A stretch of 64,000 nucleotides of DNA from an uncultured Alphaproteobacteria bacterium. GTDB taxonomy: Bacteria > Pseudomonadota > Alphaproteobacteria > CAVTAV01. A program made the position numbers and the translations under genes. Every line of letters begins with the position of its first letter. Position 1 is the first letter of the stretch. Positions 1 to 64,000 of the stretch are shown here, piece by piece. The stretch lies in the NCBI GenBank assembly GCA_963732795.1, contig CAVTAV010000003.1, positions 66,050-130,049 of the forward strand, written 5' to 3'. The notes under the pieces were generated by a model, which was not told where the DNA came from, did not search any database, and saw nothing but the letters and a program-made list of their open reading frames with translations.

Positions 1-441
1 TGGCCCCTGGTCGATCAAATGAATCCGAGCGCCGATATTCTGGCGCTGTCCTCCACGGAGGTGGATATCGCGGCGGTTGAGACTGGACAGGCGATCACGG
101 TGGTCTGGCGCGGTCAGCCGGTCTTCGTGCGCCACCGCACGCCGGAAGAAATCAAGGAGGCCGAGGACGTCAAGGTTGCCGACCTGCGCGATCCTCAGCC
201 CGACACCGAGCGGGTGATGAAGCCGGAATGGCTGATCGTCCTCGGTGTCTGCACCCATCTCGGTTGCGTTCCGCTCGGCCAGAAACAGGGCGAGAAGCGC
301 GGCGATTATGGCGGATGGTATTGCCCTTGCCACGGATCCGAATACGATACGTCGGGCCGTATCCGTCAGGGGCCGGCCCCGGCGAACTTGCCGGTTCCGC
401 CGTATACCTTCCTCGACGCCACTCACGTACGTATCGGTTAG
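1..441 (+). CDS. petA: Ubiquinol-cytochrome c reductase Rieske iron-sulfur subunit, C-terminal part (5' end lies outside the window)
   Basis: Frame 1 is open from base 1 ([16 protein letters not shown]...). Rieske 2Fe-2S boxes CTHLGCVP and CPCHGSEYD are present. The stop is at 439-441, 12 nt before the cytochrome b start. Confidence 0.93.
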
Positions 442-453
442 GGGGGCCGCATT

Positions 454-2502
454 ATGGCCACATCAAGCTTCCAGCCGACCAACAAGCTGGTTAAGTGGTT
501 CGACAAGCAACTGCCGATCCTCTCGCTCATTCACGGCTCGGTCGGTCCCGGCTATCCGAGCCCGAAGAACCTGAACTACTGGTGGAATTTCGGATCGCTC
601 GCCGGCTTCTTCCTGGTCGTGCAGATCCTCACCGGCATCATCCTCGCGATGCATTACGTGCCGCAGTCGGACCTCGCGTTCGACAGCGTCGAGCAGCACA
701 TCATGCGCGACGTGAACTACGGCTGGCTGCTGCGCTACATGCACGCCAACGGCGCGTCGATGTTCTTCCTCGTCGTGTATATCCATATTTTCCGCGGCCT
801 CTATTACGGCTCCTACAAGCATCCCCGCGAGGTGCTGTGGTTCCTCGGCCTGATCATCTATCTCCTGATGATGGCGACCGGTTTCATGGGCTATGTGCTG
901 CCGTGGGGCCAGATGAGCTTCTGGGCCGCCAAGGTCATCACCAACCTGTTCTCCTCGATCGACCTCGTGATCCCGGGCGTCGGCACCTCGATCGTGCAGT
1001 GGCTGTGGGGCGGCTTCTCCGTCGGCGAGCCGACGTTGAACCGGTTCTTCAGCCTTCACTATCTGCTGCCGTTCCTGATTGTCGGCGTGGTCATCTTGCA
1101 TATCTGGGCGCTGCACATTCCGGGCTCGAACAATCCCCTCGGCATCGACGTGAAGGGCCCGCAGGACCAGCTTCCGTTCCACCCGTATTACACCGCCAAG
1201 GACATGTTCGGCATCGGCGTCGCGATGATCGTGTTCGCGATCCTGGTGTTCTACGAGCCGAACTTGCTCGGTCATACCGACAACTACATCAAGGCGAATC
1301 CGCTGCAGACGCCGCCGGAGATCGTGCCCGAATGGTATTACCTGCCGTTCTACGCGATTCTGCGATCGATCCCGAACAAGCTTCTCGGCGTGATCGCGCT
1401 GTTCACCTCGATCCTGATCCTGTTCGCCATGCCGTGGCTGGACCGCTCCAAGGTCCGTTCGGCGCGGTTCCGGCCGGTCTACAAGGTGTTCTTCTGGTGC
1501 CTGTTGGTGGACGTGCTGGTGCTCGGCCATATCGGCTCCAAGCCGACCGACACCATCCTGTTCCAGATCGGATCGGTTAAGATCGACTATGTGACCTTCG
1601 GCCAGGTGTTTACCGCTTACTACTTCCTGCATTTCTTCGTGATCGTGCCGCTGGTCGGCATCTTCGAGAAGCCGAAGCCGCTGCCGGAGAGCATCAGCAA
1701 GGCGGTTCTCAAGGCGGGCGGCGCGGCGGCGGTGGCGCTCCTCATGCTGGTCGCCCCCATGACCTCGCACAAGGCGATGGCACAGGAGGACAGCAGCACC
1801 GAGGCCCTGACGCCGCCGAAGCAGCAATGGCCGCATCACGGTCCGTTCGGCCATTACGACCGGGCGGCGGTGCAGCGCGGCTTCCAGGTCTATAAGGAAG
1901 TCTGCCATACGTGCCATTCGCTGAATTACTTCGCGTTCCGCAATCTGGAACAGATCGGCTTCTCCGAGGCCGAGGCCAAGGCAGTCGCGCAGGAGTTCAT
2001 GGTCGAGGACGGGCCGAACGACGACGGCGACATGTTTATGCGCCCGGCGCGGCTGGCCGATCATATGCCGCCGCCTTTCCCGAACGATCAGGCGGCAAAG
2101 GCCGCGAACGGCGGAGCGCTTCCGCCCGATCTCTCGGTCATTATCAAGGCGCGGGAGCATCACGAGGACTATGTCTACGCGCTCCTGACCCATTTCGGGG
2201 AAGAGCCGCCCGCGGGCATGAAGATTCAGGCGGGGCTCAACTACAATCCCTATTTCGCCGGCCGCCAGATCGCGATGCCGCCGCCGCTGCAGCCGGAGCT
2301 CGTCGACTATGCCGACGGCACCACGGCGACGCTCGACCAGGAGGCCCATGACGTGGTGACTTTCCTGGCCTGGATGTCGGAGCCGAAGCTGGAAGCGCGC
2401 CACGAGCTCGGCTTCCGGGTGATGGCGTTCCTGATCGTGTTCACGATCCTGCTGTATTTCACCAAGAAGCGCATCTGGGCGCGGGTGAAGGACAAGGAAT
2501 AG
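454..2502 (+). CDS. fbcH: Fused cytochrome b / cytochrome c1 precursor of the bc1 complex
   Basis: Single 682-aa ORF. The N-terminal ~430 aa are cytochrome b ([38 protein letters not shown]). A hydrophobic signal-like linker follows ([20 protein letters not shown]). The C-terminal part is cytochrome c1 with the heme site CHTCHS and a C-terminal TM anchor. Confidence 0.95.
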
Positions 2503-2563
2503 AGATTTGGGGGCGGGGCGAGTTCCAGCCGACAACGAAAAATGAGCCGGAGCGCCCTGTGAA

Positions 2564-2595
2564 AAGAGCCGCGAGCCTGCGGCTCTTTTCGTTTT
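2564..2595 (+). terminator. Rho-independent terminator candidate downstream of fbcH
   Basis: Perfect 9-bp stem AAGAGCCGC/GCGGCTCTT with a 6-nt loop, followed by TTCGTTTT. It begins 62 nt after the fbcH stop. Confidence 0.6.
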
Positions 2596-2631
2596 AGCCC
2601 TCATGATAAGGAGCGGCGCGGGATTTGAGCC

Positions 2632-3513
2632 ATGACGGTACTCGGGATCATCGGCGGCAGCGGCATCTACCAGATCGACGGGCTCGAGGATGCGCGCTGG
2701 ATCGACGCCGAATCGCCCTTCGGTTCCCCCTCCGACCAATTGCTGACTGGCACGCTGAACGGGCTCGAACTGATCTTCCTGCCGCGCCACGGCCGCGGCC
2801 ATCGCCTGTCGCCCACCGACATCAATTACCGCGCCAATATCGATGCACTGAAGCGGGCCGGCGTCACCGACATCATCTCCTTGAGCGCTTGCGGGTCGTT
2901 CCGCGAAGACCTGCCGCCCGGCATGTTCGTCATCGTCGACCAATTCATCGACCGCACCCATGCGCGGGCGAAATCGTTCTTCGGAACGGGGCTGGTCGCC
3001 CATGTCTCGATGGCCGATCCGGTTTGCGGCCGACTCGGCGACGGCCTCGCCAAAGCGGCTGCCGCGGAGGGCATCGCCCATCGCCGGGGCGGGACCTATC
3101 TCGTGATCGAGGGGCCGCAATTCTCGTCGCGCGCCGAGTTGGAGCTCTACCGCGTCTGGGGTTGCGACCTGATCGGCATGACCAACCTGCCCGAGGCCAA
3201 ATTGGCCCGGGAGGCGGAGATCTGCTACGCCACCGTGGCGATGGTCACGGATTTCGATTGCTGGCATCCGGGCCACGATCAGGTCGAGGTCGCGAGCGTG
3301 ATCAAGGTGCTGTCGGAGAATGCCGAAAAGGCGCGCGGCTTGGTCAAGCGCTTTACCGAAACCTTGGGCGCGCACGGCGAATCCCATCCCTGCAGCCATG
3401 GCTGCGACCGCGCTCTCGACAACGCCCTCATCACTGCGCCGGAGGCTCGGGACCCGGCCATGGCCGCCAAGCTCGACGCGGTCGCCGGGCGGGTGCTCGG
3501 GAAGACGGCATGA
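2632..3513 (+). CDS. mtnP: S-methyl-5'-thioadenosine phosphorylase
   Basis: 293 aa. Motifs LGIIGGSG, FLPRHGRGH, INYRANI and GMTNLPEAKLAREAEICYA are typical of the MTAP/PNP family. Confidence 0.9.
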   Translation: MTVLGIIGGSGIYQIDGLEDARWIDAESPFGSPSDQLLTGTLNGLELIFLPRHGRGHRLSPTDINYRANIDALKRAGVTDIISLSACGSFREDLPPGMFVIVDQFIDRTHARAKSFFGTGLVAHVSMADPVCGRLGDGLAKAAAAEGIAHRRGGTYLVIEGPQFSSRAELELYRVWGCDLIGMTNLPEAKLAREAEICYATVAMVTDFDCWHPGHDQVEVASVIKVLSENAEKARGLVKRFTETLGAHGESHPCSHGCDRALDNALITAPEARDPAMAAKLDAVAGRVLGKTA

Positions 3514-3592
3514 CGCCACGAATTTTGTTCAAGTCACTTGAAGCCGCGCTATAAAGACGCGAGGTAACCAGCGGAGGGGCTGAGGCACGGCC

Positions 3593-4137
3593 ATGGACGA
3601 GAGCATCGAACTGCTGAAACAACGCATCCGGACGATTCCGGATTTCCCTAAGCCCGGCGTGATGTTCCGCGACATCACGACGCTTGCTCGGCGATGCTGG
3701 CGGGTTCCGCAAGGCGGTGGACGAGCTCGTCTATCCCTTCGCGGGGGTGCAGGATCGACAAGGTGGCCGGCATCGAGTCGCGCGGCTTCATCCTCGGCGG
3801 CGCGGTGGCGCATCAGCTCAGCTCGGGCTTCGTGCCGGTGCGCAAGAAGGGCAAGCTGCCGTGGGAGACCATCGGCATCGATTACCAGCTCGAATACGGC
3901 GAGGACCGGCTGGAAATCCATGCCGACGCCATCAAGCCGGGCGACCAGGTGTTGCTGATCGACGATCTCATCGCGACCGGCGGCACGGCAGCGGCGTCGA
4001 TCGAGCTTATCCGCCGCGCGGGCGGCGTCGTGATCGGCTGCTCCTTCGTGATCGACCTCCCGGCGCTCGGCGGCGCGCGGCGAATTGCCGCAATGGGCTG
4101 CAAGGTATTGAAACTTTGCCAGTTCGAGGGCGAATAG
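3593..4137 (+). CDS. apt: Adenine phosphoribosyltransferase; reading frame broken twice as sequenced
   Basis: Three frame segments join into a complete Apt. They are [20 protein letters not shown], then [20 protein letters not shown], then [16 protein letters not shown]...[13 protein letters not shown] (PRPP motif). Breaks lie near 3683 and 3750. The 545-nt span equals 3n+2. Confidence 0.85.
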
Positions 4138-4248
4138 CCGCCGGACGTTGAACCTTTCCGCCGATCATTGTATGAGTTCGCGCCCGCGCGGGCCCGCAGG
4201 GATAAACCTTGCCTTGCGGCGTGCGGCGCTTAGGTAAGGATACGAGTC

Positions 4249-5298
4249 ATGTTCAAACCCGTTGTCGCCATCGTCGGCGCGACCGGTGCGGTCGGCGTCG
4301 AGTTCCTGCACTGCCTCGAAGAGCGGAAGTTTCCGCTGCGCGAGCTGCGCCTCCTGGCGTCCGCGCGCTCGGCCGGCAAGACGATGACGTTCAAGGGCAA
4401 GGAACTGATCGTTCAGGAGCTGACCGAGAAGTCGTTCGAGGGCGTTAATATCGCTTTGTTCTCGGCCGGCGGCTCGATCTCGAAGAAATTCGCGCCGATC
4501 GCGGTCAAGGCGGGTGCGGTGGTGGTCGACAATTCCTCGGCCTTCCGCATGGACCCGGATGTGCCGCTCGTCATTCCCGAGGTGAACCCCGAGGCCGCGC
4601 TTCAGAACAAGGGCATTATCGCGAATCCGAACTGCACCACGATCATCGCGGTCACGCCGCTGTGGCCCCTGCATAAGAAGAACCGTGTCCGACGCCTGAT
4701 CGCCGCGACCTATCAGTCCGCGTCGGGGGCCGGGGCGTCGGCCATGGAGGAGCTGCGCGAATCGACCCGCGCGAGCCTCGAAGGCCGCGACTACCAGAAC
4801 ACGGTCCTGCCGCACCCTTACGCCTTCAACCTCTTTAGCCATAACTCTCCGATGGACCCGGAGAGCGGCTATAACGAAGAAGAGGTCAAGATGGTGCGTG
4901 AAATGCGGAAGATCTATCGCGATCCCGATATCCGCATCGCCGCGACCTGCGTCCGGGTGCCGATCCTGCGCGCCCATGCCGAAGCGCTGACGGTCGAATT
5001 CGAGAACCCGATCACGCCGGAGGAGGTCCGCGAGATTCTGAAGACCGCGCCGGGCGTGAAACTCGTGGACGACCGGGCGAAGAACTATTTCCCCATGCCC
5101 AAGGATTCGACGGGGCAGGGCGACATCCTGGTCGGCCGGATCCGCCGCGACACGAGCGACGATACCGGCCGTTCGATCATGATGTTCGTCTCGGGCGATC
5201 AGCTCCTCAAAGGCGCGGCGCTGAATGCCGTGCAGATTGCGGAGCTCCTCGTCGCGGATGCCGCCGAAAAGACGATCAATCAGGTCGCTTCCGCGTAA
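4249..5298 (+). CDS. asd: Aspartate-semialdehyde dehydrogenase
   Basis: 349 aa. Contains the VGATGAVG dinucleotide fold, the active-site motif IANPNCTT, and QSASGAG. Confidence 0.92.
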   Translation: MFKPVVAIVGATGAVGVEFLHCLEERKFPLRELRLLASARSAGKTMTFKGKELIVQELTEKSFEGVNIALFSAGGSISKKFAPIAVKAGAVVVDNSSAFRMDPDVPLVIPEVNPEAALQNKGIIANPNCTTIIAVTPLWPLHKKNRVRRLIAATYQSASGAGASAMEELRESTRASLEGRDYQNTVLPHPYAFNLFSHNSPMDPESGYNEEEVKMVREMRKIYRDPDIRIAATCVRVPILRAHAEALTVEFENPITPEEVREILKTAPGVKLVDDRAKNYFPMPKDSTGQGDILVGRIRRDTSDDTGRSIMMFVSGDQLLKGAALNAVQIAELLVADAAEKTINQVASA

Positions 5299-5318
5299 CG
5301 ACGGCGGGAGAGGAGCCG

Positions 5319-6419
5319 TCAGGCGTTGAATCTGAACAGCATGACGTCGCCGTCCTCGACCACGTAATCCTTGCCTTCGAGCCGCATCTTGCCGGCGGCC
5401 TTGGCGCCTTGTTCGCCGCCGCAGTCGATATAGTCGTCATAGGAGATCGTCTCGGCGCGGATGAAGCCGCGCTCGAAATCGGTGTGGATGACGCCGGCGG
5501 CCTGAGGCGCGAGCGCGCCGCGGCGCACGGTCCAGGCGCGGGCTTCCTTGGGGCCGGCGGTGAAGAAGGTGATGAGGTCGAGAAGGGCATAGCCGGTGCG
5601 GATGACGCGGGCGAGGCCGGTTTCGCCGAGTCCCAGCCCCTCCAGAAATTCGCGGCGCTCGGCAGGATCGCCGATCTGCGCGATCTCGGCCTCGATCGCC
5701 GCCGAGACGGTCACGCAGCCGGCCCCGTCGCGCTCGGCTTTAGCGGCGACGGCTTCGGAGAACCGGTTGCCCGTGGCGACCGATTCCTCATCCACATTGC
5801 AGACATAAAGCACCTTTTTCGAGGTCAGGAGCTGCATCCCCTTGAGCCGCACGAGATCGTCGCCTTCGAGCCCGGCGGCACGGGCAGGCTTGCCCTCGCG
5901 CAGGGCGTCCAGCACCCGCTCCATTACCGCGAGCTGCGTCTTGGCTTCCTTGTCGCCGCCGCGCGCCTGCTTTACGGCCGCCGCCGCGCGCCGCTCCAGG
6001 CTTTCGAGATCCGCGAGCATCAGCTCGGTTTCGACCGTTTCGGCATCCGCCACCGGATCGATCGACCCCTCGACATGCACAACATCCTCGTTCTCGAAGC
6101 AGCGCAGCACATGGAGGACCGCATCGACCTCGCGGATATGGGCGAGAAACTTGTTGCCGAGCCCTTCGCCCTTCGACGCGCCGCGCACCAGCCCCGCGAT
6201 GTCCACGAAGGCGAGCTGGGTCGGCACGATCCGGGCGGATTTCGCGAGCGCCGCGATCTTGTCGAGCCGCTCGTCCGGCACCGGCACCTGGCCGACATTC
6301 GGCTCGATGGTGCAGAAGGCATAATTCTCCGCGGCAGCCGCGGCCGTCGAGGTCAGCGCGTTGAACAGGGTCGACTTGCCGACATTGGGCAGGCCGATGA
6401 TGCCGCATTTGAAACCCAT
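5319..6419 (-). CDS. ychF: Redox-regulated ATPase YchF
   Basis: 366 aa with the P-loop GLPNVGKSTLFNALT and a YchF-type C-terminus (FIRAETISYDD). Its start overlaps the pth stop (TAATG). Confidence 0.95.
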   Translation of the reverse strand: MGFKCGIIGLPNVGKSTLFNALTSTAAAAAENYAFCTIEPNVGQVPVPDERLDKIAALAKSARIVPTQLAFVDIAGLVRGASKGEGLGNKFLAHIREVDAVLHVLRCFENEDVVHVEGSIDPVADAETVETELMLADLESLERRAAAAVKQARGGDKEAKTQLAVMERVLDALREGKPARAAGLEGDDLVRLKGMQLLTSKKVLYVCNVDEESVATGNRFSEAVAAKAERDGAGCVTVSAAIEAEIAQIGDPAERREFLEGLGLGETGLARVIRTGYALLDLITFFTAGPKEARAWTVRRGALAPQAAGVIHTDFERGFIRAETISYDDYIDCGGEQGAKAAGKMRLEGKDYVVEDGDVMLFRFNA

Positions 6420-7033
6420 TAGGTGGCGGTCCCTTTGTCCTCGGGATTAGGTTCGTGCGGCCGCTGCGGTCGGGTCTTGAGCGCGACCTTGGTCATGAAG
6501 TCCGCGTCGCGACCGGTCACCAGGTCGCCCACCGAATCGGCCACGGCATCGATGAGCGGCTCAAGCCATTCGAGATCGGATTTGGCGAAATCGTGCAGCA
6601 CATAGTGGTGCACCAAATCCTTATGACCCGGATGGCCGACGCCGATCCTGACTCGTTTGAATTCGTTTCCGATGTGGGCGTCGATACTGCGGATGCCGTT
6701 ATGGCCCGCGCTGCCGCCGCCGGTCTTGACCCGGACCTTGTTCGGCTCGAGATCGATCTCGTCATAGAACACGATCACGTGGTCGGCCGGGACCTTGTAG
6801 AAACGGGCCGCTTCCGAGACCGCGCGGCCCGAATCGTTCATATAGGTTTGGGGCCGGACGATCATCACCTTCTCGCCCTCGATCACGCCCTCCGAGACAT
6901 AGGCGTTGAAGCGCTTCTTATAGGGCGGGAGGTTATGGCGGCGGACGATCTGGTCCACCGCCATGAAGCCGACATTGTGCCGGTTTCCCGCATAGGAAGG
7001 TCCGGGATTGCCGAGACCAACAAAGAGCCACAT
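6419..7033 (-). CDS. pth: Peptidyl-tRNA hydrolase
   Basis: 204 aa with LFVGLGNPG...NRHNVGF and GHNGIRSI signatures. Confidence 0.95.
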   Translation of the reverse strand: MWLFVGLGNPGPSYAGNRHNVGFMAVDQIVRRHNLPPYKKRFNAYVSEGVIEGEKVMIVRPQTYMNDSGRAVSEAARFYKVPADHVIVFYDEIDLEPNKVRVKTGGGSAGHNGIRSIDAHIGNEFKRVRIGVGHPGHKDLVHHYVLHDFAKSDLEWLEPLIDAVADSVGDLVTGRDADFMTKVALKTRPQRPHEPNPEDKGTAT

Positions 7034-7093
7034 GTCGATCTCCCAAAGCCGGAAGGGAAGCGCGACGTCCGGTCGAAGACGAAAGCCGGAAGG

Positions 7094-7780
7094 CTATTCC
7101 TTCTTGGCCTCGGCCTTCTCCTCCTCGCCCTCGGCCTCCTCTTCGGCAGCCTCGGCGCCTTCCGCTCCTTCGGCGGCCTCGGCCTCGGCCTCTTCCGGGA
7201 TTTCCTTCTCGCCGGTCGACGGCGCGGCGATCGTGGCGATGGTGAAGTTACGGTCGCGGATTACCGGGGTCACGCCTTCGGGAAGAGCGATGTCGTGGAT
7301 ATGGACGCCGTCGCCGATATCTAGACCGGCGAGATCGACCTCCAGCCGCTCGGGCATCGCGCCCGCCGGACACCACAGCTCGACCTCGTGGCGCACGACG
7401 TTCAGCACGCCGCCGCGCTTCAGGCCGGGGCTTTCCGGCATGCCGGAGAAATGCACCGGCACCTCGATGGCGATCCGGGTATCGGCGCCGACCCGCAAAA
7501 AGTCGACATGGATGATCCGGTCGGTCACCGGATGGGTCTGGACGTCGCGGGGCAGGACCTGTTGGCTCGCGCCCTCGATGTCGACGTTGAACAGCGTATT
7601 CCTGAAGCCGCCCCTGTTGTATTTGATCGTCAGATCGTTGGCGCCCACGCTGATGAGCTCCGGCGGCTGATTGCCGCCGTAGATTACGGCCGGAACCCGG
7701 CCGTCGCGCCGCACCGCCCGGGAGGACCCCTTACCCGCCCGCTCGCGTTTGCTGGCCGCGATCGTTTGAACTTCCGCCAC
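7094..7780 (-). CDS. rplY: 50S ribosomal protein L25 / general stress protein Ctc
   Basis: 228 aa. L25/Ctc N-terminal domain (RAGKGSSRAVRRDGRVPAVIYG) plus an acidic Ala/Glu-rich tail. Confidence 0.92.
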   Translation of the reverse strand: MAEVQTIAASKRERAGKGSSRAVRRDGRVPAVIYGGNQPPELISVGANDLTIKYNRGGFRNTLFNVDIEGASQQVLPRDVQTHPVTDRIIHVDFLRVGADTRIAIEVPVHFSGMPESPGLKRGGVLNVVRHEVELWCPAGAMPERLEVDLAGLDIGDGVHIHDIALPEGVTPVIRDRNFTIATIAAPSTGEKEIPEEAEAEAAEGAEGAEAAEEEAEGEEEKAEAKKE

Positions 7781-7907
7781 GGTTTGTCTCCTTTACATGA
7801 TCGAATTTGCCCGCGCGCCCGCCTCCAGGGGTGCGGCGCGGTCACGGGCAGGGGAGCTTTTAGCGTCTTGGCGTTGAAATTACAATGATTTAGGCGGATC
7901 CGAGCCC

Positions 7908-7980
7908 GTCATTCCCGCGCAAGCGGGAATCCAAAAAACTCTTTGAAATCAGGGAGATTCCCGCTTGCGTGGGAATGACA
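7908..7980. repeat. REP-type palindromic element, family 1 (paired hairpins)
   Basis: GTCATTCCCGCGCAAGCGGGAATCC, a 24-nt spacer, then GATTCCCGCTTGCGTGGGAATGAC. The arms are mutually inverted and each contains a GCGGGA/TCCCGC hairpin. Related copies lie at 22693-22754 and 24578-24646. Confidence 0.85.
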
Positions 7981-8003
7981 ACGCCGAAGCGGCCTGGACA
8001 GTC

Positions 8004-8936
8004 TCAGTCGAACAGGCTCGAGACCGAGGTTTCCTGGCTGATTCGCCGCATGGCTTCGCCGATCAGGGGCGCGATGGAGACGCGGCGGATATTGCTCGAA
8101 ATCCGCACGGCGTCGGTCGCCTCGATACTGTCGGTGATCACCAGGCTTTCGAGCTCGGAGGAGCCGACCCGGGCGACCGCGCCGCCGGAAAGCACGCCGT
8201 GGGTGACACACGCGCTGACCGACTTGGCACCGTGCTTCTTCAGGGCCGCGGCGGCATTGCACAGCGTGCCGGCGGAATCGACGATGTCGTCCACCAGGAT
8301 GCAGGACCGGCCTTCGACGTCGCCGATGATGTTCATGACCTCGGACTCGCCGGCCTTCTCGCGACGCTTGTCCACGATGGCGAGATCGACGCCGAGCCGG
8401 CGGGCATAGCCGCGCGCCCTCACTACGCCGCCGACATCCGGCGAGACGATCATGAGATTGCCGTTGGTGAAGTGTTCCTTGATGTCGTCGACCAGGGGCG
8501 GGGCGGCGTAGAGATTGTCGGTTGGGATGTCGAAGAAGCCCTGAATCTGGCCGGCATGGAGGTCCATGGTGAGCACACGGTTCGCGCCCGCTGTGGTGAT
8601 GAGATTGGCGACCAGCTTTGCCGAGATCGGCGTGCGCGGACCGGGTTTGCGGTCCTGGCGGGCATAGCCGAAATAGGGGATCACGGCGGTGATGCGCTTG
8701 GCCGAGGCGCGCCTGAGCGCGTCGATGCAGACCAGAAGCTCCATCAGGTGGTCGTTGGCCGGATAGGACGTCGATTGGATCACGAAGACGTCCTCGCCAC
8801 GGACGTTCTCGTGGATCTCGACAAAGACCTCCATGTCCGAGAATCGGCGGACGCTGGCCTTGGTGAGCGGCAGATTGAGATAGGCGGCAATCGCCTCGGC
8901 AAGCGGGCGGTTGCTGTTGCCCATCAGGACTTTCAT
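8004..8936 (-). CDS. prs: Ribose-phosphate pyrophosphokinase
   Basis: 310 aa with [11 protein letters not shown] and the PRPP-binding motif [12 protein letters not shown]. Confidence 0.95.
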
Positions 8937-9105
8937 GGAATTGCCCTCCGCCCCTCTAGCGGGCCCCGCAAACGCCTTACGAGCCCTGACGCCGCCGGTT
9001 TTAACAAGGGGTCACACGACTGTAAACTGGTTCGGTCATTCTGATTCGTTCGGCCCGCGAAGCTTTTGAATTCATTGATATTCAAGCGATTCGGGGGCTG
9101 ACGGC

Positions 9106-9885
9106 TCATGCCGCGATCGCGATCGCCGAGAGCAGTCGGCCATAGTCCGATTCTCGCCGATGGGTGGTGCGGCGGTAGCTGAAGCAAAGCTCTTCCGAGC
9201 CATAGGTGTCGATAGCGGCCTCGCGGGAGGCGGCGATGCCGGCTTTGGCCAACCGTTCGCTGACGTAATCCTGGAGGTCGAATTGCCAATGGCCATCCCG
9301 GTCGGAGGGACCGAAAAAGCGGGCGTTTGCCGCATCGGCGGCTTCGAAAGTCGCCCGGAATTCGGGACCCACCTCGTAGGACTCCTTGGCGATCGACGGG
9401 CCGATGGCCGCGGCGATGCGCTGCCGATCCGCGCCGAGCGTCTCCATCGCCGCGACCGTCGCTTCAAGCACGCCCGCCAGCGCGCCTTTCCAGCCGGCGT
9501 GAGCCGCGCCCACCACATTGGCCTGGTCGTCCGCCAAGAGTACCGGGACGCAATCCGCCGTCAGAATGCCGAGCGCGATCCCGGGCTCGCGGGTCACCAT
9601 GGCGTCGGCCTCGGGCGCCGCATCGCGCCGCCAAGGCCGTGTGACCGTCACCACGCGCGGGCTGTGGATTTGATAGACCGTGCACAGCGCCTCGGGTGGG
9701 AGATCGAGCGCGGCGGCGGCGCGGGCGCGGTTCTCGGCGACGGCTTTGGGGTCGTCGGACGAGCCTAAGCCGCAATTGAGCCCGGCATAGATTCCGGTGG
9801 AGACGCCGCCCCGGCGCGAGAAGAAGCCATGGCGAATGGCACCTCGCTGCAGATTGGAGGCGCGGAGAATCTCGAGATCGGTCAT
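9106..9885 (-). CDS. pgeF: Peptidoglycan editing factor / laccase-domain protein (YfiH family)
   Basis: The internal ATG at 9885 (MTDLEILRAS...) gives 259 aa with TADCVPVLL and AHAGWKG. The remainder of the 408-aa ORF is an Arg-rich overlap with the upstream gene. There is an ATGA overlap with the upstream stop. Confidence 0.88.
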   Translation of the reverse strand: MTDLEILRASNLQRGAIRHGFFSRRGGVSTGIYAGLNCGLGSSDDPKAVAENRARAAAALDLPPEALCTVYQIHSPRVVTVTRPWRRDAAPEADAMVTREPGIALGILTADCVPVLLADDQANVVGAAHAGWKGALAGVLEATVAAMETLGADRQRIAAAIGPSIAKESYEVGPEFRATFEAADAANARFFGPSDRDGHWQFDLQDYVSERLAKAGIAASREAAIDTYGSEELCFSYRRTTHRRESDYGRLLSAIAIAA

Positions 9886-10960
9886 GCCGGCTGGTCGAAT
9901 CCTTCGAGGCCCGCGAGATCGGGATGCACGATGGCCATCACCTTGAACAACTGACCCATCGCACGGGGGTCCGTCAAGCGTCGGAGACCGCTGGCGACAT
10001 CTCGCGCCTGGGCCGCGGTGGCCCCGCGCCGCAGCGCGTCGGCCCGCTGCTCGATGCCGAGCGCCCTGAGGAAACAGCCTTGCGGCGTCGGTCCGAGCAC
10101 GGTCGCCCCCCTCGATTCGGCGGCGCGTTTGAGGGCCGCGAAATCGACATGGGCGGTCAGATCCGCGTCGCCTGGATCCGCGAGCACGGGGTGATAGGCA
10201 TGGCGGCGGACGGCCTGCAAGGTTTCGCCGGGCGCGCTTTGGGTGTGGCCGTAATCCACGATCAACGCCGCGCCGCCATGGACCGCGATCCGTTCGGCGA
10301 TGGCGCCCGCGACGTCCAGCCCATCCGGGCAAATCTCGACCATCGAACCCTCGCCGAGCCCGTCGAGCGCGGGCGGGACCGGCGTTTCGGGGCAGGGGAG
10401 AGACGCCGTGACAAAGGCGAACCGATCGCCGCCGTCGAGCCCGACCCGCCGCTCATGCCAGCCGTCGGCCCGCTTCTCGTATTGATGGATCGGCAAGGCG
10501 TCGAAGAATTCGTTGGCGACGAGCAGCATTGGGCCCGCGGGCACGTCGTCGAAGCGCTCGATGCCATGTCCCGCGCACGGCGCTTTGCTGAATCTTGGTC
10601 AGGACCGGGCTGGTTTCCACAAGACGGACGTCGAGCGCCTGCCGGTAAGCCGGGAACATGATCGGCGACGCGCAGGACATCCCGCGTCAACGTGCCGCGC
10701 CCCGGTCCGAGCTCGATCCAGTGGATCGGCGCAGGCATGCCCATGAGCCGCCAGGCCTCGGCGCCCCACAGCCCGATCAGCTCGCCGAACATTTGGCTCA
10801 CTTCGGGCGCGGTAACGAAGTCGCCGGCCGCGCCGATCGGCATCTGCTTCATGTAATAGCCGTGCTCGGGATGGCCGAGGGCCTCGGCCATGTAGCGCGC
10901 GACGGGGATCGGTCCGTGCTCCCGAATTTCAGCCGCCAGCGCCTCCCCCAGCGCGTTCAT
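9882..10960 (-). CDS. Class I SAM-dependent methyltransferase, MidA/NDUFAF7 (DUF185) family; frame broken twice as sequenced
   Basis: Three segments join: FVTAPEVSQMFGELIG...ELGPGRGTLTRDVL, then FPAYRQALDVRLVETSPVLTKIQQSA..WH, then IERFDDVPAGPMLLVANEFFDALPIHQ.... Breaks lie near 10665 and 10563. The span equals 3n+2. Confidence 0.82.
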
Positions 10961-11781
10961 GGCGCCTTGGTCTTCGCCTTCTGGAGGGTCATGAAGATGA
11001 TGACGATGCCGATGGCTACCATCGGGATGGAAAGGAGCTGCCCCTCGGTAATGCCGCCATAGAGGTACCCGATATTGGCATCGGGCTGGCGGAAGAATTC
11101 GCCGAAGATGCGGAAGAGGCCGTAGCCGGTAAAGAATGCGCCGGTGAGCAGGCCCGGTTTCTCGCGCGCCGAGGTGTAGTGGAACAGCAGGTTCAGGATC
11201 AGAAACAGGGCGATGCCTTCGAGCGAGGCTTCATAGAGCTGGCTCGGATGGCGCGGGAGATGAAGCGGATCCTTGGGGAAGATCATGGCCCAGGGCACGT
11301 CGGTCGGGCGGCCCCAGAGCTCCTGGTTGATGAAATTGGCGATCCGCCCAAAGAACAGTCCGACCGGCCCCACGCAGGCGACCCGATCGGCGACCTGGGC
11401 GAGCGGAATCTTGCGCCGCCAGCAATACCAGATCACCGCCGTGCAGATTCCGATCAAGCCGCCATGGAAGGACATGCCGCCTTCCCAGATCGCGAAGACC
11501 TCCAAGGGATGGGCGATGTATTTGTCGAGATCGTAGAACAGCACCGAGCCGAGCCGGCCGCCCACGATCACGCCGAGCATCGCCCAGAAGGCGAGGTCGT
11601 CGACCTGCTCACGCTTCATGATCGGGTGCTTGCCGGCGGCGAGCTTGATGAAATACCACCAGCCGAAGAAGAACCCGGCGGCATAGGCGAGCCCGTACCA
11701 TTTGATCCCGATCGGGCCCCAGATATGGACCAGTTCGGGATCGATGACGGGATAGGGGATCAGGGCCAGGGCGGTGAACAT
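10957..11781 (-). CDS. lgt: Prolipoprotein diacylglyceryl transferase
   Basis: 274 aa polytopic membrane protein with Lgt motifs (GMSFHGGLIG, GRIANFINQELWGRPT). ATGA overlap with the downstream gene. Confidence 0.93.
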   Translation of the reverse strand: MFTALALIPYPVIDPELVHIWGPIGIKWYGLAYAAGFFFGWWYFIKLAAGKHPIMKREQVDDLAFWAMLGVIVGGRLGSVLFYDLDKYIAHPLEVFAIWEGGMSFHGGLIGICTAVIWYCWRRKIPLAQVADRVACVGPVGLFFGRIANFINQELWGRPTDVPWAMIFPKDPLHLPRHPSQLYEASLEGIALFLILNLLFHYTSAREKPGLLTGAFFTGYGLFRIFGEFFRQPDANIGYLYGGITEGQLLSIPMVAIGIVIIFMTLQKAKTKAP

Positions 11782-11829
11782 CGCCCCATAATGGCGATAT
11801 CGCGACGGCGCGCAAGCCGGTCGCTGGCC

Positions 11830-13125
11830 TCAGGAGCCGGACGAGACCTCGGCGGAGGCGTGGCGGGCGAGAAGACCGCGGAGCGCGGCGAGATCGGCCA
11901 GGAAACGGTCGAGAAATTCGAGCGACTGCTGCTTGGCCTTGTGAAATTCGGCGGTGGTGCGTTTCAGGCCCGATACCCTGCCGCGAAAGGCTTGGAGGTG
12001 CGGCGCGGCGGCGCGCAAGGGGCCGGAGAACTTGGCGACGGCCCGGAACGTCTCGTCCAGCACGTCTTCGTCGAAGCCGCTCGCTTCGAGGCCGGGCTTG
12101 CGCTTGTGATATTCGTGGCGCATGGCGTTGAGGACGGTCTGATAGATCTCCCTCAGCATCCCGATCTTGTGTTCGGCGGTGTCGGCGAAGGCGGCGAGCT
12201 CGTCCTCCTCCTTGCGGCTCATGATGGCGAAGATGAGGCCCATCTGGGGATCGGGCTCGTTCTTGTCGTCGTTTTTGTGCGCCTCGATATAGCGCCGCGC
12301 ATCGCCGGCCATGAAGGCGATGATGTCGCCGATGAAATCGAAGGATTCGATCATGGTCCAGGCCTTGCGGTCGATTTCGTCGAGGAGATCCGGCGTCAGC
12401 GGGGCTAGCGCCGTCAGCACGAAGCGGTCGTCATTGGCGGCGGGCGCGAGCTTGGGCGGCGTCAGCGGCTTGCCGGGCGACGATTCTTCGGCCCGGGGCT
12501 TCTTCGGCCGGGAGTTCATGCTGATCACCGAGGCCGACGGCGTGGCCGCCTCCGGCTCGGGTTCGCTGGATTTGACGGGCTCTGGCTCGGGTATCTCCAC
12601 CTCTCCATCCGGCGGCAACTCCATGACCGCGCGCTCCAGCTTCGCTTCGAGCAAGGTCCGGAAGTCCTCGCGGCCGTCATAGATATAGGCTCTGTGGCCG
12701 TCGGCTCTGGCGCGGTCCTGGAACGCGCGGACCAGCGAGAGGCCCTCGGGATCGATTTTGCTCGGCGCGATCGCCTCGTCGTTGACGAACGGCAGTATCC
12801 GGACGGTATTGGGGTCCGCACGGAACCTGTCATAGGCGGCGAGAAAGCGGTCCCGCGCGGCGCGGGCGTCATCAATCCCGGTCTTGGCGAAGGTCGTCCA
12901 CAGCACGCCGACGAAGATCGTGGGGCCGTCGTGAAGAGCATCGGGCGCCACGCCGTCGTCGAGCAGGGTGAGGTCCAGTCGCACGCCGGCCTTTTGGGCC
13001 GCGCCCAGGTTCATATGGTCGACCACCGTCTCGACGATCGCGCGCGCGCCGTCAGCGTCGCCCGGTGCGGCCAGGATTATGTCGATCTTTCGGACCATCG
13101 CCGGCAGGTTCAATCCGCTGAGCAA
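11830..13125 (-). CDS. Hypothetical two-domain protein (alpha/beta N-domain, Pro/Glu-rich linker, helical C-domain)
   Basis: Intact 431-aa ORF with coding-like composition. I recognise no family motif. The start could instead be the ATG at 13098 (MVRKIDIIL). Confidence 0.6.
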   Translation of the reverse strand: MLSGLNLPAMVRKIDIILAAPGDADGARAIVETVVDHMNLGAAQKAGVRLDLTLLDDGVAPDALHDGPTIFVGVLWTTFAKTGIDDARAARDRFLAAYDRFRADPNTVRILPFVNDEAIAPSKIDPEGLSLVRAFQDRARADGHRAYIYDGREDFRTLLEAKLERAVMELPPDGEVEIPEPEPVKSSEPEPEAATPSASVISMNSRPKKPRAEESSPGKPLTPPKLAPAANDDRFVLTALAPLTPDLLDEIDRKAWTMIESFDFIGDIIAFMAGDARRYIEAHKNDDKNEPDPQMGLIFAIMSRKEEDELAAFADTAEHKIGMLREIYQTVLNAMRHEYHKRKPGLEASGFDEDVLDETFRAVAKFSGPLRAAAPHLQAFRGRVSGLKRTTAEFHKAKQQSLEFLDRFLADLAALRGLLARHASAEVSSGS

Positions 13126-13273
13126 AAAAAACAGGCTTAATGGTGGTATAACCCTATTTTGCTAGCCAATTATGAACGGCAGCTCGGGATGTTAACGGGT
13201 TGTTTGAATTCGCCGCGCTGCAGCTTATATAGCGTGTAACGTCCTTCATCCTGCAAGAGACCGGGAGCTCCGC

Positions 13274-13642
13274 ATGCAAAGCCAAAACCGCTTCTTCGAC
13301 GATTTCGCCAAGATGGCCACCAGCGCCGTCGGCACGCTTCAAAGCGCCCGCCAGGAGGTCGAGACAATGATGCGCCAGCAGATGGAGCGGCTGGTCGCCC
13401 GCATGGAGCTCGTCCAGCGCGAGGAATTCGACGCGGTCAAGGACATGGCGGCAGAGGCCCGGCTCGAGAACGAGCGTCTGAAGGCCCGAATCGAAGAGCT
13501 CGAAAAAGCCGCCGGCATCACGCCCAAGGCCGCCAAGGCTAAGCCCGCCGCGAGCAAGCGCAAGACGACCAAGACCACTGCCAAGCGTTCGACGAAGAGC
13601 AAGACCGCGCCCAAAACAACGTCGAAGGGCGCCTCGGCTTAG
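13274..13642 (+). CDS. ubiK: Accessory factor UbiK / BMFP (YqiC) family protein with a lysine-rich tail
   Basis: 122 aa. N-terminal NRFFDDFAKMATSAVG and a coiled-coil VQREEFDAVKDMAAEARLENERLKARIEELE are typical of the family. The C-terminus is Lys/Thr/Ala-rich. Confidence 0.8.
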   Translation: MQSQNRFFDDFAKMATSAVGTLQSARQEVETMMRQQMERLVARMELVQREEFDAVKDMAAEARLENERLKARIEELEKAAGITPKAAKAKPAASKRKTTKTTAKRSTKSKTAPKTTSKGASA

Positions 13643-13643
13643 C

Positions 13644-14888
13644 CTAGGTTCCCGTTTTCGGCAGATCCTCCGGGAGGGGCGTGCCGTCGCCGGGTAGGGC
13701 GATGAGCGGCGGGCGTTGCGGCGCGGCTTCGAGGCCAAGCGCCTCGTGGTAGTAGCCGAGGATCCTTTCCATCACCGAGTCCCAACTGAAACGGCGCGTA
13801 GCGGCACGCGCCGCGAGGCCGATGTCGCGGCGCTGATCCCCGTCCTGCACCAAAGCGGCGATCTTGTCGGCCGCTTCGTCCACATCGGCGGGATCGGCCA
13901 GGAAGCCCGTCGTGCCTTCCATGATCATGGCCTGATGGCCCGGCGTGCGCGCGCAGACGGGCGCGACGCCCGAGGCCATGGCTTCCAGGGTCACGTTGCC
14001 GAAGGTCTCGGTGACGCTCGGATTGAAGAAGATGTCCGTCGAGGCATAGGCGCCGCGCCAGATCCTCGTCCGTCCAGGAAGCCGGTGAACACGGCGTCGG
14101 GGGCCCATTCCGCCATGCGCTCGCGGGCCGGCCCGTCCCCCACGATCAGCACGCGGTGGGCCACGCTGCGGGACTTCAGCGCGTCATGGACCCGCGCGAA
14201 GTGACGCAATCCCTTCTCCAGCACTAGCCGGCCAACAAATCCGATCGCGACCTCGTCGTCAGCGATGCCGAGGCTCCGCCGCCACGCGAGATCGCGTTTG
14301 GCCGGGCTGAACAGCGCCCGGTCGACGCCGCGGCTCCAGGGCCGGATGTCATTGCCCATGCCCTGGTCCTGCAGGATCTTCACCATCGGGATGGAGGGGG
14401 CATAGACATGGGCGCATTTGCCATAGAACCGCCGCATATAGGCGACCATGTACGGCTCGAGCCAGGCCATATGGTAATAGCGGCAATAGGTGTCAAAGCG
14501 GGTGTGGAACGAGCCCACGACCGGGCAGCCGAACTCCCGCGCGGCCTTGATCGCGCCCTGTCCCAGAAGGTCCGGCACCGAGACGTGGATGAGGGTTGGC
14601 CCGAATGCCTTCAATTCGCGCTTCGCCGCCCGGGGCAGCCCTAGCGATATCCGATATTCCGGGCGGAAGGGGAAGCGGGACCGACGGCACCGGCACCAGC
14701 CGGCCGACATGCTTGAATGGCGGATTCTTGACCGTCGGCGAGAAGATCAGGACCGGAATGTCGCGGTCCTCGAGGAACTTGGCCAGCCTGTTCAGGACTT
14801 TCACCGCCCCGTCCACGGCGCAGTTATAGCCGCCCGAAAACAGCGCGACACGGAGAGAAGCGGGCACGTTCGTGCTGGTCATTCGCAT
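13644..14888 (-). CDS. GT4-family glycosyltransferase; frame broken about three times as sequenced
   Basis: Segments are VALFSGGYNCAVDG, then SFHTRFDTYCRYY...VGRLVLEKG...RVLIVGDGPARE...FTGFLDG, then DIFFNPSVTETFGNVTLEAMASG...GFLADPADV. Breaks lie near 14680 and twice near 14050. It has a paralogue at 35316-36535. Confidence 0.8.
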
Positions 14889-15227
14889 CGGTCCAGGCTG
14901 TTTCTAAATTGCGGCTTTTTTTGGGGACGCGGCGGGCACCGCCGATGACAGGGTCACGATGTATGCCCGGATGCCGGGCTTGTCAAATCGCGTCAGGGTT
15001 TGGGTCGGCAGTTGTTTCTGGAACCATTCCGTGCGACTTTACTGCCCTGTTCGGTCGCAAAGTAGCACTTAACCATAATACATCGACCGTCGGGGGTTGC
15101 TTCGATTTCCGTCCTTGAGTTGTTCCGGTCTCCCGGGGTTTCGGGAGCCGTCGGCGCATATGCGCAAGGCTGCGTCGACGTCAATCACAACAAGCGACAT
15201 CACAGAACTCGACAAGAGGAAAAGGCA

Positions 15228-15603
15228 ATGAAGAATTCTTATCGCTCTCGTCTCAGTCATTCTCGCGTTCACGGTTGCGCCCGCTTTGGCCGGATCCGGT
15301 CCGGTGGGGAATTGGAAGCTCAGCGTCAAGACGCCCCAGGGCGAAATGCAGGAAACGCTGATGATCAAGGGCTCGGGGGACTCCTATTCCGGTACGATGA
15401 CCTCGCAGCAAGGCGGTCCGTCCGATCTGAAGAACGTCATGGTCAAAGGTGACGAAGTCATGTGGCACCGTGACATCGAAACGCCGAACGGCACCTTTGC
15501 CCTCGACTACTCGGCCAAGGTCGACGGCGACAATATCAGCGGTACCGCCAAATCTGGCGGCGACCAGCCGTTCGAGATCCCGTTCTCGGGCACGCGCGAA
15601 TAG
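15228..15603 (+). CDS. Small secreted protein of unknown function; frame break right after the start codon
   Basis: ATG at 15228. After about 1 extra base, the frame encodes the signal peptide RILIALVSVILAFTVAPALA and then a ~100-aa beta-rich mature part (GNWKLSVKTPQGEMQETLMIKG...). The SD sequence AGAGGAAAAGG lies upstream. Confidence 0.6.
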
Positions 15604-15642
15604 CACTTCCGGGCGAGGCTCGGTCGTATCCGCCGGGCCTCG

Positions 15643-16104
15643 TCACATCACCGCGTAATAGGTGAAGACCGTGTGGTCCGCATGGCGCTCGCCTTCGCCG
15701 ACAACGACCGTGCGGGTCAACCAGTCATGGGGCCCGACCGGACATTCGAAGGCCGGATTGACCCGCATGTAATAGCTGTCGGCCGAAACCGGCTCCAGGG
15801 CCTCCATTTTCTTGGCGATGTCGGGCGGCGCATGGCGGAATCCGCGATTCGTCATGTGAATGAGCGTGCCGTCATCCGCCTCCAGCATATAGGACGCATT
15901 GAAAGCGACCGTTCCGTCCGCCCGATAATGGGCCCAGTCGCCCCCGCTGTTCTCGACCACACGGCCTTGGAGGCGCGGGCCTTCGATCTTGCCGCCCGCC
16001 GCAGTCACAAAGCCGCGCTGGCCGCCATCGACGACCGGCCCGTATTTCTGGCGGATGCCGAGCATCATGTGAATGGTGAAGACGTGTTCGAGCCTGATGG
16101 CCAT
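15643..16104 (-). CDS. DUF3237 (UPF0311) family protein
   Basis: 153 aa. The pattern GFVTAAGGKIEGPRLQGRVVENSGGDWAHYRADGTVAFNASYMLEADDGTLIHMTNRG matches the family as I remember it. Confidence 0.75.
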   Translation of the reverse strand: MAIRLEHVFTIHMMLGIRQKYGPVVDGGQRGFVTAAGGKIEGPRLQGRVVENSGGDWAHYRADGTVAFNASYMLEADDGTLIHMTNRGFRHAPPDIAKKMEALEPVSADSYYMRVNPAFECPVGPHDWLTRTVVVGEGERHADHTVFTYYAVM

Positions 16105-16203
16105 GATGCCGCTCCCTCGTGTCGTGTGCGTTTGACGATTGCCTCCCCGGCGGATTTTGCGGATGTTACCCTACAAATCGGAAGAGAGGGGAGAGGTAGC
16201 GGT

Positions 16204-17010
16204 ATGAGCGACAAGCCGGTCGTTGTGACGGTCGAAGAGGGGATCGCGGAGATCCGCCTCAACCGGCCGAACGTGTTGAACGCCGTCTCACGCGAGATGC
16301 TGGGCATGCTGCGCGAGGCGATTGCCGGACTCGCCACCCGCGACGATGTCGGCGTCTGCACCATCACCGGCGAAGGGCGCGCCTTTTGCGCCGGCGCCGA
16401 TCTCACCGATCCGATGATGGGCAACGATCTCCCGCGCGGCCAGCGCGGCGACAATTGCGCCAAGGTCATGGATGCGGAGATCAACGCCTTGGTGCGCGAG
16501 TTCCGCGCGCTCGAACTCCCAAAGCTCGCCATCGTCAACGGCATCACGGCCGGCGGCGGCGTCGGGCTGGCGCTCACCGCCGACATGATCATTGCCGGAC
16601 ATTCCGCGGCGTTCATCGTGCCTTTCGTGCCGAAGCTCGGAATCATTCCCGATCTCGGCGCGACCTGGCATCTGAGCCGCCTTCTGGGGCGTGCTCGCGC
16701 CATCGGCGTCGCGATGCTGGGCGACCCCATCCCCGCGGAGCAGGCGGCCGATTGGGGTTTGATTTGGAAATGCGTCGACGACGACCAGCTCGCCGATGAA
16801 GCCCGTGGCATTGCGATCCGCCTTCGGGACGGCCCGAGACGCGCGCAGGTCGCACTTCCCGATCTGATCGACCAGGCCTTCCTCAACGGCTTCTCCGACC
16901 AGCTCGATGCCGAGCGCGATGTCCAGCGCGTCTTGTGCGAGAGCGAGGATGTCGAGGAAGCCATGGCGGCGTTCAAGGAAAAGCGTGCGCCGCGCTTCAA
17001 AGGGAAATAG
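16204..17010 (+). CDS. Enoyl-CoA hydratase/isomerase (crotonase) family protein
   Basis: ATG at 16204 (MSDKPVVVTVEEGIAEIRLNRPNVLNA). Oxyanion-hole motifs GEGRAFCAGADL and NGITAGGGVGLAL are present. The upstream part of the 445-aa ORF is antisense to the DUF3237 gene. Confidence 0.88.
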   Translation: MSDKPVVVTVEEGIAEIRLNRPNVLNAVSREMLGMLREAIAGLATRDDVGVCTITGEGRAFCAGADLTDPMMGNDLPRGQRGDNCAKVMDAEINALVREFRALELPKLAIVNGITAGGGVGLALTADMIIAGHSAAFIVPFVPKLGIIPDLGATWHLSRLLGRARAIGVAMLGDPIPAEQAADWGLIWKCVDDDQLADEARGIAIRLRDGPRRAQVALPDLIDQAFLNGFSDQLDAERDVQRVLCESEDVEEAMAAFKEKRAPRFKGK

Positions 17011-17017
17011 CGCCCGG

Positions 17018-18556
<1,539 letters not shown>

Positions 18557-18557
18557 G

Positions 18558-18645
18558 TCGTCGTCATCGCGAGGCGCGGTACGCGCCGTGGCGATCCAGG
18601 ACGGCTGGATTGCCGCGCCCCTTCGGGGCTAGCGGGGATGACGAA
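18558..18645. repeat. MITE/REP-like palindromic element, family 2
   Basis: GTCGTCATCGCGAGGCGCGGTACGCGCCGTGGCGATCCAGG...CTGGATTGCCGC...GGGGATGACG. It has nested hairpins and inverted termini. A second copy lies at 40010-40089. Confidence 0.8.
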
Positions 18646-18662
18646 CTGTTGTTGGGGCGTCC

Positions 18663-19676
18663 CTACTCCGGCCAGCCCGAATGCATCTTGTAGGGCGCGC
18701 TGATGACCAGGGCTTCGACCTTGAGGATCTTGCCGTCGCGCACCTTGAACAGCTCGCCGATGATGCTCTCGTAAGGGTGCAGCAGGCGCCCCGGCATCAT
18801 CACCTTGCCGTAACCGGGAACGTCGATGGAGGTCACCGTCCCAGCGTGATCGAAGCAGACGACGCCGAAGACGAGGCCACGCTCGGGGTCGGTCAGGAGG
18901 TAGCGTCGCGGCTGGATGCGGGTGATATAGCGCCAGAAACCGGTGTTGAACTGGTCCTTGCAGGTCATGGCAGAAAGATTGAACGTGCCGTTCTCGGCGC
19001 TGACGCCCGTGCCGTGCGTGGGATTAAGGACCGTCTGCTCGCCGTTCTCGATCCGGATGCATTTATCGTCGAACGGCACGAAGGACCCGGTGCCCTGCTC
19101 GATGCCGTCGAAATATTTGTTGGCGATGTCGATCAAGCCCTGGGCGTCGGTGCGGGTCGACGGATCCTCGACCTCGTCGAAGACCGGTTGGGGAGTCATG
19201 CCGTCCGGGTTGTAGAGCCGCTCGCCCGGCCGGGCCACCAACATCTCGGCTTCGGTGATCATGCGGTCGGCGACCCGCAGGCGCAGGTTCACGACGACCG
19301 GCTCGCCGCTCTCCTTCATTAGCCCGTAAAACACCACCGTGCCGTCGTCGGGCTCCGTTGCGTATATCTTGGTGGTCGGTAGGTCGCTGGCGACGCCCCA
19401 CATGCCGTCATTGAGACCCATCTCGACGCCGTTCTCGGTGTAGCGGACGTCGCTCGCGGTCGGAGCCTGAGAGGAATCATGGGCGACCATCGCCGCGAGG
19501 AACTGGTCGACCATGCCCTTGAGGCAATCGCGGTCGCAGTCCTGAGCGGCAGGGGCGGCGGCAGGCGCCGCCGTCTGTTCGCTGGACTGCTTCGATGAAT
19601 TGCCCGAATCGCATGCCGCCAGGGTCAGGGCGCAAAGGCCCATCGCCGCCGTCAGTCGCACCAAGCCTTCCCGCAT
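18663..19676 (-). CDS. Secreted lipoprotein of unknown function, tandem paralogue 1 of 3
   Basis: 337 aa with lipobox LTLAAC. Conserved family blocks are CDxxCL...MVAHD.S.AP.A..V.YTEN, C.R.ENG and FD..G...KI..IEAL. Confidence 0.7.
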   Translation of the reverse strand: MREGLVRLTAAMGLCALTLAACDSGNSSKQSSEQTAAPAAAPAAQDCDRDCLKGMVDQFLAAMVAHDSSQAPTASDVRYTENGVEMGLNDGMWGVASDLPTTKIYATEPDDGTVVFYGLMKESGEPVVVNLRLRVADRMITEAEMLVARPGERLYNPDGMTPQPVFDEVEDPSTRTDAQGLIDIANKYFDGIEQGTGSFVPFDDKCIRIENGEQTVLNPTHGTGVSAENGTFNLSAMTCKDQFNTGFWRYITRIQPRRYLLTDPERGLVFGVVCFDHAGTVTSIDVPGYGKVMMPGRLLHPYESIIGELFKVRDGKILKVEALVISAPYKMHSGWPE

Positions 19677-19707
19677 CGCCCCCTCCCCAAAATAACACCC
19701 GTGACGC

Positions 19708-20706
19708 CTAGTCGCCCCACTTGTCCTTCGTGCCGTAGGGCATGGTCGACAAGGTCGCGGCGATCTGCTTGATCTTGCCGTTCACGACCTTGAAGGACTC
19801 GAGAATGAGCGCGTTGAACGGCCGATGCGCGGCGCCGGTATATTTGTAGGTGCCGAAGCCCGGAATGTCGGTCGAGTCGACATTGCCCGCCTGATTGAAC
19901 ATCACGATCATCGAGACGATGCCGTGCTCCTCGTCGATCGCCGCCAGATGCCGCTGATCGATCTTGGTGATATACCGCCACATCATGCTGTTGATGTTGC
20001 CGGTGCAGCTCATCGCACCGATATTCGGCGCGCCGGGCCGTGCCTTGGCGTCCGGATCGTTGGCGGTCACGGCACCGTTCTCGACCCGGCCGCAATCGTC
20101 CGCGAACGGGACGTAGTCGGCCTTGTTGTCCTGCAGGGCGTCGAAATATTTGTTGGCGTCGTCGATCATGACCTCGCGGGTCGAACGCTGGTCTTGCGGA
20201 ACGACCTCGGCCCAAACCGGATCGGGCGTGACGTCGTAGCTGCCGAAGCCGCCGCCGGAGGAACGCACCACGATCGCCTCGATCTCTGTGATCTTCTGAT
20301 CGTCGACCTTCATGCGCCCGGCGAACCAGACCGGATTGCCGCTCTCCTTCATCACGACATGGAAGGCGAGCTGGCCGAGCATCGGATCGGGAATGACGAG
20401 CTTGTAATTCGTCGGCAGATCGCTCGCCACGCCCCAGATGCCGTCGCCGACTTCGACGACCTGAGCGTTCTCGGTGTACTTCACATTGTCCGCAAGCGGC
20501 GCCTTGCTCGGATCATGGGCGACCATGGCTTCGAGCAGCATATCGAAGTCGCTGGTCAAGCAGGCGGTATCGCAGGCAGCCGGCGCGGCCGGCGCCGTTT
20601 GGTCGGTCGTGTTCTCGGATTGCTCATTGCCGCTCTGGCCGCAGGCGGCGAGGCCGGCGGCGACGAGCGCGCCGAGGATGGCGGTGCGAATGGTTTGGCT
20701 CGACAT
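19708..20706 (-). CDS. Secreted lipoprotein of unknown function, tandem paralogue 2 of 3
   Basis: ATG at 20706 (MSSQTIRTAILGALVAAGLAAC, a lipobox), 332 aa. It shares the conserved blocks of its neighbours. Confidence 0.7.
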   Translation of the reverse strand: MSSQTIRTAILGALVAAGLAACGQSGNEQSENTTDQTAPAAPAACDTACLTSDFDMLLEAMVAHDPSKAPLADNVKYTENAQVVEVGDGIWGVASDLPTNYKLVIPDPMLGQLAFHVVMKESGNPVWFAGRMKVDDQKITEIEAIVVRSSGGGFGSYDVTPDPVWAEVVPQDQRSTREVMIDDANKYFDALQDNKADYVPFADDCGRVENGAVTANDPDAKARPGAPNIGAMSCTGNINSMMWRYITKIDQRHLAAIDEEHGIVSMIVMFNQAGNVDSTDIPGFGTYKYTGAAHRPFNALILESFKVVNGKIKQIAATLSTMPYGTKDKWGD

Positions 20707-20723
20707 GTCTCTGTCCCTTTCTC

Positions 20724-21683
20724 TTACCAGCCCGAGGGCATGCGGTAGGGCACCTGATTGATCAGGGCCTCGATCTGCCGGATCTTGCCACTCTTGATCT
20801 TGAAGATTTCGGCGATCTCGAAGGTCAGCGGCTGGGTGAAGGGCGGGTTGATCGGCACCACTGTGCCGTCCGGCTGGGTGTATTGCTTGGCTTGACCGTT
20901 GTGGTCGAAGAACACCAGCGAGAACACAAGGCCGGTCTCCTTGTCGATCACCGGATAGCGGCGGTCGCGCACGTCCGAGACCAGTACGGAGAAGCCGGTG
21001 TCGAACTGCGCTTTGCATCCCATCTTGGCCATGCCCTGGCCGTTCGGATTGTTCGCGGTGATCGCGCCGTTTTCGCGGCGCTGGCAATCGGGGTCGAACG
21101 GCACGTTGGCGCCGGAATTCTCTGTATCGAGGCCGGTGAAATAGTGGTTCGCGGCCGCCTCCATCTCGTCGCGCGAGACCTGCTCGGAGGGCTTCAGCTT
21201 CTCCATCAGGATCGGCAGCGGCTTGGAGAAGTTAGGTTTGCCCAAGGGGCCGCCATTGCCCGAGGGCCGGCTTACGATCTGCTCTGCCTCGGTGATCTTG
21301 TCGTCGACCACCTTCAGCCGGATCGCGATAATGACCGGGTCTTCATGCTCCTTCATCTGGCCGAGGAAACCGACCTGCTCGCTATCCGTGTCGATGACAT
21401 AGAGGCGATAGGTGGAATCGGCCGAGGCGGTGGCCCACATCGCGTCCTGGAACGTCAGCTCCTGCCCGTTCTCGGTAAATTTCACATTGTCGGCGAAGGG
21501 CGCCATGCTCGGGTCGTGGGCGACCATGGCGGCGGTGTATTTGTCCATCGCGCCCTTGAGGCAGGCCCGGTCGCAGGCCATGTCCGCGGCCCGCGCGGCG
21601 TGCCTAACGCTGAGTAGGACGACGGCGCTTGCTATGAGCGCGAGCGAGACGAATCGGAATCGTTGGGTGACGGTCGTCGGCAT
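20724..21683 (-). CDS. Secreted protein of unknown function, tandem paralogue 3 of 3
   Basis: ATG at 21683 (MPTTVTQRFRFVSLALIASAVVLLSVRHAARA, a Sec signal), 319 aa. Same conserved blocks, including CDRACL and MVAHDPSMAP. Confidence 0.7.
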   Translation of the reverse strand: MPTTVTQRFRFVSLALIASAVVLLSVRHAARAADMACDRACLKGAMDKYTAAMVAHDPSMAPFADNVKFTENGQELTFQDAMWATASADSTYRLYVIDTDSEQVGFLGQMKEHEDPVIIAIRLKVVDDKITEAEQIVSRPSGNGGPLGKPNFSKPLPILMEKLKPSEQVSRDEMEAAANHYFTGLDTENSGANVPFDPDCQRRENGAITANNPNGQGMAKMGCKAQFDTGFSVLVSDVRDRRYPVIDKETGLVFSLVFFDHNGQAKQYTQPDGTVVPINPPFTQPLTFEIAEIFKIKSGKIRQIEALINQVPYRMPSGW

Positions 21684-21820
21684 GAATATAACTCCCCCTT
21701 GGCCGCGATGCGCGACATGAACCCGGCACGGGGAGAGCCGCATGGCCACACCCCAAATTGTGCCCATTGGCTCCTGTTTACCATAATGGGCGGGGATGGT
21801 GAATTCGGAGTTCGGGAAAT

Positions 21821-22669
21821 CTAGCGTTTCAGGCCCGCATAGAGCTCCAGCAACTCATCGACCCCCGAAAACACCACATGGGCGCGTTTCGAAGGCGGCT
21901 GGGTTGCGAAATCCTCGTCCGTCGAAATCCCGGTGGTGACGCCGATCGCCAGCGATTTGCCGCTGTGAGCCATGGGGATCTCCAGCGCCGGATCGTCGCC
22001 GACCACAACGAGGTCTCGTGTCGGGATTCTCATGCGCCGGCCAATGCTGCGGAGCGCCTCGGGCGAGGGTTTACCGAGAACCTTGACCTTGCAGCGGGTA
22101 ATCTGGGTGATCGCGCCGACGATGGCGACCGAGGTTCCGAGCGCGCGGCCATTGGCGGTGGCGAAAAAGGGCGCTAGCGAGCTGGTATAGAGCTTGGCGC
22201 CCTGCCAGATCGCCCGGCAGGCGACCTCGATATGATCCATGGTGAATTCGCGGAACCAGCCGACAAAGATCGCCTCGGCCATCGCGCCCTCGCGCGGCTC
22301 GACCACCTCGATCCCTGCGTCCGCAATCGGCCCGTAGACGCCTTCTCCGCCGAGCACGATGGCCCGCTTGACGCCACGCCGCGAAAGGTAATCGGCGGCG
22401 GCGCTCGAGGGCGTCATAATCTCGTCGTCCTGAAGCGGAAAGCCGAGCTTGCGCAGGATGACGCCGTAGGCCGCCGGCGGGCGGGTCGTGCCGTTGGTAA
22501 AGCTGACGACGGGAACGCCACGCTCGTTTAGCAGCTTTACAAGCTCCAATGCGCCCGGCAGCGGCGATAGCCCCTTGTTCTCCTTGTTGCCGAGAACCAG
22601 CGTGCCGTCCATGTCGAACACGAAGCCGCGCGCGGCTTTGAGGCGTTTAATAAGGTCTTGTTTTCTCAT
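21821..22669 (-). CDS. HAD-superfamily hydrolase, subfamily IIA
   Basis: 282 aa with the HAD motif I FDMDGTL, then FTNGTT, and a C-terminal VVGDD motif. Confidence 0.85.
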   Translation of the reverse strand: MRKQDLIKRLKAARGFVFDMDGTLVLGNKENKGLSPLPGALELVKLLNERGVPVVSFTNGTTRPPAAYGVILRKLGFPLQDDEIMTPSSAAADYLSRRGVKRAIVLGGEGVYGPIADAGIEVVEPREGAMAEAIFVGWFREFTMDHIEVACRAIWQGAKLYTSSLAPFFATANGRALGTSVAIVGAITQITRCKVKVLGKPSPEALRSIGRRMRIPTRDLVVVGDDPALEIPMAHSGKSLAIGVTTGISTDEDFATQPPSKRAHVVFSGVDELLELYAGLKR

Positions 22670-22692
22670 CTATTTCTCAGACTTCAGTATGG

Positions 22693-22754
22693 TCGTCCCC
22701 GCGAAAGCGGGAATCTCAAGACGGCGTCTGGAGTCCCGCTTTCGCGGGAATGAC
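22693..22754. repeat. REP-type palindromic element, family 1
   Basis: GTCGTCCCCGCGAAAGCGGGAATC...GAGTCCCGCTTTCGCGGGAATGAC. It overlaps the last codons of the biotin carboxylase gene and encodes ...VIPAKAGLQTPS. Confidence 0.85.
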
Positions 22755-24098
22755 GTCGGTGGCGGCGAGAAACTTGGGGAAGAACGAGGTCGTTACCCCG
22801 CCTTCGGCGAACTCAGGATCGGCCATCAGGCCCGCATGGAGATCGACATTCGTCGCGATGCCCTCGATCCGGCAACTCGCCAGCGCCTCTCGCATGCGGG
22901 CGAGCGCGGCCGGGCGGTCCGCGCCCCAGGTGATGATCTTGCCGATGAGCGAATCGTAGAACGGCGGCACCATCTGGCCCGATTCGATATGGGTGTCGAC
23001 GCGGATGCCCTCGCCGGCGGGCCAGAGGGCGCGGGTGACCCTTCCGGGGCTCGGGCGGAAGTCATGCGCCGTGTCCTCGGCGTTGATGCGGCATTCAATG
23101 GCGTGGCCGGAGAAGGCGATGTCGCTTTGGGCCATCCGCAGGCCCTGGCCGTCCGCGATGGCGATCTGCTCGGCGATGAGATCGACGCCGGTGATCGCCT
23201 CGGTCACGGGATGCTCGACCTGGATGCGGGCGTTCATTTCGAGGAAATAGAACTCGTCGCGGTCGACATCGACCAGGAACTCGACCGTTCCGGCGCCGCG
23301 ATAGGCGAGATGCCGGCTGAAGGCAACGGCGGAATCCAGAATGCGCCGGTGCAGCGCGTCCGAAAGATTAGGTGCGAGGGCTTCCTCGACGAGCTTTTGG
23401 TAGCGCCGCTGGATCGAGCAGTCGCGGGTGCCGAGATGCACAACGTCTTCGCCGTCGCCGAGAACCTGCACCTCAACATGGCGGCCGCGCTCGACATAGC
23501 GCTCGAGATAGACGCGGGAGTCCTTGAAGGCGGCCTCGGCCTCGGCCATGGCGAGCTCGATCTGATGGGCGAGCTTGGCCGGCTCATGCACCAGCTTCAT
23601 GCCGCGCCCGCCGCCGCCGCCGACCGCCTTGATGAGGATGGGATAGCCGATCTCTTCGGCGAGCGCCTTGGCTTCATCCGCTTCACTCACCGACCCGCCG
23701 GGAACGACCGGCACCTTGGCGGCGACAGCGTTCTCTCTCGCGCGAAGCTTGTCGCCGACCGCCGAGAGCTGCTGGATGGTCGGGCCGATGAAAGTGATAC
23801 CGGCCTTGTCGCATTCCTCGGCGAGCATGGCGTTCTCGGAGAGGAAGCCGTAGCCGGGATGCACGGCATCCGCGCCGCGCGCCTTGGCGGCGGAGACGAC
23901 CGCGCGGGGATCGAGGTAGCTCTGGCCCGGCGGCGGCGGGCCGATACAGATGACGTCGTCGGCCAGATGGGCGGGGACAGAGGCCATATCCGCTTCGGAA
24001 GCCGCCAGCACGCTGTCGATGCCGAGATCACGGCAGGTGCCGATGATGCGGCCGGCGATCTCGCCGCGATTGGCGATCAGAATGCGCCGGATACTCAT
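22716..24098 (-). CDS. accC: Biotin carboxylase (AccC-type, divergent; possibly dedicated to the local cluster)
   Basis: ATG at 24098 (MSIRRILIANRGEIA), 460 aa. ATP-grasp motifs HPGYGFLSEN, KAVGGGGGRGMK and EMNARIQVEHPVTE are present. ATGA overlap with the BCCP stop. Confidence 0.9.
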   Translation of the reverse strand: MSIRRILIANRGEIAGRIIGTCRDLGIDSVLAASEADMASVPAHLADDVICIGPPPPGQSYLDPRAVVSAAKARGADAVHPGYGFLSENAMLAEECDKAGITFIGPTIQQLSAVGDKLRARENAVAAKVPVVPGGSVSEADEAKALAEEIGYPILIKAVGGGGGRGMKLVHEPAKLAHQIELAMAEAEAAFKDSRVYLERYVERGRHVEVQVLGDGEDVVHLGTRDCSIQRRYQKLVEEALAPNLSDALHRRILDSAVAFSRHLAYRGAGTVEFLVDVDRDEFYFLEMNARIQVEHPVTEAITGVDLIAEQIAIADGQGLRMAQSDIAFSGHAIECRINAEDTAHDFRPSPGRVTRALWPAGEGIRVDTHIESGQMVPPFYDSLIGKIITWGADRPAALARMREALASCRIEGIATNVDLHAGLMADPEFAEGGVTTSFFPKFLAATDVIPAKAGLQTPS

Positions 24099-24565
24099 TT
24101 TTCGGCCGGCTCGACCCGCATCAGGACATGGCCGTATTCGACGAACTGGCCGTTCTCGGCGCAAATCTCCGTTACCGTGCCTTTGACGCCGGCATAGACC
24201 GAGTTCATCAGTTTCATCGTCTCGATGATGCCGACGACCGTCTCTTCCTCAACCTTCGAGCCGACTTCGACGAAAGGCGGCGCGCCGGGCTTGGGCGCGC
24301 GGTAGAAGGTGCCGAGAAGCGGCGGCATGATGTCGAGCTTGCCGTCCTCGGAGGGCGCGGGCTTCGCCGGCTTGGCGGCTTCGGCGGGCGCGGCGGCGGG
24401 TTGGTCGTGGCCGACCGTGCTGCGTTCCTCGGTCCAGACCGACGGTCCGGCGCCGGAGCGGCGCAAGGTAAGCGTGAATTTGTCCGTCTCGATCCGCATC
24501 TCGTCATAGGACGAGGAATCGAGCAGGCGGAGGATCTCCCGGACGTCGTCGTTGGTGAGGTTCAT
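24095..24565 (-). CDS. accB: Biotin carboxyl carrier protein
   Basis: 156 aa with an AccB-like N-domain, an Ala/Pro linker, and the biotinyl-lysine motif IETMKLMN. Confidence 0.9.
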   Translation of the reverse strand: MNLTNDDVREILRLLDSSSYDEMRIETDKFTLTLRRSGAGPSVWTEERSTVGHDQPAAAPAEAAKPAKPAPSEDGKLDIMPPLLGTFYRAPKPGAPPFVEVGSKVEEETVVGIIETMKLMNSVYAGVKGTVTEICAENGQFVEYGHVLMRVEPAEK

Positions 24566-24577
24566 GTGCCGCCCGAG

Positions 24578-24646
24578 TCGTCGTCCCCGCGGAAGCGGGG
24601 ACTTAGAGACGGTGCCTGGATTCCCGGTTTCGCGGGAATGACGACG
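24578..24646. repeat. REP-type palindromic element, family 1
   Basis: GTCGTCGTCCCCGCGGAAGCGGGGAC...GGATTCCCGGTTTCGCGGGAATGACGAC. Same orientation and architecture as 22693-22754. It sits between the PpsB-like stop and the accB start. Confidence 0.85.
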
Positions 24647-24668
24647 GGCGTGCTTGCGGCCATCCGGA

Positions 24669-25722
24669 TCATCGCTTTCCGAAGGCGGCGAAGACGTGGT
24701 CCATCGCGGTCGATTTGGTGTCCGCGACGGGCTTCGCGTCCTTGTTGGCCCAGACGGTTTCAGGCCGGCTTTGCAGCAGGTAGATCGCGCCGGACTGGTC
24801 GACCGCCCATTCGATGTCCTGGGGGCTCCCGTAATGGCGCTCGATTCCCTTGCCGATCTCGGCGAGCTTGCCGAGCTCTTCGTCCGATACGCAAGCGACG
24901 TTCCGCTGGTCCTCTTCGACTTCGATATCGCGGACGCCGCCCTTTTCGACATCGGGCACATGCTGGCGGGTCTTGTCGGAGATCGTGCGGCCGCGGATCT
25001 CGCCGGTGACCTTGTTCACGAGGAACGTATCCGGCGTTACCTCCCCGCTGACGATCGCCGAGCCCAAGCCCCAGCTTCCCTCGATCGCGATCATGGAGCG
25101 GTCGCCGGTGGTGGGGCTGCGGGTGAACATCACGCCCGAGGCGCGCGACATCACCATGCGCTGCACGACCACGCCCATGGCGATCTGGTCCTCTGGCAAA
25201 TCGAGGCGCAGCCGGTAGCTTACGGATTCGGTCGAATAGAGGCTCGCCCAGCAATCGCGGATCGACTGGATGACATTGTCGGCGCCCTGAACCCAGAGAT
25301 AAGTGTCCTGCAGGCCTGCAAAGCTCGCCTCGGCGCTGTCCTCGCTCGTCGCGCTGGAGCGCACCGCGACTGGCGCGCGTGCGTCGCCCTCGCAAAGCGT
25401 CGCATGGGCCTCGCCGACCGCGATCGCCAGAATCCTCCGGGAACGGCATGGTACGCACCCGCTCGCGGATCTCGGCGCTGCCGGCCTTGATCGCCTCGGT
25501 GCTCTCGCCGCGCAACGCCTGGATGGCCTTGCGGATTGCCCCCTCGGCGTCGTTCGCTTTCAGAAACCGTTCGAAGGCTGACGTCGTGACCACGAAGCCG
25601 GGCGGCACGCTGATGCCGGCGCCGGTCAGCTCGCCGAGGCTCGCGCCTTTGCCGCCGACCGACGGGCGGTCGGTGATCTTGATGTCCTTGAACCAGCGGA
25701 GAAACTCGGCACTGTCACTCAT
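24669..25722 (-). CDS. PEP/pyruvate-binding (PPDK_N, ATP-grasp) domain protein, PpsB-like subunit of a split dikinase; one frame break
   Basis: The N-terminus is VGGKGASLGELTGAGISVPPGFVVT. After the break near 25432 come VAVRSSATSEDSAEASFAGLQDTY, MVMSRASGVMFT and DIEWAVD. The span equals 3n+1. Confidence 0.82.
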
Positions 25723-25729
25723 GGGGCGC

Positions 25730-27554
25730 TCAATCCAGAATCGTCACGACGCCGTCATTGCCGTTCACCCGGAGGCGCTGGCCGGTCTTGATCAGCTTGG
25801 TCGCCTTGCCGGTGCCGACGACGGCGGGCATGCCATACTCCCGAGCAACGATCGCGGCATGGGACATGGTCCCGCCGATGTCGGAGACGGCCGCCTTGAT
25901 CTTGCCGAAGACCGGCCCCCAGCTTGGGTTGGTGACCGGACAGACCAGGATTTCGCCTTCCAGGATCGCGCCGATATCGTTGACGTTCTCCAGCACTCGC
26001 GCGACGCCTTCGACGATGCCGGGCGAAGCCGCGAAGCCCTGAATTTCGTTTTCGCTCGTTTCATCCGCCGGCTTTGACCAGGCGTGCAAGGTTTCCGACG
26101 TGATGCCCCAGAGCATCTGCACGGCCGGATCGGCGATGGTCTCCGGCATCGGCCCGAGCGCGGGCGGGGCGTTCCAGGCCTTCAGCTTCTCGTGGATCTT
26201 TTTGCGCTTCTTCACGATCGGCGGCCAGTGCTGTGCGCCGACCGACGGTGACCCCGCCGCCCAGGACATCATGGCGTCGCCGAGCGCGAGATCGACCTCG
26301 GTGTGATGGAGATGGAACACGTCCTCGCCATCCTCCAGCAATCCATGCTTGGCGAGAAGCGCGCCGAATTCGCGGATCTTGTTGAAGAACAGGGTCGTGA
26401 ACCAGTGCTCGCAATAGAATTTGTGGTTCTCGACATAGGGGAACACGAGGTGGCAAAGGCCGAGCATCTGGTCGAAGGTCGCCTTGTCCTCGTCGGTCGG
26501 GAGCAGGCCACGATATTCGTCGATGATGCGCTGGCGCTCCTCGCGCAGCTTCTCGGTCGGGCGCTCCAGGCTGATGCCCTTCTTCACCTGATCGATATAG
26601 CGGGGCAGCGCGGCGAAAGGCACCGAAAGATCGTCGTTCCAACTCCGATGATTGTGGTGGAAGCCGTCGCCGGTGGAGATGTGGAACCAGGGCTCGCGGG
26701 ACTTGTCGAGCTCGTTCAGCCATTCCTGGCCGCGCGCGCCCTTGGCCTTGATCGCAGCCATGGTTTCGTCGGGGCCCTTACCTTCCTTGAAGCAGTCGTC
26801 GACGCCGCAATCCACCGCGACTTTAGCCAACCGTTTCAACTCGTCGTCGGGCCGGAACATCAGCACTTCGATGCCGGCGACCATCCGCGCGACCATCTGG
26901 TCCGGGATTTCCGGAAAGGCCTTCTTGCAGAACTCGAAAAAGACCAAATAGGCGCCGTAGCCGAGCATCAGGAATTCGAAGTGGTAGTGCCACATCTTCG
27001 AATAGGATTCGACGGTGCGATGATAGGCCTCGCGGACGAAATGGTTTTCGGCGATGCCGCGCGCGTTCTGGACCGTCGAATTCCGGCTCGTATTCGTCGA
27101 GCGAGGGGACCCGGATCGCGTTGATCTCGTCCAGGAGGGCGCGCATCTTGACCTCCCATTTCCCGTAGAGGTCGTTCCAATGCTCGTAGTAATGGCCGGC
27201 GCGGGGCTGGAAATAGGCCAGCCGCTCCTCGATCCGCTTGGGGTCGGTGACCGCATTGGCGGTGATATAGACGCGGCCGTTGACGATGCGGTGGTCGATG
27301 CCTAGGGCGGTCGGGAAGGCATAGACGCGGCTCGTGACCGCGCCCATGGCCTGATAGGGCACTTCCGCCGTGATGACGTCGAAGGCCGTTATGGGCTCCG
27401 GGAAGTGCATCGAATTGTAAAACCAGAACCGCTGGTCGTCCTCCTCCCGGAACCGGGTGAAGTACGGATACATGGACTGCCATCCCTCGGTTCCGGCCAC
27501 ATCGGTGATCTCGGAGGGGAGGGGAAACGGATTTTTCTTCGTGGTGCCGCTCAT
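25730..27554 (-). CDS. PEP-utilising mobile-domain protein, PpsA-like subunit of a split dikinase; one frame break
   Basis: The ATG at 27554 is preceded by GGAGAG. A ~500-aa N-region of unassigned fold is followed by a swivel phosphohistidine domain (ILVCPVTNPSWGPVF...GGTMSHAAIVAREYGMPAVVG). The break lies near 27085. The span equals 3n+1. Confidence 0.8.
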
Positions 27555-27843
27555 TCGCGCGCTCTCTCCGGTCAAAGCTTCCCGAAAATGTCCCGCTTGC
27601 GCGCAGGATTCGTGTCGTTGGGCCCCGGCGGGGGACCCCCTGTTATAGTATAGATACCGCCGATTTGAAGGGGGTAGTTGAGGCCGCCGAGGCCTCTTGC
27701 CTGGAACCGAACACCCCTCGCTGTCGTTTACCTGTCATCACCAGCCCTAACGCCGCGCCGAGGCCGCACGGATCGCCCAGCCCTGGAGAGAGGCCGGCGA
27801 CCGCAGGTGAAGTGCGGCGTCTTCACAAGGAGGAGGTTGAAAA

Positions 27844-28296
27844 ATGACAAACGTTCCCGCCAAGTCCCTGTGCTTACCGCTTACCGTCGCCCTGCTCGGC
27901 GCGGCCTGTCTTGGCGGCTGCGCGACGAGCACCCATGTGGTCCAGCAATCGCGTCCCAGCGTGACCTATCACTTCGACAGCGATGAGGGTCTGGTGGAAG
28001 CCACTAACAAGGCCCAGCGCTATTGCGAGCAATACAATGCCTGGCCGGAACAGGTGGGCACCGACGTCGATGGCGACGAAGTGACGTTCGTCTGTGACCG
28101 GGACGAAGCCTATGAGCCGGAGCCCGGCTGGACCGACCGCCATGTCGAGTTCACTTTCGCCAGCCACCACGATCTGGTCGAGGCGACCGAGCGCGCCGAG
28201 GGCTATTGCGCCCGCTACGACGCCGAGCCGACCGATCTTCATGTTCACGTGAACCCGGACGGCTCGCGCACCGCGACCTTCGATTGTGAGGCGTAA
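27844..28296 (+). CDS. Lipoprotein of unknown function with an internal duplication
   Basis: A strong SD (AAGGAGGAGG) precedes the start. The lipobox is ACLGGC. Two ~45-aa repeats each contain (D/H)xLVEAT.(K/R)A..YC..Y...P...F.C. Confidence 0.75.
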   Translation: MTNVPAKSLCLPLTVALLGAACLGGCATSTHVVQQSRPSVTYHFDSDEGLVEATNKAQRYCEQYNAWPEQVGTDVDGDEVTFVCDRDEAYEPEPGWTDRHVEFTFASHHDLVEATERAEGYCARYDAEPTDLHVHVNPDGSRTATFDCEA

Positions 28297-28341
28297 GCGT
28301 CATCGCAAAGGCGCTGCGGTCCTCGCAGTGACTGTGTCGGT

Positions 28342-29354
28342 CTAATTCGCCCAGGGATCGACCAGGATCTTGCACTGGCTTGTGCGATGGCGCAGGCCTT
28401 CGAAGGCGGGAGGCATGGCGGCCAGAGTCCACGGTTTCCGTAATCATCGCATGCGGTTCGACATGGCCGGCATCGAGTGTATCGATGGCGACCTCGAATT
28501 CCTTGACGCCGTAGAAGGCCGAGGGCTGGATCACCGCCGACTTCTGGATGAGCTGGAACGGGTTGATCGGTTCGGGCACGGTGCACAGGCCGACGAGCAC
28601 GACCGTTCCGCGCGGGCGGACCTGCTCGATGGCCTGGATGATCAGGCCGGGCGCGCCGACGCATTCGAACACGATATCGGGCGCACCACCCAACGCGTGG
28701 TTGATGTCCTCGTTTTGGTTTTCCGAGACTGTGATGAATTCGTCCGCGCCCATGGTGCGGGCCAGAGGCTCGGGCAGACGGTCGAGATTGGTGACCGCGA
28801 TCTTGCCCGCGCCGAGATGCCGGGCCCAGAAGATCACGCCGAGCCCGATCGGCCCCGCGCCGATCACCAAAACGCGGGAGCCCGCCTTGATATTGGCCAG
28901 ATTGGCGGCCCGGAGGCTTACCGCCAGAGGTTCAACCAGCGCACCGTCGTCCATCGAGACGGTCTTGGGCAGCCGGATGCATTGATGGGTCTCGGCGACG
29001 GAGAATTGCGCATAGCCGCCGCCGTCCAGCTTGAATTTCTCGCACCAGGACGGCTCGCCCATGAGGCACGGTCCGCAATGGCCGCAGCCATGGGTCGGCA
29101 TGACGGCGACGGTATCGCCCTTCTTGATCCCTTCGACGCCCTTGCCGATGTCGATGACCTCGCCGGCATATTCATGGCCGAGCACGTCGCCCCTTGTGCG
29201 CGTGATAGGCGGGATCGACCGTGGCATGGAGATCGCTGCCGCAAATGCCGCAACGCTCGACTTTGACCATGACCTCGTTCGGTCCCGGCGTCGGGTCGGC
29301 GACGTCCTCGACTTCGAGGGGTTGGTTCAGCGCATTGAAGACGGCGGCTTTCAC
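28342..29354 (-). CDS. Zn-dependent medium-chain alcohol dehydrogenase; two frame breaks
   Basis: Segments are MKAAVFNALNQPLEVEDV...CGICGSDLH, then GHEYAGEV...GCGHCGPCLMG...VIGAGPIGLG, then AMPPAFEGLRHRTSQCKILVDPWAN. Breaks lie near 29190 and 28432. The stop TAG is at 28342-28344. Confidence 0.85.
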
Positions 29355-29365
29355 GGGACCGGTTC

Positions 29366-29607
29366 CTAGACGTTCACGTCGACGACGCAGACCACGTCGC
29401 CGACCTTGGCGTCCTCGTCCTCCGGCACGCGGATTTCGAGCAGCTTGCCGTTGGCGGTCGCCTGCACCTCTTCGGTGACCTTTTCGGTCTCGAACTCGTA
29501 AAGCGTCTCGCCTTCCTTGAAGTCGTCACCGGGCTGCTTGTGCCACTTCACGATGGTGGCTTCCTGCATGTTCATCCCGATGCGGGCGAGCTTGAGATTA
29601 CTTTCAT
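29366..29607 (-). CDS. Free-standing lipoyl (biotin/lipoyl attachment) domain protein, ~80 aa; start region ambiguous
   Basis: NLKLARIGMNMQEATIVKWHKQPGDDFKEGETLYEFETEKV...VGDVVCVVD is a single lipoyl domain with the lysine in ETEK. The ATG at 29607 is out of frame by one base. The in-frame ATG (MNMQ, at about 29575) would cut off the first strand. Confidence 0.7.
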
Positions 29608-29625
29608 CGGCGGGGCGACCTCGAC

Positions 29626-30597
29626 TTACTTTCCCAGAGTGGCGTTGACGGCGGCGATGACCTTGTCCGGATTCGGCAGGACGGCGGCCTCGGCATTCGG
29701 CGCATAGGGCACGAATACGTCCGGCGTGGTGACCCGCTTGACCGGCGCTTTCAGCATGTCGAAGCCCCGGTCGGCGACCACGGCGGCAATATGGCTCGCG
29801 GCGCTGCACCGGTCGCGCGCCTCGTCCACGATCACGAGCCGGCCGGTCTTCTTGACCGAGCTCAGGATGCCGTCCTCGTCCAGGGGCACGAGGGTGCGGG
29901 GATCGAGCACCTCGGCATTGACGCCTTCTTCGGCCAGGGCATCGGCTGCATCGAGGGCCGTGCGCACCGTCGTGCCGATGCCGACGATCGTGACGTCGGT
30001 CCCCTCGCGGAGGATATTGGCCTTGCCGAACGGCACGGTGTGATCGCCATCCGGCACGTCCCAACGCTCGCCGCCGCGGCCGACCGCCAGGAGGAAGATC
30101 GTCGGATTGTCGCCGCGGATCGCGGTCTTGAGGAGGCCCTTGGCGTCGCCCGGCGTCGCGGGGACTGCGACATTGAGACCGCCCAGATTCATGAACAGCG
30201 GGTGCGGCGAATCGGAATGCTGCGAGGCGTTGCTGCCGCCCGCGCCGTAGCCCGCCATCACCGTCACGGGCATCCTCATCTGGCCGCCGGTCATGAGGCG
30301 GAGCTTCGCCATCTGATTGGCGATGCCGTCGAAGCCCATATAGGTGAAGTTCGAGAACATCATGTGGAAGATCACGCGATGGCCGCCCGCCGCCGCGCCG
30401 ATCGACATGCCGGTGAGCGCGTTCTCGGAAATCGGCGTGTTGCGGATGCGGTTGAGGCCGAATTTATCGACGAGGCCGCGGGTGTCGCCGAACATGCTGA
30501 TCTCGACGTCCTCGCCGAACAGGATGACCTTCTCGTCGCGCTCCATCTCCTCGAACAGCGCTTCGTTCACGGCCTGGATATAGCGTTTCTTTGCCAT
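29626..30597 (-). CDS. TPP-dependent 2-oxoacid/acetoin dehydrogenase E1 component, beta subunit
   Basis: 323 aa with the E1-beta pattern (ILFGEDV, RIRNTPISENALTGMSIGAA, C-terminal transketolase-like domain). Confidence 0.9.
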   Translation of the reverse strand: MAKKRYIQAVNEALFEEMERDEKVILFGEDVEISMFGDTRGLVDKFGLNRIRNTPISENALTGMSIGAAAGGHRVIFHMMFSNFTYMGFDGIANQMAKLRLMTGGQMRMPVTVMAGYGAGGSNASQHSDSPHPLFMNLGGLNVAVPATPGDAKGLLKTAIRGDNPTIFLLAVGRGGERWDVPDGDHTVPFGKANILREGTDVTIVGIGTTVRTALDAADALAEEGVNAEVLDPRTLVPLDEDGILSSVKKTGRLVIVDEARDRCSAASHIAAVVADRGFDMLKAPVKRVTTPDVFVPYAPNAEAAVLPNPDKVIAAVNATLGK

Positions 30598-30608
30598 TGT
30601 GCTCCCCC

Positions 30609-31607
30609 TTACGGCCGGTGATCCGAGAACATCACTTTGAACGCGAGGTCGATATCGGCCGGCGGGCTCGACGCCGCGAACTCTGCCGCGGCCTCCACGG
30701 TGTCGGCGATGCGCTTCTCGATCGCGGAGACGTCACCGGCATTGGCCGAATCTTCCAGCAGCTTCTTTTTTAGCCGCTCGACCGGGCACTTCTTGATCCA
30801 GCTCTCGATCTCGGCATCCTCGCGGTATTTCTGGCCGGCGGTGAAGCGCTCCTCGGCCTCGATATGGCCGCGCCAGCGATAGGTGTGGGCCTCGATGAAG
30901 CTCGGCCCGCCGTCCTTGCGCGCCCGCTCGATGGATTCCCCGGCCGCTTGCCAAACTTCCGAGACGTCGTTGCCGTCCACGTCATAGGTCGGCATGCCGA
31001 AGGCCTTCGCCCGGTCGATCAGCTTGCCGGCGGTGACGGTAGAGGAGGGGGTCAATTCGGAGAAGGTATTGTTCTCGCAGACATAGACCACCGGTAATTC
31101 CCAGCGGGCCGCGATGTTGAGCAATTCCATGAACGCCCCTTCGTTCGCCGCGCCGTCGCCGAAGAAGCAGACCGCCACCCGGCCGTCCTGATTGAGCTTG
31201 GCGGAATAGCCCGCGCCGGTGGCGATGCCGAGGCCCGCGCCGACGATGCCGTTCGCGCCGAGAATGCCCTTGGAGACGTCGGCGACATGCATCGAGCCGC
31301 CCATGCCTTGGCAGATGCCGGTCTTCTTGCCCCAAATCTCCGCCATCATGGCCTTCGGCTCGCCGCCCTTGGCGAGAAAGTGGCCATGGCCGCGATGGGT
31401 CGAGGTGATCATGTCGGAGTCGGTCAGGTGGTTGCAGACGCCCGCGGCGATCGCTTCCTGGCCGATATAGAGATGCACCGCGCCGGGCAGGTTGCCGGCG
31501 GCGGCATCGTCGCGCAGGCGCTCCTCCATCTTGCGGATGAGCAGCATGCGCTCATAGAGCGCCTTGAGCGTCTCCACGCTCGGACCGAAATTCGCCCGAT
31601 CATTCAT
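30609..31607 (-). CDS. TPP-dependent 2-oxoacid/acetoin dehydrogenase E1 component, alpha subunit
   Basis: 332 aa. The TPP-binding motif is GDGAANEGAFMELLNIAARWELPVVYVCENN. Also present are THRGHGH and GSMH. Confidence 0.9.
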   Translation of the reverse strand: MNDRANFGPSVETLKALYERMLLIRKMEERLRDDAAAGNLPGAVHLYIGQEAIAAGVCNHLTDSDMITSTHRGHGHFLAKGGEPKAMMAEIWGKKTGICQGMGGSMHVADVSKGILGANGIVGAGLGIATGAGYSAKLNQDGRVAVCFFGDGAANEGAFMELLNIAARWELPVVYVCENNTFSELTPSSTVTAGKLIDRAKAFGMPTYDVDGNDVSEVWQAAGESIERARKDGGPSFIEAHTYRWRGHIEAEERFTAGQKYREDAEIESWIKKCPVERLKKKLLEDSANAGDVSAIEKRIADTVEAAAEFAASSPPADIDLAFKVMFSDHRP

Positions 31608-31883
31608 ATCAAACGGACCCCCGGATTGCGGTTGCGCGTCAGCGGCAAATCGGCGCGGTGTCGATCGCGATCAACATATTGCGTCGAAATGGAAATTTGC
31701 CGCGACGACATTGCGGTGCTGCGACAATCGTCGCGTAAAATATTGTTATCGAAAGCGGCGCTGCGGTACAATCGAAAATGTGGTCGCCGCGGGGCCCTCC
31801 CGCGGCTTCAAGCCAATCCGGTGGCCTGCCGCAGCACCGTCGCCGGTCCGCCGATCCATCGTCAACCTGCTCCGGGGGGTGCC

Positions 31884-33956
31884 ATGCGCCGACTGGCCCT
31901 GATCTCTTTTGCGCTCATTCTTGCGGCCTGTTCTCAGCAGCAGCCGGTGTCGGAAACGACGCCGACGGGCGCCCCGCCCGGCCAAGTGGACGGCGCGCGG
32001 ATCATGGCGGCCGACAAGGAGCCGGGGAATTGGATGAGCTACGGCCGGACCTATGGCGAGGATCATTTCAGCCCCTTGGACAAGATCACCGCGGACAACG
32101 CGAAGGATCTCGGCCTCGCCTGGTATTTCGACTTTCCCCATGCCCGCGGCCTCGAGGTGACGCCGATCGTGGTCGATGGCGTGATGTATGTGACGGGCAA
32201 CAACAACAAGGTTTACGCCCTCGACGCCAAGACCGGTAAGCAGATCTGGGCCTACGATCCCGAGGTCCGCACCGATTGGGACCGGTATGCCTGCTGCGGC
32301 TCGATCAATCGCGGCGTGGCGGTCTGGAAGGGCAAGGTCTATGAGGGGACGCTCGACGGCCGGCTGATCGCGGTGGATGCAAAGACCGGCAAGCTGGCCT
32401 GGGAAACTCAGACCACGCCGGACAACGAGCCCTATTCGATTACCGGGGCGCCGCGCATCATCAAGGACAAGGTCGTCATCGGCGCGGGCGGCGCGGAGTT
32501 CGGCGTGCGCGGCTATATCGCGGCCTATGACGCCGAGACCGGCAAACAGGTCTGGCGCTTCTACACGGTGCCCGGCGACCCTTCTAAGCCGTTCGAGAAC
32601 AAGGCCATGGAGACGGCTGCCAAGACCTGGACCGGCGAATGGTGGAAGCAGGGCGGCGGCGGGACGGTATGGGACTCGATGTCCTACGACCCGGATCTCA
32701 ACCTGATCTATTTCGGCACCGGCAACGGCTCGGAATGGGCCCGCAAGCTCAGGAGCCCCGAGGGCGGCGACAATCTGTTCCTCGCCTCGATCGTCGCAAT
32801 CAACGCCGATACCGGCGACTATGTCTGGCATTACCAGGAAGTCCCCGGCGACCAATGGGACTACGACGCCTGCCAGCAGATCGTGCTTGCGGATCTGACG
32901 ATCGACGGTAAGCCCCGCAAAGTACTGATGCAGGCGGCGAAGGACGGTTATTTCTACGTCCTCGACCGCACCAACGGCCAGTTCATTTCGGCCACGCCCT
33001 TCGTCAAGACGACCTGGGCCGAAAGCTTCGATCCGAAGACCGGCCGGCCGACCATCGCCAAAAGCGCGCTCTACGATACGGACGAGGCATCGGTCGTCTG
33101 GCCCGGTCCGTTCGGCGCCCATGACTGGCAGTCCATGTCGTTCGATCCCAAGAGCGGGCTGGTCTATTTCTCGGCTCAGGATCAGGGCTTCGCCTACAGC
33201 TACGATCCGAAGTGGCAGCACAAGCCGATGCAGTGGAACACCACGCAGAACGCCGATGCCAAGCAGCCGCCCGAGGCCAAGGAACTCACCTATCGCGGCT
33301 ATCTCTATGCCTGGGATCCGGTGGCCGGAAAGCCCGCCTGGAAGGTCGAGTACGACGATATGTGGAACGGCGGCGCGCTGGCCACTGCCGGAGGCATCGT
33401 CGCCGAAGGCACCGCCGACGGGCGCTTCATCGTCTATCGCGCGGATAACGGGGAGAAACTATGGGAGAAGCCGGTCCAGACCGCGGTCATGGCGGGGCCG
33501 ATCAGCTATATGGTCGATGGCGAGCAGTATATCGCCGTCGCGGCCGGCTGGGGCGGCTCGGTGCCGCTCTTTGGCGGCGGCATCACGCCGATCCATAGCG
33601 GCTCGAACCGCATCCTGGTCTATAAGCTTGGCGGCACCGTAACGCTTCCGCCCAAGCCCCGGCAGGCCGCCATCCCCGCTCAGCCCCCGGTCAACGGCAC
33701 ACCCGAGGACGTCGCTCATGGCGAGTCCCTCTACGATCAGTACTGCCAGAACTGCCACGGCTTGAACGTGATATCGGGCGGCATGATCCCCGATCTCCGC
33801 CAGCTACCCCACGAGGATCACCAGTTCTTCGCCAGCATCGTGCTGAACGGCACGAAGTCCCGCCAGGGAATGCCGCCCTTCGGCGACGTCCTGAGCGAAT
33901 CCGACGCCCAGGACATCCACAATTTCATCCTGAAGCGGGCGTCGGAGTCGAATTGA
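31884..33956 (+). CDS. Quinohemoprotein PQQ-dependent alcohol dehydrogenase (type II-like), lipoprotein signal
   Basis: ATG at 31884 (MRRLALISFALILAAC). PQQ propeller with repeated W-motifs and the vicinal Cys pair YACCGS. The C-terminal cytochrome c domain carries CQNCHG. The part of the 889-aa ORF before 31884 is non-coding. Confidence 0.9.
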   Translation: MRRLALISFALILAACSQQQPVSETTPTGAPPGQVDGARIMAADKEPGNWMSYGRTYGEDHFSPLDKITADNAKDLGLAWYFDFPHARGLEVTPIVVDGVMYVTGNNNKVYALDAKTGKQIWAYDPEVRTDWDRYACCGSINRGVAVWKGKVYEGTLDGRLIAVDAKTGKLAWETQTTPDNEPYSITGAPRIIKDKVVIGAGGAEFGVRGYIAAYDAETGKQVWRFYTVPGDPSKPFENKAMETAAKTWTGEWWKQGGGGTVWDSMSYDPDLNLIYFGTGNGSEWARKLRSPEGGDNLFLASIVAINADTGDYVWHYQEVPGDQWDYDACQQIVLADLTIDGKPRKVLMQAAKDGYFYVLDRTNGQFISATPFVKTTWAESFDPKTGRPTIAKSALYDTDEASVVWPGPFGAHDWQSMSFDPKSGLVYFSAQDQGFAYSYDPKWQHKPMQWNTTQNADAKQPPEAKELTYRGYLYAWDPVAGKPAWKVEYDDMWNGGALATAGGIVAEGTADGRFIVYRADNGEKLWEKPVQTAVMAGPISYMVDGEQYIAVAAGWGGSVPLFGGGITPIHSGSNRILVYKLGGTVTLPPKPRQAAIPAQPPVNGTPEDVAHGESLYDQYCQNCHGLNVISGGMIPDLRQLPHEDHQFFASIVLNGTKSRQGMPPFGDVLSESDAQDIHNFILKRASESN

Positions 33957-34432
33957 TCGTCGCCTAATTCCGCACCGGGACCCAGAGAGCTTGGCGACCG
34001 GCGCCAGTGCCGGGGGGCAAGACCTTACAAGCAGAAATTGCCGCATGGCGTCGGTCGTCCGTCGAGCGTCGGAGGGGGTCACCCGCGCGTTTCTCGTCTC
34101 GGCACCGTGGCCCTAGGCGAAAATTCGCGAGTTTGGATTTGTGTCGGCGGATTTTACAGTGCTCACTTTATTGAAAAATAAGGGAAAAAATGAGTTCAGT
34201 CGGTTCTCGGCCGTCTCGGGTGTCGATATAATTTACAATTTTCGGGAGTGTGGTGGGCAGGATCCTGGAGCTAAGCTTCTGTATCTAAAGGGTTGAAGCA
34301 TCCTGGCATCTATTCTGCATAGCTCTATAGAGCAGTCGATCTGCGAAATACGATTCGATCGGCGCTTGGGGGATTAACGTCCGAAAGCCATCGAACTCGC
34401 GCATCCACCGCAGAACCCTCGAGAGGTATTCA

Positions 34433-35231
34433 ATGACTTGGAGTTCGTATTCGCGCGCAAGACTTGGAATTGTTGTCGTATCGGCGCTTGGAGTCGCTGC
34501 GATCATGGGCGCTTCAGCGGTCCGCGCGGCGCCTGCATATGTCACTCCTGACGTCATTTTCGGCTCGGGCAATGACAACGGCTCATTCACGGTCGATAGG
34601 GAGAACCACGTCGAACTCGGTCTTCGCGCGAAGCAAAGATTCCCCGCCGCCAACATTTTCAATTATGACGGGGGCAGTACCTATACGTTCTCAACCGGAG
34701 AAAGTTCGCCTGGCTCCGGGCGTCCGCTATGGCAACTTCGAGTGGTCGATCAACACCAACCTTGACGGTTCTGGTGCGAACCTGAGCGACTTCACGTTCC
34801 AGCTCAGCCTCGATACGGATCCTGGCCTGATCGACGATTTTACCATTAACTTCGATCCTATCAACGGCGTCAATCACCGATCTGGGCGATGTCGTCTTTG
34901 GGATCATGCTTTCGGTGATAACTCGACAGGAAACGGGGGAGGGGTAACTGCGAGCGGTCCCGATTTTGTCGCCTCGTACTTGACGTTGGTTGGCAGCAAA
35001 AATGTGGCGCAGAACTCCTGGGCCTTCAGTTGGTATGCCCCAATCAATCCCAATATCAAAGGAACCTATGGGATTAGGTTGACCGCGTATCGTGAGGGGA
35101 ACCAGGTGGCCTCCACAGAAATCCATGTGGAAGCGACGCCGATCCCGCCGTCTCTCGTGCTGATGATCAGCGGCCTGGCGGTCCTTGGCATCGCGACCCG
35201 CTGGAAATCGAAGAGCACACCCGCTACTTGA
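34433..35231 (+). CDS. Secreted protein with a VPLPA/PEP-CTERM-like C-terminal sorting signal; one frame break
   Basis: SD GAGAGG. The signal peptide is IVVVSALGVAAIMGASAVRAAPA. The break lies near 34703 in an AAA run. The C-terminus TPIPPSLVLMISGLAVLGIATRWKSKS has the motif, a TM helix and a basic cluster. The gene is visibly low in G+C. Confidence 0.65.
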
Positions 35232-35315
35232 AGAACAACGACTGAAACGGAGCCGCCGTCGGCTGTCGCGCATCAGCGCGATACGCTTTCGGCGGCCGTT
35301 TCGTGAGTGGGCGAT

Positions 35316-36535
35316 TTAGTCGAGCACTGCCTGCGTCGCCGGGAACCGCGCATAGCCGAAGATGCGCTGGGCGCGGCGGGCTTTCATGATGTCGCGGTAA
35401 TGGCCGACGAGCTCGTCCATGACTGCGTCCCAGGAATAGGCGGCGCTGCGTTTGCGGGCGGCGAGTGACATGGTCGCGGCGAAGGGCCGGGTCGGTGATC
35501 AGCGCTTCGATCCGGTCGGCGGCTTGGCCGATATCGCCGGGTTCGACGAGGTAGCCCGGTGCGCCGTCCATCGACTAAATTGCTGCTGCCGGTCGCGCGT
35601 AGGCAGACGGTGGGCAGCCCGGCGGCCATGGCTTCCAGCGTGACGTTGCCGAAGGTCTCGGTCAGGCTCGGATTGAAGAAGATATCGGATGACGCATAGG
35701 CGCGGGCGAGATCCGGGCCGTTGAAGAAGCCGGTGAAGATACCTTCCGGCATCCGGGCCTCGAATTGCGGCCGCGCCGGGCCGTCGCCGACGATCATCAC
35801 CCGATGAGGCACACCGCGGCGCTTTGAGCGCGTCATGAAGCTCGGCCACGACGCCGATCGCCTTCTCCTTGACCAGCCGGCCGACGAACAGGAGCACGAT
35901 CTCGTCGTCGCCGATGCCGATGCTGCGCCGCCAGCCGAGGTCGCGCCGGTCGGGCGTGAACATGGTGCGGTCGATGCCGCGGCTCCAGAGCCGGACATCC
36001 CGGCCGATGCGGGCGCTCGCCAGCACCTCCTTCATCGAGGGAGACGGCACATAGACATGTTCGCAATGGGCATAGAAGTGCTGGAGATAGCGCCGGCACG
36101 CGCCTTCAAGCGATTTCAGGCCGTAATAGCGGAAATAGGTATCGAACCGGGTATGGAACGACGCGACGACTGGAATATGGTGCCGCTTCGGCGTATCGCA
36201 GCGCCGAATAGCCCAGGAGATCCGGCGTCGAGACATGAATCAGGTCGGGCTGGAACGCTTTGAGCCGCTTTTTGGCCGAACGCGTGAGCCACGAGGCGAA
36301 GCGGTATTCGGTGCGGCCGGGGATCGCGGCAGAAGGCATCGGGACCAGCGTGCCGCCGAGTGTCGGCCGCGGATGGGGTGCCTTCGGCGAGAAGCACCAG
36401 CACCTCGGTGCCACGGGATTCGAGATAGGCGACCAAACGATTGATCGTGCGGGAATGCCCGTCCGTACAGCAATTGTAATTGCCGGAAAAGACGGCCACG
36501 CGTTCCGGTATGAAGTCTCGGTTCTCGGTCGCCAT
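35316..36535 (-). pseudogene. GT4-family glycosyltransferase, paralogue of 13644-14888, with at least five frame changes
   Basis: Motifs VAVFSGNYNC, SFHTRFDTYFRYY, WSRGIDRTMFTP, VGRLVKEK, RVMIVGDGPARP, DIFFNPSLTETFGNVTLEAMAAG and YLVEPGD are scattered over all three minus-strand frames. They lie between the ATG at 36535 and the TAA at 35316-35318. Confidence 0.7.
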
Positions 36536-36875
36536 CTCGGGCCTTCTCTCCCTGCGGCAGTTGTTCCGAAGGCTTCTTTCTATATGGCTCAGTCCGTTAA
36601 TCGTAGGCCGTAGCGCCTTCTTTTCCAAGATCTTTTGGAAAAGCGGGCCGACTCGGCCTGCCGCATTAACCTTGTCATATAAAATCCCAAAAAGCGCCAA
36701 CGATATCGCATGAAACGATCACGGGCCGTTCAAGCGGGCGCGCTAGGTTTGCTCAGGTGGGTCAAAGAGATGTTGCGTTGAAAGCATCCGTCCGCGCGGT
36801 AAGACCCACCCCGAGAAGGAAAGCGGACAGGAATTTAGTCATGCTTCCGACGCGTTTTGCGGGAGCGTCCGCCTC

Positions 36876-37904
36876 ATGTTCTACCGTCACATTCATAGTT
36901 TTCGCGCCATCGCCATAGCGGGCGTGGTCGCGGAATTCTGCCTGAGTTCCGTGACATGGAACGACAAGCATCTAGCGGTCTATGCGATCGGCAGCCTGGT
37001 CGCCGGCTCGGGTATCTGGTTCGCCTTCATCGCCGGCTTCCTGTTTCAGCATCTTTCGCCGCGCTTCGAAATTTCGAGATATTACGGGCGCAAAATCCGC
37101 AACGTGATCGTCCCCTATTTGATAATGTCGATCCCGGCGCTGATCGTCGTCACCGGCGTGTCGCAGTTGTCGAGCATGCCGGCCGCCTTTTACGATGTGC
37201 CGGTCTGGAAGCAGGTCGTGCTGCTGCTCGCAACGGGCAAGCAACTCGAGCCGTTCTGGTTCGTCCCGGCTCTCGCCCTGCTCTATGTCGCGGCGCCGCT
37301 GTTCATTCGTGTGGATCGCGCCCGCTGGCCCTATCTGTTGCTGGTTCCGGCGATCGCCGCCTCGATGATTTTAGGACGCGACGGGTTCCAGGATTTGATG
37401 GGTGGCGGTCTTCTCTGGGCGCCGGTGTCCGCAGCCGTTTACCTGCTCGCCCCCTATATGGTCGGCATGTTCTGCTCGCGGCATCACGAGCGGATCCTCC
37501 GGATGAGTGCCGAGGAGGTCAATCTCCTCTTTGCAATGGCCGCCGTGGCTTATGCGCTCAACGTGCACTACCTCAACAGCTCCGATGCGCACGCGGCGCT
37601 GTTCGTCTTCAAACTGGTGTCGAGCCCGCTCCTGGTCTACGCGACCTATCGCATGAGCGGCCGGGTGGCCGGCAAGTTGGCGCCAATCGCGACTTACAGC
37701 TTCGGGATCTACTTGCTGCATGGATACGTCATCGACATGTCGAAATTCGCGGCGTCCAACAGCGTGGTCGGTACGGTGCTCGGCCATGGCGGCGCTGTGG
37801 TCCATGCCTTGCTGACCGCGATCGTGATCCTGGGCTGCTACTGGATATTGACCACGGCCAAGCAGATCCTCGGGCCCTCGAGCCGGATGGTTACGGGCTG
37901 CTGA
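36876..37904 (+). CDS. Acyltransferase family 3 (OpgC/OafA-type) integral membrane protein
   Basis: 342 aa with about 10 predicted TM helices. The N-terminal pattern FRAIAIAGVV is typical of acyltransferase_3. Confidence 0.75.
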   Translation: MFYRHIHSFRAIAIAGVVAEFCLSSVTWNDKHLAVYAIGSLVAGSGIWFAFIAGFLFQHLSPRFEISRYYGRKIRNVIVPYLIMSIPALIVVTGVSQLSSMPAAFYDVPVWKQVVLLLATGKQLEPFWFVPALALLYVAAPLFIRVDRARWPYLLLVPAIAASMILGRDGFQDLMGGGLLWAPVSAAVYLLAPYMVGMFCSRHHERILRMSAEEVNLLFAMAAVAYALNVHYLNSSDAHAALFVFKLVSSPLLVYATYRMSGRVAGKLAPIATYSFGIYLLHGYVIDMSKFAASNSVVGTVLGHGGAVVHALLTAIVILGCYWILTTAKQILGPSSRMVTGC

Positions 37905-37905
37905 T

Positions 37906-39171
37906 TCACGGGCTCGGGGATTCCGCGGTTGTGTCCGGGATCAGCTTGTCGCGGGTGCGAAGGGCCGGGAACCAGCGTGCCCAGAGGCCCGAGACCATCA
38001 CAGTTCCAATGCCACCGACGATGACGCAAGGGACGGTTCCGATCAGCCGCGCGACGGTGCCGGACTCGAACTCGCCGAGCTGGTTGGAGGTGCCGATGAA
38101 TAGACTGTTCATGGCCGCGACCCGTCCGCGCATCGAATCCGGCGTCTCGATCTGGACCAGGGTCTGGCGCACATAGACGCTGATCATATCGGCGGCGCCG
38201 AGCACCACGAGGCACGCCAGCGACAGATAGAGGTTGCGCGAGAGTCCGAGCCCGATCGTGGCCACGCCGAAAACGGCCACCGCGACGAACAAGGTCGTGC
38301 CGACCCGTGATGTGAGGGACTTATGGGCGAGGAACAGCGCCATGACGACCGCACCGACGGCCGGCATGCTGCGCATGATCCCGAGCCCCCAAGGGCCGAT
38401 CATCAGGATATCGCGGGCGAAAATCGGCAAAAGCGCTTCGGCGCCGCCGAACAGCACCGCGAACATGTCGAGCGTCACCGCACCGAAAATGACCGGTTTG
38501 GAGCGGATATAGACGATGCCGGCAAGCACATTGGTCCAGCTCATCCGCTCCGGCCGGCCCTGCACCGGGTGGGGACGAATCTGCAGGAGAATGATCACGG
38601 TGATCACGATCCCTCCGGCCGCCAGGCCGAAGACGAGGGGCGCTCCGCCGACATAAAGGATGCCGCCCAAGGCCGGGCCGACGATTGTCGCGACCTGAAA
38701 GATTGACGAGCTGATTGCAATGGCGTCGCCGAGCGCCTCCTTGGGCACGAGATTGGGCACCAGCGCGTTGGAGGTCGGCTGCACGAAGGCCCGCGCACTG
38801 CCTTGCACCAGCACATAGACGTAGATCGGCCAGACCTCGGTCGGCCCGGTCAGCGCATAGAGAAAAAGCCCGGTCGAGGCGACGGCCGAAAGGGCATAGG
38901 CGCAGATCAGCACGAGCCGCCGGTCATAGCGGTCCGCGACCTGGCCGGTCACCAGCACGAGGGCGACCCAGGGGATGAAGGCGACAAGTCCGATCAGGCC
39001 CAGGGCCAGCGGATCGCGCGTGATGTCGTAGACCAGCCAGCCGACCGCCACGAACAACATTTGGTTCGCGATGCCGGAGATCAGTCGTCCTAAGCTAAGA
39101 AACCGGTAGTCCCGGTATTGGAAGACGTGCCACCCGCCTGCCTTTCGGCCTTCCGTTTGTTTGTCGCTCAT
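37906..39171 (-). CDS. MFS transporter
   Basis: 421 aa, about 12 TM helices, with the MFS loop motif GQVADRYDRR. Confidence 0.85.
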   Translation of the reverse strand: MSDKQTEGRKAGGWHVFQYRDYRFLSLGRLISGIANQMLFVAVGWLVYDITRDPLALGLIGLVAFIPWVALVLVTGQVADRYDRRLVLICAYALSAVASTGLFLYALTGPTEVWPIYVYVLVQGSARAFVQPTSNALVPNLVPKEALGDAIAISSSIFQVATIVGPALGGILYVGGAPLVFGLAAGGIVITVIILLQIRPHPVQGRPERMSWTNVLAGIVYIRSKPVIFGAVTLDMFAVLFGGAEALLPIFARDILMIGPWGLGIMRSMPAVGAVVMALFLAHKSLTSRVGTTLFVAVAVFGVATIGLGLSRNLYLSLACLVVLGAADMISVYVRQTLVQIETPDSMRGRVAAMNSLFIGTSNQLGEFESGTVARLIGTVPCVIVGGIGTVMVSGLWARWFPALRTRDKLIPDTTAESPSP

Positions 39172-39324
39172 GGTTCTCCAGGATCGGCGCGAGGGACGCC
39201 CGCGAGGCGATTCCTATAAAAATACTTGTTCACGCGGGACGGCAAGGCCTATGAATACGACCCATGGAATTTGGGGTTCCATCTGCCCCTCGGACAGAAA
39301 CCGTCATGAAGGAAGTACTCGCTA

Positions 39325-39993
39325 ATGCCTAGAGGTGTCGTCGATTACAAGGGTATGAAAACGCCCGAAGCGGAAGCTCTCCGGAACAGTCAGCCGGGCA
39401 AGGACATTCCCTTCAAGATCCAGAAGATCGGCCATGTCGTGCTTCGGGTGAGCGACCTGAAGCGGTCGGTCAAATTCTACACCAAGGTATTGGGCTTCCG
39501 GGTGTCCGACGTCTATCCGCCGACCATGGTTCCGGGCGGCATGGTGTTCATGCGCTTCGGCAACGACCATCACGGCGTGGCGCTGGTCGGCGGCGCGAAG
39601 ACGCCGATGGCCAATGACGAGCTTCACCATATGGCCTTCGAGGCCGCGACCCTCGACGAAGTGTTCCGGGCCCGCGACTTCCTGATCAAGCATAAGGTGC
39701 CGATCGATTTTCACGGCCGCCGCCGGGCAGGCTGCCAGATCGCGGTCGAATTCTGCGATCCCGACAACCACCATCTCGAAATCTTCTGGGGCCTCGATCA
39801 GGTCGGCTCCGACCAGGCGATCCGCCCGCCGCAGGAGTGGAAAGAGGTGTTCTCCCTCGAAGAGGCCGTCAGAAAGTCGCCTCCGGGCCAGAATCCGGTT
39901 CTGTTCGACAAATCCCTGATGAAGAAGGGCCGGGTCGCCACCAAGCCGAAGGCGAAGCCCAAGGCCAAGCCACGAGCTAAAGCGAAGAAGTAA
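39325..39993 (+). CDS. VOC (glyoxalase/extradiol dioxygenase) family protein with a basic KPKA-repeat tail
   Basis: 222 aa with VOC blocks IGHVVLRVSDLKRSVKFYTKVLGF and HHMAFE...DPDNHHLEIF. The C-terminus is KPKAKPKAKPRAKAKK. Confidence 0.8.
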   Translation: MPRGVVDYKGMKTPEAEALRNSQPGKDIPFKIQKIGHVVLRVSDLKRSVKFYTKVLGFRVSDVYPPTMVPGGMVFMRFGNDHHGVALVGGAKTPMANDELHHMAFEAATLDEVFRARDFLIKHKVPIDFHGRRRAGCQIAVEFCDPDNHHLEIFWGLDQVGSDQAIRPPQEWKEVFSLEEAVRKSPPGQNPVLFDKSLMKKGRVATKPKAKPKAKPRAKAKK

Positions 39994-40009
39994 GCCTCTT
40001 CGATTTCAC

Positions 40010-40089
40010 GTCATCGCGAGGCGCGAAGCGCCGTGGCGATCCAGGTAGGCTGGATTGCCGCACTCCCTGCGGTCGCTCGCAATGACGGC
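40010..40089. repeat. MITE/REP-like palindromic element, family 2
   Basis: CGTCATCGCGAGGCGCGAAGCGCCGTGGCGATCCAGG..CTGGATTGCCGC...GCTCGCAATGACGG. It lies between two convergent gene ends. A second copy is at 18558-18645. Confidence 0.85.
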
Positions 40090-40090
40090 T

Positions 40091-42714
40091 CTATAGCTCC
40101 CCGCGCCGCTGGGCGCGGGCTGCGGCGGGGCGCTTGCCGATGGGCGAGGGCAGGAACCGGCCGAGCGGCGGGAAACGCACTTCGCCGAGGCCTTCGATCG
40201 CGTACATCACGGTCGCTGCGACGAAGGGGATGCTCTGGGTCAGGAGCGTGATCGCGAAGAGTCGTCATGACCGAAGCCTTGGTGGTGTTGGTGGCATAGA
40301 GCAGGGCCGCGCCGCTCAGCAGCAGAACGCCGAGGATGGATTCGGCAATCACCGGGTTCTTGCGCGCCGGGCCGCCGATGCCGCCTTTTTCGGTGCGGAG
40401 GAACGGCAGGTTGTCCTTCACGAAACCGCGCACCACCGCCACCGCCACCGTCCATTGCAGGCTCGACGCGGCCAGCGCCGCCCCGACGATCTGCCGCGCG
40501 GGCAGCTTGACGCGGGCGAGATAGAGAATGGCGCAGTGGAGGAAGTTCGCGCCAAAGGCGACCAGGATCGGCAACGTGAAGGGAATCGTCGGGATCATCA
40601 CCTTGTCGGTGAAGATCAGCGGCACGCACAACAGGTTCATGATCGCAGCCAGCACGCCCATGGCGTCGGCGAACCAGTAGCTCCATCCCAGCACGAACTG
40701 GCGCTTCTGCTCGCGGCGGAGCTTGCTCGCGCCGGGCAGCATCTCGCGCCAATGCTTGCGGATGATCTGGGTCGCGCCATAGGCCCAGCGGTGGCGCTGG
40801 GTCTTGAAGGCCATGTAGTTGTCCGGCAGGAGACCATGGCCGTAGCGACGGTTGGTATATTGCGAGGACCAGCCGGCCTCCAGGAGGCGCAAGCCCAGCT
40901 CGGTGTCCTCGGTGATGGTGTCGGTCTGCCAGCCGCCGACCGCCTCGAAGGCCGAGCGGCGCAGCAGCAGCATCGTGCCGTGCGCGACGATGGCGTCGTC
41001 CTCGTTGCGCTGGACCATGCCGATATCGAAGAAGCCCGAATATTCGCTGTTGAGGAAGGATTTCAGCAGCGAGGCATGGCCGTCGCGGTGGTCCTGCGGC
41101 GCCTGGAGGAGGGCGAGCTTCGGCTCCTGGGCAAAATGAGGGCACGAGGTCGGCAAGCCAGTTCGGATCGACGACGTAATCCGCGTCGAGCGTCGCGATG
41201 ACCTCGGCATCCGCCGCCATATAGGGCAGCGCCATGTTGAGCGCGCCCGCCTTGAAGCCGGAGACCTTGGGGAAATTCAGGAACTTGAAGCGCGGGCCGA
41301 GCTCGGCGCAATGGGTCTCGATGGGCTTCCAGTACTCCTCTTCCGGCGTGTTGTTGATGATCACCAGCACCTCGAAATCCGGGTAATCGAGGGCCGCGAC
41401 GCTGTTCAGCGTCTTGATCAGCATCTCGGGCGATTCCTTGTAGGCCGCGATATGGATCGAGACCTTGGGCAGTCGGCCTGACCGCGCGTTTCGAGCGGTC
41501 GACCTGGATCAGGCGGCGCGGCTCGCGGCCAAGGGTGACTGCCGTGACCTCCTCGATCTTGACCAGCGTCATGACGGTCAGCGGGATCATCAACAGGAAG
41601 CCGATCGCCCCAGGCGATCGCCGAGCCGAGATTGAGGTAGTTCTCGACCGGGTAGAGCGCCGCCACCGCGACACCGGCCGACAGCGCGTTCGCCGCCACC
41701 GAATAGGCCATGGCCTGACCGAACAGCGGCTTCCGGCGGCGCAGCGAGAAAAGCGTGATCAGCGCGCCGAAAGCCACGGCCAGCCACATCGCGTTCGACT
41801 TGTGGGGCGTCTGGACGATGCCGGTCATCGGGAATTTCGGCGTGCGGTCGAAATTGTAGAGGCCCCAATAGGCGCCGACGCTGCCTTCGGCGCCCTTCCA
41901 GGGCTGATCGAAGGCCTCGATGACGTTGTAACTGATCTGGTGCATGCGCGCCGCCTTGACGAAGGCGCGGACGGTCTCGGCCTCGGCGAGCACATTGGGT
42001 TGGGCCGCAAGGTTGTTATAGCCCTGGCTCGGCCAGCCGAACTCGGCGATCACGATGCGTTTGCCGGGGAACGCCTTCTCCAAAGCCTTGTATCGGTCGA
42101 TGGCATGGCCCACTGCGGCCTGGGCCGGGATGCCTTCCCAGTAGGGCAGGATATGGGCGGCAATGAAATCCACATGGTCGGCGAGTTCGGGATGGGCGAT
42201 CCAGGTATCCCAGGTCTCGCCGGTGCTGACCGGCACGTCGACGCGGGAACGGACCTCGTCCAGCATCTTCTCGAGGTTCGCGACCGATCTGGTCCTTACG
42301 GAGGATCGTCTCGTTGCCGACGATGGCCGAGGTCACGTTGGTGTTGTTGTTGGCGACCTTGACCAGGGCGTCGATCTCCTTGCGGTTCGCCTTGTCCCAT
42401 TTGTTGATCCAGGCGCCGGCCGTGACCGAGAGGCCGTCCTTCTCGGCGATCTTCGGCACTTGGGCATAGGGGCCTATCGAGGAATACAGGCGAATGCCGC
42501 GCACGTGCTCCCGGAGGAGCGCGAGGTCGCTTCGAATCTGGCTGGTCAGGCTCTCGGGCGCGACCTTGTCGGGGTATCTCAGATCGGCCGGCGTGTAGGA
42601 CACGGAGTCCATGCGGCCGAAAACGTCGGGCGGAGCGCTCAATTCGTGGAGGGAACTCCAGACTGTGCACTGCAAAATCGCCGCCAGAACCGCCGCGGCG
42701 AAAACGTTCTTCAT
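40091..42714 (-). CDS. ndvB: NdvB-like cyclic beta-(1,3)-glucan synthase (GH17 - GT2 fusion); five frame breaks as sequenced
   Basis: The segments assemble to about 874 codons. The GH17 part contains VGNETILRKDQ, AAHILPYWEG and IVIAEFGWPSQG, followed by TM helices. The GT2 part contains VSIHIAAYKESPEML, DYPDFEVLVIINN, TLDADYVVD, TEDTELGLRL and QRHRWAYG, followed by C-terminal TM helices. Breaks lie near 42283, 41606, 41475, 41135 and 40255. The stop TAG is at 40091-40093. Confidence 0.8.
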
Positions 42715-42915
42715 TGTGACCGCCCTGTTATGGCCGACTGAAGCGCCGGTCGTCTTTACCCAGATATTGGGTCCTGTAGGCGAAAGATCGGCTCAATCAT
42801 GACAATTTTATGGCTATGTCAGTAGACGGCCGAAACCGGCCATTGGCAAGCACGAAATGCTGCGCTGCACAATATGTTTCTGTGATCGGCGAGTCGAACG
42901 TCGGTCGGGCGTGGC

Positions 42916-44986
42916 CTAATTGACGATTAGACTCTGACGGATGTAGCTGGCGACATCCTGAAGATCGTCGGGGGACATCGTGTCTTTGAACGACGGCATG
43001 TCGTTCTTGCCCGAGCTTGCAACGGTCATGATTCCAGTGATGGTGAGCTTGACGGTGAGCGCCGCCCCGCCACCATGACCGCCCTGTCCGTCGATACCGT
43101 GGCAAGGTTGACAGACCTGTGCGTAGATCGATTGGCCATGACTGAGGTCGGCCGTGCGACCCGGGGTTGGACGAGGCGGCGTCGAGGCTGTGTTGGCGCT
43201 TGTTTGGGTGAAGGGCGGAAGAGGGCCGATCTTGCCGTCCAGCGAGAACATCCAGACGCTGTCGCCATGTTGGCGTCCGAAGACGTACGAACCGGCGGCA
43301 AGCACCACCACATACTGATGGCCCTTATACTCGAAGGTGCTGACAGGGGCATTGACCGATGCATCGGTCTGAAACTCCCAGAGCTTGTCACCGCTGGCGT
43401 TGTCGAGCGCCGTCAGCCGACCGTCGTTGCGTCCGACGAAGACGAGCCCACCCGCCGTGACCACCGACCCATTATAGCATCCGCCGTTCCATTGCTGACG
43501 CCAGACAAGCCGGTTGGTCGTGACGTCCAGGGCGGCAAAGATGCCCCGCGTTGCAACGTCGACATGGATGAACTCTCCGCCTCGATAGGATTGGCCCCGC
43601 GTCGGACCGCTGACCGCGACGCCGCCGCGAAAGCCCGAAATGCCGTCATTGGCGCAGACATAGAGGAGGTGGCTCGCCGGGTCGTATGAACTCGGCGGCC
43701 AGTTCACGCCGCCGACCGCGCTTGGCTTGGTGATGACGTCCTGATCCCAGTAGGGTGTAAAGATCCGTCCCTGGTTCACCAGACGATAGCCTTCTGGCAC
43801 AATATCGATGACCTGCGGGACGATTGCATCGCCACGCGGATAGGGCTGCGTGGCAGCCGTGTGTTGGCGAGGCTCCTGGGCGACAGGGCGCTCTTCGATG
43901 CCGATCAGAGGCTTACCGGTTGTCCGATCGAGTATATAGGCCCAGCCCGTCTTGGAGACCTCAACCAGCCCCTTGCGGAGCTTGCCGTCGATCATGACGT
44001 CGAATAGCACGACGGGATTCGGAGAATCATAGTCCCACAGGTCGTGATGCACCTGTTGGAAGTGCCAGCGGTATTTTCCGGTTTTGGCATCGACGGCCAC
44101 AATCGACGACGTGAACAGGTTATCACCGGCTCGGACTGCGCCATTGAGGTCGGGTCCGGCGTTTCCCGTGGAGTAATAGATCATTCCCAGATCCGGATCG
44201 AGCGCGGGCGTCTGCCACACCGACGCGCCGCCATATTTCCAGGAGTCGTTGTCCGCCGGCCATGTCTCATGGCCGAATTCTCCGGGGCCGGGGATGTTAT
44301 AGAATGTCCATTTGAGCTTGCCGGTCTTGGCGTCGAAGGCCTTTACACGACCGCGCGTGCCTTTGTCTGCGCCCGCTACGCCGGTGATGACGAGGCCGTC
44401 GTAATACAAGGGCGCGCTTGTGATCGTGTAGCCGTCTTGCCAGCGTTCCACTTGAACCGACCAGTCGACTTTCCCGGTGCGCTGATCGAGAGCGACCAGC
44501 TTACCGTCGAGTTGGCCGATATAGATCCGACCGTCGCCGAGCGCCACGCCCCGGTTCGTCCACCCGCAGCAGACCGCGTCGTTTTCCTCGTCGAGATCGG
44601 CCCTGATAGGTCCAGAGAATGGCGCCGTTGTCCACGCCGATCGCAAACACATCGTCCGCGCCAGTGGACATATAGATCACGCCGTTATGGACGATGGGCT
44701 GTCCTTGACCCGAATATTTCGCGCCGTTGCCCGAGCCGCCAAGCTTGATATGCCATTCGGCGCGCAGTCTCGCGACATTGGCACGGTCAATCTGGTCCAG
44801 CGGCGAATAGCGTTGATTGAACGTGTTGCCGCCATTGGTGATCCATCCGTCCCGCGGCGGGACGGTGAGTTGCTCGGCGGAGAATGCCGGGGCAGGGGTG
44901 ATTTCTGGCTCGGCCGCGAAGGCCGGACCTAAAAGCGTCAGAACCGCGAAAACCGCACACAGAAAACCCGCCGAAAACGACCTCAT
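42916..44986 (-). CDS. PQQ-dependent dehydrogenase with a C-terminal cytochrome c domain (quinohemoprotein); one frame break
   Basis: The Sec signal is FLCAVFAVLTLLGPAFAAEP. It has a PQQ propeller with the vicinal Cys pair AVCCGW and a C-terminal CQPCHG heme site. The break lies near 44607. The span equals 3n+1. Confidence 0.85.
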
Positions 44987-45028
44987 ATGCCCCCCAAATG
45001 TGTCGCTCCCCGCGCTGTGGCGGTGTTC

Positions 45029-46511
45029 CTATGACTGTTGCCGAGCCGCCAGACTATGGAGCAGCTCTCCGGTTTCCGGATGCGGATCGGTGCCGCCGAG
45101 CCGGCCGAACCGCGGGATCCGGCCCATGGCGGCGTCCTCGGCGGTGTAGCCCCGGCCGTCCTTGGCGTTCACGTCCGCGTGGTTCTTGACCAGAAGCTTG
45201 ATGATCTCGTTCCAGCCCTGAGTTGCTGCCCCATGGAGCGCCGTCTGGCCGTTTTGGGCCTTGGCGTTCACGTCGGCGCCCCGGTCGATCAAGAGTTTGA
45301 CCGCCTTGATCGCCTGGTCCTCGGTAAGGAAGCGACCACGGGTGTCGATGCCGGTCTTGCCGAAGCCCGAGGCCGCCATCAGCGGCGTCGTGCCCTGCGA
45401 GGTCGGCAGGTCGATCAAGGCGCCGTGGTCGAGAAGCGCGGTCATGGCCGGGATATCGGCGGCGCGCGCGGCCCTGAGCAGCGGCGTCGAGCCATAGGTC
45501 AGGATCCGGTCGGCGCCGCGATCCGGGCCGAGGGCGCGATAAGGCGGCCATAACTTGAGCTGAAGATTCGGGTTCGCGCCCGATTTCAGCAAAAGACCGA
45601 TCATCTCGATCCCACTGGTCTTATCGAGCGAGGGAAGGTCGGGCCGGCCGCCATGGGGGAGCGTGTTGTAATCGACCGCGGCATAGAGCGGATTGCGGCC
45701 CCAAAGATCCCATTTGTTGGGATTCGCACCGTGTGCCAAAAGATATTTCGCCGTGTCGAAATGCGCGTTCAGGAGCGCCATCAGCAGCGGGCTCACCCCG
45801 TCCGGATCGGTCAGATTGACATTGGCTTTCGCGTCGAGAAGCGCCTTGGCGCATTCGGTGCAGCCCTCGCGAGCCGCGAAAAGCAGGGGCGTCAGGCCGC
45901 CGGTCGGAAGCTGTTTCTTCGCGGTGCTCCGCCGTAACGGGCCGTTTCCAGTTATGGATCGTGGACTTGGCGTCGACATCGGCGCCGCGTCCGGCGAGAA
46001 GCTTGACCATGGCCGGACGGCTCTCGGCGGCGGCCCACATGATCGCGGTCTGGCCCATCCAATGCTCGGTCTTGTTGACGTCCGCGCCGTGCTTCAGGAG
46101 CACCTTCGCCGCCGCGACATTGTCGGTGCGGGCGACGACCATCAGGGCGGTCTGGCCGTCCGGATTGGGAAAATCGACATGCGCGCCGGCCTTGAGGAGC
46201 TTCTCCAACACCGTCACGTTGCCGGTGATGGCGGCTTCCGACATCGGGCTCGCGCCGTAATTATTGGTCACCAGCACGTTCGCGCCGGCCTTGATCAGGT
46301 CCTCCACCATCTCCGTGTCATTGAGGTGGATCGCCCAAATCAGCGGCGTCGTCCCGTTCGACTCCGGCTTGTTGACGTCCACATGCTTGTCGATGAGCTG
46401 AAGCGCCGCCGCCCGGTCGCCCGATTTGATGGCGCCGATCAGGGATTCGTCGGCCCGCGCGACGGAGGAGCCGGCAAGAGCGAGAACGGCAACGACCAGC
46501 CATAGCTTCAT
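45029..46511 (-). CDS. Exported ankyrin-repeat protein; one frame break
   Basis: The signal peptide is MKLWLVVAVLALAGSSVARA. There are multiple ANK repeats (G.TPL..A......V..LL..GA.VN). The break lies near 45925. The span equals 3n+1. Confidence 0.85.
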
Positions 46512-46512
46512 G

Positions 46513-47838
46513 TCAGATCTCCGTGATCTCGCCGGTGCTGTCGCCGACGGATTCGAGATCGACGCCGGCGCGGTGCAGGGCGGTCAGAAGCAGGTTCGCG
46601 ACCGGCGTGTAGTCCTTGGCCACCACATGCTGGTTGCCCTTCAGCTTGCCGCAGCCGCCGCCGACTATGGCGGTCGGGAGCGGGAAGTGGTCGTGGGCGT
46701 TCGAATTGCTCATATTGCTGCCGTAGAGAAGGATGGAGTGATCCAGCATCGAGCCGTCGCCGTCCGGCATCTTGGCGAGCTTGTCCACGAAGCGGGCGAA
46801 CAGCTTGGAGTGATAGGTCTGGATCTTCACCAGCTTGGCGATCTTCTGGGCGTTGTTCTGGTGATGCGACAGCGGGTGGAAGGCATCCGGCACGCCGATC
46901 TGGTTGTAGGTCATATTGCTGACCTCGGCCGCCACCATCATCGTCGCCACCCGGGTCATATTGGCCTGATAGGCGAGGGCGATCATGTCGAACATCAGGT
47001 TCAGATGCTCCTCGAACGAGCTCGGAATGCCCGCGGGGACGGTCGGTAGATCCAGCTTCGAGAGGTCGCGCGCGGCCATCTTGTTCACCCGCCGCTCGAT
47101 CTCGCGCACGGTATCGAGATAGTCGCTCAGCATCGCCTGATCCGACGCGCCGAGAGTTTTCTTCAGGTCCGAGGCCTGGGCGGCGACCAGATCCAACAGG
47201 CTCGTCGTTTCGCTGGTCAGCTCCTTGCGTTCCTCTGCCGTGTCGCCCTGGCCGAACAGGCGCTGGAACAGGAGCCGGGGATTGACTTCCATGGGCAAGG
47301 GAGTGGAGGGCGTGCGGAAAGAGATCGTCGCGCCGTAGCTGCAGCCGTAGTTGCGGTCGCAGGCACCGGCGCCGACGGTCTTCGAATCCTCCGTCGCCAC
47401 CTCGATGGAGGGCAGGGGCGTATCCTGGCTGATATGGAGCGCGGCCATCTGGTCGATGGTCACGCCGCCATAGGGATCGTGGCTCGCCCGCGGCGTGACC
47501 GCGCTGAGCCAGGTGCCGGGCGTGATGGCGTGCACGGGACCGGCGGCGTGCTTGTTTTCGAGGCCGGTGACGACGGTGAGCTGCTTCTTGAACGGCTCCA
47601 ACGGTTTCAGGATCGGCTTGATGTCGAAGTCCGCGCCGGTCTTGTCCGGGGTCCACTGATCCATGATCGCGCCGTGCGGAAAGTAGATGAACATCATATG
47701 GGGCTTCGGCGCGGCCGCGGTCTTGGCGATGGCCGTGCCCGCCGGAACCATCGCCTCCAGAAGCGGCAGGGCCACACTCGCGCCCATGCCTTTGAGGACC
47801 GTGCGGCGGTGCAGGTGCTTCTTGGTCAAATAGAACAT
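46513..47838 (-). CDS. DUF1552-type protein with a twin-arginine-like signal
   Basis: ATG at 47838 (MFYLTKKHLHRRTVLKGMGASVALPLLEAM). It carries the family-like motif FHPLSHHQNN. Intact, 441 aa. Its stop is 1 nt from the downstream ankyrin start. Confidence 0.75.
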   Translation of the reverse strand: MFYLTKKHLHRRTVLKGMGASVALPLLEAMVPAGTAIAKTAAAPKPHMMFIYFPHGAIMDQWTPDKTGADFDIKPILKPLEPFKKQLTVVTGLENKHAAGPVHAITPGTWLSAVTPRASHDPYGGVTIDQMAALHISQDTPLPSIEVATEDSKTVGAGACDRNYGCSYGATISFRTPSTPLPMEVNPRLLFQRLFGQGDTAEERKELTSETTSLLDLVAAQASDLKKTLGASDQAMLSDYLDTVREIERRVNKMAARDLSKLDLPTVPAGIPSSFEEHLNLMFDMIALAYQANMTRVATMMVAAEVSNMTYNQIGVPDAFHPLSHHQNNAQKIAKLVKIQTYHSKLFARFVDKLAKMPDGDGSMLDHSILLYGSNMSNSNAHDHFPLPTAIVGGGCGKLKGNQHVVAKDYTPVANLLLTALHRAGVDLESVGDSTGEITEI

Positions 47839-47890
47839 ACCGCGTCTCCATCCGCCCGCGTCCGATCGCCCCAAACGACCGGGCGGGCCT

Positions 47891-50324
47891 CTATTGCGCC
47901 GAAGCCTCCTTGGTCGGCTTGGTCTCGCTCTTGGCCGGCACCGTTTCCTTCAGGAAAGGCTCGCTCTCCACGATGCCCATCACGAGCGACGAGAATTTGT
48001 AGTCGTCCTTGGCCGCGTCGCGCACGATCCGGCGGATCCACGGCATGTCGTAATACTGGATGCTGCGGCCGAGGCCGTAGGTCATCAGCTTCTCGGTCAT
48101 GGTCTGGACGAATTGCTCGGGCTCGCCCATCAGCGCCTTGCGCAGGTCGATCGGGCCCGAGACCGGCGTGCCGTCGGCAAGCTGGCCCGAGGCGTCGATC
48201 GGGGTCGCCGTCTCGCGGTCCTTGACCCGCCATTCGCCAATCGCATCGAAATTCTCGAGCGCGAGACCCAGGGGATCGAGCACCCCGTGGCAGGCATTAC
48301 AGGACGGGTCGGTCCGGTGCTGGACCATGCGCTCGCGCACGGTTTGCGCGGTCACGCCGTCGACATTCTCGACCAAGCGCTTTGACGTCCGGCGGCGGCG
48401 CATGGGGCGGCACGCCGACGACGTTCTCCAGGATCCACTGACCGCGCAGCACCGGCGCCGTCCGGTTGGCGTAGGAGGTGGACATCAGCACCGCGCCCTT
48501 GCCGAGGAGGCCCCAACGGTTCGGGTCGCTAAGCGTCACCTTCCGGAAGCGGTCGCCCCGCACGTTCTCGATGCCGTAAAGAAGGGCAAGGCGCTCGTTG
48601 ACATAGGTGTAGTTCGCGGTCAGGAGGTCGAGGACGCTGCGGTCGTTCTGGAAGATGTCGCCGACCCAGAGCGCCATCTCGGTCTTGAAGTCCTCGCGGA
48701 AATTCTCGTTGTAGCTCGGGAACAGGTTGCGGTCGGGATCGACCCGGTCGAGGGCGCGCACGCCGAGCCACTGGAAGGCGAAGTTCTTGACCAGCGCCTC
48801 GGCCTTGGGATCGGCCAGCATCCGCTTGACCTCGGCTTCCAAGACCTTGGGGTCCTTCAGCTTGCCGGCGGCGGCGGTTTGCAGAAGCTCGTCGTCGGGG
48901 ATCGAGCTCCAAAGGAAGAAGGAGAGACGCGAGGCAATTTCGAGGTCGCTCAGGCGGTAGACCGCGCCCGGCGCAAGGCCCTCCGGCGGCGGCTCGGCGC
49001 GGTACAGGAATTTCGGGCTGACCAGGATCGCCATCAGCCCCGAGCGGACGCCGGCTTCGAATCCGCCGAGGTCGTGGCCATGCGCATAGAACTCCATCGG
49101 CGCGGCGATGTCCGCGTCGGTCACCGGCCGGCGGAAGGCGCGGCGCGCGACGGTCGAGAGGATCTTGCGGGCGCAGGGCGTCTCCTCGTCCGCCGAGGCG
49201 GGATGGCAGAGGAAGATGCGCTGGCGGCTCGGGGTCTCGCCGACGCCCTCGGATTGGAACGGGCCGGCGACCTCGACATGGCGGACGCCCATGATGACGT
49301 CGAAGCCGCCGCCTTCGCGGAACGGCTCCAGGGTCTCGTCGGATTCGGCGAAGCTGCGCCCGACGAAGGTGACGCCGACCTTATGCGGCCCGGCCTTCAC
49401 ATCGACCTTGATGTGGTTGAAGTATTTGTTGATCTCGGCGACGGCCTGGGCCTGGTTCTGGTCAATGTTCTTCAAGTCCGCCTCGCCGCCGACGTCGCGG
49501 CCGAACACTTCGTTGCCGTCGATGGTGATGATCAGCCGGTGCTTGTATTCGACGCCGAGGACATAGCCCGCCGTCGCCACCTTGCCGAGATTGAACTCAT
49601 AGGTCCCGTCGACGGGGAAGAAATGGGTGAACAGCATGCCGCCCCGCGTGCCGAGGGGCAGGCCCTCGATATGGGCGTTCTGATCGGCGTCCTTTGGCGC
49701 GAAATAGGTATGGAAGTCGGTCTTGGCGGCGGGATTTCCGACCGCCTTGGTGGCGACGACGCGCGCCGCCGAGATGTATTGGTCGAGAAAGGCGGGCGAG
49801 ACCTTCAGCACGTCGGCGATATTGTCGAACCCGTCGCTCTCGTCGTCGCTCGGCAAAAGGTTGGTCACATCGACATCGAGATGGAGGAGGTCGCGGATCG
49901 CATTGGCGTATTCCGCGCGGTTCATCCGATGCAGCGCCACCCGGCCGGGATTGGGGTTGGCGAACGCCGCTTCGTCGAGCGAGGTCTCCAGCCAATTGAT
50001 GAATCCCTGGCGGGTCGCGTCGTCGGGCGCGGGCTTGCCGGGCGGCGGCATCAGGCGGCCGCTCAACTTACGGATCGCCGCCTCCCAGATCTTGGCGTCC
50101 TTGGGGACCTCCTGGGGCACCATCGTGTCGAACGCGATCTGGCCCTTCCAGTCGGTATAATTGTGACACTCGACGCAATATTTGTTGAGCATGGCGAATT
50201 CTTTCTCGCCGATGCTTTTGGGAGCGGGCTGGGTGTCGGCGGCCAAGGCAGGCGCGGCAAGGATCGGCGCGGCCAACAGGCCCGCCCCGGCGGCAACCGC
50301 CAACAATGCGCTGCGAAACCTCAT
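47891..50324 (-). CDS. Large exported heme-binding protein of the DUF1592/DUF1595/DUF1588/DUF1585 (PSD/PSCyt-like) type; one frame break
   Basis: It has a signal peptide, an N-terminal CVECH and a C-terminal CNACHG heme c motif. Conserved blocks are FFLWSSIPDDELL, FAFQWLGVR and LTANYTYVNERLA. The break lies near 48378. The span equals 3n+1. Confidence 0.75.
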
Positions 50325-50340
50325 CTCCCCCGCCGGCTCC

Positions 50341-51273
50341 CTAGATTACACCCGGATATTCCCGAATATGCCCCCACACGCCCTTATAGGCCAGCCGCAA
50401 GAACATCTCGGGGTCGCCCCAGCGGGCGTCGAATTCCTTTGTCGGCTTGGCGGCGACCATTTCGTCGACGCTCTTGCCGTCCTTGAAGAACTCGCCGATC
50501 CGATGATCCATCTCGGCGAGCATGTCGTGCTGCAGCTTAAGATCTTCCTTCGATTGGGCCGGGCCGGCCGCGGGGATGATCCGGGTCTTGTCGTCCGCGA
50601 GATCCATCATCGCCTTGGTGGCGTTGGCGAGGCCGCGGATCCATCCCCCCGTCGCCCAATCGGAGATCGGATAGGTCCCGACGGTCACGAGATCGCTCGC
50701 CGCGATCACATTCGAGTCCGGGAAGTGGATGAAGATGTCGCCGTCGGTGACGGCCTGGGGCACATGAACGTAGTCGATATGCTCGGCCCCGCAGGTCATC
50801 TTGCCGGAGGTATAGAACGTGTCGTTCGGGAGGGCATAATCCGGCCAGGGCTTATGCGTTTCATGGGCCCAGGGGATGTCGAAATCCGCGCCCATCCAGA
50901 GCCTCGTATTCTCATGGGCCAGGATCTTGACGCCGTCCTTGCCGAGCGCGTGGTTCGAGCCGGTATGCGGGGGCCGCCAGTTGGTGTTGAACAGCGCCAG
51001 GATCTTGCCGGCGGGCGATTGTTCTTTCGCGAGCTTGATCAGGGCCGCGGAGGGTCCCGGCAGGCCGCCATCCACCATCACGACGCCGTCCGGCGAGGTC
51101 GCCATCACGACATTGCAGCCGGCCCCCATAATTTCGACCAAATTGTCGGAAAGTCTTGTAACCGAAAGCGTTTCGGCATTGGGCTTCGCCCAGGCGCCGC
51201 GGGTCAATGCGATGCCCGCCGCGCCCGCCATGGCGGTTTTGAGGAATGCCCTGCGGCCCGAAATTTGTTCCAT
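50341..51273 (-). CDS. Exported metallo-beta-lactamase-fold protein with a degenerate metal-binding motif
   Basis: The Tat-type signal is SGRRAFLKTAMAGAAGIALTRGAWA. The MBL-fold layout is present, but the HxHxDH position reads NTNWRPPH. Confidence 0.7.
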   Translation of the reverse strand: MEQISGRRAFLKTAMAGAAGIALTRGAWAKPNAETLSVTRLSDNLVEIMGAGCNVVMATSPDGVVMVDGGLPGPSAALIKLAKEQSPAGKILALFNTNWRPPHTGSNHALGKDGVKILAHENTRLWMGADFDIPWAHETHKPWPDYALPNDTFYTSGKMTCGAEHIDYVHVPQAVTDGDIFIHFPDSNVIAASDLVTVGTYPISDWATGGWIRGLANATKAMMDLADDKTRIIPAAGPAQSKEDLKLQHDMLAEMDHRIGEFFKDGKSVDEMVAAKPTKEFDARWGDPEMFLRLAYKGVWGHIREYPGVI

Positions 51274-51450
51274 GTCGAAGGAGTTTACCTTAGAATCACT
51301 CTACCTTCCACCGAAAGGTGTTAAAATTCGGACTGGAATCCGACGCAAATTCGAGTTTAGAAAATCGCCCGTCTTGCCAGGGCGAGTCGATTTTCTGGTA
51401 GACTGATCCGAAGCGTTCGACTGATCAATATCCAAGGGGGAGTTACCAAG

Positions 51451-51948
51451 ATGAAGCGTTTCCTCAAGACGGGACCGGCGGCTGCGATCTCCGTGGCGGC
51501 ACTGGGGTTGCTCGGCATCGCGGCAGCGATGGCCGCGGATGCTCCCCCGACCCCCGAGGATCAGGCCAAGCATGCGGTCGATATCCGCCAGTCGATCCTG
51601 AAACTGCAGGATTGGAACATGGCGCCGATGGCCAATATGCTGCGCCGTCGCGCGCCATTCGACGCCAAGCTCGTCCAGCAGAATGCCGAGCGGATCGCGG
51701 CGTTGTCCGAGATGCTTCCCGACGCCTTCAAGCCCGATACGACGAAGTTCGACGTCAAGACCGACGCGCTGCCGCTGATCTGGATGCAAAAGGACGACTT
51801 CGACAAGAAGGCCGCCGCTCTCACCGAGGCAGCCAAGGCCCTCGCCATGACCGCCGCCGGCGGCGACCAGGGAGCGACTTTCCCTGCCATCGTCACCATG
51901 GGCAAGGCCTGCGGCGCCTGCCACGACAAGTTCAAGAAGCAGGAATAG
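51451..51948 (+). CDS. Class II cytochrome c (cytochrome c' / c-556 type)
   Basis: 165 aa. SD AAGGGGGAG, a signal peptide ending AAAMAA, a four-helix-bundle-type sequence, and the C-terminal heme site CGACHDKFK. Confidence 0.88.
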   Translation: MKRFLKTGPAAAISVAALGLLGIAAAMAADAPPTPEDQAKHAVDIRQSILKLQDWNMAPMANMLRRRAPFDAKLVQQNAERIAALSEMLPDAFKPDTTKFDVKTDALPLIWMQKDDFDKKAAALTEAAKALAMTAAGGDQGATFPAIVTMGKACGACHDKFKKQE

Positions 51949-52195
51949 AGGCAGGCTCTAGCTGCATTTGAAGTCGTCGTCGCTGATGGGATGGCAGAGG
52001 TCGGGCCGAGACGCAAGCTTGCTACAATGATCCAGTGGGCGAATTCGGTGCTTGTTTCTGTGCCTTCAGTGGACACGGAGGATTGGCGATTTTAGCGAAA
52101 TTCGAAAGTCACGACTTCATGATCTGGTCGTTGTGTCTCAGAGATCCTATGATCGTGTGATCTGCATCGTGACTTTCGGAACATCGGGCGTCCAA

Positions 52196-53122
52196 ATGGG
52201 ACCAGCGTCAAAATGTCCAATTTGCGGAGGCGATGACCTCCGACCGTACTACATCGGAAAGGCCACTCGATCGTCGTCATCCAGGGCGCTAGACAACAGC
52301 GAGTGGCATCTCGATAAGTGCGCGACGTGCCAGCATGTATTCGTAAATCCTACGCCGCCACCAGACGTTCTGGCGCAATTCTACAACTCCGAATATGACG
52401 CGTACGCGGCTGACCATGGGATGCGCGAGAACTTCGACGCTGCCATTTCTCATGCGAAATCAACAGGGACCTATCGGCACGTCGAAATCCGGCCAGGGAT
52501 GCGAGTCTTGGATGTGGGTTGTGGCGGGGGCTCTTTTCTGCGCGTTGCCATGGCGCTCGGTGCGGAGGTTATGGGGGTTGAGCCCTCCCGGCATGGCGTG
52601 GCCATGTGCTTGGAGAATAAAATTCCGGTCTTCCACGGAGATCTGAGTGCCTTCAACAAGACCAATCCTGCGCAATTCGATCTGGTTACGAGCAATCACG
52701 TGATCGAACACCATCCTAGCCCTGTGCTCGTCTTAAGTGAGATGCGTAGCCTCGTCACCGAGAACGGCCGGATTTGGTTCGCCGTCCCTAATGCCGATTG
52801 CTTCTTCGCCCGCCGTCTCCGTGACCAGTGGCACAGCTGTGATTTGCCCGTGCACCTGCAGCACTTTTCAAAGGAATCCGTGAAAACCGCGATTTTATAC
52901 GCAGGTCTGAAGGTCGAGGCGATAACGACCGAATCAGACAACTCGATGCTGTACTCGCTTAGCGTTTTGCTTAGGTCGCGGCTCTATGTGCCGCGCCAAA
53001 TTACGAATATGGCCTTTAGCAAGTTGCTCAGAAAAGACGGCCCTCTTGGTCGTCGTATTGATGCCGCAGGCCAAGGTGAGGCGATCCTTGTCCGTGCCAG
53101 ACCAAATACACACGCGGCATAG
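52196..53122 (+). CDS. Class I SAM-dependent methyltransferase with an N-terminal Cys4 zinc-ribbon
   Basis: ATG at 52196 (MGPASKCPICGG...CATCQH). The SAM motif is VLDVGCGGGSF. The gene is visibly lower in G+C than its flanks. Confidence 0.8.
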   Translation: MGPASKCPICGGDDLRPYYIGKATRSSSSRALDNSEWHLDKCATCQHVFVNPTPPPDVLAQFYNSEYDAYAADHGMRENFDAAISHAKSTGTYRHVEIRPGMRVLDVGCGGGSFLRVAMALGAEVMGVEPSRHGVAMCLENKIPVFHGDLSAFNKTNPAQFDLVTSNHVIEHHPSPVLVLSEMRSLVTENGRIWFAVPNADCFFARRLRDQWHSCDLPVHLQHFSKESVKTAILYAGLKVEAITTESDNSMLYSLSVLLRSRLYVPRQITNMAFSKLLRKDGPLGRRIDAAGQGEAILVRARPNTHAA

Positions 53123-53130
53123 ATATTCAC

Positions 53131-53543
53131 CGGACGCTCCCGGGACCCCCGAGGACCAGGCGAAGGCGGCGGTGGATATCCGCCAGTCAATCCTGAAGCT
53201 TCAAGGCTGGGCGACGGAGCCGATGGCGGGCATGCTGCGCCGGCGCACGCCGTTCGACGCCAAGCTCGTCCAGCAGAATGCCGAGCGGATCGCGGCTCTG
53301 TCCGAGATGCTTCCCGACGCCTTCAAGCCCGACACCACGAAGTTCGACGTCAAGACCGACGCGCTGCCGCTGATCTGGATGCAAAAGGACGACTTCGACA
53401 AGAAGGCCGCCGCTCTCACCGAGGCAGCCAAGGCCCTCGCCATGACCGCCGCCGGCGGCGACCAGGGAGCGACTTTCCCCGCCATCGTCACCATGGGCAA
53501 GGCCTGCGGCGCCTGCCACGACAAGTTCAAGAAGCAGGAATAG
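53131..53543 (+). pseudogene. 5'-truncated second copy of the class II cytochrome c gene (no native start or signal peptide)
   Basis: It aligns with 51538-51948. The last 96 codons encode the identical protein with 5 synonymous differences. The first ~40 codons differ at 8 residues. Homology starts 8 nt after the methyltransferase stop. Confidence 0.7.
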
Positions 53544-53629
53544 AACGGCAAGGCCGCCGAAGAGGCGGTGCCTGATAGCTAGACTTGAACAAATGACTGG
53601 GGCGTTCAGGCGCCTCTCGCGAGAGCGCC

Positions 53630-54301
53630 CTAAGTCAAGAACTTGGCGAAATCGTCGAGTGGCGCTCGATCGGCCGCGATGTTGTTAACCGGCGCGCCGG
53701 GGTCGGCGTAGCCGATCGACATGCCGCAATACAGTATCCAGTCCTCCGGAGCTTCAACGATCCCGCCGACTGTCTTGGCAAAATTGCACCAACTGATCTG
53801 GGCGCAGCTGTCGACCCCCGCTTCGCGCAAAAGCAGCATGACCGTTTGAATGAAGCAGCCAAGATCGGCCCATTGCGACAGCTCCATGCCCTTCTCGATA
53901 AAGGTGAACATGGCCGCAGGAGCGCCGAAGCATTGCATATTGCGGTACACATAGCGTAGCCGGCCCTCGCGGTCGGACCGAGGAATACCAACAGAGCTGT
54001 ACTGTCGCTCGGCGCACGAGGCGCGGCGCGATAAATAGGGTTCGGCCAAATTTTCCGGGTAGATCGGAAACGGCAGCGGTTGGTCGAACTGCGGCGGCAC
54101 AGTCGCTCGATCGCGCATGACGCTCTTGAGCCTGTCCAGCGTGTCGCCGGTGACGACACGCACATGCCAGGGCTGGATGTTGCTGTTGGAAGGCGAGCGG
54201 GCGGCGGTCGTCAGAACGCGCCGCAAGGTGTCTAAAGGGACTGGCGTCGGCAGAAAGGCCCGCACTGACCGGCGGGAAAGAACGGCGTCGGTAACGTTCA
54301 T
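53630..54301 (-). CDS. Nitroreductase family protein
   Basis: 223 aa. The N-terminal RRSVRAF...P and SPSNSNIQPWH motifs are typical of NAD(P)H nitroreductases. Confidence 0.85.
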   Translation of the reverse strand: MNVTDAVLSRRSVRAFLPTPVPLDTLRRVLTTAARSPSNSNIQPWHVRVVTGDTLDRLKSVMRDRATVPPQFDQPLPFPIYPENLAEPYLSRRASCAERQYSSVGIPRSDREGRLRYVYRNMQCFGAPAAMFTFIEKGMELSQWADLGCFIQTVMLLLREAGVDSCAQISWCNFAKTVGGIVEAPEDWILYCGMSIGYADPGAPVNNIAADRAPLDDFAKFLT

Positions 54302-54400
54302 TATGGCTTCCGGTAGAGGTGGAACTGAAATGGAGAATGCGTCCGGATTAGGTGGCTATTGCACGGCCGGGCCCTAAATCCATCAGACCAAGCGGGAGAG

Positions 54401-54476
54401 TGGTGCCGGATATCTGACTCGAACAGATGACCTACCGCTTACAAGGCGGTTGCTCTACCAACTGAGCTAATCCGGC
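54401..54476 (-). tRNA. tRNA-Thr (anticodon TGT)
   Basis: The reverse complement is GCCGGATTAGCTCAGTTGGTAGAGCAACCGCCTTGTAAGCGGTAGGTCATCTGTTCGAGTCAGATATCCGGCACCA. It folds as a cloverleaf with anticodon loop CTTGTAA and an encoded CCA. Confidence 0.93.
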
Positions 54477-54541
54477 ATCGAACCGACCATGGGCGGGCGG
54501 ATGGTATCTTCGCCCGCGGAGTGAGGCAATGGGAAGTCGGC

Positions 54542-55330
54542 CTAACGCGGCCGCCTCAGCTCATACAGCGCCACGGCCGCCGCCGCGGAGACGTTGAGGC
54601 TCTCCACCTTGTCGGAGATCGGCAGCCTCGCGATGAGGTCGCATTTTTCGCGGGTGAGGCGGCGGAGGCCAGCGCCTTCCGCGCCGAGGACGAGGGCGAT
54701 GTCCTGGCCGGGGACAGCGTCGGCGAGGTCCGTGGTTCCCTGGCCGTCGAGGCCGACCCTCCAGAAGGCGAAATCGGCGAGGTCGTCGAGGGCGCGGGCG
54801 AGGTTGGTCACGGTGACAAGCGGCACGGTTTCGAGTGCGCCCGAGGCGGCCTTGGCGAGGACGCCGGTCACCGGCGCGGCATGGCGCTCGGTCGTGACGA
54901 GGCCGAGCGCGTTGAACGCCGCCGCCGAGCGAAGGATCGCGCCGACATTTCGCGGGTCCGAGACCTGATCGAGCACGATGATGACCCGCCGTTTGCCGTC
55001 GGCGGGCTTCGCCTCGCAGATCTCTTCGAGTGCGGGCTCCGGCAGCGGCTCGGCCGCGAACGCGACGCCCTGATGCACCGCGCCCTCCGGCAGTAGCCGC
55101 GCCAGGTCTCCGCCGGTGAGCATAGTGGTCGGTACGCGGGCGATCGCTTCGGCCGTGCCGGGCAGGGCCGTGAGCGCTTTCTGGCCCGCCTCGGTTAGCC
55201 AAAGCTGGGTGATCTTTCGCCGGGGATTCTTGAGCGCCGCCGCGACCGCGTGGAGGCCGTAGAGACGCGGGCCTCCCTTGGGGCCATGATCCCTCTGTCC
55301 GGCGCTCCGGCCATGCTTGCGGCGAGTCAT
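54542..55330 (-). CDS. rlmB: SpoU-family 23S rRNA 2'-O-ribose methyltransferase
   Basis: ATG at 55330 (MTRRKHGRS...), 262 aa. SpoU/TrmH motifs are LDQVSDPRNVGAILRSAAAF, LVLGAEGAGLR and ESLNVSAAAAVALYE. Confidence 0.85.
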   Translation of the reverse strand: MTRRKHGRSAGQRDHGPKGGPRLYGLHAVAAALKNPRRKITQLWLTEAGQKALTALPGTAEAIARVPTTMLTGGDLARLLPEGAVHQGVAFAAEPLPEPALEEICEAKPADGKRRVIIVLDQVSDPRNVGAILRSAAAFNALGLVTTERHAAPVTGVLAKAASGALETVPLVTVTNLARALDDLADFAFWRVGLDGQGTTDLADAVPGQDIALVLGAEGAGLRRLTREKCDLIARLPISDKVESLNVSAAAAVALYELRRPR

Positions 55331-55417
55331 GGCGGCACATATATTGGCTTCCAACAAGCCGAACAAGCGCCCGCGTTGCCAAGGCGTTGGCGGATAAAGC
55401 CGATCTTAAGTTTTCAG

Positions 55418-55445
55418 ATTGACAACATACGGCGAAACTCCATAG
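55418..55445 (+). promoter_or_regulatory. Sigma-70-like promoter candidate for the tRNA-Tyr/tRNA-Gly/tuf unit
   Basis: TTGACA at 55418-55423, a 16-nt spacer, then CATAGT at 55440-55445. This is about 35 nt upstream of tRNA-Tyr. Confidence 0.35.
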
Positions 55446-55480
55446 TGCGGCCCAACCGACAACCGGGCTGGACGCCTTGC

Positions 55481-55566
55481 GGAGGGGTGGCCGAGTGGTT
55501 AAAGGCAGCAGACTGTAAATCTGCCGACATTAGTCTACGTAGGTTCGAATCCTACCCCCTCCACCA
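55481..55566 (+). tRNA. tRNA-Tyr (anticodon GTA), long variable arm
   Basis: GGAGGGGTGGCCGAGTGGTTAAAGGCAGCAGACTGTAAATCTGC...GGTTCGAATCCTACCCCCTCCACCA. The acceptor stem pairs GGAGGGG with CCCCTCC. Confidence 0.93.
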
Positions 55567-55699
55567 CCGGCACGGGGGTTGGCGGAGTTCTCGAAGAACG
55601 GCGGAAAACGCCGCGTCAGTAACGGATATGGACAGGGTCGTCAGGCCGAACCGCGGAAGTCACGGCGCCGCAGGGTCACACCGTTCGGATCTGACACGG

Positions 55700-55773
55700 G
55701 CGGGTGTAGCTCAATGGTAGAGCCCCAGCCTTCCAAGCTGGTTACGTGGGTTCGATTCCCATCACCCGCTCCA
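55700..55773 (+). tRNA. tRNA-Gly (anticodon TCC)
   Basis: GCGGGTGTAGCTCAATGGTAGAGCCCCAGCCTTCCAAGCTGGTTACGTGGGTTCGATTCCCATCACCCGCTCCA. Confidence 0.93.
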
Positions 55774-55864
55774 AATCCGGTCATAAAGATGATATGAGGT
55801 CGGGCCGCCGCGCGAGCGTCGCGTCGGTCCTTTCGAAACGCTTCTGAGGGGTGAGGATCAAACC

Positions 55865-57056
<1,192 letters not shown>

Positions 57057-57075
57057 CGTGGATTTTGGGCAAAAG

Positions 57076-57116
57076 AAGCGTCAAAAAAGTCCAAATTGAC
57101 GCTTGTTAAACCTGTT
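57076..57116 (+). terminator. Hairpin/terminator candidate downstream of tuf
   Basis: Perfect 9-bp stem AAGCGTCAA/TTGACGCTT with an 11-nt loop, followed by GTTAAACCTGTTTTG. Confidence 0.4.
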
Positions 57117-57286
57117 TTGCTGGCCTATACATGCCCGGTTCGGGGGCGGCCGCGCGGCCGTCCCCGCGTGCGATTCCGGTGATTGATGGGACAAAACGGG
57201 CTGTTGAGGGCGAACCGACGGCAATTCGGCGCTATCAACGGCTTTCTCGGCAAGAGGGCTTGCTCTAGATAGGCTTACGTGCGGAT

Positions 57287-57362
57287 AGGAGTGTAGCTCA
57301 ACTGGTAGAGCACCGGTCTCCAAAACCGGGGGTTGGGGGTTCGAGCCCCTCCACTCCTGCCA
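57287..57362 (+). tRNA. tRNA-Trp (anticodon CCA)
   Basis: AGGAGTGTAGCTCAACTGGTAGAGCACCGGTCTCCAAAACCGGGGGTTGGGGGTTCGAGCCCCTCCACTCCTGCCA. Confidence 0.93.
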
Positions 57363-57558
57363 TGCGTGCCGGCGCTGGCGGGACGCTCGTCAGGTCGAGA
57401 CAAGGTGGGAACGGTAATAGCTCGAAGGGTTTAGGTGAATACGGGCCGCGGTCGGAGCGAGCGGGTCTGATGCTCGGGTGCATTTCTGACCTCAGGTTGC
57501 GGAACGGCTTGATCCCGCGGAACGATAGTTGTTGAAGGCGGCCTTTTGCGAGAACGGC

Positions 57559-57756
57559 ATGGCAAAGTTTAATCCAGGCGAGTTCGTCAGACAGGTCCGG
57601 CAGGAATCCTCCAAGGTCACCTGGCCGAACCGGAAGGAAGTCGGCGTGACGACCGCGATGGTGTTCATCGCAGTGACGCTCGCCGCGCTGTTCTTCTTGC
57701 TGGTCGACGTGATCGCCGGCCGGGCAATCGGCTTCATCTTAGGGGTTTTGGGATAA
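57559..57756 (+). CDS. secE: Preprotein translocase subunit SecE
   Basis: ATG at 57559 (MAKFNPGEFVRQVRQESSKVTWPNRKE...) with a single C-terminal TM helix. It occupies the conserved position between tRNA-Trp and nusG. Confidence 0.9.
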   Translation: MAKFNPGEFVRQVRQESSKVTWPNRKEVGVTTAMVFIAVTLAALFFLLVDVIAGRAIGFILGVLG

Positions 57757-57760
57757 CGCG

Positions 57761-58291
57761 ATGGACTCCCGCTGGTACATCATCTACGCCTATTCCGGCT
57801 TCGAGCATAAGGTCGCGCAGTCGATCCGCGAGCAGGCCAACAGCCTGGGACTTGGCGACCTGTTCGAGGAAATCCTTGTGCCGACCGAGGAAGTGGTCGA
57901 GATGCGCCGCGGCAAGAAGGTGACCGGCGAGCGCAAGTTCTTCCCCGGCTATGTCCTGGTCAAGGTCCAGATGACCGACGCCGCCTATCACCTGATCAAG
58001 AACACGCCCAAGGTCACCATGATCCTCGGCGGCGGCGGCAAGCCGACTCCGATTTCGGACGCCGAGGCCGACCGCATCATCCGCCAGGTCAAGGAAGGCA
58101 TCGAGCGGCCCAAGCCCTCGGTCACCTTCGAGATCGGCGAGCAGGTCAAGGTTTGCGACGGGCCGTTCGCGTCGTTCAACGGCAATGTCGAGGAAGTCGA
58201 CGAGGAACGCGCCCGGCTCAAGGTTTCGGTGTCGATTTTCGGCCGCGCCACTCCGGTTGAGCTGGAATACGGGCAGGTCGAGAAGGTTTAG
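57761..58291 (+). CDS. nusG: Transcription termination/antitermination factor NusG
   Basis: 176 aa. N-terminal [22 protein letters not shown], and the KOW motif [16 protein letters not shown]. Confidence 0.95.
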
Positions 58292-58425
58292 TTTTGGTTC
58301 CAAGGGCTTGTCCCTGGGACCGACGTCGTGTGGGAGGTACGCCAAAGCCGCACCACGCGCCCCTGGACCCGAGGGTCCATCTTTAGAAGGCCCGGGCCGG
58401 AAGGTCCGTGTAAGGAAGGGAAACT

Positions 58426-58854
58426 ATGGCGAAAAAGATAGACGGCTACATCAAGCTGCAGGTGCCGGCCGGGGCGGCCAATCCGTCGCCGCCGATCGGC
58501 CCAGCGCTGGGCCAGCGCGGCCTCAACATCATGGAGTTCTGCAAGGCATTCAACGCCGAGACCCAGAACATGGAGAAGAACATGCCGATCCCGACCGTGA
58601 TCACGGTCTATTCGGATCGCAGCTTCTCCTTCGTCACCAAGACGCCGCCGGCCTCTTACTACCTCAAGAAGGCCGCGAAGCTCTCCAAGGGCTCGCAGAC
58701 TCCCGGCCGGGCGGTCGCAGGTTCGGTCACGGTGGCGCAGATCCGCGAGATCGCCGAGGCGAAGAAGGCCGATCTCAACGCCGATACGGTCGAGATGGCG
58801 ATGGAGATGATCAAGGGTTCCGCCCGCTCGATGGGCCTCGAGGTTCGGGAGTAG
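58426..58854 (+). CDS. rplK: 50S ribosomal protein L11
   Basis: 142 aa ([43 protein letters not shown]). SD AAGGAAGGG. Confidence 0.96.
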
Positions 58855-58859
58855 GCGCC

Positions 58860-59558
58860 ATGGCAAAAACCAGCAAGAGGATGCAGAAGGCGCGCGACGG
58901 CTTGAAGATCGGACAGGAATATTCGATCGAGGACGCCGTAAAGCTTGTAAAACAGCGTGCGGCAACCAAAATGGATGAGACCGTCGATATCGCCATGAAT
59001 CTCGGGGTCGATCCACGTCATTCGGACCAGATGGTCCGCGGCACCGTGCAGCTTCCGCACGGGACCGGCAAAACCGTGCGCATCGCTGTTTTCGCCAAGG
59101 ACGCCAAGGCCAAGGAGGCCGAGGCGGCCGGGGCCGATATTGTCGGGGCCGAGGATCTGGCGGAGCAGATCCAGAACGGCAAGATGGATTTCGACCGCGT
59201 GATCGCCACGCCGGACATGATGGCGGTGGTCGGCCGGCTCGGTAAGGTCCTGGGCCCGCGCGGCCTGATGCCGAACCCGAAGCTCGGCACGGTGACGCCC
59301 GACGTCAAAGGGGCGATCGAGGCGGCCAAGGGCGGCCAGGTGGAGTTCCGGGTCGAGAAGGCCGGGATCATCCATGCCGGCGTCGGCAAGGTGAGCTTCG
59401 ACGAGACGGCGCTTGCCGCCAATGTTCGCGCCTTCGCCGATGCGGTGATCAAGGCCAAGCCTTCGGGCGCGAAAGGCCATTACGTGAAGCGCGTGTCCCT
59501 GAGTTCGACGATGGGGCCGGGCTTCAAGATCGATCTGGCGAGCCTGTCGGCGCATTAA
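58860..59558 (+). CDS. rplA: 50S ribosomal protein L1
   Basis: ATG at 58860, 232 aa ([14 protein letters not shown]...[15 protein letters not shown]...). Confidence 0.95.
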
Positions 59559-59916
59559 GTCCGCCGACGGCGTCGCGATCGAGCGAGGAGAGTTTTAGAG
59601 ATTTCCGCGGGCCGAAAGGTGCGTGGAGATGGGAAGCCGGGAGAAGCGTTGAGCCTCGAGCGGCTTCCATCCTGTCCGAGACCGCAGGTGTTGCAAGCCA
59701 GACCGCAAGGAAAGGCGAGCAACTTAAGGGGAAAGCGATTTCCGGCCTGCGCAGACGGTAAGCGATCCCGCCGGAGACACAATCCGTTGTGTCGTCGGCG
59801 AGGTTTGAACCCTAGGGCAGGCGAACCGGACTTGGCCGGTCGCCGGGCAAGTCTAGTCTGTAACGGGTCGGCACGGGATAACCAGCCCCGGGCCACCACA
59901 CGATCGGAGACGACAC
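59559..59916 (+). promoter_or_regulatory. Long untranslated leader upstream of rplJ (candidate L10/L12 autoregulatory leader)
   Basis: 358-nt non-coding gap in a conserved operon position. Only compositionally implausible ORFs lie within it. It is GC-rich with many short inverted repeats. No specific fold has been verified. Confidence 0.3.
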
Positions 59917-60435
59917 GTGGATCGAACCCAAAAGCGGGAATTGGTCGCCACGCTGAAGGACGTCTTCTCTGAGACGGCGCTCGTCGTAGTCACCGAGTAC
60001 AAGGGGCTCAGCGTCGCAGAGATGACGGATCTTCGTCGCCGCATGAAAGCGGCAGGCGCCCAATTCCAAGTAGCCAAGAACAGGCTGGTTAAGTTGGCCT
60101 TGGCGGACACGCCTTGCGCCGGGATTTCCGATCTGTTCACGGGCCCGACGGCGATTGCCTATTCGTCGGATCCCGTGGCGGCCGCGAAAGTCACGGTGGA
60201 GTTCGCGAAACAGAACGAGAAGCTGATCGTTCTGGGCGGCACGATGGGAACGACGATGCTCGACGCCGATGGCGTCAAGTCGCTCGCCAGCCTGCCGTCG
60301 CTCGACGAGCTCAGGGGCAAAATCGTCGGCATGATTCAGACCCCGGCGACGCGGATCGCCGGTGTTCTGCAGGCTCCGGGCGGCCAGCTCGCACGGGTCC
60401 TGAATGCCTACGCCACCAAGGACCAGGCAGCCTGA
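59917..60435 (+). CDS. rplJ: 50S ribosomal protein L10
   Basis: GTG start preceded by GGAGA. 172 aa ([41 protein letters not shown]). Confidence 0.95.
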
Positions 60436-60481
60436 CAACTTTTGATTAACCAACACGGTTCAAACCTGGAGATACGCGGAA

Positions 60482-60859
60482 ATGACTGATTTAGCGAAGA
60501 TCGTCGAAGACCTGTCGAGCCTGACGGTTCTCGAAGCGGCCGAGTTGTCGAAGATGCTCGAAGAGAAGTGGGGCGTCTCGGCGGCGGCACCCGTTGCGGT
60601 GGCGGCGGCCGGTGGGGCTCCGGCGGCGGCGGAAGCGGCCGAGGAGCAGACCGAGTTCGCCGTCGTTCTGGCGGCAGCCGGCGAGAAGAAGATCAATGTG
60701 ATCAAAGAGGTGCGCGCGATCACGGGCCTTGGCCTCAAGGAAGCCAAGGACCTTGTCGAAGGCGCGCCGAAGCCCGTGAAAGAGGGCGTGAACAAGGAAG
60801 AGGCAGCGAAGATTAAGGAGCAACTTGAGTCCGCCGGTGCGACGGTCGAACTCAAATAA
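60482..60859 (+). CDS. rplL: 50S ribosomal protein L7/L12
   Basis: 125 aa with an Ala-rich hinge and the C-terminal [34 protein letters not shown]. Confidence 0.96.
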
Positions 60860-61016
60860 GTATTGTGTATTTGGAAGCGGCCGGCGCGGGAAGATAGGGG
60901 GTCCCGCCGCCGGGCGCTTTCGCGCGGCTGACGCGATCGCCGCAAGAGAGACGGAATTTTTAGGGGCCGCGGGCGAGCGCGGCGCCGTCCATACAAGGAT
61001 TATGTGAGGAACCAGC

Positions 61017-64000
<2,984 letters not shown>

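Follow-up and report, generated by a model that had tools for sequence, protein, structure and literature searches.

A predicted Hpe/Acv-type gene block without a carboxyltransferase gene next to an acetoin-dehydrogenase-like unit in an uncultured alphaproteobacterium

Nine minus-strand genes in a 64-kb stretch of DNA from an uncultured alphaproteobacterium (the whole stretch is referred to as the window) probably represent two catabolic units that were joined in a chromosomal island devoted to the use of lignin-derived aromatics and alcohols. According to this explanation, which we favor, one unit (unit B, 27554 to 21821) would be of the hydroxyphenylethanone (Hpe) type with its carboxyltransferase (CT) encoded elsewhere, the other (unit A, 31607 to 28342) would be acetoin-dehydrogenase-like, and the frameshifts found in several of the genes would be sequence errors. 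The genes and their surroundings are, from high to low coordinates:

31881..33956, plus strand, periplasmic quinohemoprotein alcohol dehydrogenase (PQQ and cytochrome c), divergent from E1 alpha (Pfam PQQ, 2.7e-88, and Cytochrome_CBB3)
30609..31607, minus strand, E1 alpha, intact, TPP-dependent dehydrogenase of the acetoin/pyruvate-dehydrogenase type (Pfam E1_dh, 1.1e-70)
29626..30597, minus strand, E1 beta, intact (Pfam Transket_pyr and Transketolase_C)
29366..29607, minus strand, lipoyl-domain protein Lip of ~80 aa (Pfam Biotin_lipoyl, 2.1e-14)
28342..29354, minus strand, Zn-dependent MDR alcohol dehydrogenase, ADH (Pfam ADH_N and ADH_zinc_N)
27844..28296, plus strand, small lipoprotein gene (ORF with lipobox)
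25730..27554, minus strand, HpeH/AcvA-like dikinase component that combines a substrate-binding and a swivel-His domain, 607 aa when intact (Pfam PEP-utilizers, 5.1e-23)
24669..25722, minus strand, HpeI/AcvB-like ATP-grasp dikinase component, 350 aa when intact (Pfam PPDK_N)
24575..24645, minus strand, REP-type double hairpin between the hpeI-like gene and the BCCP gene (read from the sequence)
24095..24565, minus strand, HpeC/AcvC-like biotin carboxyl carrier protein, BCCP (Pfam Biotin_lipoyl)
22716..24098, minus strand, biotin carboxylase, BC, in the hpeB/acvD position (Pfam Biotin_carb_N, CPSase_L_D2 and Biotin_carb_C)
22690..22754, minus strand, second REP copy, at the BC/HAD junction (sequence reading and pattern search)
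21821..22669, minus strand, HpeD/AcvF-like NagD-type HAD-IIA phosphatase (Pfam Hydrolase_6, Hydrolase and Hydrolase_like)
18663..21683, minus strand, three paralogous exported DUF8021 lipoproteins (20724-21683, 19708-20718 and 18663-19676) with signal peptides and lipoboxes, downstream of the phosphatase gene
16907..18556, plus strand, AMP-forming acyl-CoA synthetase (Pfam AMP-binding and AMP-binding_C), preceded by an enoyl-CoA hydratase gene (pair at ~16100-18556)

Pfam profile searches agreed with the domain identities that a first, sequence-only reading had assigned to the nine products (9/9). Read from the sequence, the junctions within unit A measure 11 nt (E1 alpha/E1 beta), 18 nt (E1 beta/Lip) and 11 nt (Lip/ADH). 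The two dikinase genes lie 7 nt apart, and the BCCP and BC genes overlap by 4 nt. The 103-nt gap between the hpeI-like gene and the BCCP gene, with its REP element, was found as reported; the 46-nt gap between BC and HAD, which holds the second REP copy, had gone unmentioned. The final ~12 codons of the BC gene overlap this copy, and a pattern search detected three REP copies in the window vs zero expected. The nine genes had also been read as one operon, which we could not uphold. They form at least two transcription units with the opposite-strand lipoprotein gene in between. This gene is resident and is kept beside ADH in relatives, with orthologues in the related loci L003, L095, L175 and L176. 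In the collinear relative L175, the order runs PQQ, E1a-E1b-Lip-glyoxalase-ADH-TonB receptor, Lpp, two DUF8021 genes and CoA ligase-ECH. No hpe block was found in L175, relative to which the hpe-like block is an indel of ~6 kb. As L175 retains E1a-E1b-Lip-ADH without this block, the modules are unlinked in a relative and the nine genes do not make up one unit.

By homology and gene order, the dikinase pair, BCCP, BC and HAD phosphatase appear to form an Hpe/Acv hydroxyphenylethanone-type module. The hpeHICBADEF cluster was described for Rhodococcus rhodochrous GD02 (Dexter et al. 2022, PMC9618137; HpeHI kinase, PMC12167813). Homologous and syntenic to hpeHICBAD (PMC9618137) is acvABCDEF, described with vceAB for Sphingobium sp. 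SYK-6 (Higuchi et al. 2022, bioRxiv 10.1101/2022.04.28.489975). In vitro work showed that the Hpe enzymes have kinase, carboxylase and phosphatase activity (PMC9618137; PMC12167813). The pathway acts on lignin-derived hydroxyacetophenones in bacteria: the phenol group is phosphorylated, the acetyl group is carboxylated via biotin and the phosphate is removed (PMC9618137). In order and size, the products of unit B (607, 350, 156, 460 and 282 aa) correspond to hpeH-I-C-B-(A)-D (71.2, 40.6, 17.4, 49.3, (57.4) and 30.2 kDa; PMC9618137). The dikinase is two-component, with the PEP-utilizers and PPDK_N domains on separate adjacent genes that need one indel correction each.

The HpeH-like protein matched NCBIfam PRK08296.1-5 with 818 bits, and its ORF as a query was 100% identical to the intact 607-aa protein P0001 over the aligned 88%. 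It carries the swivel-His motif GGTMSHAAIVAR, which is conserved in Hpe and fits the consensus in PMC12167813. For the HpeI-like protein, the best PDB match was 9goj (5.5e-80 over 331 residues), taken to be the HpeI structure because the code 9GOJ is cited once in the HpeI paper (PMC12167813). The genes for BCCP (NCBIfam TIGR00531, 128.8 bits, above cutoff; biotinylation motif ETMKLM present) and BC (NCBIfam PRK08591, 614 bits) lie directly downstream of the kinase genes. The HAD phosphatase gene closes the carboxylase genes; a database record calls the HAD-IIA product "NagD protein", and NagD is the closest characterised homologue of HpeD (PMC9618137).

Related genomes carry a ~495-aa HMGL-like/PYC_OADA gene between BC and HAD (57 loci), and clusters are flanked by an AcsA-like CoA ligase of the HpeE type (35 loci) and an Amidohydro_2 protein of the HpeF type (19 loci). 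Some relatives of the window genes have the full eight-gene order, such as a Rhizobium leguminosarum plasmid with an hpeHICBADEF-like arrangement, whose HpeH counterpart is 57% identical. The window host is an alphaproteobacterium, and the copies closest to the cassette are of the Steroidobacteraceae type (73% for HpeH). For five of the nine genes, the order is that of the characterised hpeHICBAD and acvABCDEF operons, and the earlier idea of an undescribed pathway does not apply to them. What does agree with the Hpe/Acv pathway is the proposal that dikinase, biotin carboxylase and phosphatase jointly phosphorylate and carboxylate a ketone-bearing substrate; its phosphorylation-carboxylation-dephosphorylation logic accounts for the adjacency of these three modules. 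The substrate class would be phenolic aryl methyl ketones, judged by the Hpe/Acv match, rather than a small aliphatic alcohol or ketone.

E1 alpha, E1 beta, the free lipoyl protein and the butanediol-dehydrogenase-like ADH are predicted to be a separate, resident acetoin-dehydrogenase-like unit. E1 alpha scored below the equivalog cutoff of the NCBIfam PDH E1 alpha model and had human PDH E1 alpha as its best PDB match (2.8e-43); the exact E1 beta protein is on record on a MAG contig. Lip was closest, among NCBIfam models, to the N-terminal lipoyl domain of AcoC (NF011457) and contains the ETEKV lysine. No E2 catalytic domain was found on Lip, which is 80 aa long and has its stop codon at 29366, and no E3 (Pyr_redox_dim-type protein) was detected among the window ORFs scanned by Pfam. 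A stand-alone Lip is likewise encoded at 49 related loci, the gene calls of L005, L087, L088 and L175 show it as well, and E1a-E1b-Lip is a conserved triad in 49/80 metagenome loci. The ADH belongs to the polyol/(R,R)-butanediol-dehydrogenase branch, with sorbitol DH, ketose reductase and (R,R)-butanediol DH as PDB neighbours. Unit A shares with the AcoA/AcoB/AcoC(/AcoL) system and its butanediol dehydrogenase the heterotetramer-type E1 alpha/beta, the AcoC-like lipoyl domain and the adjacent MDR dehydrogenase of this branch. It differs from that system in its solitary lipoyl domain without the AcoC catalytic domain, in the missing E3, in the below-cutoff E1 alpha and in its genomic company, which consists of lignin-aromatic genes and not of aco regulators.

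Among the flanking genes, the DUF8021 lipoproteins share 32-45% identity with the PF26061-annotated genes of L087 (tblastn), and two of the paralogues are resident, being found in L175 too. The L175 orthologues of the acyl-CoA synthetase/hydratase pair are annotated AMP-binding and ECH_1. The synthetase is unrelated to HpeE and may be the enzyme that activates an aromatic acid with CoA. PQQ-ADH genes recur close to hpe-like and E1 loci.

A tblastn search with an HpeA-type CT from L025 yielded no match within the 64-kb window for the CT (HMGL-like plus PYC_OADA, ~495 aa, ~57 kDa) that occupies the hpeA/acvE position. Of a biotin-dependent carboxylase holoenzyme, BC and BCCP are present and the CT component was not found in the window. 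The REP copy at the BC/HAD junction lies at the exact place of the CT gene in canonical clusters. The SYK-6 operon, in contrast, has a CT gene in the acvE position. A homology search found neither HpeE nor HpeF homologues in the window. In SYK-6, the downstream CoA-dependent steps are encoded by genes elsewhere that are not HpeE/F homologues. Of the other long ORFs in the window, nearly all were scanned with Pfam, and no E2 catalytic domain, E3, UbiD or UbiX was detected. The earlier statement that CT, E2, E3 and UbiD are absent from the window was confirmed by these searches.

A CT was also not found in the clusters L001, L005, L007, L009 and L092, and CT-less clusters recur across several related lineages. 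In L005, L007, L009 and L092, all five ORFs are intact at 63-73% identity. The distance of BC and BCCP to the outgroup is equal in CT-less and CT-bearing clusters, without faster evolution where the CT is missing. Since BC and BCCP are under constraint, we infer that the CT is encoded elsewhere in the genome. The complete Hpe reaction is only putative for this organism, because there is no CT within the 64 kb.

In the sequence as given, 4/9 genes are broken by five single-base indels. The DNA reading places a 1-nt deletion after codon 3 of Lip (~29597), which puts the ATG out of frame. Two indels (~29190 and ~28425) split the ADH gene over three frames. Intact orthologues aligned to it by tblastn in three collinear pieces (frames -3, -1 and -2), with a G duplicated at 28429 vs L003. 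The HpeH-like gene has a 1-nt insertion at 27079 and the HpeI-like gene one at 25431, so that PPDK_N profile positions 2-80 and 105-325 fall on two ORFs. Most likely, all five indels are assembly errors. Intact dikinase genes are present on four ~99%-identical metagenome contigs from different samples, one of which is also free of the ADH indel at 28429. Lip and ADH are intact in related species, where the 79-80-aa Lip orthologues begin with MKVNLKLARIG. Similar frameshifts occur in tuf, rpoB, two glycosyltransferase genes and one DUF1588 gene of the window.

It could be argued that the block is a decaying Hpe-type cassette that lost its CT, gathers frameshifts and no longer functions in this genome. 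The missing CT gene with a REP element at its junction, the frameshifts in both kinase genes and the presence of the block in some relatives but not in others would fit such a remnant. We consider it unlikely, as the frameshifts also affect unrelated genes, the kinase genes are intact on the near-identical contigs and the CT-less clusters mentioned above keep five intact ORFs at unchanged rates. Furthermore, codon differences to the 98.8%-identical L001 are overwhelmingly synonymous (51 synonymous, 11 nonsynonymous; 14 and 0 for the HpeH-like gene, 25 and 7 for BC). It is very unlikely that the dikinase instead stems from the phenol (PpsAB) or 4-alkylphenol (CreHI) branch, with an incidental adjacency of BC and BCCP. 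HpeH, CreH and PpsA are all ~45% identical to each other (PMC12167813), which would leave room for such a placement of the window protein, and for this reason our substrate assignment was drawn from gene context and not from sequence identity. The Thauera aromatica system (PpsABC and PpcABCD) has a homologous split dikinase and shares the logic of phosphorylating the phenol before carboxylation. There, however, the ring is carboxylated by a UbiD-family enzyme with phosphate release, whereas the window has a biotin-dependent carboxylase and a separate phosphatase. Pfam domains of UbiD-family carboxylase subunits, UbiX or PpsC were not found near the split dikinase in the window or in inspected related loci, and window scans showed no CreJEF-type genes nearby. 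The kinase-kinase-BCCP-BC-(CT)-HAD order is conserved, always with short gaps, in dozens of genomes that span four phyla. The 57% identity mentioned above is to a kinase whose hpeHICBADEF-like cluster is complete. The natural partner of this PpsAB-like kinase is a biotin carboxylase and not a UbiD-type enzyme.

We give very little credence to the proposal that all nine products serve one undescribed ATP-dependent pathway for a small alcohol- or ketone-derived substrate that needs no classical CT. It would account for a window without CT, E2 and E3 and for BC and BCCP that are not relaxed in CT-less clusters. At L087, L125 and L160, moreover, BCCP-BC stands beside AP_endonuc_2-E1a-E1b-Lip without a CT, and no kinase or phosphatase genes were detected at the L087 and L125 loci. 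Inside lignin-catabolic islands, at least four further arrangements also place E1ab-Lip beside hpe-like genes. However, the Hpe/Acv system fully explains five of the nine genes, the array is split by an opposite-strand gene and the hpe block is an indel vs L175. At about 75/80 HpeH loci there is no E1 within 10 kb, and hpe genes are missing from most E1 loci. As the CT-bearing clusters L093, L141 and L162 have E1-Lip next door too, E1-Lip is no substitute for the CT. The several independent shared arrangements lend some support to the earlier suggestion that the E1/lipoyl unit is related to the hpe-like block. The coupling could be tighter than assumed here, since on peat-soil contigs E1a-E1b-Lip directly precedes a co-oriented hpeHICBAD. 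The lignin context of our two-unit explanation is supported by the neighbours of homologous units, which include beta-etherase-type GSTs, LigD-like SDRs, RPE65 dioxygenases, SnoaL proteins and VanA. Both units probably serve one substrate class, lignin-derived aryl ketones, yet do not constitute a single obligatory machine.

With two units, as we propose, the functions of unit B, predicted from homology and synteny, would start with the HpeH-like swivel-His and HpeI-like ATP-grasp proteins using ATP to phosphorylate the phenolic hydroxyl of a 4-hydroxyaryl methyl ketone, for example 4-hydroxyacetophenone or acetovanillone. Biotin carboxylase would put CO2 onto BCCP, and a pyruvate-carboxylase-type CT, encoded outside the window, would carry it to the acetyl methyl group. 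The NagD-like HAD phosphatase would then take off the phosphate to give a hydroxyaryl beta-ketopropionate. In unit A, the substrate of the ADH may be a vicinal diol or a secondary alcohol, from which oxidation would yield an acyloin or diketone. The TPP enzyme E1 may cleave this product and load the acyl group onto the lipoyl protein, with housekeeping E2 and E3 presumably completing the cycle. With the five-gene block matched to the known Hpe/Acv order, two anomalies remain: the missing CT gene, and the recurrence of CT-less clusters in related lineages with BC and BCCP that do not evolve faster.

Pfam scans and an ORF listing recovered all nine domains of the cluster at the coordinates and on the minus strand assigned to them in the sequence-only reading. 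The cluster is real, but its description as one intact nine-gene unit with a single REP-containing gap stood only in part, because several genes carry frameshifts, a further gap of 46 nt is also occupied by a REP element and the genes fall into two units.

Genes of the cluster and other genes of the window (cluster genes from the ORF listing and Pfam; small lipoprotein gene from the ORF listing)
30609-31607, minus strand: E1 alpha
29626-30597, minus strand: E1 beta
29366-29607, minus strand: lipoyl-domain protein
28342-29354, minus strand: Zn-dependent MDR alcohol dehydrogenase (ADH)
27844-28296, plus strand: small lipoprotein gene
25730-27554, minus strand: protein with a C-terminal PEP-utilizers swivel domain
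24669-25722, minus strand: PPDK_N ATP-grasp protein
24095-24565, minus strand: BCCP
22716-24098, minus strand: biotin carboxylase (BC)
21821-22669, minus strand: HAD-IIA phosphatase
18663-21683, minus strand: three tandem DUF8021 (PF26061) exported lipoprotein paralogues with a shared CDxxCL...MVAHDP motif
about 16100-18556, plus strand: enoyl-CoA hydratase and AMP-forming CoA ligase pair
454-2502, plus strand: fused cytochrome b/c1 gene
42916-45028, minus strand: second quinohemoprotein alcohol dehydrogenase

We refer to the first four genes as the E1/lipoyl unit and to the five from the PEP-utilizers to the HAD gene as the hpe-like block. An exact-match search with the E1 alpha protein returned no identical record. 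In the window, a promoter and terminator scan performed no better than on shuffled sequence, and Rfam detected tRNAs only and no riboswitch. The DUF8021 proteins had no Pfam match in the local library and none in a PDB sequence search. The hydratase and ligase pair could act on aromatic acids.

Four of the nine cluster genes lack a single open frame in the sequence as given. Relative to four metagenome contigs from different samples that are about 99% identical to the window, one-base insertions are present at 27079 in the PEP-utilizers gene and at 25431 in the PPDK_N gene. The ADH gene has a one-base insertion at 28429 compared to the one ~99%-identical contig that reaches it, and alignments to intact orthologues revealed a further frame shift at ~29190 in the same gene as well as the loss of one base after codon 3 in the lipoyl gene. 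These interruptions could be taken to mark pseudogenes, a reading that we reject because tuf and rpoB are equally broken: the EF-Tu gene (55860-57056) is split, with 'SALKAL' followed by 'EGDKSEIG' in another frame, and rpoB (61017-64000) is split by a single-base frameshift. Outside the cluster, unrelated genes are also frameshifted at ~14080, ~41163, ~44628 and ~48417. The Pfam profiles of the GT1, GT2 and DUF1588/PSCyt3 genes are each divided over overlapping ORFs, and the second PQQ dehydrogenase gene is probably frameshifted too. The window is thus an indel-prone assembly in which any pseudogene call is unsafe. Compared to the near-identical contig L001 (98.8% identity), 51 codons of the cluster differ synonymously and 11 nonsynonymously, with 14 and 0, respectively, in the PEP-utilizers gene. 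For the intact proteins of the window, database records exist from a 274,383-bp MAG contig of an uncultured alphaproteobacterium. We regard assembly errors as the most likely origin of the frameshifts, with the cluster genes being intact in the organism.

A search with the PEP-utilizers protein gave over 7,500 homologues of ~607 aa, and a scan of GTDB species representatives confirmed 567 stretches encoding a relative. Among the best 80 of these 567, a recurring gene order was observed, consisting of PEP-utilizers (607 aa), PPDK_N (~350 aa), BCCP, BC, a ~495-aa protein and HAD. The ~495-aa protein, found in 57 related loci of this set, is by its HMGL-like and PYC_OADA domains a predicted pyruvate-carboxylase-type carboxyltransferase (CT). 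Frequent flanking genes in the same 80 encode an ACAS_N/AMP-binding ligase (35 loci), a Zn-ADH (26 loci) and an Amidohydro_2 protein (19 loci). This order equals that of hpeH-I-C-B-A-D-E-F in Rhodococcus rhodochrous GD02, where HpeHI adds a phosphate to 4-hydroxyacetophenone and acetovanillone, HpeCBA accepts only the phosphorylated forms for carboxylation and the NagD-like HpeD dephosphorylates the carboxylated product, while HpeE (AcsA-like) and HpeF (CouO-like) are proposed, without assay, for the last steps to 4-hydroxybenzoate or vanillate (PMC9618137). The acvABCDEF genes of Sphingobium SYK-6 are syntenic with hpeHICBAD, whose subunit masses of 71.2, 40.6, 17.4, 49.3, 57.4 and 30.2 kDa (PMC9618137) fit the sizes in the window and its relatives. 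By size and position, the 49.3-kDa product of the fourth hpe gene corresponds to the biotin carboxylase of the window and the 57.4-kDa product of the fifth to the carboxyltransferase; Table 1 of PMC9618137 names hpeB as carboxyltransferase and hpeA as biotin carboxylase, which is opposite to the assignment fitted by masses and gene order in all loci examined. Further, the ATP-grasp protein matched PDB 9goj (5.5e-80), which we take to be the HpeI structure as the code is cited once in the HpeI paper, and the swivel protein contains the catalytic-His motif. A Rhizobium leguminosarum plasmid carries the complete eight-gene order, annotated generically ('PEP-utilizing enzyme', 'acetoacetate--CoA ligase').

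The co-occurrence of a PpsAB-like dikinase with BC/BCCP and a HAD phosphatase is therefore accounted for by the published Hpe/Acv pathway, and the proposal of an undescribed pathway with all known partners missing is not tenable for this part of the cluster, which matches the characterised hpeHICBAD order apart from the CT gene. Literature searches for phenylphosphate synthase with biotin carboxylase and lipoyl proteins, and for a PEP-utilizing enzyme with BCCP and acetoin dehydrogenase, returned nothing relevant. We conclude that the block is an Hpe/Acv-type module; the absence of the defining CT gene makes it a variant, not a full member.

No trace of a CT gene, nor of HpeE or HpeF types, was detected in the 64-kb window by tblastn. 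BC is directly followed by HAD, without CT, also in L001 and in the more distant loci L005, L007, L009 and L092. Neighbour-joining trees built from HpeH and from BC place these CT-less clusters among the CT-bearing L008, L093, L094 and L010, which rules out a single loss and indicates that the CT gene was lost from the cluster more than once. The biotinylation motif is retained, and the distance of BC and BCCP to an outgroup is no greater in CT-less than in CT-bearing clusters. On the simplest reading, another part of the genome would provide the carboxyltransferase. A replacement of CT by the E1 and lipoyl proteins was ruled out, since both occur together with CT in L093, L141 and L162; the DUF8021 and hyp161/166 proteins, considered as novel cytoplasmic carboxyltransferases, were excluded by their signal peptides or lipoboxes. 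What remains novel about the block is its recurrent CT-less form, still under constraint.

The 103-nt gap before BCCP contains a REP-type double hairpin, as the sequence-only reading had noted. A second copy fills the 46-nt gap between BC and HAD and overlaps the last BC codons. Three copies of GTCATTCCCGCGAAAGCGGGAATCCAG, the first arm of the two-hairpin REP unit, are present in the window (7908-7934, plus strand; 22728-22754 and 24616-24642, both minus strand), with none expected by chance. Two of the three lie within the hpe-like block, one of them exactly at the canonical site of the CT gene.

The E1/lipoyl unit was compared with 80 metagenome loci encoding E1 alpha homologues of 60-88% identity. 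An uninterrupted triad of E1 alpha, E1 beta and a ~80-aa lipoyl protein is present in 49 of them, and no fused E2 domain was found in the triad lipoyl proteins of these loci. An AP_endonuc_2 protein is encoded directly upstream of the triad in 21 loci; other frequent partners are a small exported protein, an SDR, aldehyde dehydrogenases, an HpeE-like ligase and a 376-aa Amidohydro_2 protein. Since the lipoyl protein is nearest to the lipoyl domain of AcoC and the ADH to sorbitol, ketose and (R,R)-butanediol dehydrogenases, the unit resembles acoA-acoB-acoC-bdh, except that the catalytic half of AcoC is missing. From this likeness we infer that the E1 would cleave an acyloin or diketone onto the free lipoyl carrier. 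Homologous units occur among lignin-catabolic genes encoding beta-etherase-type GSTs, LigD-like SDRs, RPE65 dioxygenases, SnoaL proteins and VanA; a literature search found no paper tying the unit to lignin ketone catabolism.

Whether both units form one machine was assessed from their linkage. The triad and hpe-like genes are found no more than 10 kb apart in several distinct layouts: that of the window, shared by L095 (E1 alpha 87% identical, covering only the side from E1 alpha to the lipoprotein gene), a convergent type in Steroidobacteraceae (L005, L100, L102), a same-strand type in L007 and, in L093, an arrangement behind a TonB receptor with CT present. In the peat-soil metagenome contigs L141, L144 and L162, an RPE65 dioxygenase gene, a double SnoaL_2 gene, the triad and hpeHICBAD are co-directional, with a divergent MarR gene. 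This array is the tightest linkage seen and suggests a connection to stilbene or diarylpropane-type lignin dimers. BCCP and BC are joined to DUF8021, AP_endonuc_2 and the triad in L087, L125 and L160; a kinase gene was not detected in L087 and L125, and L160 retains PPDK_N. DUF8021 genes also stand between BCCP-BC and AP_endonuc_2 with the triad in L087, L125, L130 and L154. On the other side, E1 is missing from the vicinity of about 75 of the 80 HpeH loci, and hpe genes are absent from most E1 loci.

In the window, an opposite-strand gene separates the two units. Moreover, L175/L176, on a 3.08-Mb contig of ~80% nucleotide identity, are collinear with the window (PQQ-ADH, then E1 alpha, E1 beta, lipoyl protein, glyoxalase, ADH and TonB receptor, then the lipoprotein) and continue directly from the lipoprotein to the DUF8021 genes, so that the hpe-like block represents an indel of ~6 kb (window 21600-27950 versus L175 16326-16811). 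The single nine-gene unit proposed earlier is not supported by this structure. The nearest copies of the five-gene block are found in Steroidobacteraceae (Gammaproteobacteria), which suggests horizontal acquisition by the alphaproteobacterial host; its base composition is not deviant. We read the two units not as a single machine but as modules for the same substrate class that tend to gather in the same catabolic islands. A closer union appears quite improbable to us. In it, the conserved triad, frequently accompanied by an isomerase-like AP_endonuc_2 protein or a butanediol-type ADH, would be an undescribed TPP/lipoyl-dependent module that cleaves aryl acyloins or 1,2-diketones from lignin and shares a pathway with the Hpe-type kinase/carboxylase; in recurrent CT-less clusters, the acceptor of carboxybiotin would be a non-canonical site instead of an HpeA-type subunit.

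Industrial depolymerisation of lignin yields acetovanillone and 4-hydroxyacetophenone as major products, and production strains are being engineered with the Hpe/Acv pathway. No more than five genomes were reported to have complete syntenic Hpe clusters (PMC9618137), and 25 colocalised clusters were counted in 17,510 representative genomes (PMC12624787). Soil MAGs of Acidobacteriota, Actinomycetota, Steroidobacteraceae and Alphaproteobacteria account for most of the 567 homologous stretches from GTDB species representatives; the pathway is reported as rare in isolates, yet homologous clusters exist in hundreds of uncultured soil lineages. The apparent orphan modules find most of their explanation in a pathway described in 2022; the novelty that remains is the CT-less form of the block and the uncharacterised E1/free-lipoyl module accompanying it. 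Both the recurrence and constraint of the CT-less clusters and the role of the E1/free-lipoyl module in lignin-catabolic islands could extend the known pathway.

Follow-up and report, generated by a model that had tools for sequence, protein, structure and literature searches.

A probable AcvAB/HpeHI-type aryl kinase locus with a dispersed carboxyltransferase in an uncultured soil proteobacterium

The kinase genes and their neighbours

The window, meaning the whole 64,000-nucleotide stretch of DNA that was analysed, carries on its minus strand two adjacent genes separated by a spacer of 7 nt (25729..25723), which are assigned here as the subunits of a putative aryl kinase. The upstream gene (25730..27554) would encode the alpha subunit, resembling AcvA and HpeH. 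It begins with an ATG at 27554, with GGAGAG ahead of it, ends with a stop at 25730 and, once a single frame break is bridged, yields a protein of 607 amino acids. Residues ~1-495 are assigned to a helical substrate-binding region of the rifampin phosphotransferase (RPH) type and residues ~500-607 to a swivel phosphohistidine domain, in which the motif GGTMSHAAIVAREYGMPAV occupies positions 560-578 and His565, within GGTMSH, is invariant across 75 aligned sequences. Pfam PEP-utilizers (PF00391) covers only the final ~70 residues, and the first ~500 residues are without any Pfam match. The downstream gene (24669..25722, ATG at 25722 and stop at 24669) encodes the candidate beta subunit, resembling AcvB and HpeI, whose 350 amino acids comprise an ATP-grasp nucleotide-binding domain only. 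Its sole Pfam match is PPDK_N (PF01326), with profile positions 2-80 and 85-325 flanking a frame break, and the motifs VGGKGASLGEL and RSSATSEDS are both found. Compared with the proteins of Sphingobium sp. SYK-6, alpha is 58% identical to AcvA over its full length (607 amino acids) and beta 56% identical to AcvB. The first-pass annotation had described an upstream gene of about 608 codons ending in a swivel domain, a downstream gene of about 351 codons holding the ATP-grasp part alone, a gap of 7 nt and one apparent insertion in each gene, and on all of these points the present analysis agrees.

Relative to four independent short-read metagenome contigs, each gene contains exactly one frame break, an extra T at 27079 in alpha and at 25431 in beta. 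The window shares 98.8-98.9% nucleotide identity with these contigs, and all four indels that separate them are changes in homopolymer length. An intact homologue with a protein sequence identical to alpha is encoded on the four contigs, and the related contigs L002 and L003 hold an intact 350-residue beta gene. Relative to L002, all 14 codon differences in alpha are synonymous (0 nonsynonymous), while beta has 10 synonymous and 3 nonsynonymous ones. This genome has a single assembly, in which the two kinase genes and also the carboxyltransferase gene discussed below have broken frames, as would be expected if the insertions were real and the kinase genes were true pseudogenes of a decaying pathway in this strain. 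That reading is very unlikely, given the homopolymer nature of every indel, the wholly synonymous substitutions in alpha, and the fact that many unrelated genes of the assembly, among them glycosyltransferases, a Zn-ADH, LigB dioxygenases and a CoA ligase, have breaks of the same kind. Furthermore, an assembly of 11 contigs that nevertheless reaches only 81% completeness is typical of an uncorrected long-read consensus. Assembly error in homopolymers is the most likely origin of both frame breaks, and the kinase genes are therefore probably intact in the organism.

Three further genes lie directly downstream of beta on the same strand; they were absent from the first-pass annotation. The first (24095..24565) encodes a predicted biotin carboxyl carrier protein (BCCP) of 156 amino acids, resembling AcvC and HpeC, with a Pfam Biotin_lipoyl match, a TIGR00531 score above cut-off and 50% identity to AcvC. 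The start of the second gene overlaps the stop of this BCCP gene. This second gene (22716..24098) encodes a biotin carboxylase of 460 amino acids that resembles AcvD (65% identity) and matches Biotin_carb_N, CPSase_L_D2 and Biotin_carb_C. The final enzyme gene of the operon (21821..22669) encodes a NagD-like HAD-IIA phosphatase of 282 amino acids, comparable to AcvF (40% identity) and HpeD, with matches to Pfam Hydrolase_6 and Hydrolase_like and to the NCBIfam model HAD-SF-IIA. Two unstranded copies of a REP-like palindromic repeat (direct repeat family D1, 68 nt) punctuate the operon, one in the gap between beta and BCCP (24580..24647) and the other at the junction of the biotin carboxylase and HAD genes (22692..22759). 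The copies are 84% identical, and their motif occurs five times in the window, where 0.04 occurrences would be expected. A 36-amino-acid 'gene' called on related contigs is in fact the repeat between beta and BCCP. A scan for promoters and terminators across positions 18000-28500 gave nothing exceeding the shuffled expectation. No AraC regulator resembling AcvR adjoins the operon; the best AraC homologues are encoded on other contigs and reach 27-34% identity.

Fold and family of the alpha subunit

To identify the N-terminal region of alpha, its structure was predicted with AF2 from a 75-sequence alignment (pLDDT 89, pTM 0.90). The fold matches of an earlier AlphaFold run that drew on an 11-sequence alignment (pLDDT 62) were confirmed by this final model. 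The sole full-length matches are to the Listeria rifampin phosphotransferase (E 1e-17, TMq 0.61, ~630 columns), while those to PPDK, PEP synthase and Enzyme I are confined to the swivel domain, as is everything recovered by a sequence search of the PDB. The PEP/pyruvate-binding TIM barrel (PF02896) has no match in either kinase gene. As modelled, the N-region is of the rifampin phosphotransferase substrate-binding type and is not a PEP-binding barrel, in keeping with the first-pass annotation, which had recognised no such barrel there; the end-to-end alignment with PEP synthase or PPDK substrate domains that would have contradicted it did not appear in the fold search. A conventional PEP synthase split by sequence error is ruled out, as a genuine full-length PEP synthase is encoded elsewhere in the genome (L014 145-2835) and the two-gene alpha/beta layout is conserved in 80 species.

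Within RPH-Lm (PDB 5FBT, 5FBU and 5HV1), the whole of alpha superposes on the rifampin-binding and swivel His domains, and beta is the counterpart of the ATP-grasp domain, with an NCBIfam RPH match over residues 11-347. In RPH, however, the ATP-grasp, substrate and His domains succeed one another in one chain, whereas in the window the ATP-grasp part has its own gene, which follows the one for the other two domains. The two proteins are also only 17-18% identical and differ in substrate, and against the RPH equivalog NF041857 alpha scores 122 bits and beta 301 bits, both below the cut-off of 999. Architecture and fold together uphold the earlier suggestion of a split enzyme of the phenylphosphate synthase or rifampin phosphotransferase type, acting on the hydroxyl group of a small molecule.

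Relatives of the alpha subunit are present in 412 of the scanned species-representative genomes. Alpha scores above cut-off for NCBIfam NF006153 and the equivalog NF006151 and below it for the sibling models NF006152 and NF006150, and AcvA behaves likewise. A tree was built from 48 full-length representatives of the wider family (at most 46% identity) together with alpha subunits from an acv context. All 31 of the latter, including AcvA and the window alpha, form one clade with 100% SH-aLRT support; the outgroup clades are unlabelled and hold no named PpsA (Thauera), CreH (Corynebacterium) or HpeH (Rhodococcus). The predicted position of the window alpha outside the PpsA and CreH clades rests on published identities, the NCBIfam models and those unlabelled representatives. 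The substrate, which had been left unnamed in the first pass, can now be narrowed, with alpha and beta falling in the AcvAB/HpeHI hydroxyphenylethanone kinase clade.

Alternatively, the pair could phosphorylate phenol, as a phenylphosphate synthase (PpsAB), or 4-alkylphenols, as a kinase of the CreHI type, the biotin genes being unrelated to it. All three kinase types are homologous and share the same two-subunit architecture. PpsAB(C) of Thauera aromatica K172 has its phosphohistidine on the large subunit, binds ATP through the small one and phosphorylates a phenolic OH, and the 4-methylphenol kinase CreHI of Corynebacterium glutamicum is likewise a heterodimeric aryl kinase. Among characterised homologues, CreHI is the one nearest to HpeHI, at 46% and 40% identity. 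AcvA and AcvB, however, are only 44% and 41% identical to the Thauera phenylphosphate synthase (bioRxiv 10.1101/2022.04.28.489975), and the 58% identity of the window alpha to AcvA exceeds the 44% between AcvA and Thauera protein 1. The fully supported acv clade also stands apart from all other family representatives, and across phyla the BCCP, biotin carboxylase and HAD genes keep the acv order with translational coupling or short spacing. The partner enzymes differ as well: the Thauera kinase serves a UbiD-type carboxylase that acts on the ring, unlike a biotin enzyme acting on the acetyl side chain, and CreHI works on the alkyl side chain with the P450 system CreJEF and the phosphatase CreD, outside any biotin carboxylase context. 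The surroundings of the window kinase genes lack ppc genes, and the genes annotated near the operon include neither a P450 nor any CreJEF-type gene. Phenylphosphate carboxylase (PpcABCD) needs several UbiD-like subunits. The window has no UbiD-type gene and the whole genome one UbiD-family match, which speaks for this alternative by its presence and against it by its place on another contig (C6). Taken together, a phenol or alkylphenol kinase is an extremely improbable identity for the pair. The first-pass annotation was right that UbiD is lacking from the window; a carboxylase partner does exist, in the form of a biotin-dependent enzyme whose BCCP and biotin carboxylase are encoded downstream and whose carboxyltransferase is encoded on another contig.

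Gene order in relatives and the unlinked carboxyltransferase

The order of the window genes (alpha, beta, BCCP, biotin carboxylase, HAD) is that of acvABCD_F in the acvR-acvABCDEF locus of SYK-6, which likewise pairs a 612-residue AcvA, bearing a C-terminal swivel His domain, with a 347-residue ATP-grasp AcvB, followed by BCCP, biotin carboxylase and a NagD-like HAD enzyme. Unlike the window, the SYK-6 operon holds AcvE between the biotin carboxylase and HAD genes, has an adjacent AraC regulator and does not have the REP-like repeat at that junction. The hpeHICBADEF cluster of Rhodococcus rhodochrous GD02 (PMC9618137) follows the same kinase, biotin carboxylase and HAD logic, a likeness judged by gene order, with kinase, BCCP, carboxylase and phosphatase genes syntenic as hpeHICB_D; the window differs in having no adjacent CoA ligase or hydrolase of the HpeE/HpeF type. 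Among 86 related loci, the full order A-B-BCCP-BC-CT-HAD occurs in ~45, and most of the remainder are cut off by contig ends or are without one part.

A PycB-type carboxyltransferase (HMGL-like plus PYC_OADA, as in AcvE) is absent from the window operon, since the end of the biotin carboxylase gene at 22716 and the start of the HAD gene at 22669 leave no room for it. In canonical operons this is the slot of the carboxyltransferase (CT) gene, and it is here occupied by the second copy of the REP-like repeat. Repeat-mediated loss was considered as a general cause and rejected, as a related locus without the gene (L016) has overlapping biotin carboxylase and HAD genes with no repeat between them. 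The genome contains a single AcvE-like carboxyltransferase gene, on another contig (C4:129801-131253), which is 51-53% identical to AcvE and 62-64% identical to a carboxyltransferase encoded within an operon, and which is also frame-broken in the assembly. In the nearest relatives the carboxyltransferase is likewise encoded away from the kinase genes, and an unlinked copy is present in four of the five genomes whose locus had none beside them. Around it, nothing is conserved across four related genomes except an occasional SDR, and the idea of a second conserved operon was dropped for that reason. A survey of 17,510 genomes found 570 that hold all pathway genes somewhere and 25 in which they are co-located (PMC12624787), so that dispersed pathway parts are the norm.

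Other candidate parts, including HpeEF-type CoA ligase and hydrolase enzymes that would handle the beta-keto acid product, were sought in the same genome. A CoA ligase with 62% identity to the in-cluster ligase of a related locus (L017) is encoded at C2:232598-234224, and its gene too is frame-broken. The genome has no close thiolase (best match 24% identity), and MarK (UPF0261), the alternative single-chain acetovanillone kinase, is absent from it.

A proposed route for hydroxyphenyl methyl ketones

The two genes probably specify, as its alpha and beta subunits, an aryl kinase of the AcvAB/HpeHI type that opens the phosphorylation-dependent carboxylation of 4-hydroxyphenyl methyl ketones, with 4-hydroxyacetophenone, acetovanillone, acetosyringone or a close analogue as the candidate substrate. 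By analogy with the characterised homologues, MgATP bound by the ATP-grasp domain of beta would first pass a phosphoryl group to His565 (GGTMSH) of the alpha swivel domain. The swivel domain would then deliver it to the phenolic 4-OH of the ketone, held in the helical RPH-like substrate domain of alpha. A three-part biotin enzyme, made up of BCCP and biotin carboxylase from the operon and the PycB-type carboxyltransferase supplied in trans from contig C4, would carboxylate the resulting aryl phosphate at the acetyl methyl group. Finally, the HAD-IIA phosphatase would strip the phosphate to give hydroxybenzoyl-acetate. The studied systems behave in this manner. AcvAB and HpeHI require both subunits and MgATP, the AcvCDE/HpeCBA carboxylase accepts only the phosphorylated ketone, and a HAD enzyme then removes the phosphate (bioRxiv 10.1101/2022.04.28.489975; PMC9618137). 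The homologous carboxylases required Sphingobium japonicum UT26S or Rhodococcus jostii RHA1 as a biotinylating expression host. Since AcvAB also acts on 4-hydroxypropiophenone, guaiacol and other compounds (bioRxiv 10.1101/2022.04.28.489975), the natural substrate of the window kinase may be another 4-hydroxyaryl ketone.

A second alternative takes the missing carboxyltransferase as the sign of a variant pathway. Beside the operon lie genes for TPP-dependent E1 alpha and beta subunits, a lipoyl carrier of 80 amino acids and a dehydrogenase, and the kinase, BCCP, biotin carboxylase and HAD proteins could have another aryl ketone or ketol from lignin as their substrate (e.g. one with a C3 side chain) or cooperate with the E1/lipoyl module in a feeder or branch not yet described. 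The window shares this arrangement, in which an operon without a carboxyltransferase gene neighbours genes for E1 alpha and E1 beta, for a free-standing lipoyl protein and for an SDR or Zn-ADH, with two Steroidobacteraceae metagenome-assembled genomes, whose E1 subunits are 65-68% identical to its own. E1 pairs also occur near the operon in L017 and L092, and both the window and L098 have genes for secreted proteins of the DUF8021 type after the HAD gene. Nevertheless, a closely related E1 pair is found nearby in only four of ~85 loci, and a plus-strand lipoprotein gene stands between the E1 unit and the operon in the window, which implies separate transcripts. The orthologous carboxyltransferase encoded in trans, both here and in the related genomes, and the general dispersal of pathway parts argue in the same direction, and the alpha-subunit tree gives no support for a single clade of operons lacking the gene. 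A variant pathway is thus unlikely. It is similarly doubtful that the E1 pair, the free lipoyl carrier (which has no E2 catalytic domain), the dehydrogenase and the DUF8021 proteins make up an undescribed branch of lignin-monomer catabolism in soil Proteobacteria with a relocated carboxyltransferase. If they did, aryl alpha-ketols or diketones might be cleaved there in a TPP/lipoyl-dependent reaction tied to phosphorylation-dependent carboxylation.

The AcvAB/HpeHI-type route thus remains the preferred reading. Oxidative depolymerisation of lignin yields acetovanillone and related hydroxyphenyl methyl ketones as major products, and the Acv/Hpe route is the only one known by which bacteria carboxylate the side chain of these ketones aerobically. 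This type of pathway has been known since 2022 (bioRxiv 10.1101/2022.04.28.489975; PMC9618137), and the locus is, judged from its sequence, a slightly rearranged new copy. It would extend the carriers of the pathway to an uncultured soil proteobacterial lineage and illustrates how readily the parts are reshuffled, the gene separated from those of the kinase being that for the carboxyltransferase here and that for the biotin carboxylase in other genomes. Proteins of this kind are currently annotated as "PEP-utilizing enzyme", "pyruvate, water dikinase" or "hypothetical protein" and could be renamed as subunits of an aryl (hydroxyphenylethanone) kinase. Beyond the steps encoded here, hydroxybenzoyl-acetate would proceed through a (methoxy)hydroxybenzoate to ring cleavage; the genome carries at least seven LigB-type and several intradiol ring-cleavage dioxygenase loci.

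The kinase gene pair and the fold of its large subunit

The aryl-kinase pair lies on the minus strand of the window. Gene A, encoding the alpha subunit, starts with an ATG at 27554 that follows a GGAGAG, stops at 25730 and comprises 607 residues when read across one frame break. Its C-terminus holds a 72-residue PEP-utilizers mobile domain with GGTMSHAAIVAREYGMPAV, which is its sole Pfam match, the first ~500 residues having none. Gene B, encoding the beta subunit, begins with an ATG at 25722, 7 nt after the gene A stop, and ends at 24669; its 350 residues consist of a PPDK_N ATP-grasp domain alone. Since its two pieces match PPDK_N profile positions 2-80 and 85-325, it is one gene with a single break. 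The first-pass annotation, which described a split dikinase resembling PpsA/PpsB, placed both genes correctly, and all the motifs it quoted were found. [quoted passage not shown] His565 of alpha is invariant, and the gene pair is real, conserved and correctly located.

An AlphaFold model of alpha (75-sequence alignment; pLDDT 89, pTM 0.90) was compared with the PDB by Foldseek. Full-length matches were only to Listeria rifampin phosphotransferase (RPH; 5FBU, 5FBT, 5HV1), at E 1e-17 and TMq 0.61 over ~630 aligned columns spanning the rifampin-binding and swivel histidine domains. For PPDK, Enzyme I and pyruvate kinase the match is confined to the swivel domain (TMq ~0.15). Because RPH is the sole full-length match, the N-region is predicted to be an RPH-type helical substrate-binding domain and not a PEP/pyruvate barrel. 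The first-pass annotation had proposed this structure-based search and had named end-to-end alignment of the N-region with a PEP synthase or PPDK substrate domain as evidence against its reading; PPDK aligns only with the swivel domain. Elsewhere the genome encodes an ordinary PEP synthase whose single chain carries PPDK_N, mobile and PEP-utilizers_C domains.

Relationship to the Acv/Hpe pathway

A phenylphosphate-synthase-like kinase combined with a biotin carboxylase was described in 2022 for acvABCDEF of Sphingobium sp. SYK-6 (bioRxiv 10.1101/2022.04.28.489975), and the identical combination, also in 2022, for hpeHICBADEF of Rhodococcus rhodochrous GD02 (PMC9618137). There, a two-subunit kinase uses MgATP to phosphorylate acetovanillone, acetosyringone or 4-hydroxyacetophenone at the phenolic 4-OH, a three-part biotin carboxylase carboxylates the acetyl group of the phosphorylated ketone only, and a HAD enzyme takes the phosphate off (bioRxiv 10.1101/2022.04.28.489975; PMC9618137). 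SYK-6 AcvA (P0185) and its chromosomal locus were found through a search with a sphingomonad homologue; the locus carries an AraC regulator followed by acvA-F, matching the publication. Window alpha is 58% identical to AcvA over its full length, and the other products are 56% (beta, AcvB), 50% (BCCP, AcvC), 65% (BC, AcvD) and 40% (HAD, AcvF) identical to theirs. AcvA and AcvB share 44% and 41% identity with Thauera phenylphosphate synthase (bioRxiv 10.1101/2022.04.28.489975).

Window alpha and AcvA alike exceed the cut-offs of the NCBIfam models NF006153 and NF006151, the latter an equivalog, and score too low for the sibling models NF006152 and NF006150. HMMER, run exhaustively against 1.84 billion cluster representatives, yielded 656 relatives at E below 1e-30. 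A tree combined 31 alphas from acv-type loci with 48 full-length representatives (46% identity or less); it places all acv-context alphas, including AcvA and the window's, in a single clade supported by 100% SH-aLRT. Identity, clade placement and context speak against a phenylphosphate synthase or CreHI-type kinase, and this reading is disfavoured. The family resemblance noted in the first-pass annotation was right, and the pair encodes the kinase of an already published pathway, for which a dispersed layout is common. One distant family representative, P0243 (970 aa, 45% identity), is possibly a natural beta-alpha fusion; because alpha aligns to its residues 357-963, it has ~350 extra N-terminal residues.

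The most likely working mode takes its steps from the characterised homologues. Beta would bind MgATP and load His565 of alpha, and a 4-hydroxyphenyl methyl ketone, held in the helical domain, would receive the phosphoryl group on its 4-OH from the swivel domain. A biotin enzyme made up of BCCP, BC and a trans-encoded carboxyltransferase (CT) would then add a carboxyl group to the acetyl methyl of this aryl phosphate, and the HAD enzyme would dephosphorylate the product to hydroxybenzoyl-acetate. The sequence itself gives the domain make-up of both subunits, His565, the operon order and the presence of every component in the genome, which also encodes many ring-cleavage dioxygenases and lacks the alternative kinase MarK. 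Since AcvAB accepts a range of 4-hydroxyaryl compounds (bioRxiv 10.1101/2022.04.28.489975), 4-hydroxyphenyl methyl ketones are a putative substrate class, and the natural substrate may be another 4-hydroxyaryl ketone.

Frame breaks and assembly quality

Four short-read metagenome contigs, each from a different sample, carry an uninterrupted gene for a 607-aa protein (P0001) identical to the gene A read-through, followed by an intact 350-aa gene B on those reaching far enough. Their identity to the window is 98.8-98.9%, and ~7.4 kb contains four indels only, all homopolymer-length differences: an extra T in the window at 27079 (gene A) and at 25431 (gene B), an extra G at 28429 in the upstream Zn-ADH gene, and one G fewer at 27764 (intergenic). 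The single extra T in each gene bears out the first-pass proposal of one insertion error per gene. Compared with one such contig (L002), alpha has 14 codon differences, 14/14 synonymous, and beta has 10 synonymous and 3 nonsynonymous, which by codon comparison is the signature of purifying selection on both genes. Two GT4 glycosyltransferases and an ADH in the window are similarly split, as are the CT on contig C4, several LigB-type dioxygenases and a CoA ligase, and the assembly has 11 contigs with an estimated completeness of only 81%. Given the homopolymer indels, the synonymous changes, the split unrelated genes and this assembly quality, the breaks are read as consensus errors. Genes A and B could instead be true pseudogenes with real, very recent frameshifts; this is disfavoured, being countered by the same observations and by the intact short-read copies.

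Many unrelated genes are each broken into successive fragments whose frames differ: the two GT4 glycosyltransferases (13647-14710, 35387-36236), the Zn-ADH (28151-29360), a LigB-type dioxygenase (G000:C6:531126-531919) and the CoA ligase (G000:C2:232598-234224). Homopolymer indel errors appear to be frequent in the assembly, so that without reads its apparent pseudogenes are untrustworthy.

Distribution, the unlinked carboxyltransferase and neighbouring genes

A scan of species-representative genomes found alpha relatives in 412 species. The best 80 of these (58-73% identity) fall in Steroidobacteraceae, Rhizomicrobium, Roseiarcus, Burkholderiales, Woeseiaceae, Streptomyces and other Actinomycetota, Acidobacteriota and sphingomonads. 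With six components mapped on the loci of the best relatives, the canonical order A-B-BCCP-BC-CT-HAD is found in the majority, and three variants recur: without BC, without CT, and A-CT-HAD alone. The no-CT variant includes the window and its nearest relatives (L016, L018/L098, L019/L099, L025; 69-73% identity); the alpha-subunit tree does not support the no-CT loci as a single clade. The single AcvE-like gene in the window's genome (G000:C4:129801-131253) is 62-64% identical to an in-operon CT and 51-53% to AcvE, and 4/5 related genomes with no CT gene seen beside the kinase genes have an unlinked orthologue, with no conserved neighbourhood among those compared. On this homology, the CT is kept in the genome, unlinked to the operon. 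Such dispersal is ordinary, since a 2025 survey found AcvAB/HpeHI homologues and the other pathway genes anywhere in the genome in 570 of 17,510 genomes and co-located in only 25 (PMC12624787).

The C4 gene (L015 9801-11292), the genome's only one of AcvE type, is a solitary gene interrupted by a frame break, with a divergent aldehyde dehydrogenase / cytochrome c pair on one side and an SDR gene on the other. Another recurrent reshuffling of the module is seen in Rhizomicrobium MAGs (L022, L030, L020), where the alpha gene is directly followed by CT and HAD genes with no beta, BCCP or BC gene nearby. In the window, copies of a REP-like palindromic repeat of 68 nt (22692-22759 and 24580-24647; 84% identical, same orientation) flank the BCCP and BC genes, one on either side. 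The downstream copy (22692-22759) supplies the last BC codons and lies at the junction that holds the CT gene in canonical operons; further copies of the core motif occur at 7912-7975.

At 29366-31607, genes for a TPP-dependent E1 alpha and beta subunit precede one for a lipoyl-domain protein of ~80 aa that stands by itself, without an E2 catalytic domain, after which comes a dehydrogenase. This module also adjoins CT-less acv-type operons in two Steroidobacteraceae MAGs (L098 18659-20903; L099 15701-17994), with E1 subunits 65-68% identical to the window's. This recurrence makes possible a variant pathway that couples the operon to the E1 pair, free lipoyl carrier and dehydrogenase. Against it, the association occurs in only about 4/85 loci, operon and module are separate transcripts in the window, and an orthologous CT is present in trans. 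The HAD gene is followed at 18663-21767 by three paralogues in tandem, from a family of secreted proteins or lipoproteins. A homologue at L098 16268-17173 belongs to Pfam DUF8021, and homologues adjoin the operon in L018/L098, L085, L090 and L097.

Follow-up and report, generated by a model that had tools for sequence, protein, structure and literature searches.

A conserved cassette of four exported proteins, combining DUF1552, two-haem PSCyt/PSD, MBL-fold and ankyrin-repeat genes, in an alphaproteobacterial genome and distant soil bacteria

Within the window (the whole 64,000-nt stretch of DNA analysed), five minus-strand genes follow one another with gaps of 16, 52, 1 and 42 nt, the ankyrin gene starting 1 nt past the DUF1552 stop codon, and a plus-strand cytochrome c' gene lies 177 nt from the start of the MBL-fold gene (Table 1). 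The ORF coordinates confirmed this layout as it had been described in the original prediction, and a Pfam profile search confirmed the domain assignments of all six proteins. Promoters are presumably located in the divergent intergenic region, where a scan for the sigma-70 consensus gave no match. A nitroreductase gene adjoins the cytochrome c' gene in the window and in one other locus (L089).

Table 1. Genes and intergenic region of the locus, in window coordinates.
Feature	Coordinates	Strand	Basis
MBL-fold protein, Tat-signal, 310 aa, first cassette gene	50341..51273	-	ORF + Pfam Lactamase_B
Two-haem PSCyt/PSD protein (DUF1592 type), Sec-signal, 810 aa corrected	47891..50324	-	two ORF pieces, Pfam
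DUF1552 (HXXSHH) protein, Tat-signal, 441 aa, intact	46513..47838	-	Pfam PF07586
Ankyrin-repeat protein, Sec-signal, 493 aa corrected	45029..46511	-	two ORF pieces, Pfam Ank
PQQ quinohaemoprotein alcohol dehydrogenase (type II-like), 689 aa corrected	42916..44986	-	Pfam PQQ + Cytochrome_CBB3
Cytochrome c' (class II cytochrome c), 165 aa, divergent from MBL gene	51451..51948	+	Pfam Cytochrom_C_2
Divergent intergenic region MBL / cytochrome c', 177 nt	51274..51450	.	ORF coordinates

The MBL-fold and DUF1552 proteins carry the twin-arginine motifs SGRRAFLK and HRRTVLK, respectively, in agreement with the Tat export proposed for them, and the other four proteins of the locus have Sec-like N-termini (all judged by motif and regular expression only). 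The motifs CVECH, CNACHG and FHPLSHH reported earlier were also found in the window proteins. Pfam recognised Lactamase_B in the MBL-fold protein (32.9 bits), PF07586 (HXXSHH) in the DUF1552 protein (292.8 bits), Cytochrom_C_2 in cytochrome c' (112.3 bits), and PQQ (3.4e-90) and Cytochrome_CBB3 domains in the PQQ enzyme. In the two-haem protein it detected PSCyt1 (weak), PSD3, PSD5, PSD4, PSCyt3 and PSD2. The two haem motifs, C50VECH and C675NACH in the corrected sequence, are both retained in 65 of 67 orthologues.

The five genes had been read as continuous, which holds for their positions and domains; three of them are not ORFs, their frameshifts having been silently bridged. The DUF1592-type, ankyrin and PQQ genes contain one frame change each (at ~48378, ~45920 and ~44605 of the window). 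The first is divided into ORF pieces in different frames (48297-50324 and 47891-48403) with the PSCyt3 model split across both, and the second into two pieces with Ank matches on each. That three of five genes are broken might suggest pseudogenisation of a decaying, non-functional operon, but several observations make this extremely improbable. When the window is aligned with a 98.65% identical contig (L001), in which the three genes are intact (493 aa for the ankyrin and 689 aa for the PQQ protein), every break comes down to one inserted base; the 493-aa ankyrin orthologue is also intact in L002. Over 9.3 kb the window shows 8 insertions and 0 deletions compared with L001, no slippery sequence was found at the three break sites, and the corrected proteins are 99% identical to the L001 products over their full length. 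Since rpoB and tuf are likewise frame-broken in the window and the genes are intact in the 98.65% identical strain, the three frameshifts are, on this sequence evidence, assembly or sequence errors and not decay.

A comparison of gene order in 83 genome and metagenome loci, with denominators that differ by gene, revealed the two-haem PSCyt/PSD gene with DUF1552 in the same order and strand in 74 of 77 loci, a gene for an ankyrin protein of ~490 aa downstream of DUF1552 in 75 of 77, and an MBL-fold gene in the same orientation in 65 of 73. The MBL gene varies in position, preceding the haem gene in some loci and in others following the ankyrin gene or separating it from DUF1552, while remaining part of the cluster. 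Reciprocally, a scan starting from the ankyrin protein found DUF1552 directly upstream in 49 of 56 loci. The called cassette genes of three loci (L002, L003 and L090) are separated by 1–54 nt, with one 4-nt overlap. This four-gene linkage exceeds chance: some 90% or more of the 80 species-level genomes show it, and they belong to several phyla, with Alpha- and Gammaproteobacteria and Acidobacteriota among the groups represented. The conserved unit consists of four exported proteins (MBL-fold, two-haem, DUF1552 and ankyrin) and is common to distant soil bacteria. No other gene family recurs beside the cassette in these loci, the next commonest neighbour being the PQQ enzyme (15 of 83).

The original prediction suggested a periplasmic electron-transfer or oxidation machine. 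Applied to all six genes, this model would have the PQQ quinohaemoprotein at the centre of a single machine for alcohol/aldehyde oxidation, with the remaining proteins as its electron acceptors and scaffold. Conserved linkage exists, also reciprocally, for the MBL, DUF1592-type, DUF1552 and ankyrin genes, but it does not extend to the other two. In the window the PQQ gene shares the strand of the cassette at a gap of 42 nt, and a PQQ clade marked by an invariant HHDIWDYDSPNP adjoins the cassette in 9 of 66 loci from different lineages (within 10 kb in 7 of 48). However, the PQQ gene is missing from the other 57 of the 66 cassettes with enough downstream sequence, and cytochrome c', found within 10 kb in 4 of 48 loci, is missing from 44. 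Both are lineage-specific optional neighbours outside the core. The best PDB match of the PQQ enzyme is, over its full length, the type II quinohaemoprotein alcohol dehydrogenase 1kv9 (1.4e-89). It shares with this type (ADH IIB 1kv9, qhEDH 1kb0, ADH IIG 1yiq) the eight-bladed PQQ propeller, vicinal cysteines and a C-terminal cytochrome c domain (CQPCH); that type II enzymes have a cytochrome c domain of their own also speaks against the six-gene machine, which we consider quite unlikely. Unlike the type II family, the window enzyme scores below the TIGR03075 cut-off (428.9 against 480 bits). Its HHDLWDYD motif, conserved within its clade, has an Asp two positions past the catalytic Asp (WDYD) where 1kv9 has Thr (WDFT); an Asp at this position is a mark of lanthanide-dependent PedH/XoxF enzymes (PMC5487730).

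The best NCBIfam matches of the MBL-fold protein, SoxH-related proteins of 'quinoprotein relay systems', would bring it nearer to such a machine. With 38 and 35 bits against cut-offs of 280 and 300, it is not a member of these families. Its HxHxDH zinc motif is degenerate in the window (N98-W-R100-P-P102-H103), which had been missed earlier, and position 175 is Val both in the window and in an independent contig (L086), whereas 68 of 70 orthologues have His. The canonical H-H-D-H set, lost in the window, is intact in 16 of 70 orthologues; the Tat RR motif occurs in 60 of 70. The Sox thiosulfate-oxidising system comprises the SoxAX dihaem cytochrome, the SoxB hydrolase and the SoxH MBL-fold protein. 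By analogy, the cassette may resemble it as a set of periplasmic dihaem c-type cytochrome, metallohydrolase and Tat-exported MBL-fold protein, but neither its haem nor its hydrolase subunit showed homology to SoxAX or SoxB, and it has no SoxYZ carrier.

The ankyrin protein also has parallels in known systems. P. aeruginosa AnkB is encoded beside the catalase KatB. The cassette protein is far larger than these catalase-linked ankyrins (493 aa, ~13 repeats, with conserved inter-repeat loops), and its partner, compared by gene neighbourhood, is a c-type cytochrome/DUF1552 pair instead of a catalase. In C. jejuni, the ankyrin gene Cj1386 lies directly beside a haem protein, the catalase KatA, as in the cassette. 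An ankyrin protein that takes part in the delivery of haem to catalase has been described (Flint et al. 2012, J Bacteriol 194:334, as cited in PMC4518328). Two contigs (L124 and L161) keep the MBL-fold, haem and ankyrin proteins and lack DUF1552, which would tie ankyrin to the haem subunit.

The precedent of haem delivery to catalase, together with catalase-ankyrin pairs and cytochrome c' as an NO binder, offers an analogy for a stress-defence or haem-handling module directed at periplasmic NO, reactive oxygen or haem. Such a role, which we judge improbable, would accommodate the neighbouring cytochromes: in 12 loci, 8 from genomes and 4 from metagenomes, the ankyrin gene is followed by b561 and c' genes, and the divergent MBL/cytochrome c' arrangement is also found in L086 and L020. 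It would likewise accommodate the nitroreductase gene and the globin and Tll0287-like genes upstream of the cassette in L003. Nevertheless, most loci have no neighbours of this kind, those that occur vary with the lineage, and Pfam detected no catalase, peroxidase or NO-reductase domain in the cassette. Moreover, cytochrome c' and b561 form a gene pair that is common independently of the cassette.

In the literature searched, we found neither an experiment on any core component nor a published function for one. The association of PSCyt3/PSD (DUF1587-DUF1595-DUF1592-DUF1588-DUF1585) with DUF1552, both built of 'Planctomycete-specific' Pfam domains (PF07626/37/31/27/24 and PF07586), recurs here with the same architecture and adjacency and with scores far above Pfam thresholds. 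Nevertheless, the window host is an alphaproteobacterium whose close relatives in this respect are Gammaproteobacteria and Acidobacteriota, not Planctomycetes-Verrucomicrobia-Chlamydiae (PVC). The pair is so annotated in Planctomyces sp. SH-PL62, without ankyrin or MBL genes, whereas that of the window is extended by both. In Verrucomicrobia, PSCyt3 genes pair with a family of unknown genes, and PSCyt proteins sometimes carry carbohydrate-binding modules (PMC5615132). PVC bacteria also possess DUF1501 and PSCyt1/PSCyt2/PSD1 clusters, with a four-gene form that includes a WD40-repeat protein, and these PSCyt relatives carry laminin-G/F5_F8 domains (PMC3542564). Like the cassette, they pair a large protein bearing cytochrome c motifs with an uncharacterised Tat-signal protein, and in some lineages they also include a repeat protein with a presumed role in protein-protein contacts; unlike it, they use different Pfam families throughout, have no MBL gene, and fuse the WD40 domain to PSCyt1 where the cassette has a separate ankyrin protein.

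Sequence searches linked DUF1552 to no solved structure or other Pfam family. In an AlphaFold model (pLDDT 74.4, pTM 0.79, with 85 of 441 residues, about one fifth, below pLDDT 50), all top 50 Foldseek PDB matches were LtaS, sulfatases, phosphonate monoester hydrolases, YejM or alkaline phosphatase. The best was LtaP (4uop, E 9e-6, probability 1.00), TM-scores were modest (0.35–0.45), and an earlier, poorer model gave the same structural families. From its model, the DUF1552 protein looks like an alkaline-phosphatase-superfamily (sulfatase/LtaS-like) metalloenzyme and not like a known redox fold. It would share the overall fold of LtaS/LtaP, S1 sulfatases and phosphonate monoester hydrolases, but it differs from them in having no detected sequence similarity, no C/S-x-P-x-R nucleophile motif in the window protein, a long helical insertion (~residues 201-291 of the model) and an obligatory haem-protein partner. 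Invariant His and Asp residues across the family include H103, D129, H321, H325 and H382, and the Tat RR motif is present in 86 of 86 orthologues. We know of no redox member of the superfamily, which counts against the complex proposed below; the haems could be structural or sensory.

Such a fold could also serve hydrolytic scavenging, in which DUF1552 and the MBL-fold protein would be periplasmic esterases freeing phosphate, sulfate or alcohol from organic esters, the PSCyt/PSD protein would mainly bind substrate or anchor the enzyme, with haems that are structural or sensory and do not carry electrons, and the PQQ enzyme, where present (it is directly downstream in the window lineage), would oxidise the freed alcohol. 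The MBL-fold protein weakly resembles several hydrolases (CphA, chlorothalonil dehalogenase, SoxH-related families), and this, like the carbohydrate-binding and laminin-G/F5_F8 domains of PVC relatives, is consistent with such a module. We nonetheless hold it somewhat unlikely, because most MBL orthologues, including the window protein, have lost the catalytic motif, DUF1552 has no conserved sulfatase-type Ser/Thr/Cys nucleophile motif (the invariant residue past strand 2 being His103), Pfam found no carbohydrate-binding domain in the window two-haem protein, and the strong conservation of both haem sites would be unexpected if they were purely structural.

We tentatively lean towards a complex in the periplasm that unites a metalloenzyme with a cytochrome and has an ankyrin partner of its own, and to which the PQQ dehydrogenase and cytochrome c' would be optional. 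DUF1552 would be its catalytic, metal-containing subunit, loaded and folded in the cytoplasm before export, which would explain the Tat signal, and would form a stoichiometric complex with the two-haem protein; we infer the physical association of the cassette proteins from gene order only. Through the haems, the metal site may be connected with cytochromes that are either soluble or membrane-bound. Candidates in the window are cytochrome c' or the PQQ enzyme's own cytochrome c domain, and elsewhere cytochrome b561 with c', or a small cytochrome c. Conserved haem motifs and recurrent small c-type and b561-type cytochrome neighbours make such an electron-transfer link plausible. In Sphingobium herbicidovorans pMSHV, for instance, a distant DUF1592/DUF1552 pair is followed by a cytochrome c and a cytochrome b protein. 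That these neighbours occur in a minority of loci counts against the complex. The ankyrin protein would be a dedicated binding partner, probably of the haem subunit, that helps with its assembly, its stability or the handling of haem, and the MBL-fold protein would be an auxiliary subunit in which the classical di-zinc hydrolase site would be dispensable. The predicted fold of DUF1552 would suggest as substrate a phospho- or sulfo-ester or some other anionic group of a related kind, and its obligatory haem partner would suggest a redox step coupled to this chemistry.

Five co-directional genes lie on the minus strand at 42916–51273, with gaps of 16, 52, 1 and 42 nt, and a cytochrome c' gene begins 177 nt away on the plus strand; all these spacings are exactly those of the original prediction. 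Pfam profile searches upheld the domain that it had assigned to each of the six products, and the motifs CVECH, CNACHG and FHPLSHH were all found. Twin-arginine motifs are also present, as proposed, at the N-termini of the MBL-fold protein (SGRRAFLK) and the DUF1552 protein (HRRTVLK), and the four remaining proteins start with Sec-like hydrophobic leaders. From these signals, the MBL-fold, two-haem, DUF1552 and ankyrin-repeat proteins, which form the core discussed below, are predicted to be exported, two of them via Tat. A scan for promoter and terminator consensus sequences detected no promoter-like sites, and terminator-like sites occurred at the level found in shuffled sequence, which made them uninformative.

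Features of the locus and its surroundings (positions in the window)
Feature	Position	Strand	Domains (Pfam)	Frame-breaking insertion
Glycosyltransferase gene	40011-42332		GT2; faint N-terminal GH17-like match below Pfam cut-off	five
PQQ quinohaemoprotein gene	42916-44986	-	PQQ propeller, cbb3-type cytochrome c domain	44605
Ankyrin-repeat protein gene	45029-46511	-	ankyrin repeats	45920
DUF1552 gene	46513-47838	-	HXXSHH (292.8 bits)	
Two-haem protein (DUF1592-type) gene	47891-50324	-	PSCyt1 (weak), PSD3, PSD5, PSD4, PSCyt3, PSD2	48378
MBL-fold protein gene	50341-51273	-	Lactamase_B	
Cytochrome c' gene	51451-51948	+	cytochrome c'	
Class I methyltransferase gene	52052-53122			
Second cytochrome c' copy	52986-53543			
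Stretch aligned with contig L001	39990-49342			
Frame-broken stretches	39990-49342; 55865-57056; 61017-63998			

One property of the locus had been overlooked: the five genes are not all open, since those for the two-haem, ankyrin and PQQ proteins each change frame once. Over the aligned stretch the window shares 98.65% identity with a contig (L001) from the NCBI metagenome-assembled genome GCA_964493815.1; on that contig the ankyrin (493 aa) and PQQ (689 aa) genes are both intact. The alignment contains eight single-base insertions in the 9.3 kb of the window and no deletions; three interrupt the genes of the locus and the other five lie inside the downstream glycosyltransferase gene. Once the three extra bases were removed, the products matched their L001 counterparts at 99% identity. 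Two genes in other parts of the window are interrupted as well, rpoB running over three frames and tuf over two. Because these housekeeping genes are broken too and the near-identical L001 lacks the extra bases, we attribute the breaks to errors in the sequence or its assembly that affect the window throughout, and to neither pseudogenisation nor recoding. Programmed frameshifting was ruled out on these two grounds and by the lack of any slippery sequence at the insertion sites. Pseudogenisation, under which the three frame changes would be genuine lesions, is effectively excluded by the intact strain and the housekeeping breaks. ORF-based readings of this window thus require frame correction. 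The glycosyltransferase gene (872 aa) lies directly downstream of the PQQ gene, and a gene occupies the same place in L001 (6626-9244) and, as judged by position only, in a second related contig (L002).

A scan with a DUF1552 alignment, using one genome per GTDB species, retrieved at least 575 relatives, of which we used the best 80 loci (63–72% identity to the window protein). These came from Gammaproteobacteria (many Steroidobacteraceae, some Pseudohongiellaceae) and Acidobacteriota (Bryobacterales, Terriglobia), together with one alphaproteobacterium and one bin labelled Acidimicrobiia; all are metagenome-bin labels, some of them doubtful ('Enterobacteriaceae', 'Acidimicrobiia'). We mapped the six window proteins onto the 80 loci and four metagenome contigs, counting tblastn matches, which are not curated gene calls, only where the flanking sequence sufficed. 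The two-haem protein was encoded directly upstream of DUF1552 in 74 of 77 loci, the ankyrin protein directly downstream on the same strand in 75 of 77, and the MBL protein upstream in 65 of 73. The linkage expected for all six genes therefore held for these four and failed for the other two: the PQQ enzyme (at least 50% identity) was adjacent, on the downstream side, in 9 of 66 loci and cytochrome c' lay within 10 kb in 4 of 48. Since both are absent from most cassettes, the six-gene periplasmic machine originally envisaged, read here as one for alcohol oxidation, appears quite improbable. Clustering of neighbouring ORFs at 83 loci recovered the core families in 74, 67, 63 and 63 of them, followed by the PQQ enzyme (15) and a cytochrome b561 (8), and no further recurrent family beyond the core. 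For a reverse test, metagenomes were scanned with an alignment of ankyrin proteins, which gave 80 loci (41–61% identity); 56 of these had sufficient upstream sequence, and in 49 of them a DUF1552 gene directly precedes the ankyrin gene. That the four genes form a unit is almost certain: they are tightly packed and inherited together across phyla. In the relatives, called genes are 1–54 nt apart or have a 4-nt overlap, spacings that would suit co-translation.

The MBL gene occupies one of three positions, either before the haem gene, between the DUF1552 and ankyrin genes (three loci) or after the ankyrin gene (six loci), and its retention despite these shifts argues for a functional tie to the cassette. 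DUF1552 relatives at 51–57% identity keep the haem and ankyrin proteins and lack the MBL gene, and both the ankyrin and the MBL gene are absent from a Planctomyces locus (29% identity). The haem/DUF1552 pair thus appears to be ancient; the ankyrin partner marks a large subfamily, and the MBL partner is confined to a smaller clade, to which the window belongs. Mean DUF1552 identity between Acidobacteriota and Proteobacteria-labelled sequences (64%) nearly equals that within the latter (66%), and the window protein is no nearer to one group than to the other, a pattern that fits transfer of the cassette between phyla. A plasmid search returned only distant relatives (at most 39% identity) and nothing showing the cassette to be plasmid-borne. 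A related three-gene form is encoded on a 1.3-Mb replicon of the cultured Novosphingobium sp. KACC 22771 (NZ_CP117882.1, 943.5–948.2 kb), in the same order and without an MBL gene (two-haem protein, 40% identity; DUF1552, 39%; a shorter ankyrin protein, 27%); the PLSDB gene table has no annotation for this stretch. Two complete cassettes occur in each of the MAGs HK-STAS-PROT-139 and SMAG_U4959, and three other loci have, beside the first set, a second haem-DUF1552-MBL set without ankyrin. This doubling looks like the paralogous expansion seen for substrate-specific loci.

The DUF1552 protein matches PF07586 (HXXSHH) far above the cut-off of 30 bits, over profile positions 2–307 of 307, with the FHPLSHH motif present. 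Its twin-arginine motif (HRRTVLKG, residues 10–17) retains the RR in 86 of 86 orthologues, and the Pfam TAT_signal match is weak (E 0.019). PDB sequence searches with the single protein and with a 50-member profile gave chance-level matches only, and 50 members compared with Pfam at E values up to 5 had no weak tie to sulfatase, DUF1501 or metalloenzyme families. A structural model built from a 52-sequence alignment (pLDDT 74.4, pTM 0.79) superseded a first one from a shallow alignment (pLDDT 58.5), which pointed to the same structural families. The 50 top Foldseek matches of the better model in the PDB all belong to the alkaline-phosphatase superfamily (best E 9e-6, TM 0.35–0.45), including LtaP/LtaS, steroid and carbohydrate sulfatases, choline sulfatase, phosphonate monoester hydrolases, YejM and intestinal alkaline phosphatase. 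On this one medium-confidence model, DUF1552 would have the core alpha/beta fold of alkaline phosphatase, sulfatase and LtaS, the fold of a hydrolase superfamily of metalloenzymes. Unlike in sulfatases, the nucleophile motif C/S-x-P-x-R is absent from the window protein, and among the orthologues it is not universal, with a loose match in 27 of 86. Ten polar residues are invariant across 50 diverse members (H103, D129, Q130, S144, D216, D233, R296, H321, H325 and H382); by a secondary-structure reading rather than a superposition, H103 appears to lie at the usual place of the superfamily nucleophile, just past the second strand. The main rival to a redox function, a purely hydrolytic ester-scavenging module in which the haems would be structural, agrees with the predicted fold, and we regard it as rather doubtful.

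The partner of DUF1552 keeps two c-type haem sites. All five domains of the series PSD3-PSD5-PSD4-PSCyt3-PSD2 scored above their cut-offs, PSCyt3 being split by the frameshift, and CNACH corresponds to residues 675–679 of the frame-corrected protein. Both CxxCH motifs are kept in 65 of 67 orthologues, the first followed by a conserved MPP; a PDB search with this protein found nothing. The ankyrin protein combines its repeats and signal peptide with strongly conserved non-repeat loops (e.g., WDxWGRxPLYAAVDYNTxPHGGRPD), suggesting a specific binding surface. Two loci, L124 (2378–6314) and L161 (2457–7413), encode the MBL, two-haem and ankyrin proteins and no DUF1552, with ~170–180 nt left in between, a layout which hints at joint action of the ankyrin protein and the haem subunit. 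There is a precedent for an ankyrin protein that takes part in delivering haem to catalase (cited in PMC4518328). In contrast to such AnkB/Cj1386-type proteins, the cassette ankyrin has no adjacent catalase: none occurred in the annotated neighbourhoods inspected or among the 12 recurrent neighbour families read. A stress or haem-handling role of the whole cassette, to which that precedent might point, is very unlikely in our estimation.

The MBL-fold protein passes the PF00753 cut-off (32.9 versus 22.7 bits) and is otherwise remote from every named family. Its best matches are SoxH-related models, and membership of the corresponding 'quinoprotein relay system' was rejected (TIGR04558, 35.1 bits with a cut-off of 300; TIGR04559, 38.3 bits with a cut-off of 280). 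In place of HxHxDH it has N-W-R-P-P-H, that is, N-R-P-H as ligand set, and Val175 replaces a His kept in 68 of 70 orthologues; this substitution is real, as an independent metagenome contig shares it. The full H-H-D-H set is found in only 16 of the 70 orthologues and N-R-E-H in 13, and H-H-A-Q, C-H-Q-H and C-D-D-H also occur, whereas D177, D179 and D205 are invariant. These proteins thus often seem unable to bind zinc in the classical manner, and the substitutions suggest that the metal site is non-classical or that the protein has no catalytic role.

The PQQ enzyme (PF01011, 3.4e-90; PF13442, 51.6 bits) aligns end to end with the type II quinohaemoprotein alcohol dehydrogenase ADH IIB (1kv9; 1.4e-89) and carries the type II features, namely the vicinal Cys-Cys in AVCCGWTNRG, the catalytic Asp in WDYD and, as CxxCH of the C-terminal cytochrome c domain, CQPCH; its score for the methanol/ethanol PQQ dehydrogenase model TIGR03075 (428.9 bits) is below the cut-off of 480.05. 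Several PQQ paralogues appear without the vicinal cysteines. The window enzyme differs from 1kv9 in having WDYD where the latter has WDFT, with Thr; it reads HHDLWDYD, and 12 linked orthologues from other loci read HHDIWDYD. The longer motif HHD(I/L)WDYDSPNP is invariant in the cassette-linked clade (the window and ten other loci). An extra Asp two residues past the catalytic Asp marks the lanthanide-dependent PedH/XoxF enzymes, PedH having Asp where PedE has Ser (PMC5487730), and the cassette-linked enzymes may be lanthanide-dependent quinohaemoproteins. Cytochrome c' (Cytochrom_C_2, 112.3 bits against a cut-off of 26.5) has CGACH near its C-terminus. It is duplicated, the second copy being 92% identical over 414 nt and devoid of a signal peptide, and the methyltransferase gene lies in a lower-GC stretch between the two. 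In three other metagenome contigs an identical cytochrome c' is immediately followed by a minus-strand gene (with a nitroreductase match in one of them, L089), so that the insertion or duplication is specific to this strain or assembly. In many Steroidobacteraceae-type loci a cytochrome b561 gene follows the ankyrin gene (twelve loci), and in most of these, L062 being an exception, a convergent cytochrome c' comes after it; no b561 gene was found in the window, where there is only cytochrome c'. Genes for a cytochrome c and a cytochrome b protein adjoin a distant haem/DUF1552 pair in Sphingobium.

We tentatively favour an architecture, plausible though short of probable, in which DUF1552 would be the catalytic metal subunit in complex with the two-haem protein, whose haems would link it to other cytochromes. 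The electron carriers beside the cassette differ by lineage: PQQ quinohaemoprotein, cytochrome b561 with c', or, next to the distant pair in Sphingobium, cytochrome c with the b protein. Given the two loci devoid of DUF1552 and the haem-delivery precedent, the ankyrin protein would act as a dedicated partner whose probable target is the haem subunit, and the MBL protein would be auxiliary. A more specific proposal, unlikely as it stands, is that DUF1552 and its two-haem partner constitute an unrecognised class of periplasmic redox enzyme, in which an anionic substrate would be oxidised or reduced at a His-rich metal centre borne by a scaffold of the alkaline-phosphatase type, and electrons would pass through the two c-type haems to respiratory cytochromes, with the ankyrin protein as a dedicated assembly or haem-handling factor.

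The haem/DUF1552 pair corresponds to the 'Planctomycete-specific' PSCyt3/PSD and DUF1552 couple defined in Pfam. According to He et al., PSCyt3 genes adjoin a family of unknown genes, their function not being known (PMC5615132), and Kamneva et al. described parallel clusters of DUF1501 with PSCyt1/2/PSD1, one form of which comprises four genes, among them one for a WD40 protein (PMC3542564). The literature searched mentions no ankyrin or MBL partners, no DUF1552 fold, and no experiment or functional study. The four-gene unit extends the known pair by these two partners, both new to that literature.

DUF1552 (at least 16,564 clusters at 50% identity) and its PSCyt/PSD partners are among the larger protein families without known function. 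The present analysis contributes a model-based assignment of DUF1552 to the alkaline-phosphatase superfamily, two additional partners that define a compact four-gene unit clonable and expressible as one piece, and signs of cassette movement between phyla, together with a related three-gene form in a cultured strain, KACC 22771, a possible experimental host. The function of these proteins is thereby directly testable outside the hard-to-handle Planctomycetes and, if the redox proposal were true, it would provide a function for the large 'Planctomycete-specific cytochrome' families, unexplained since their definition.
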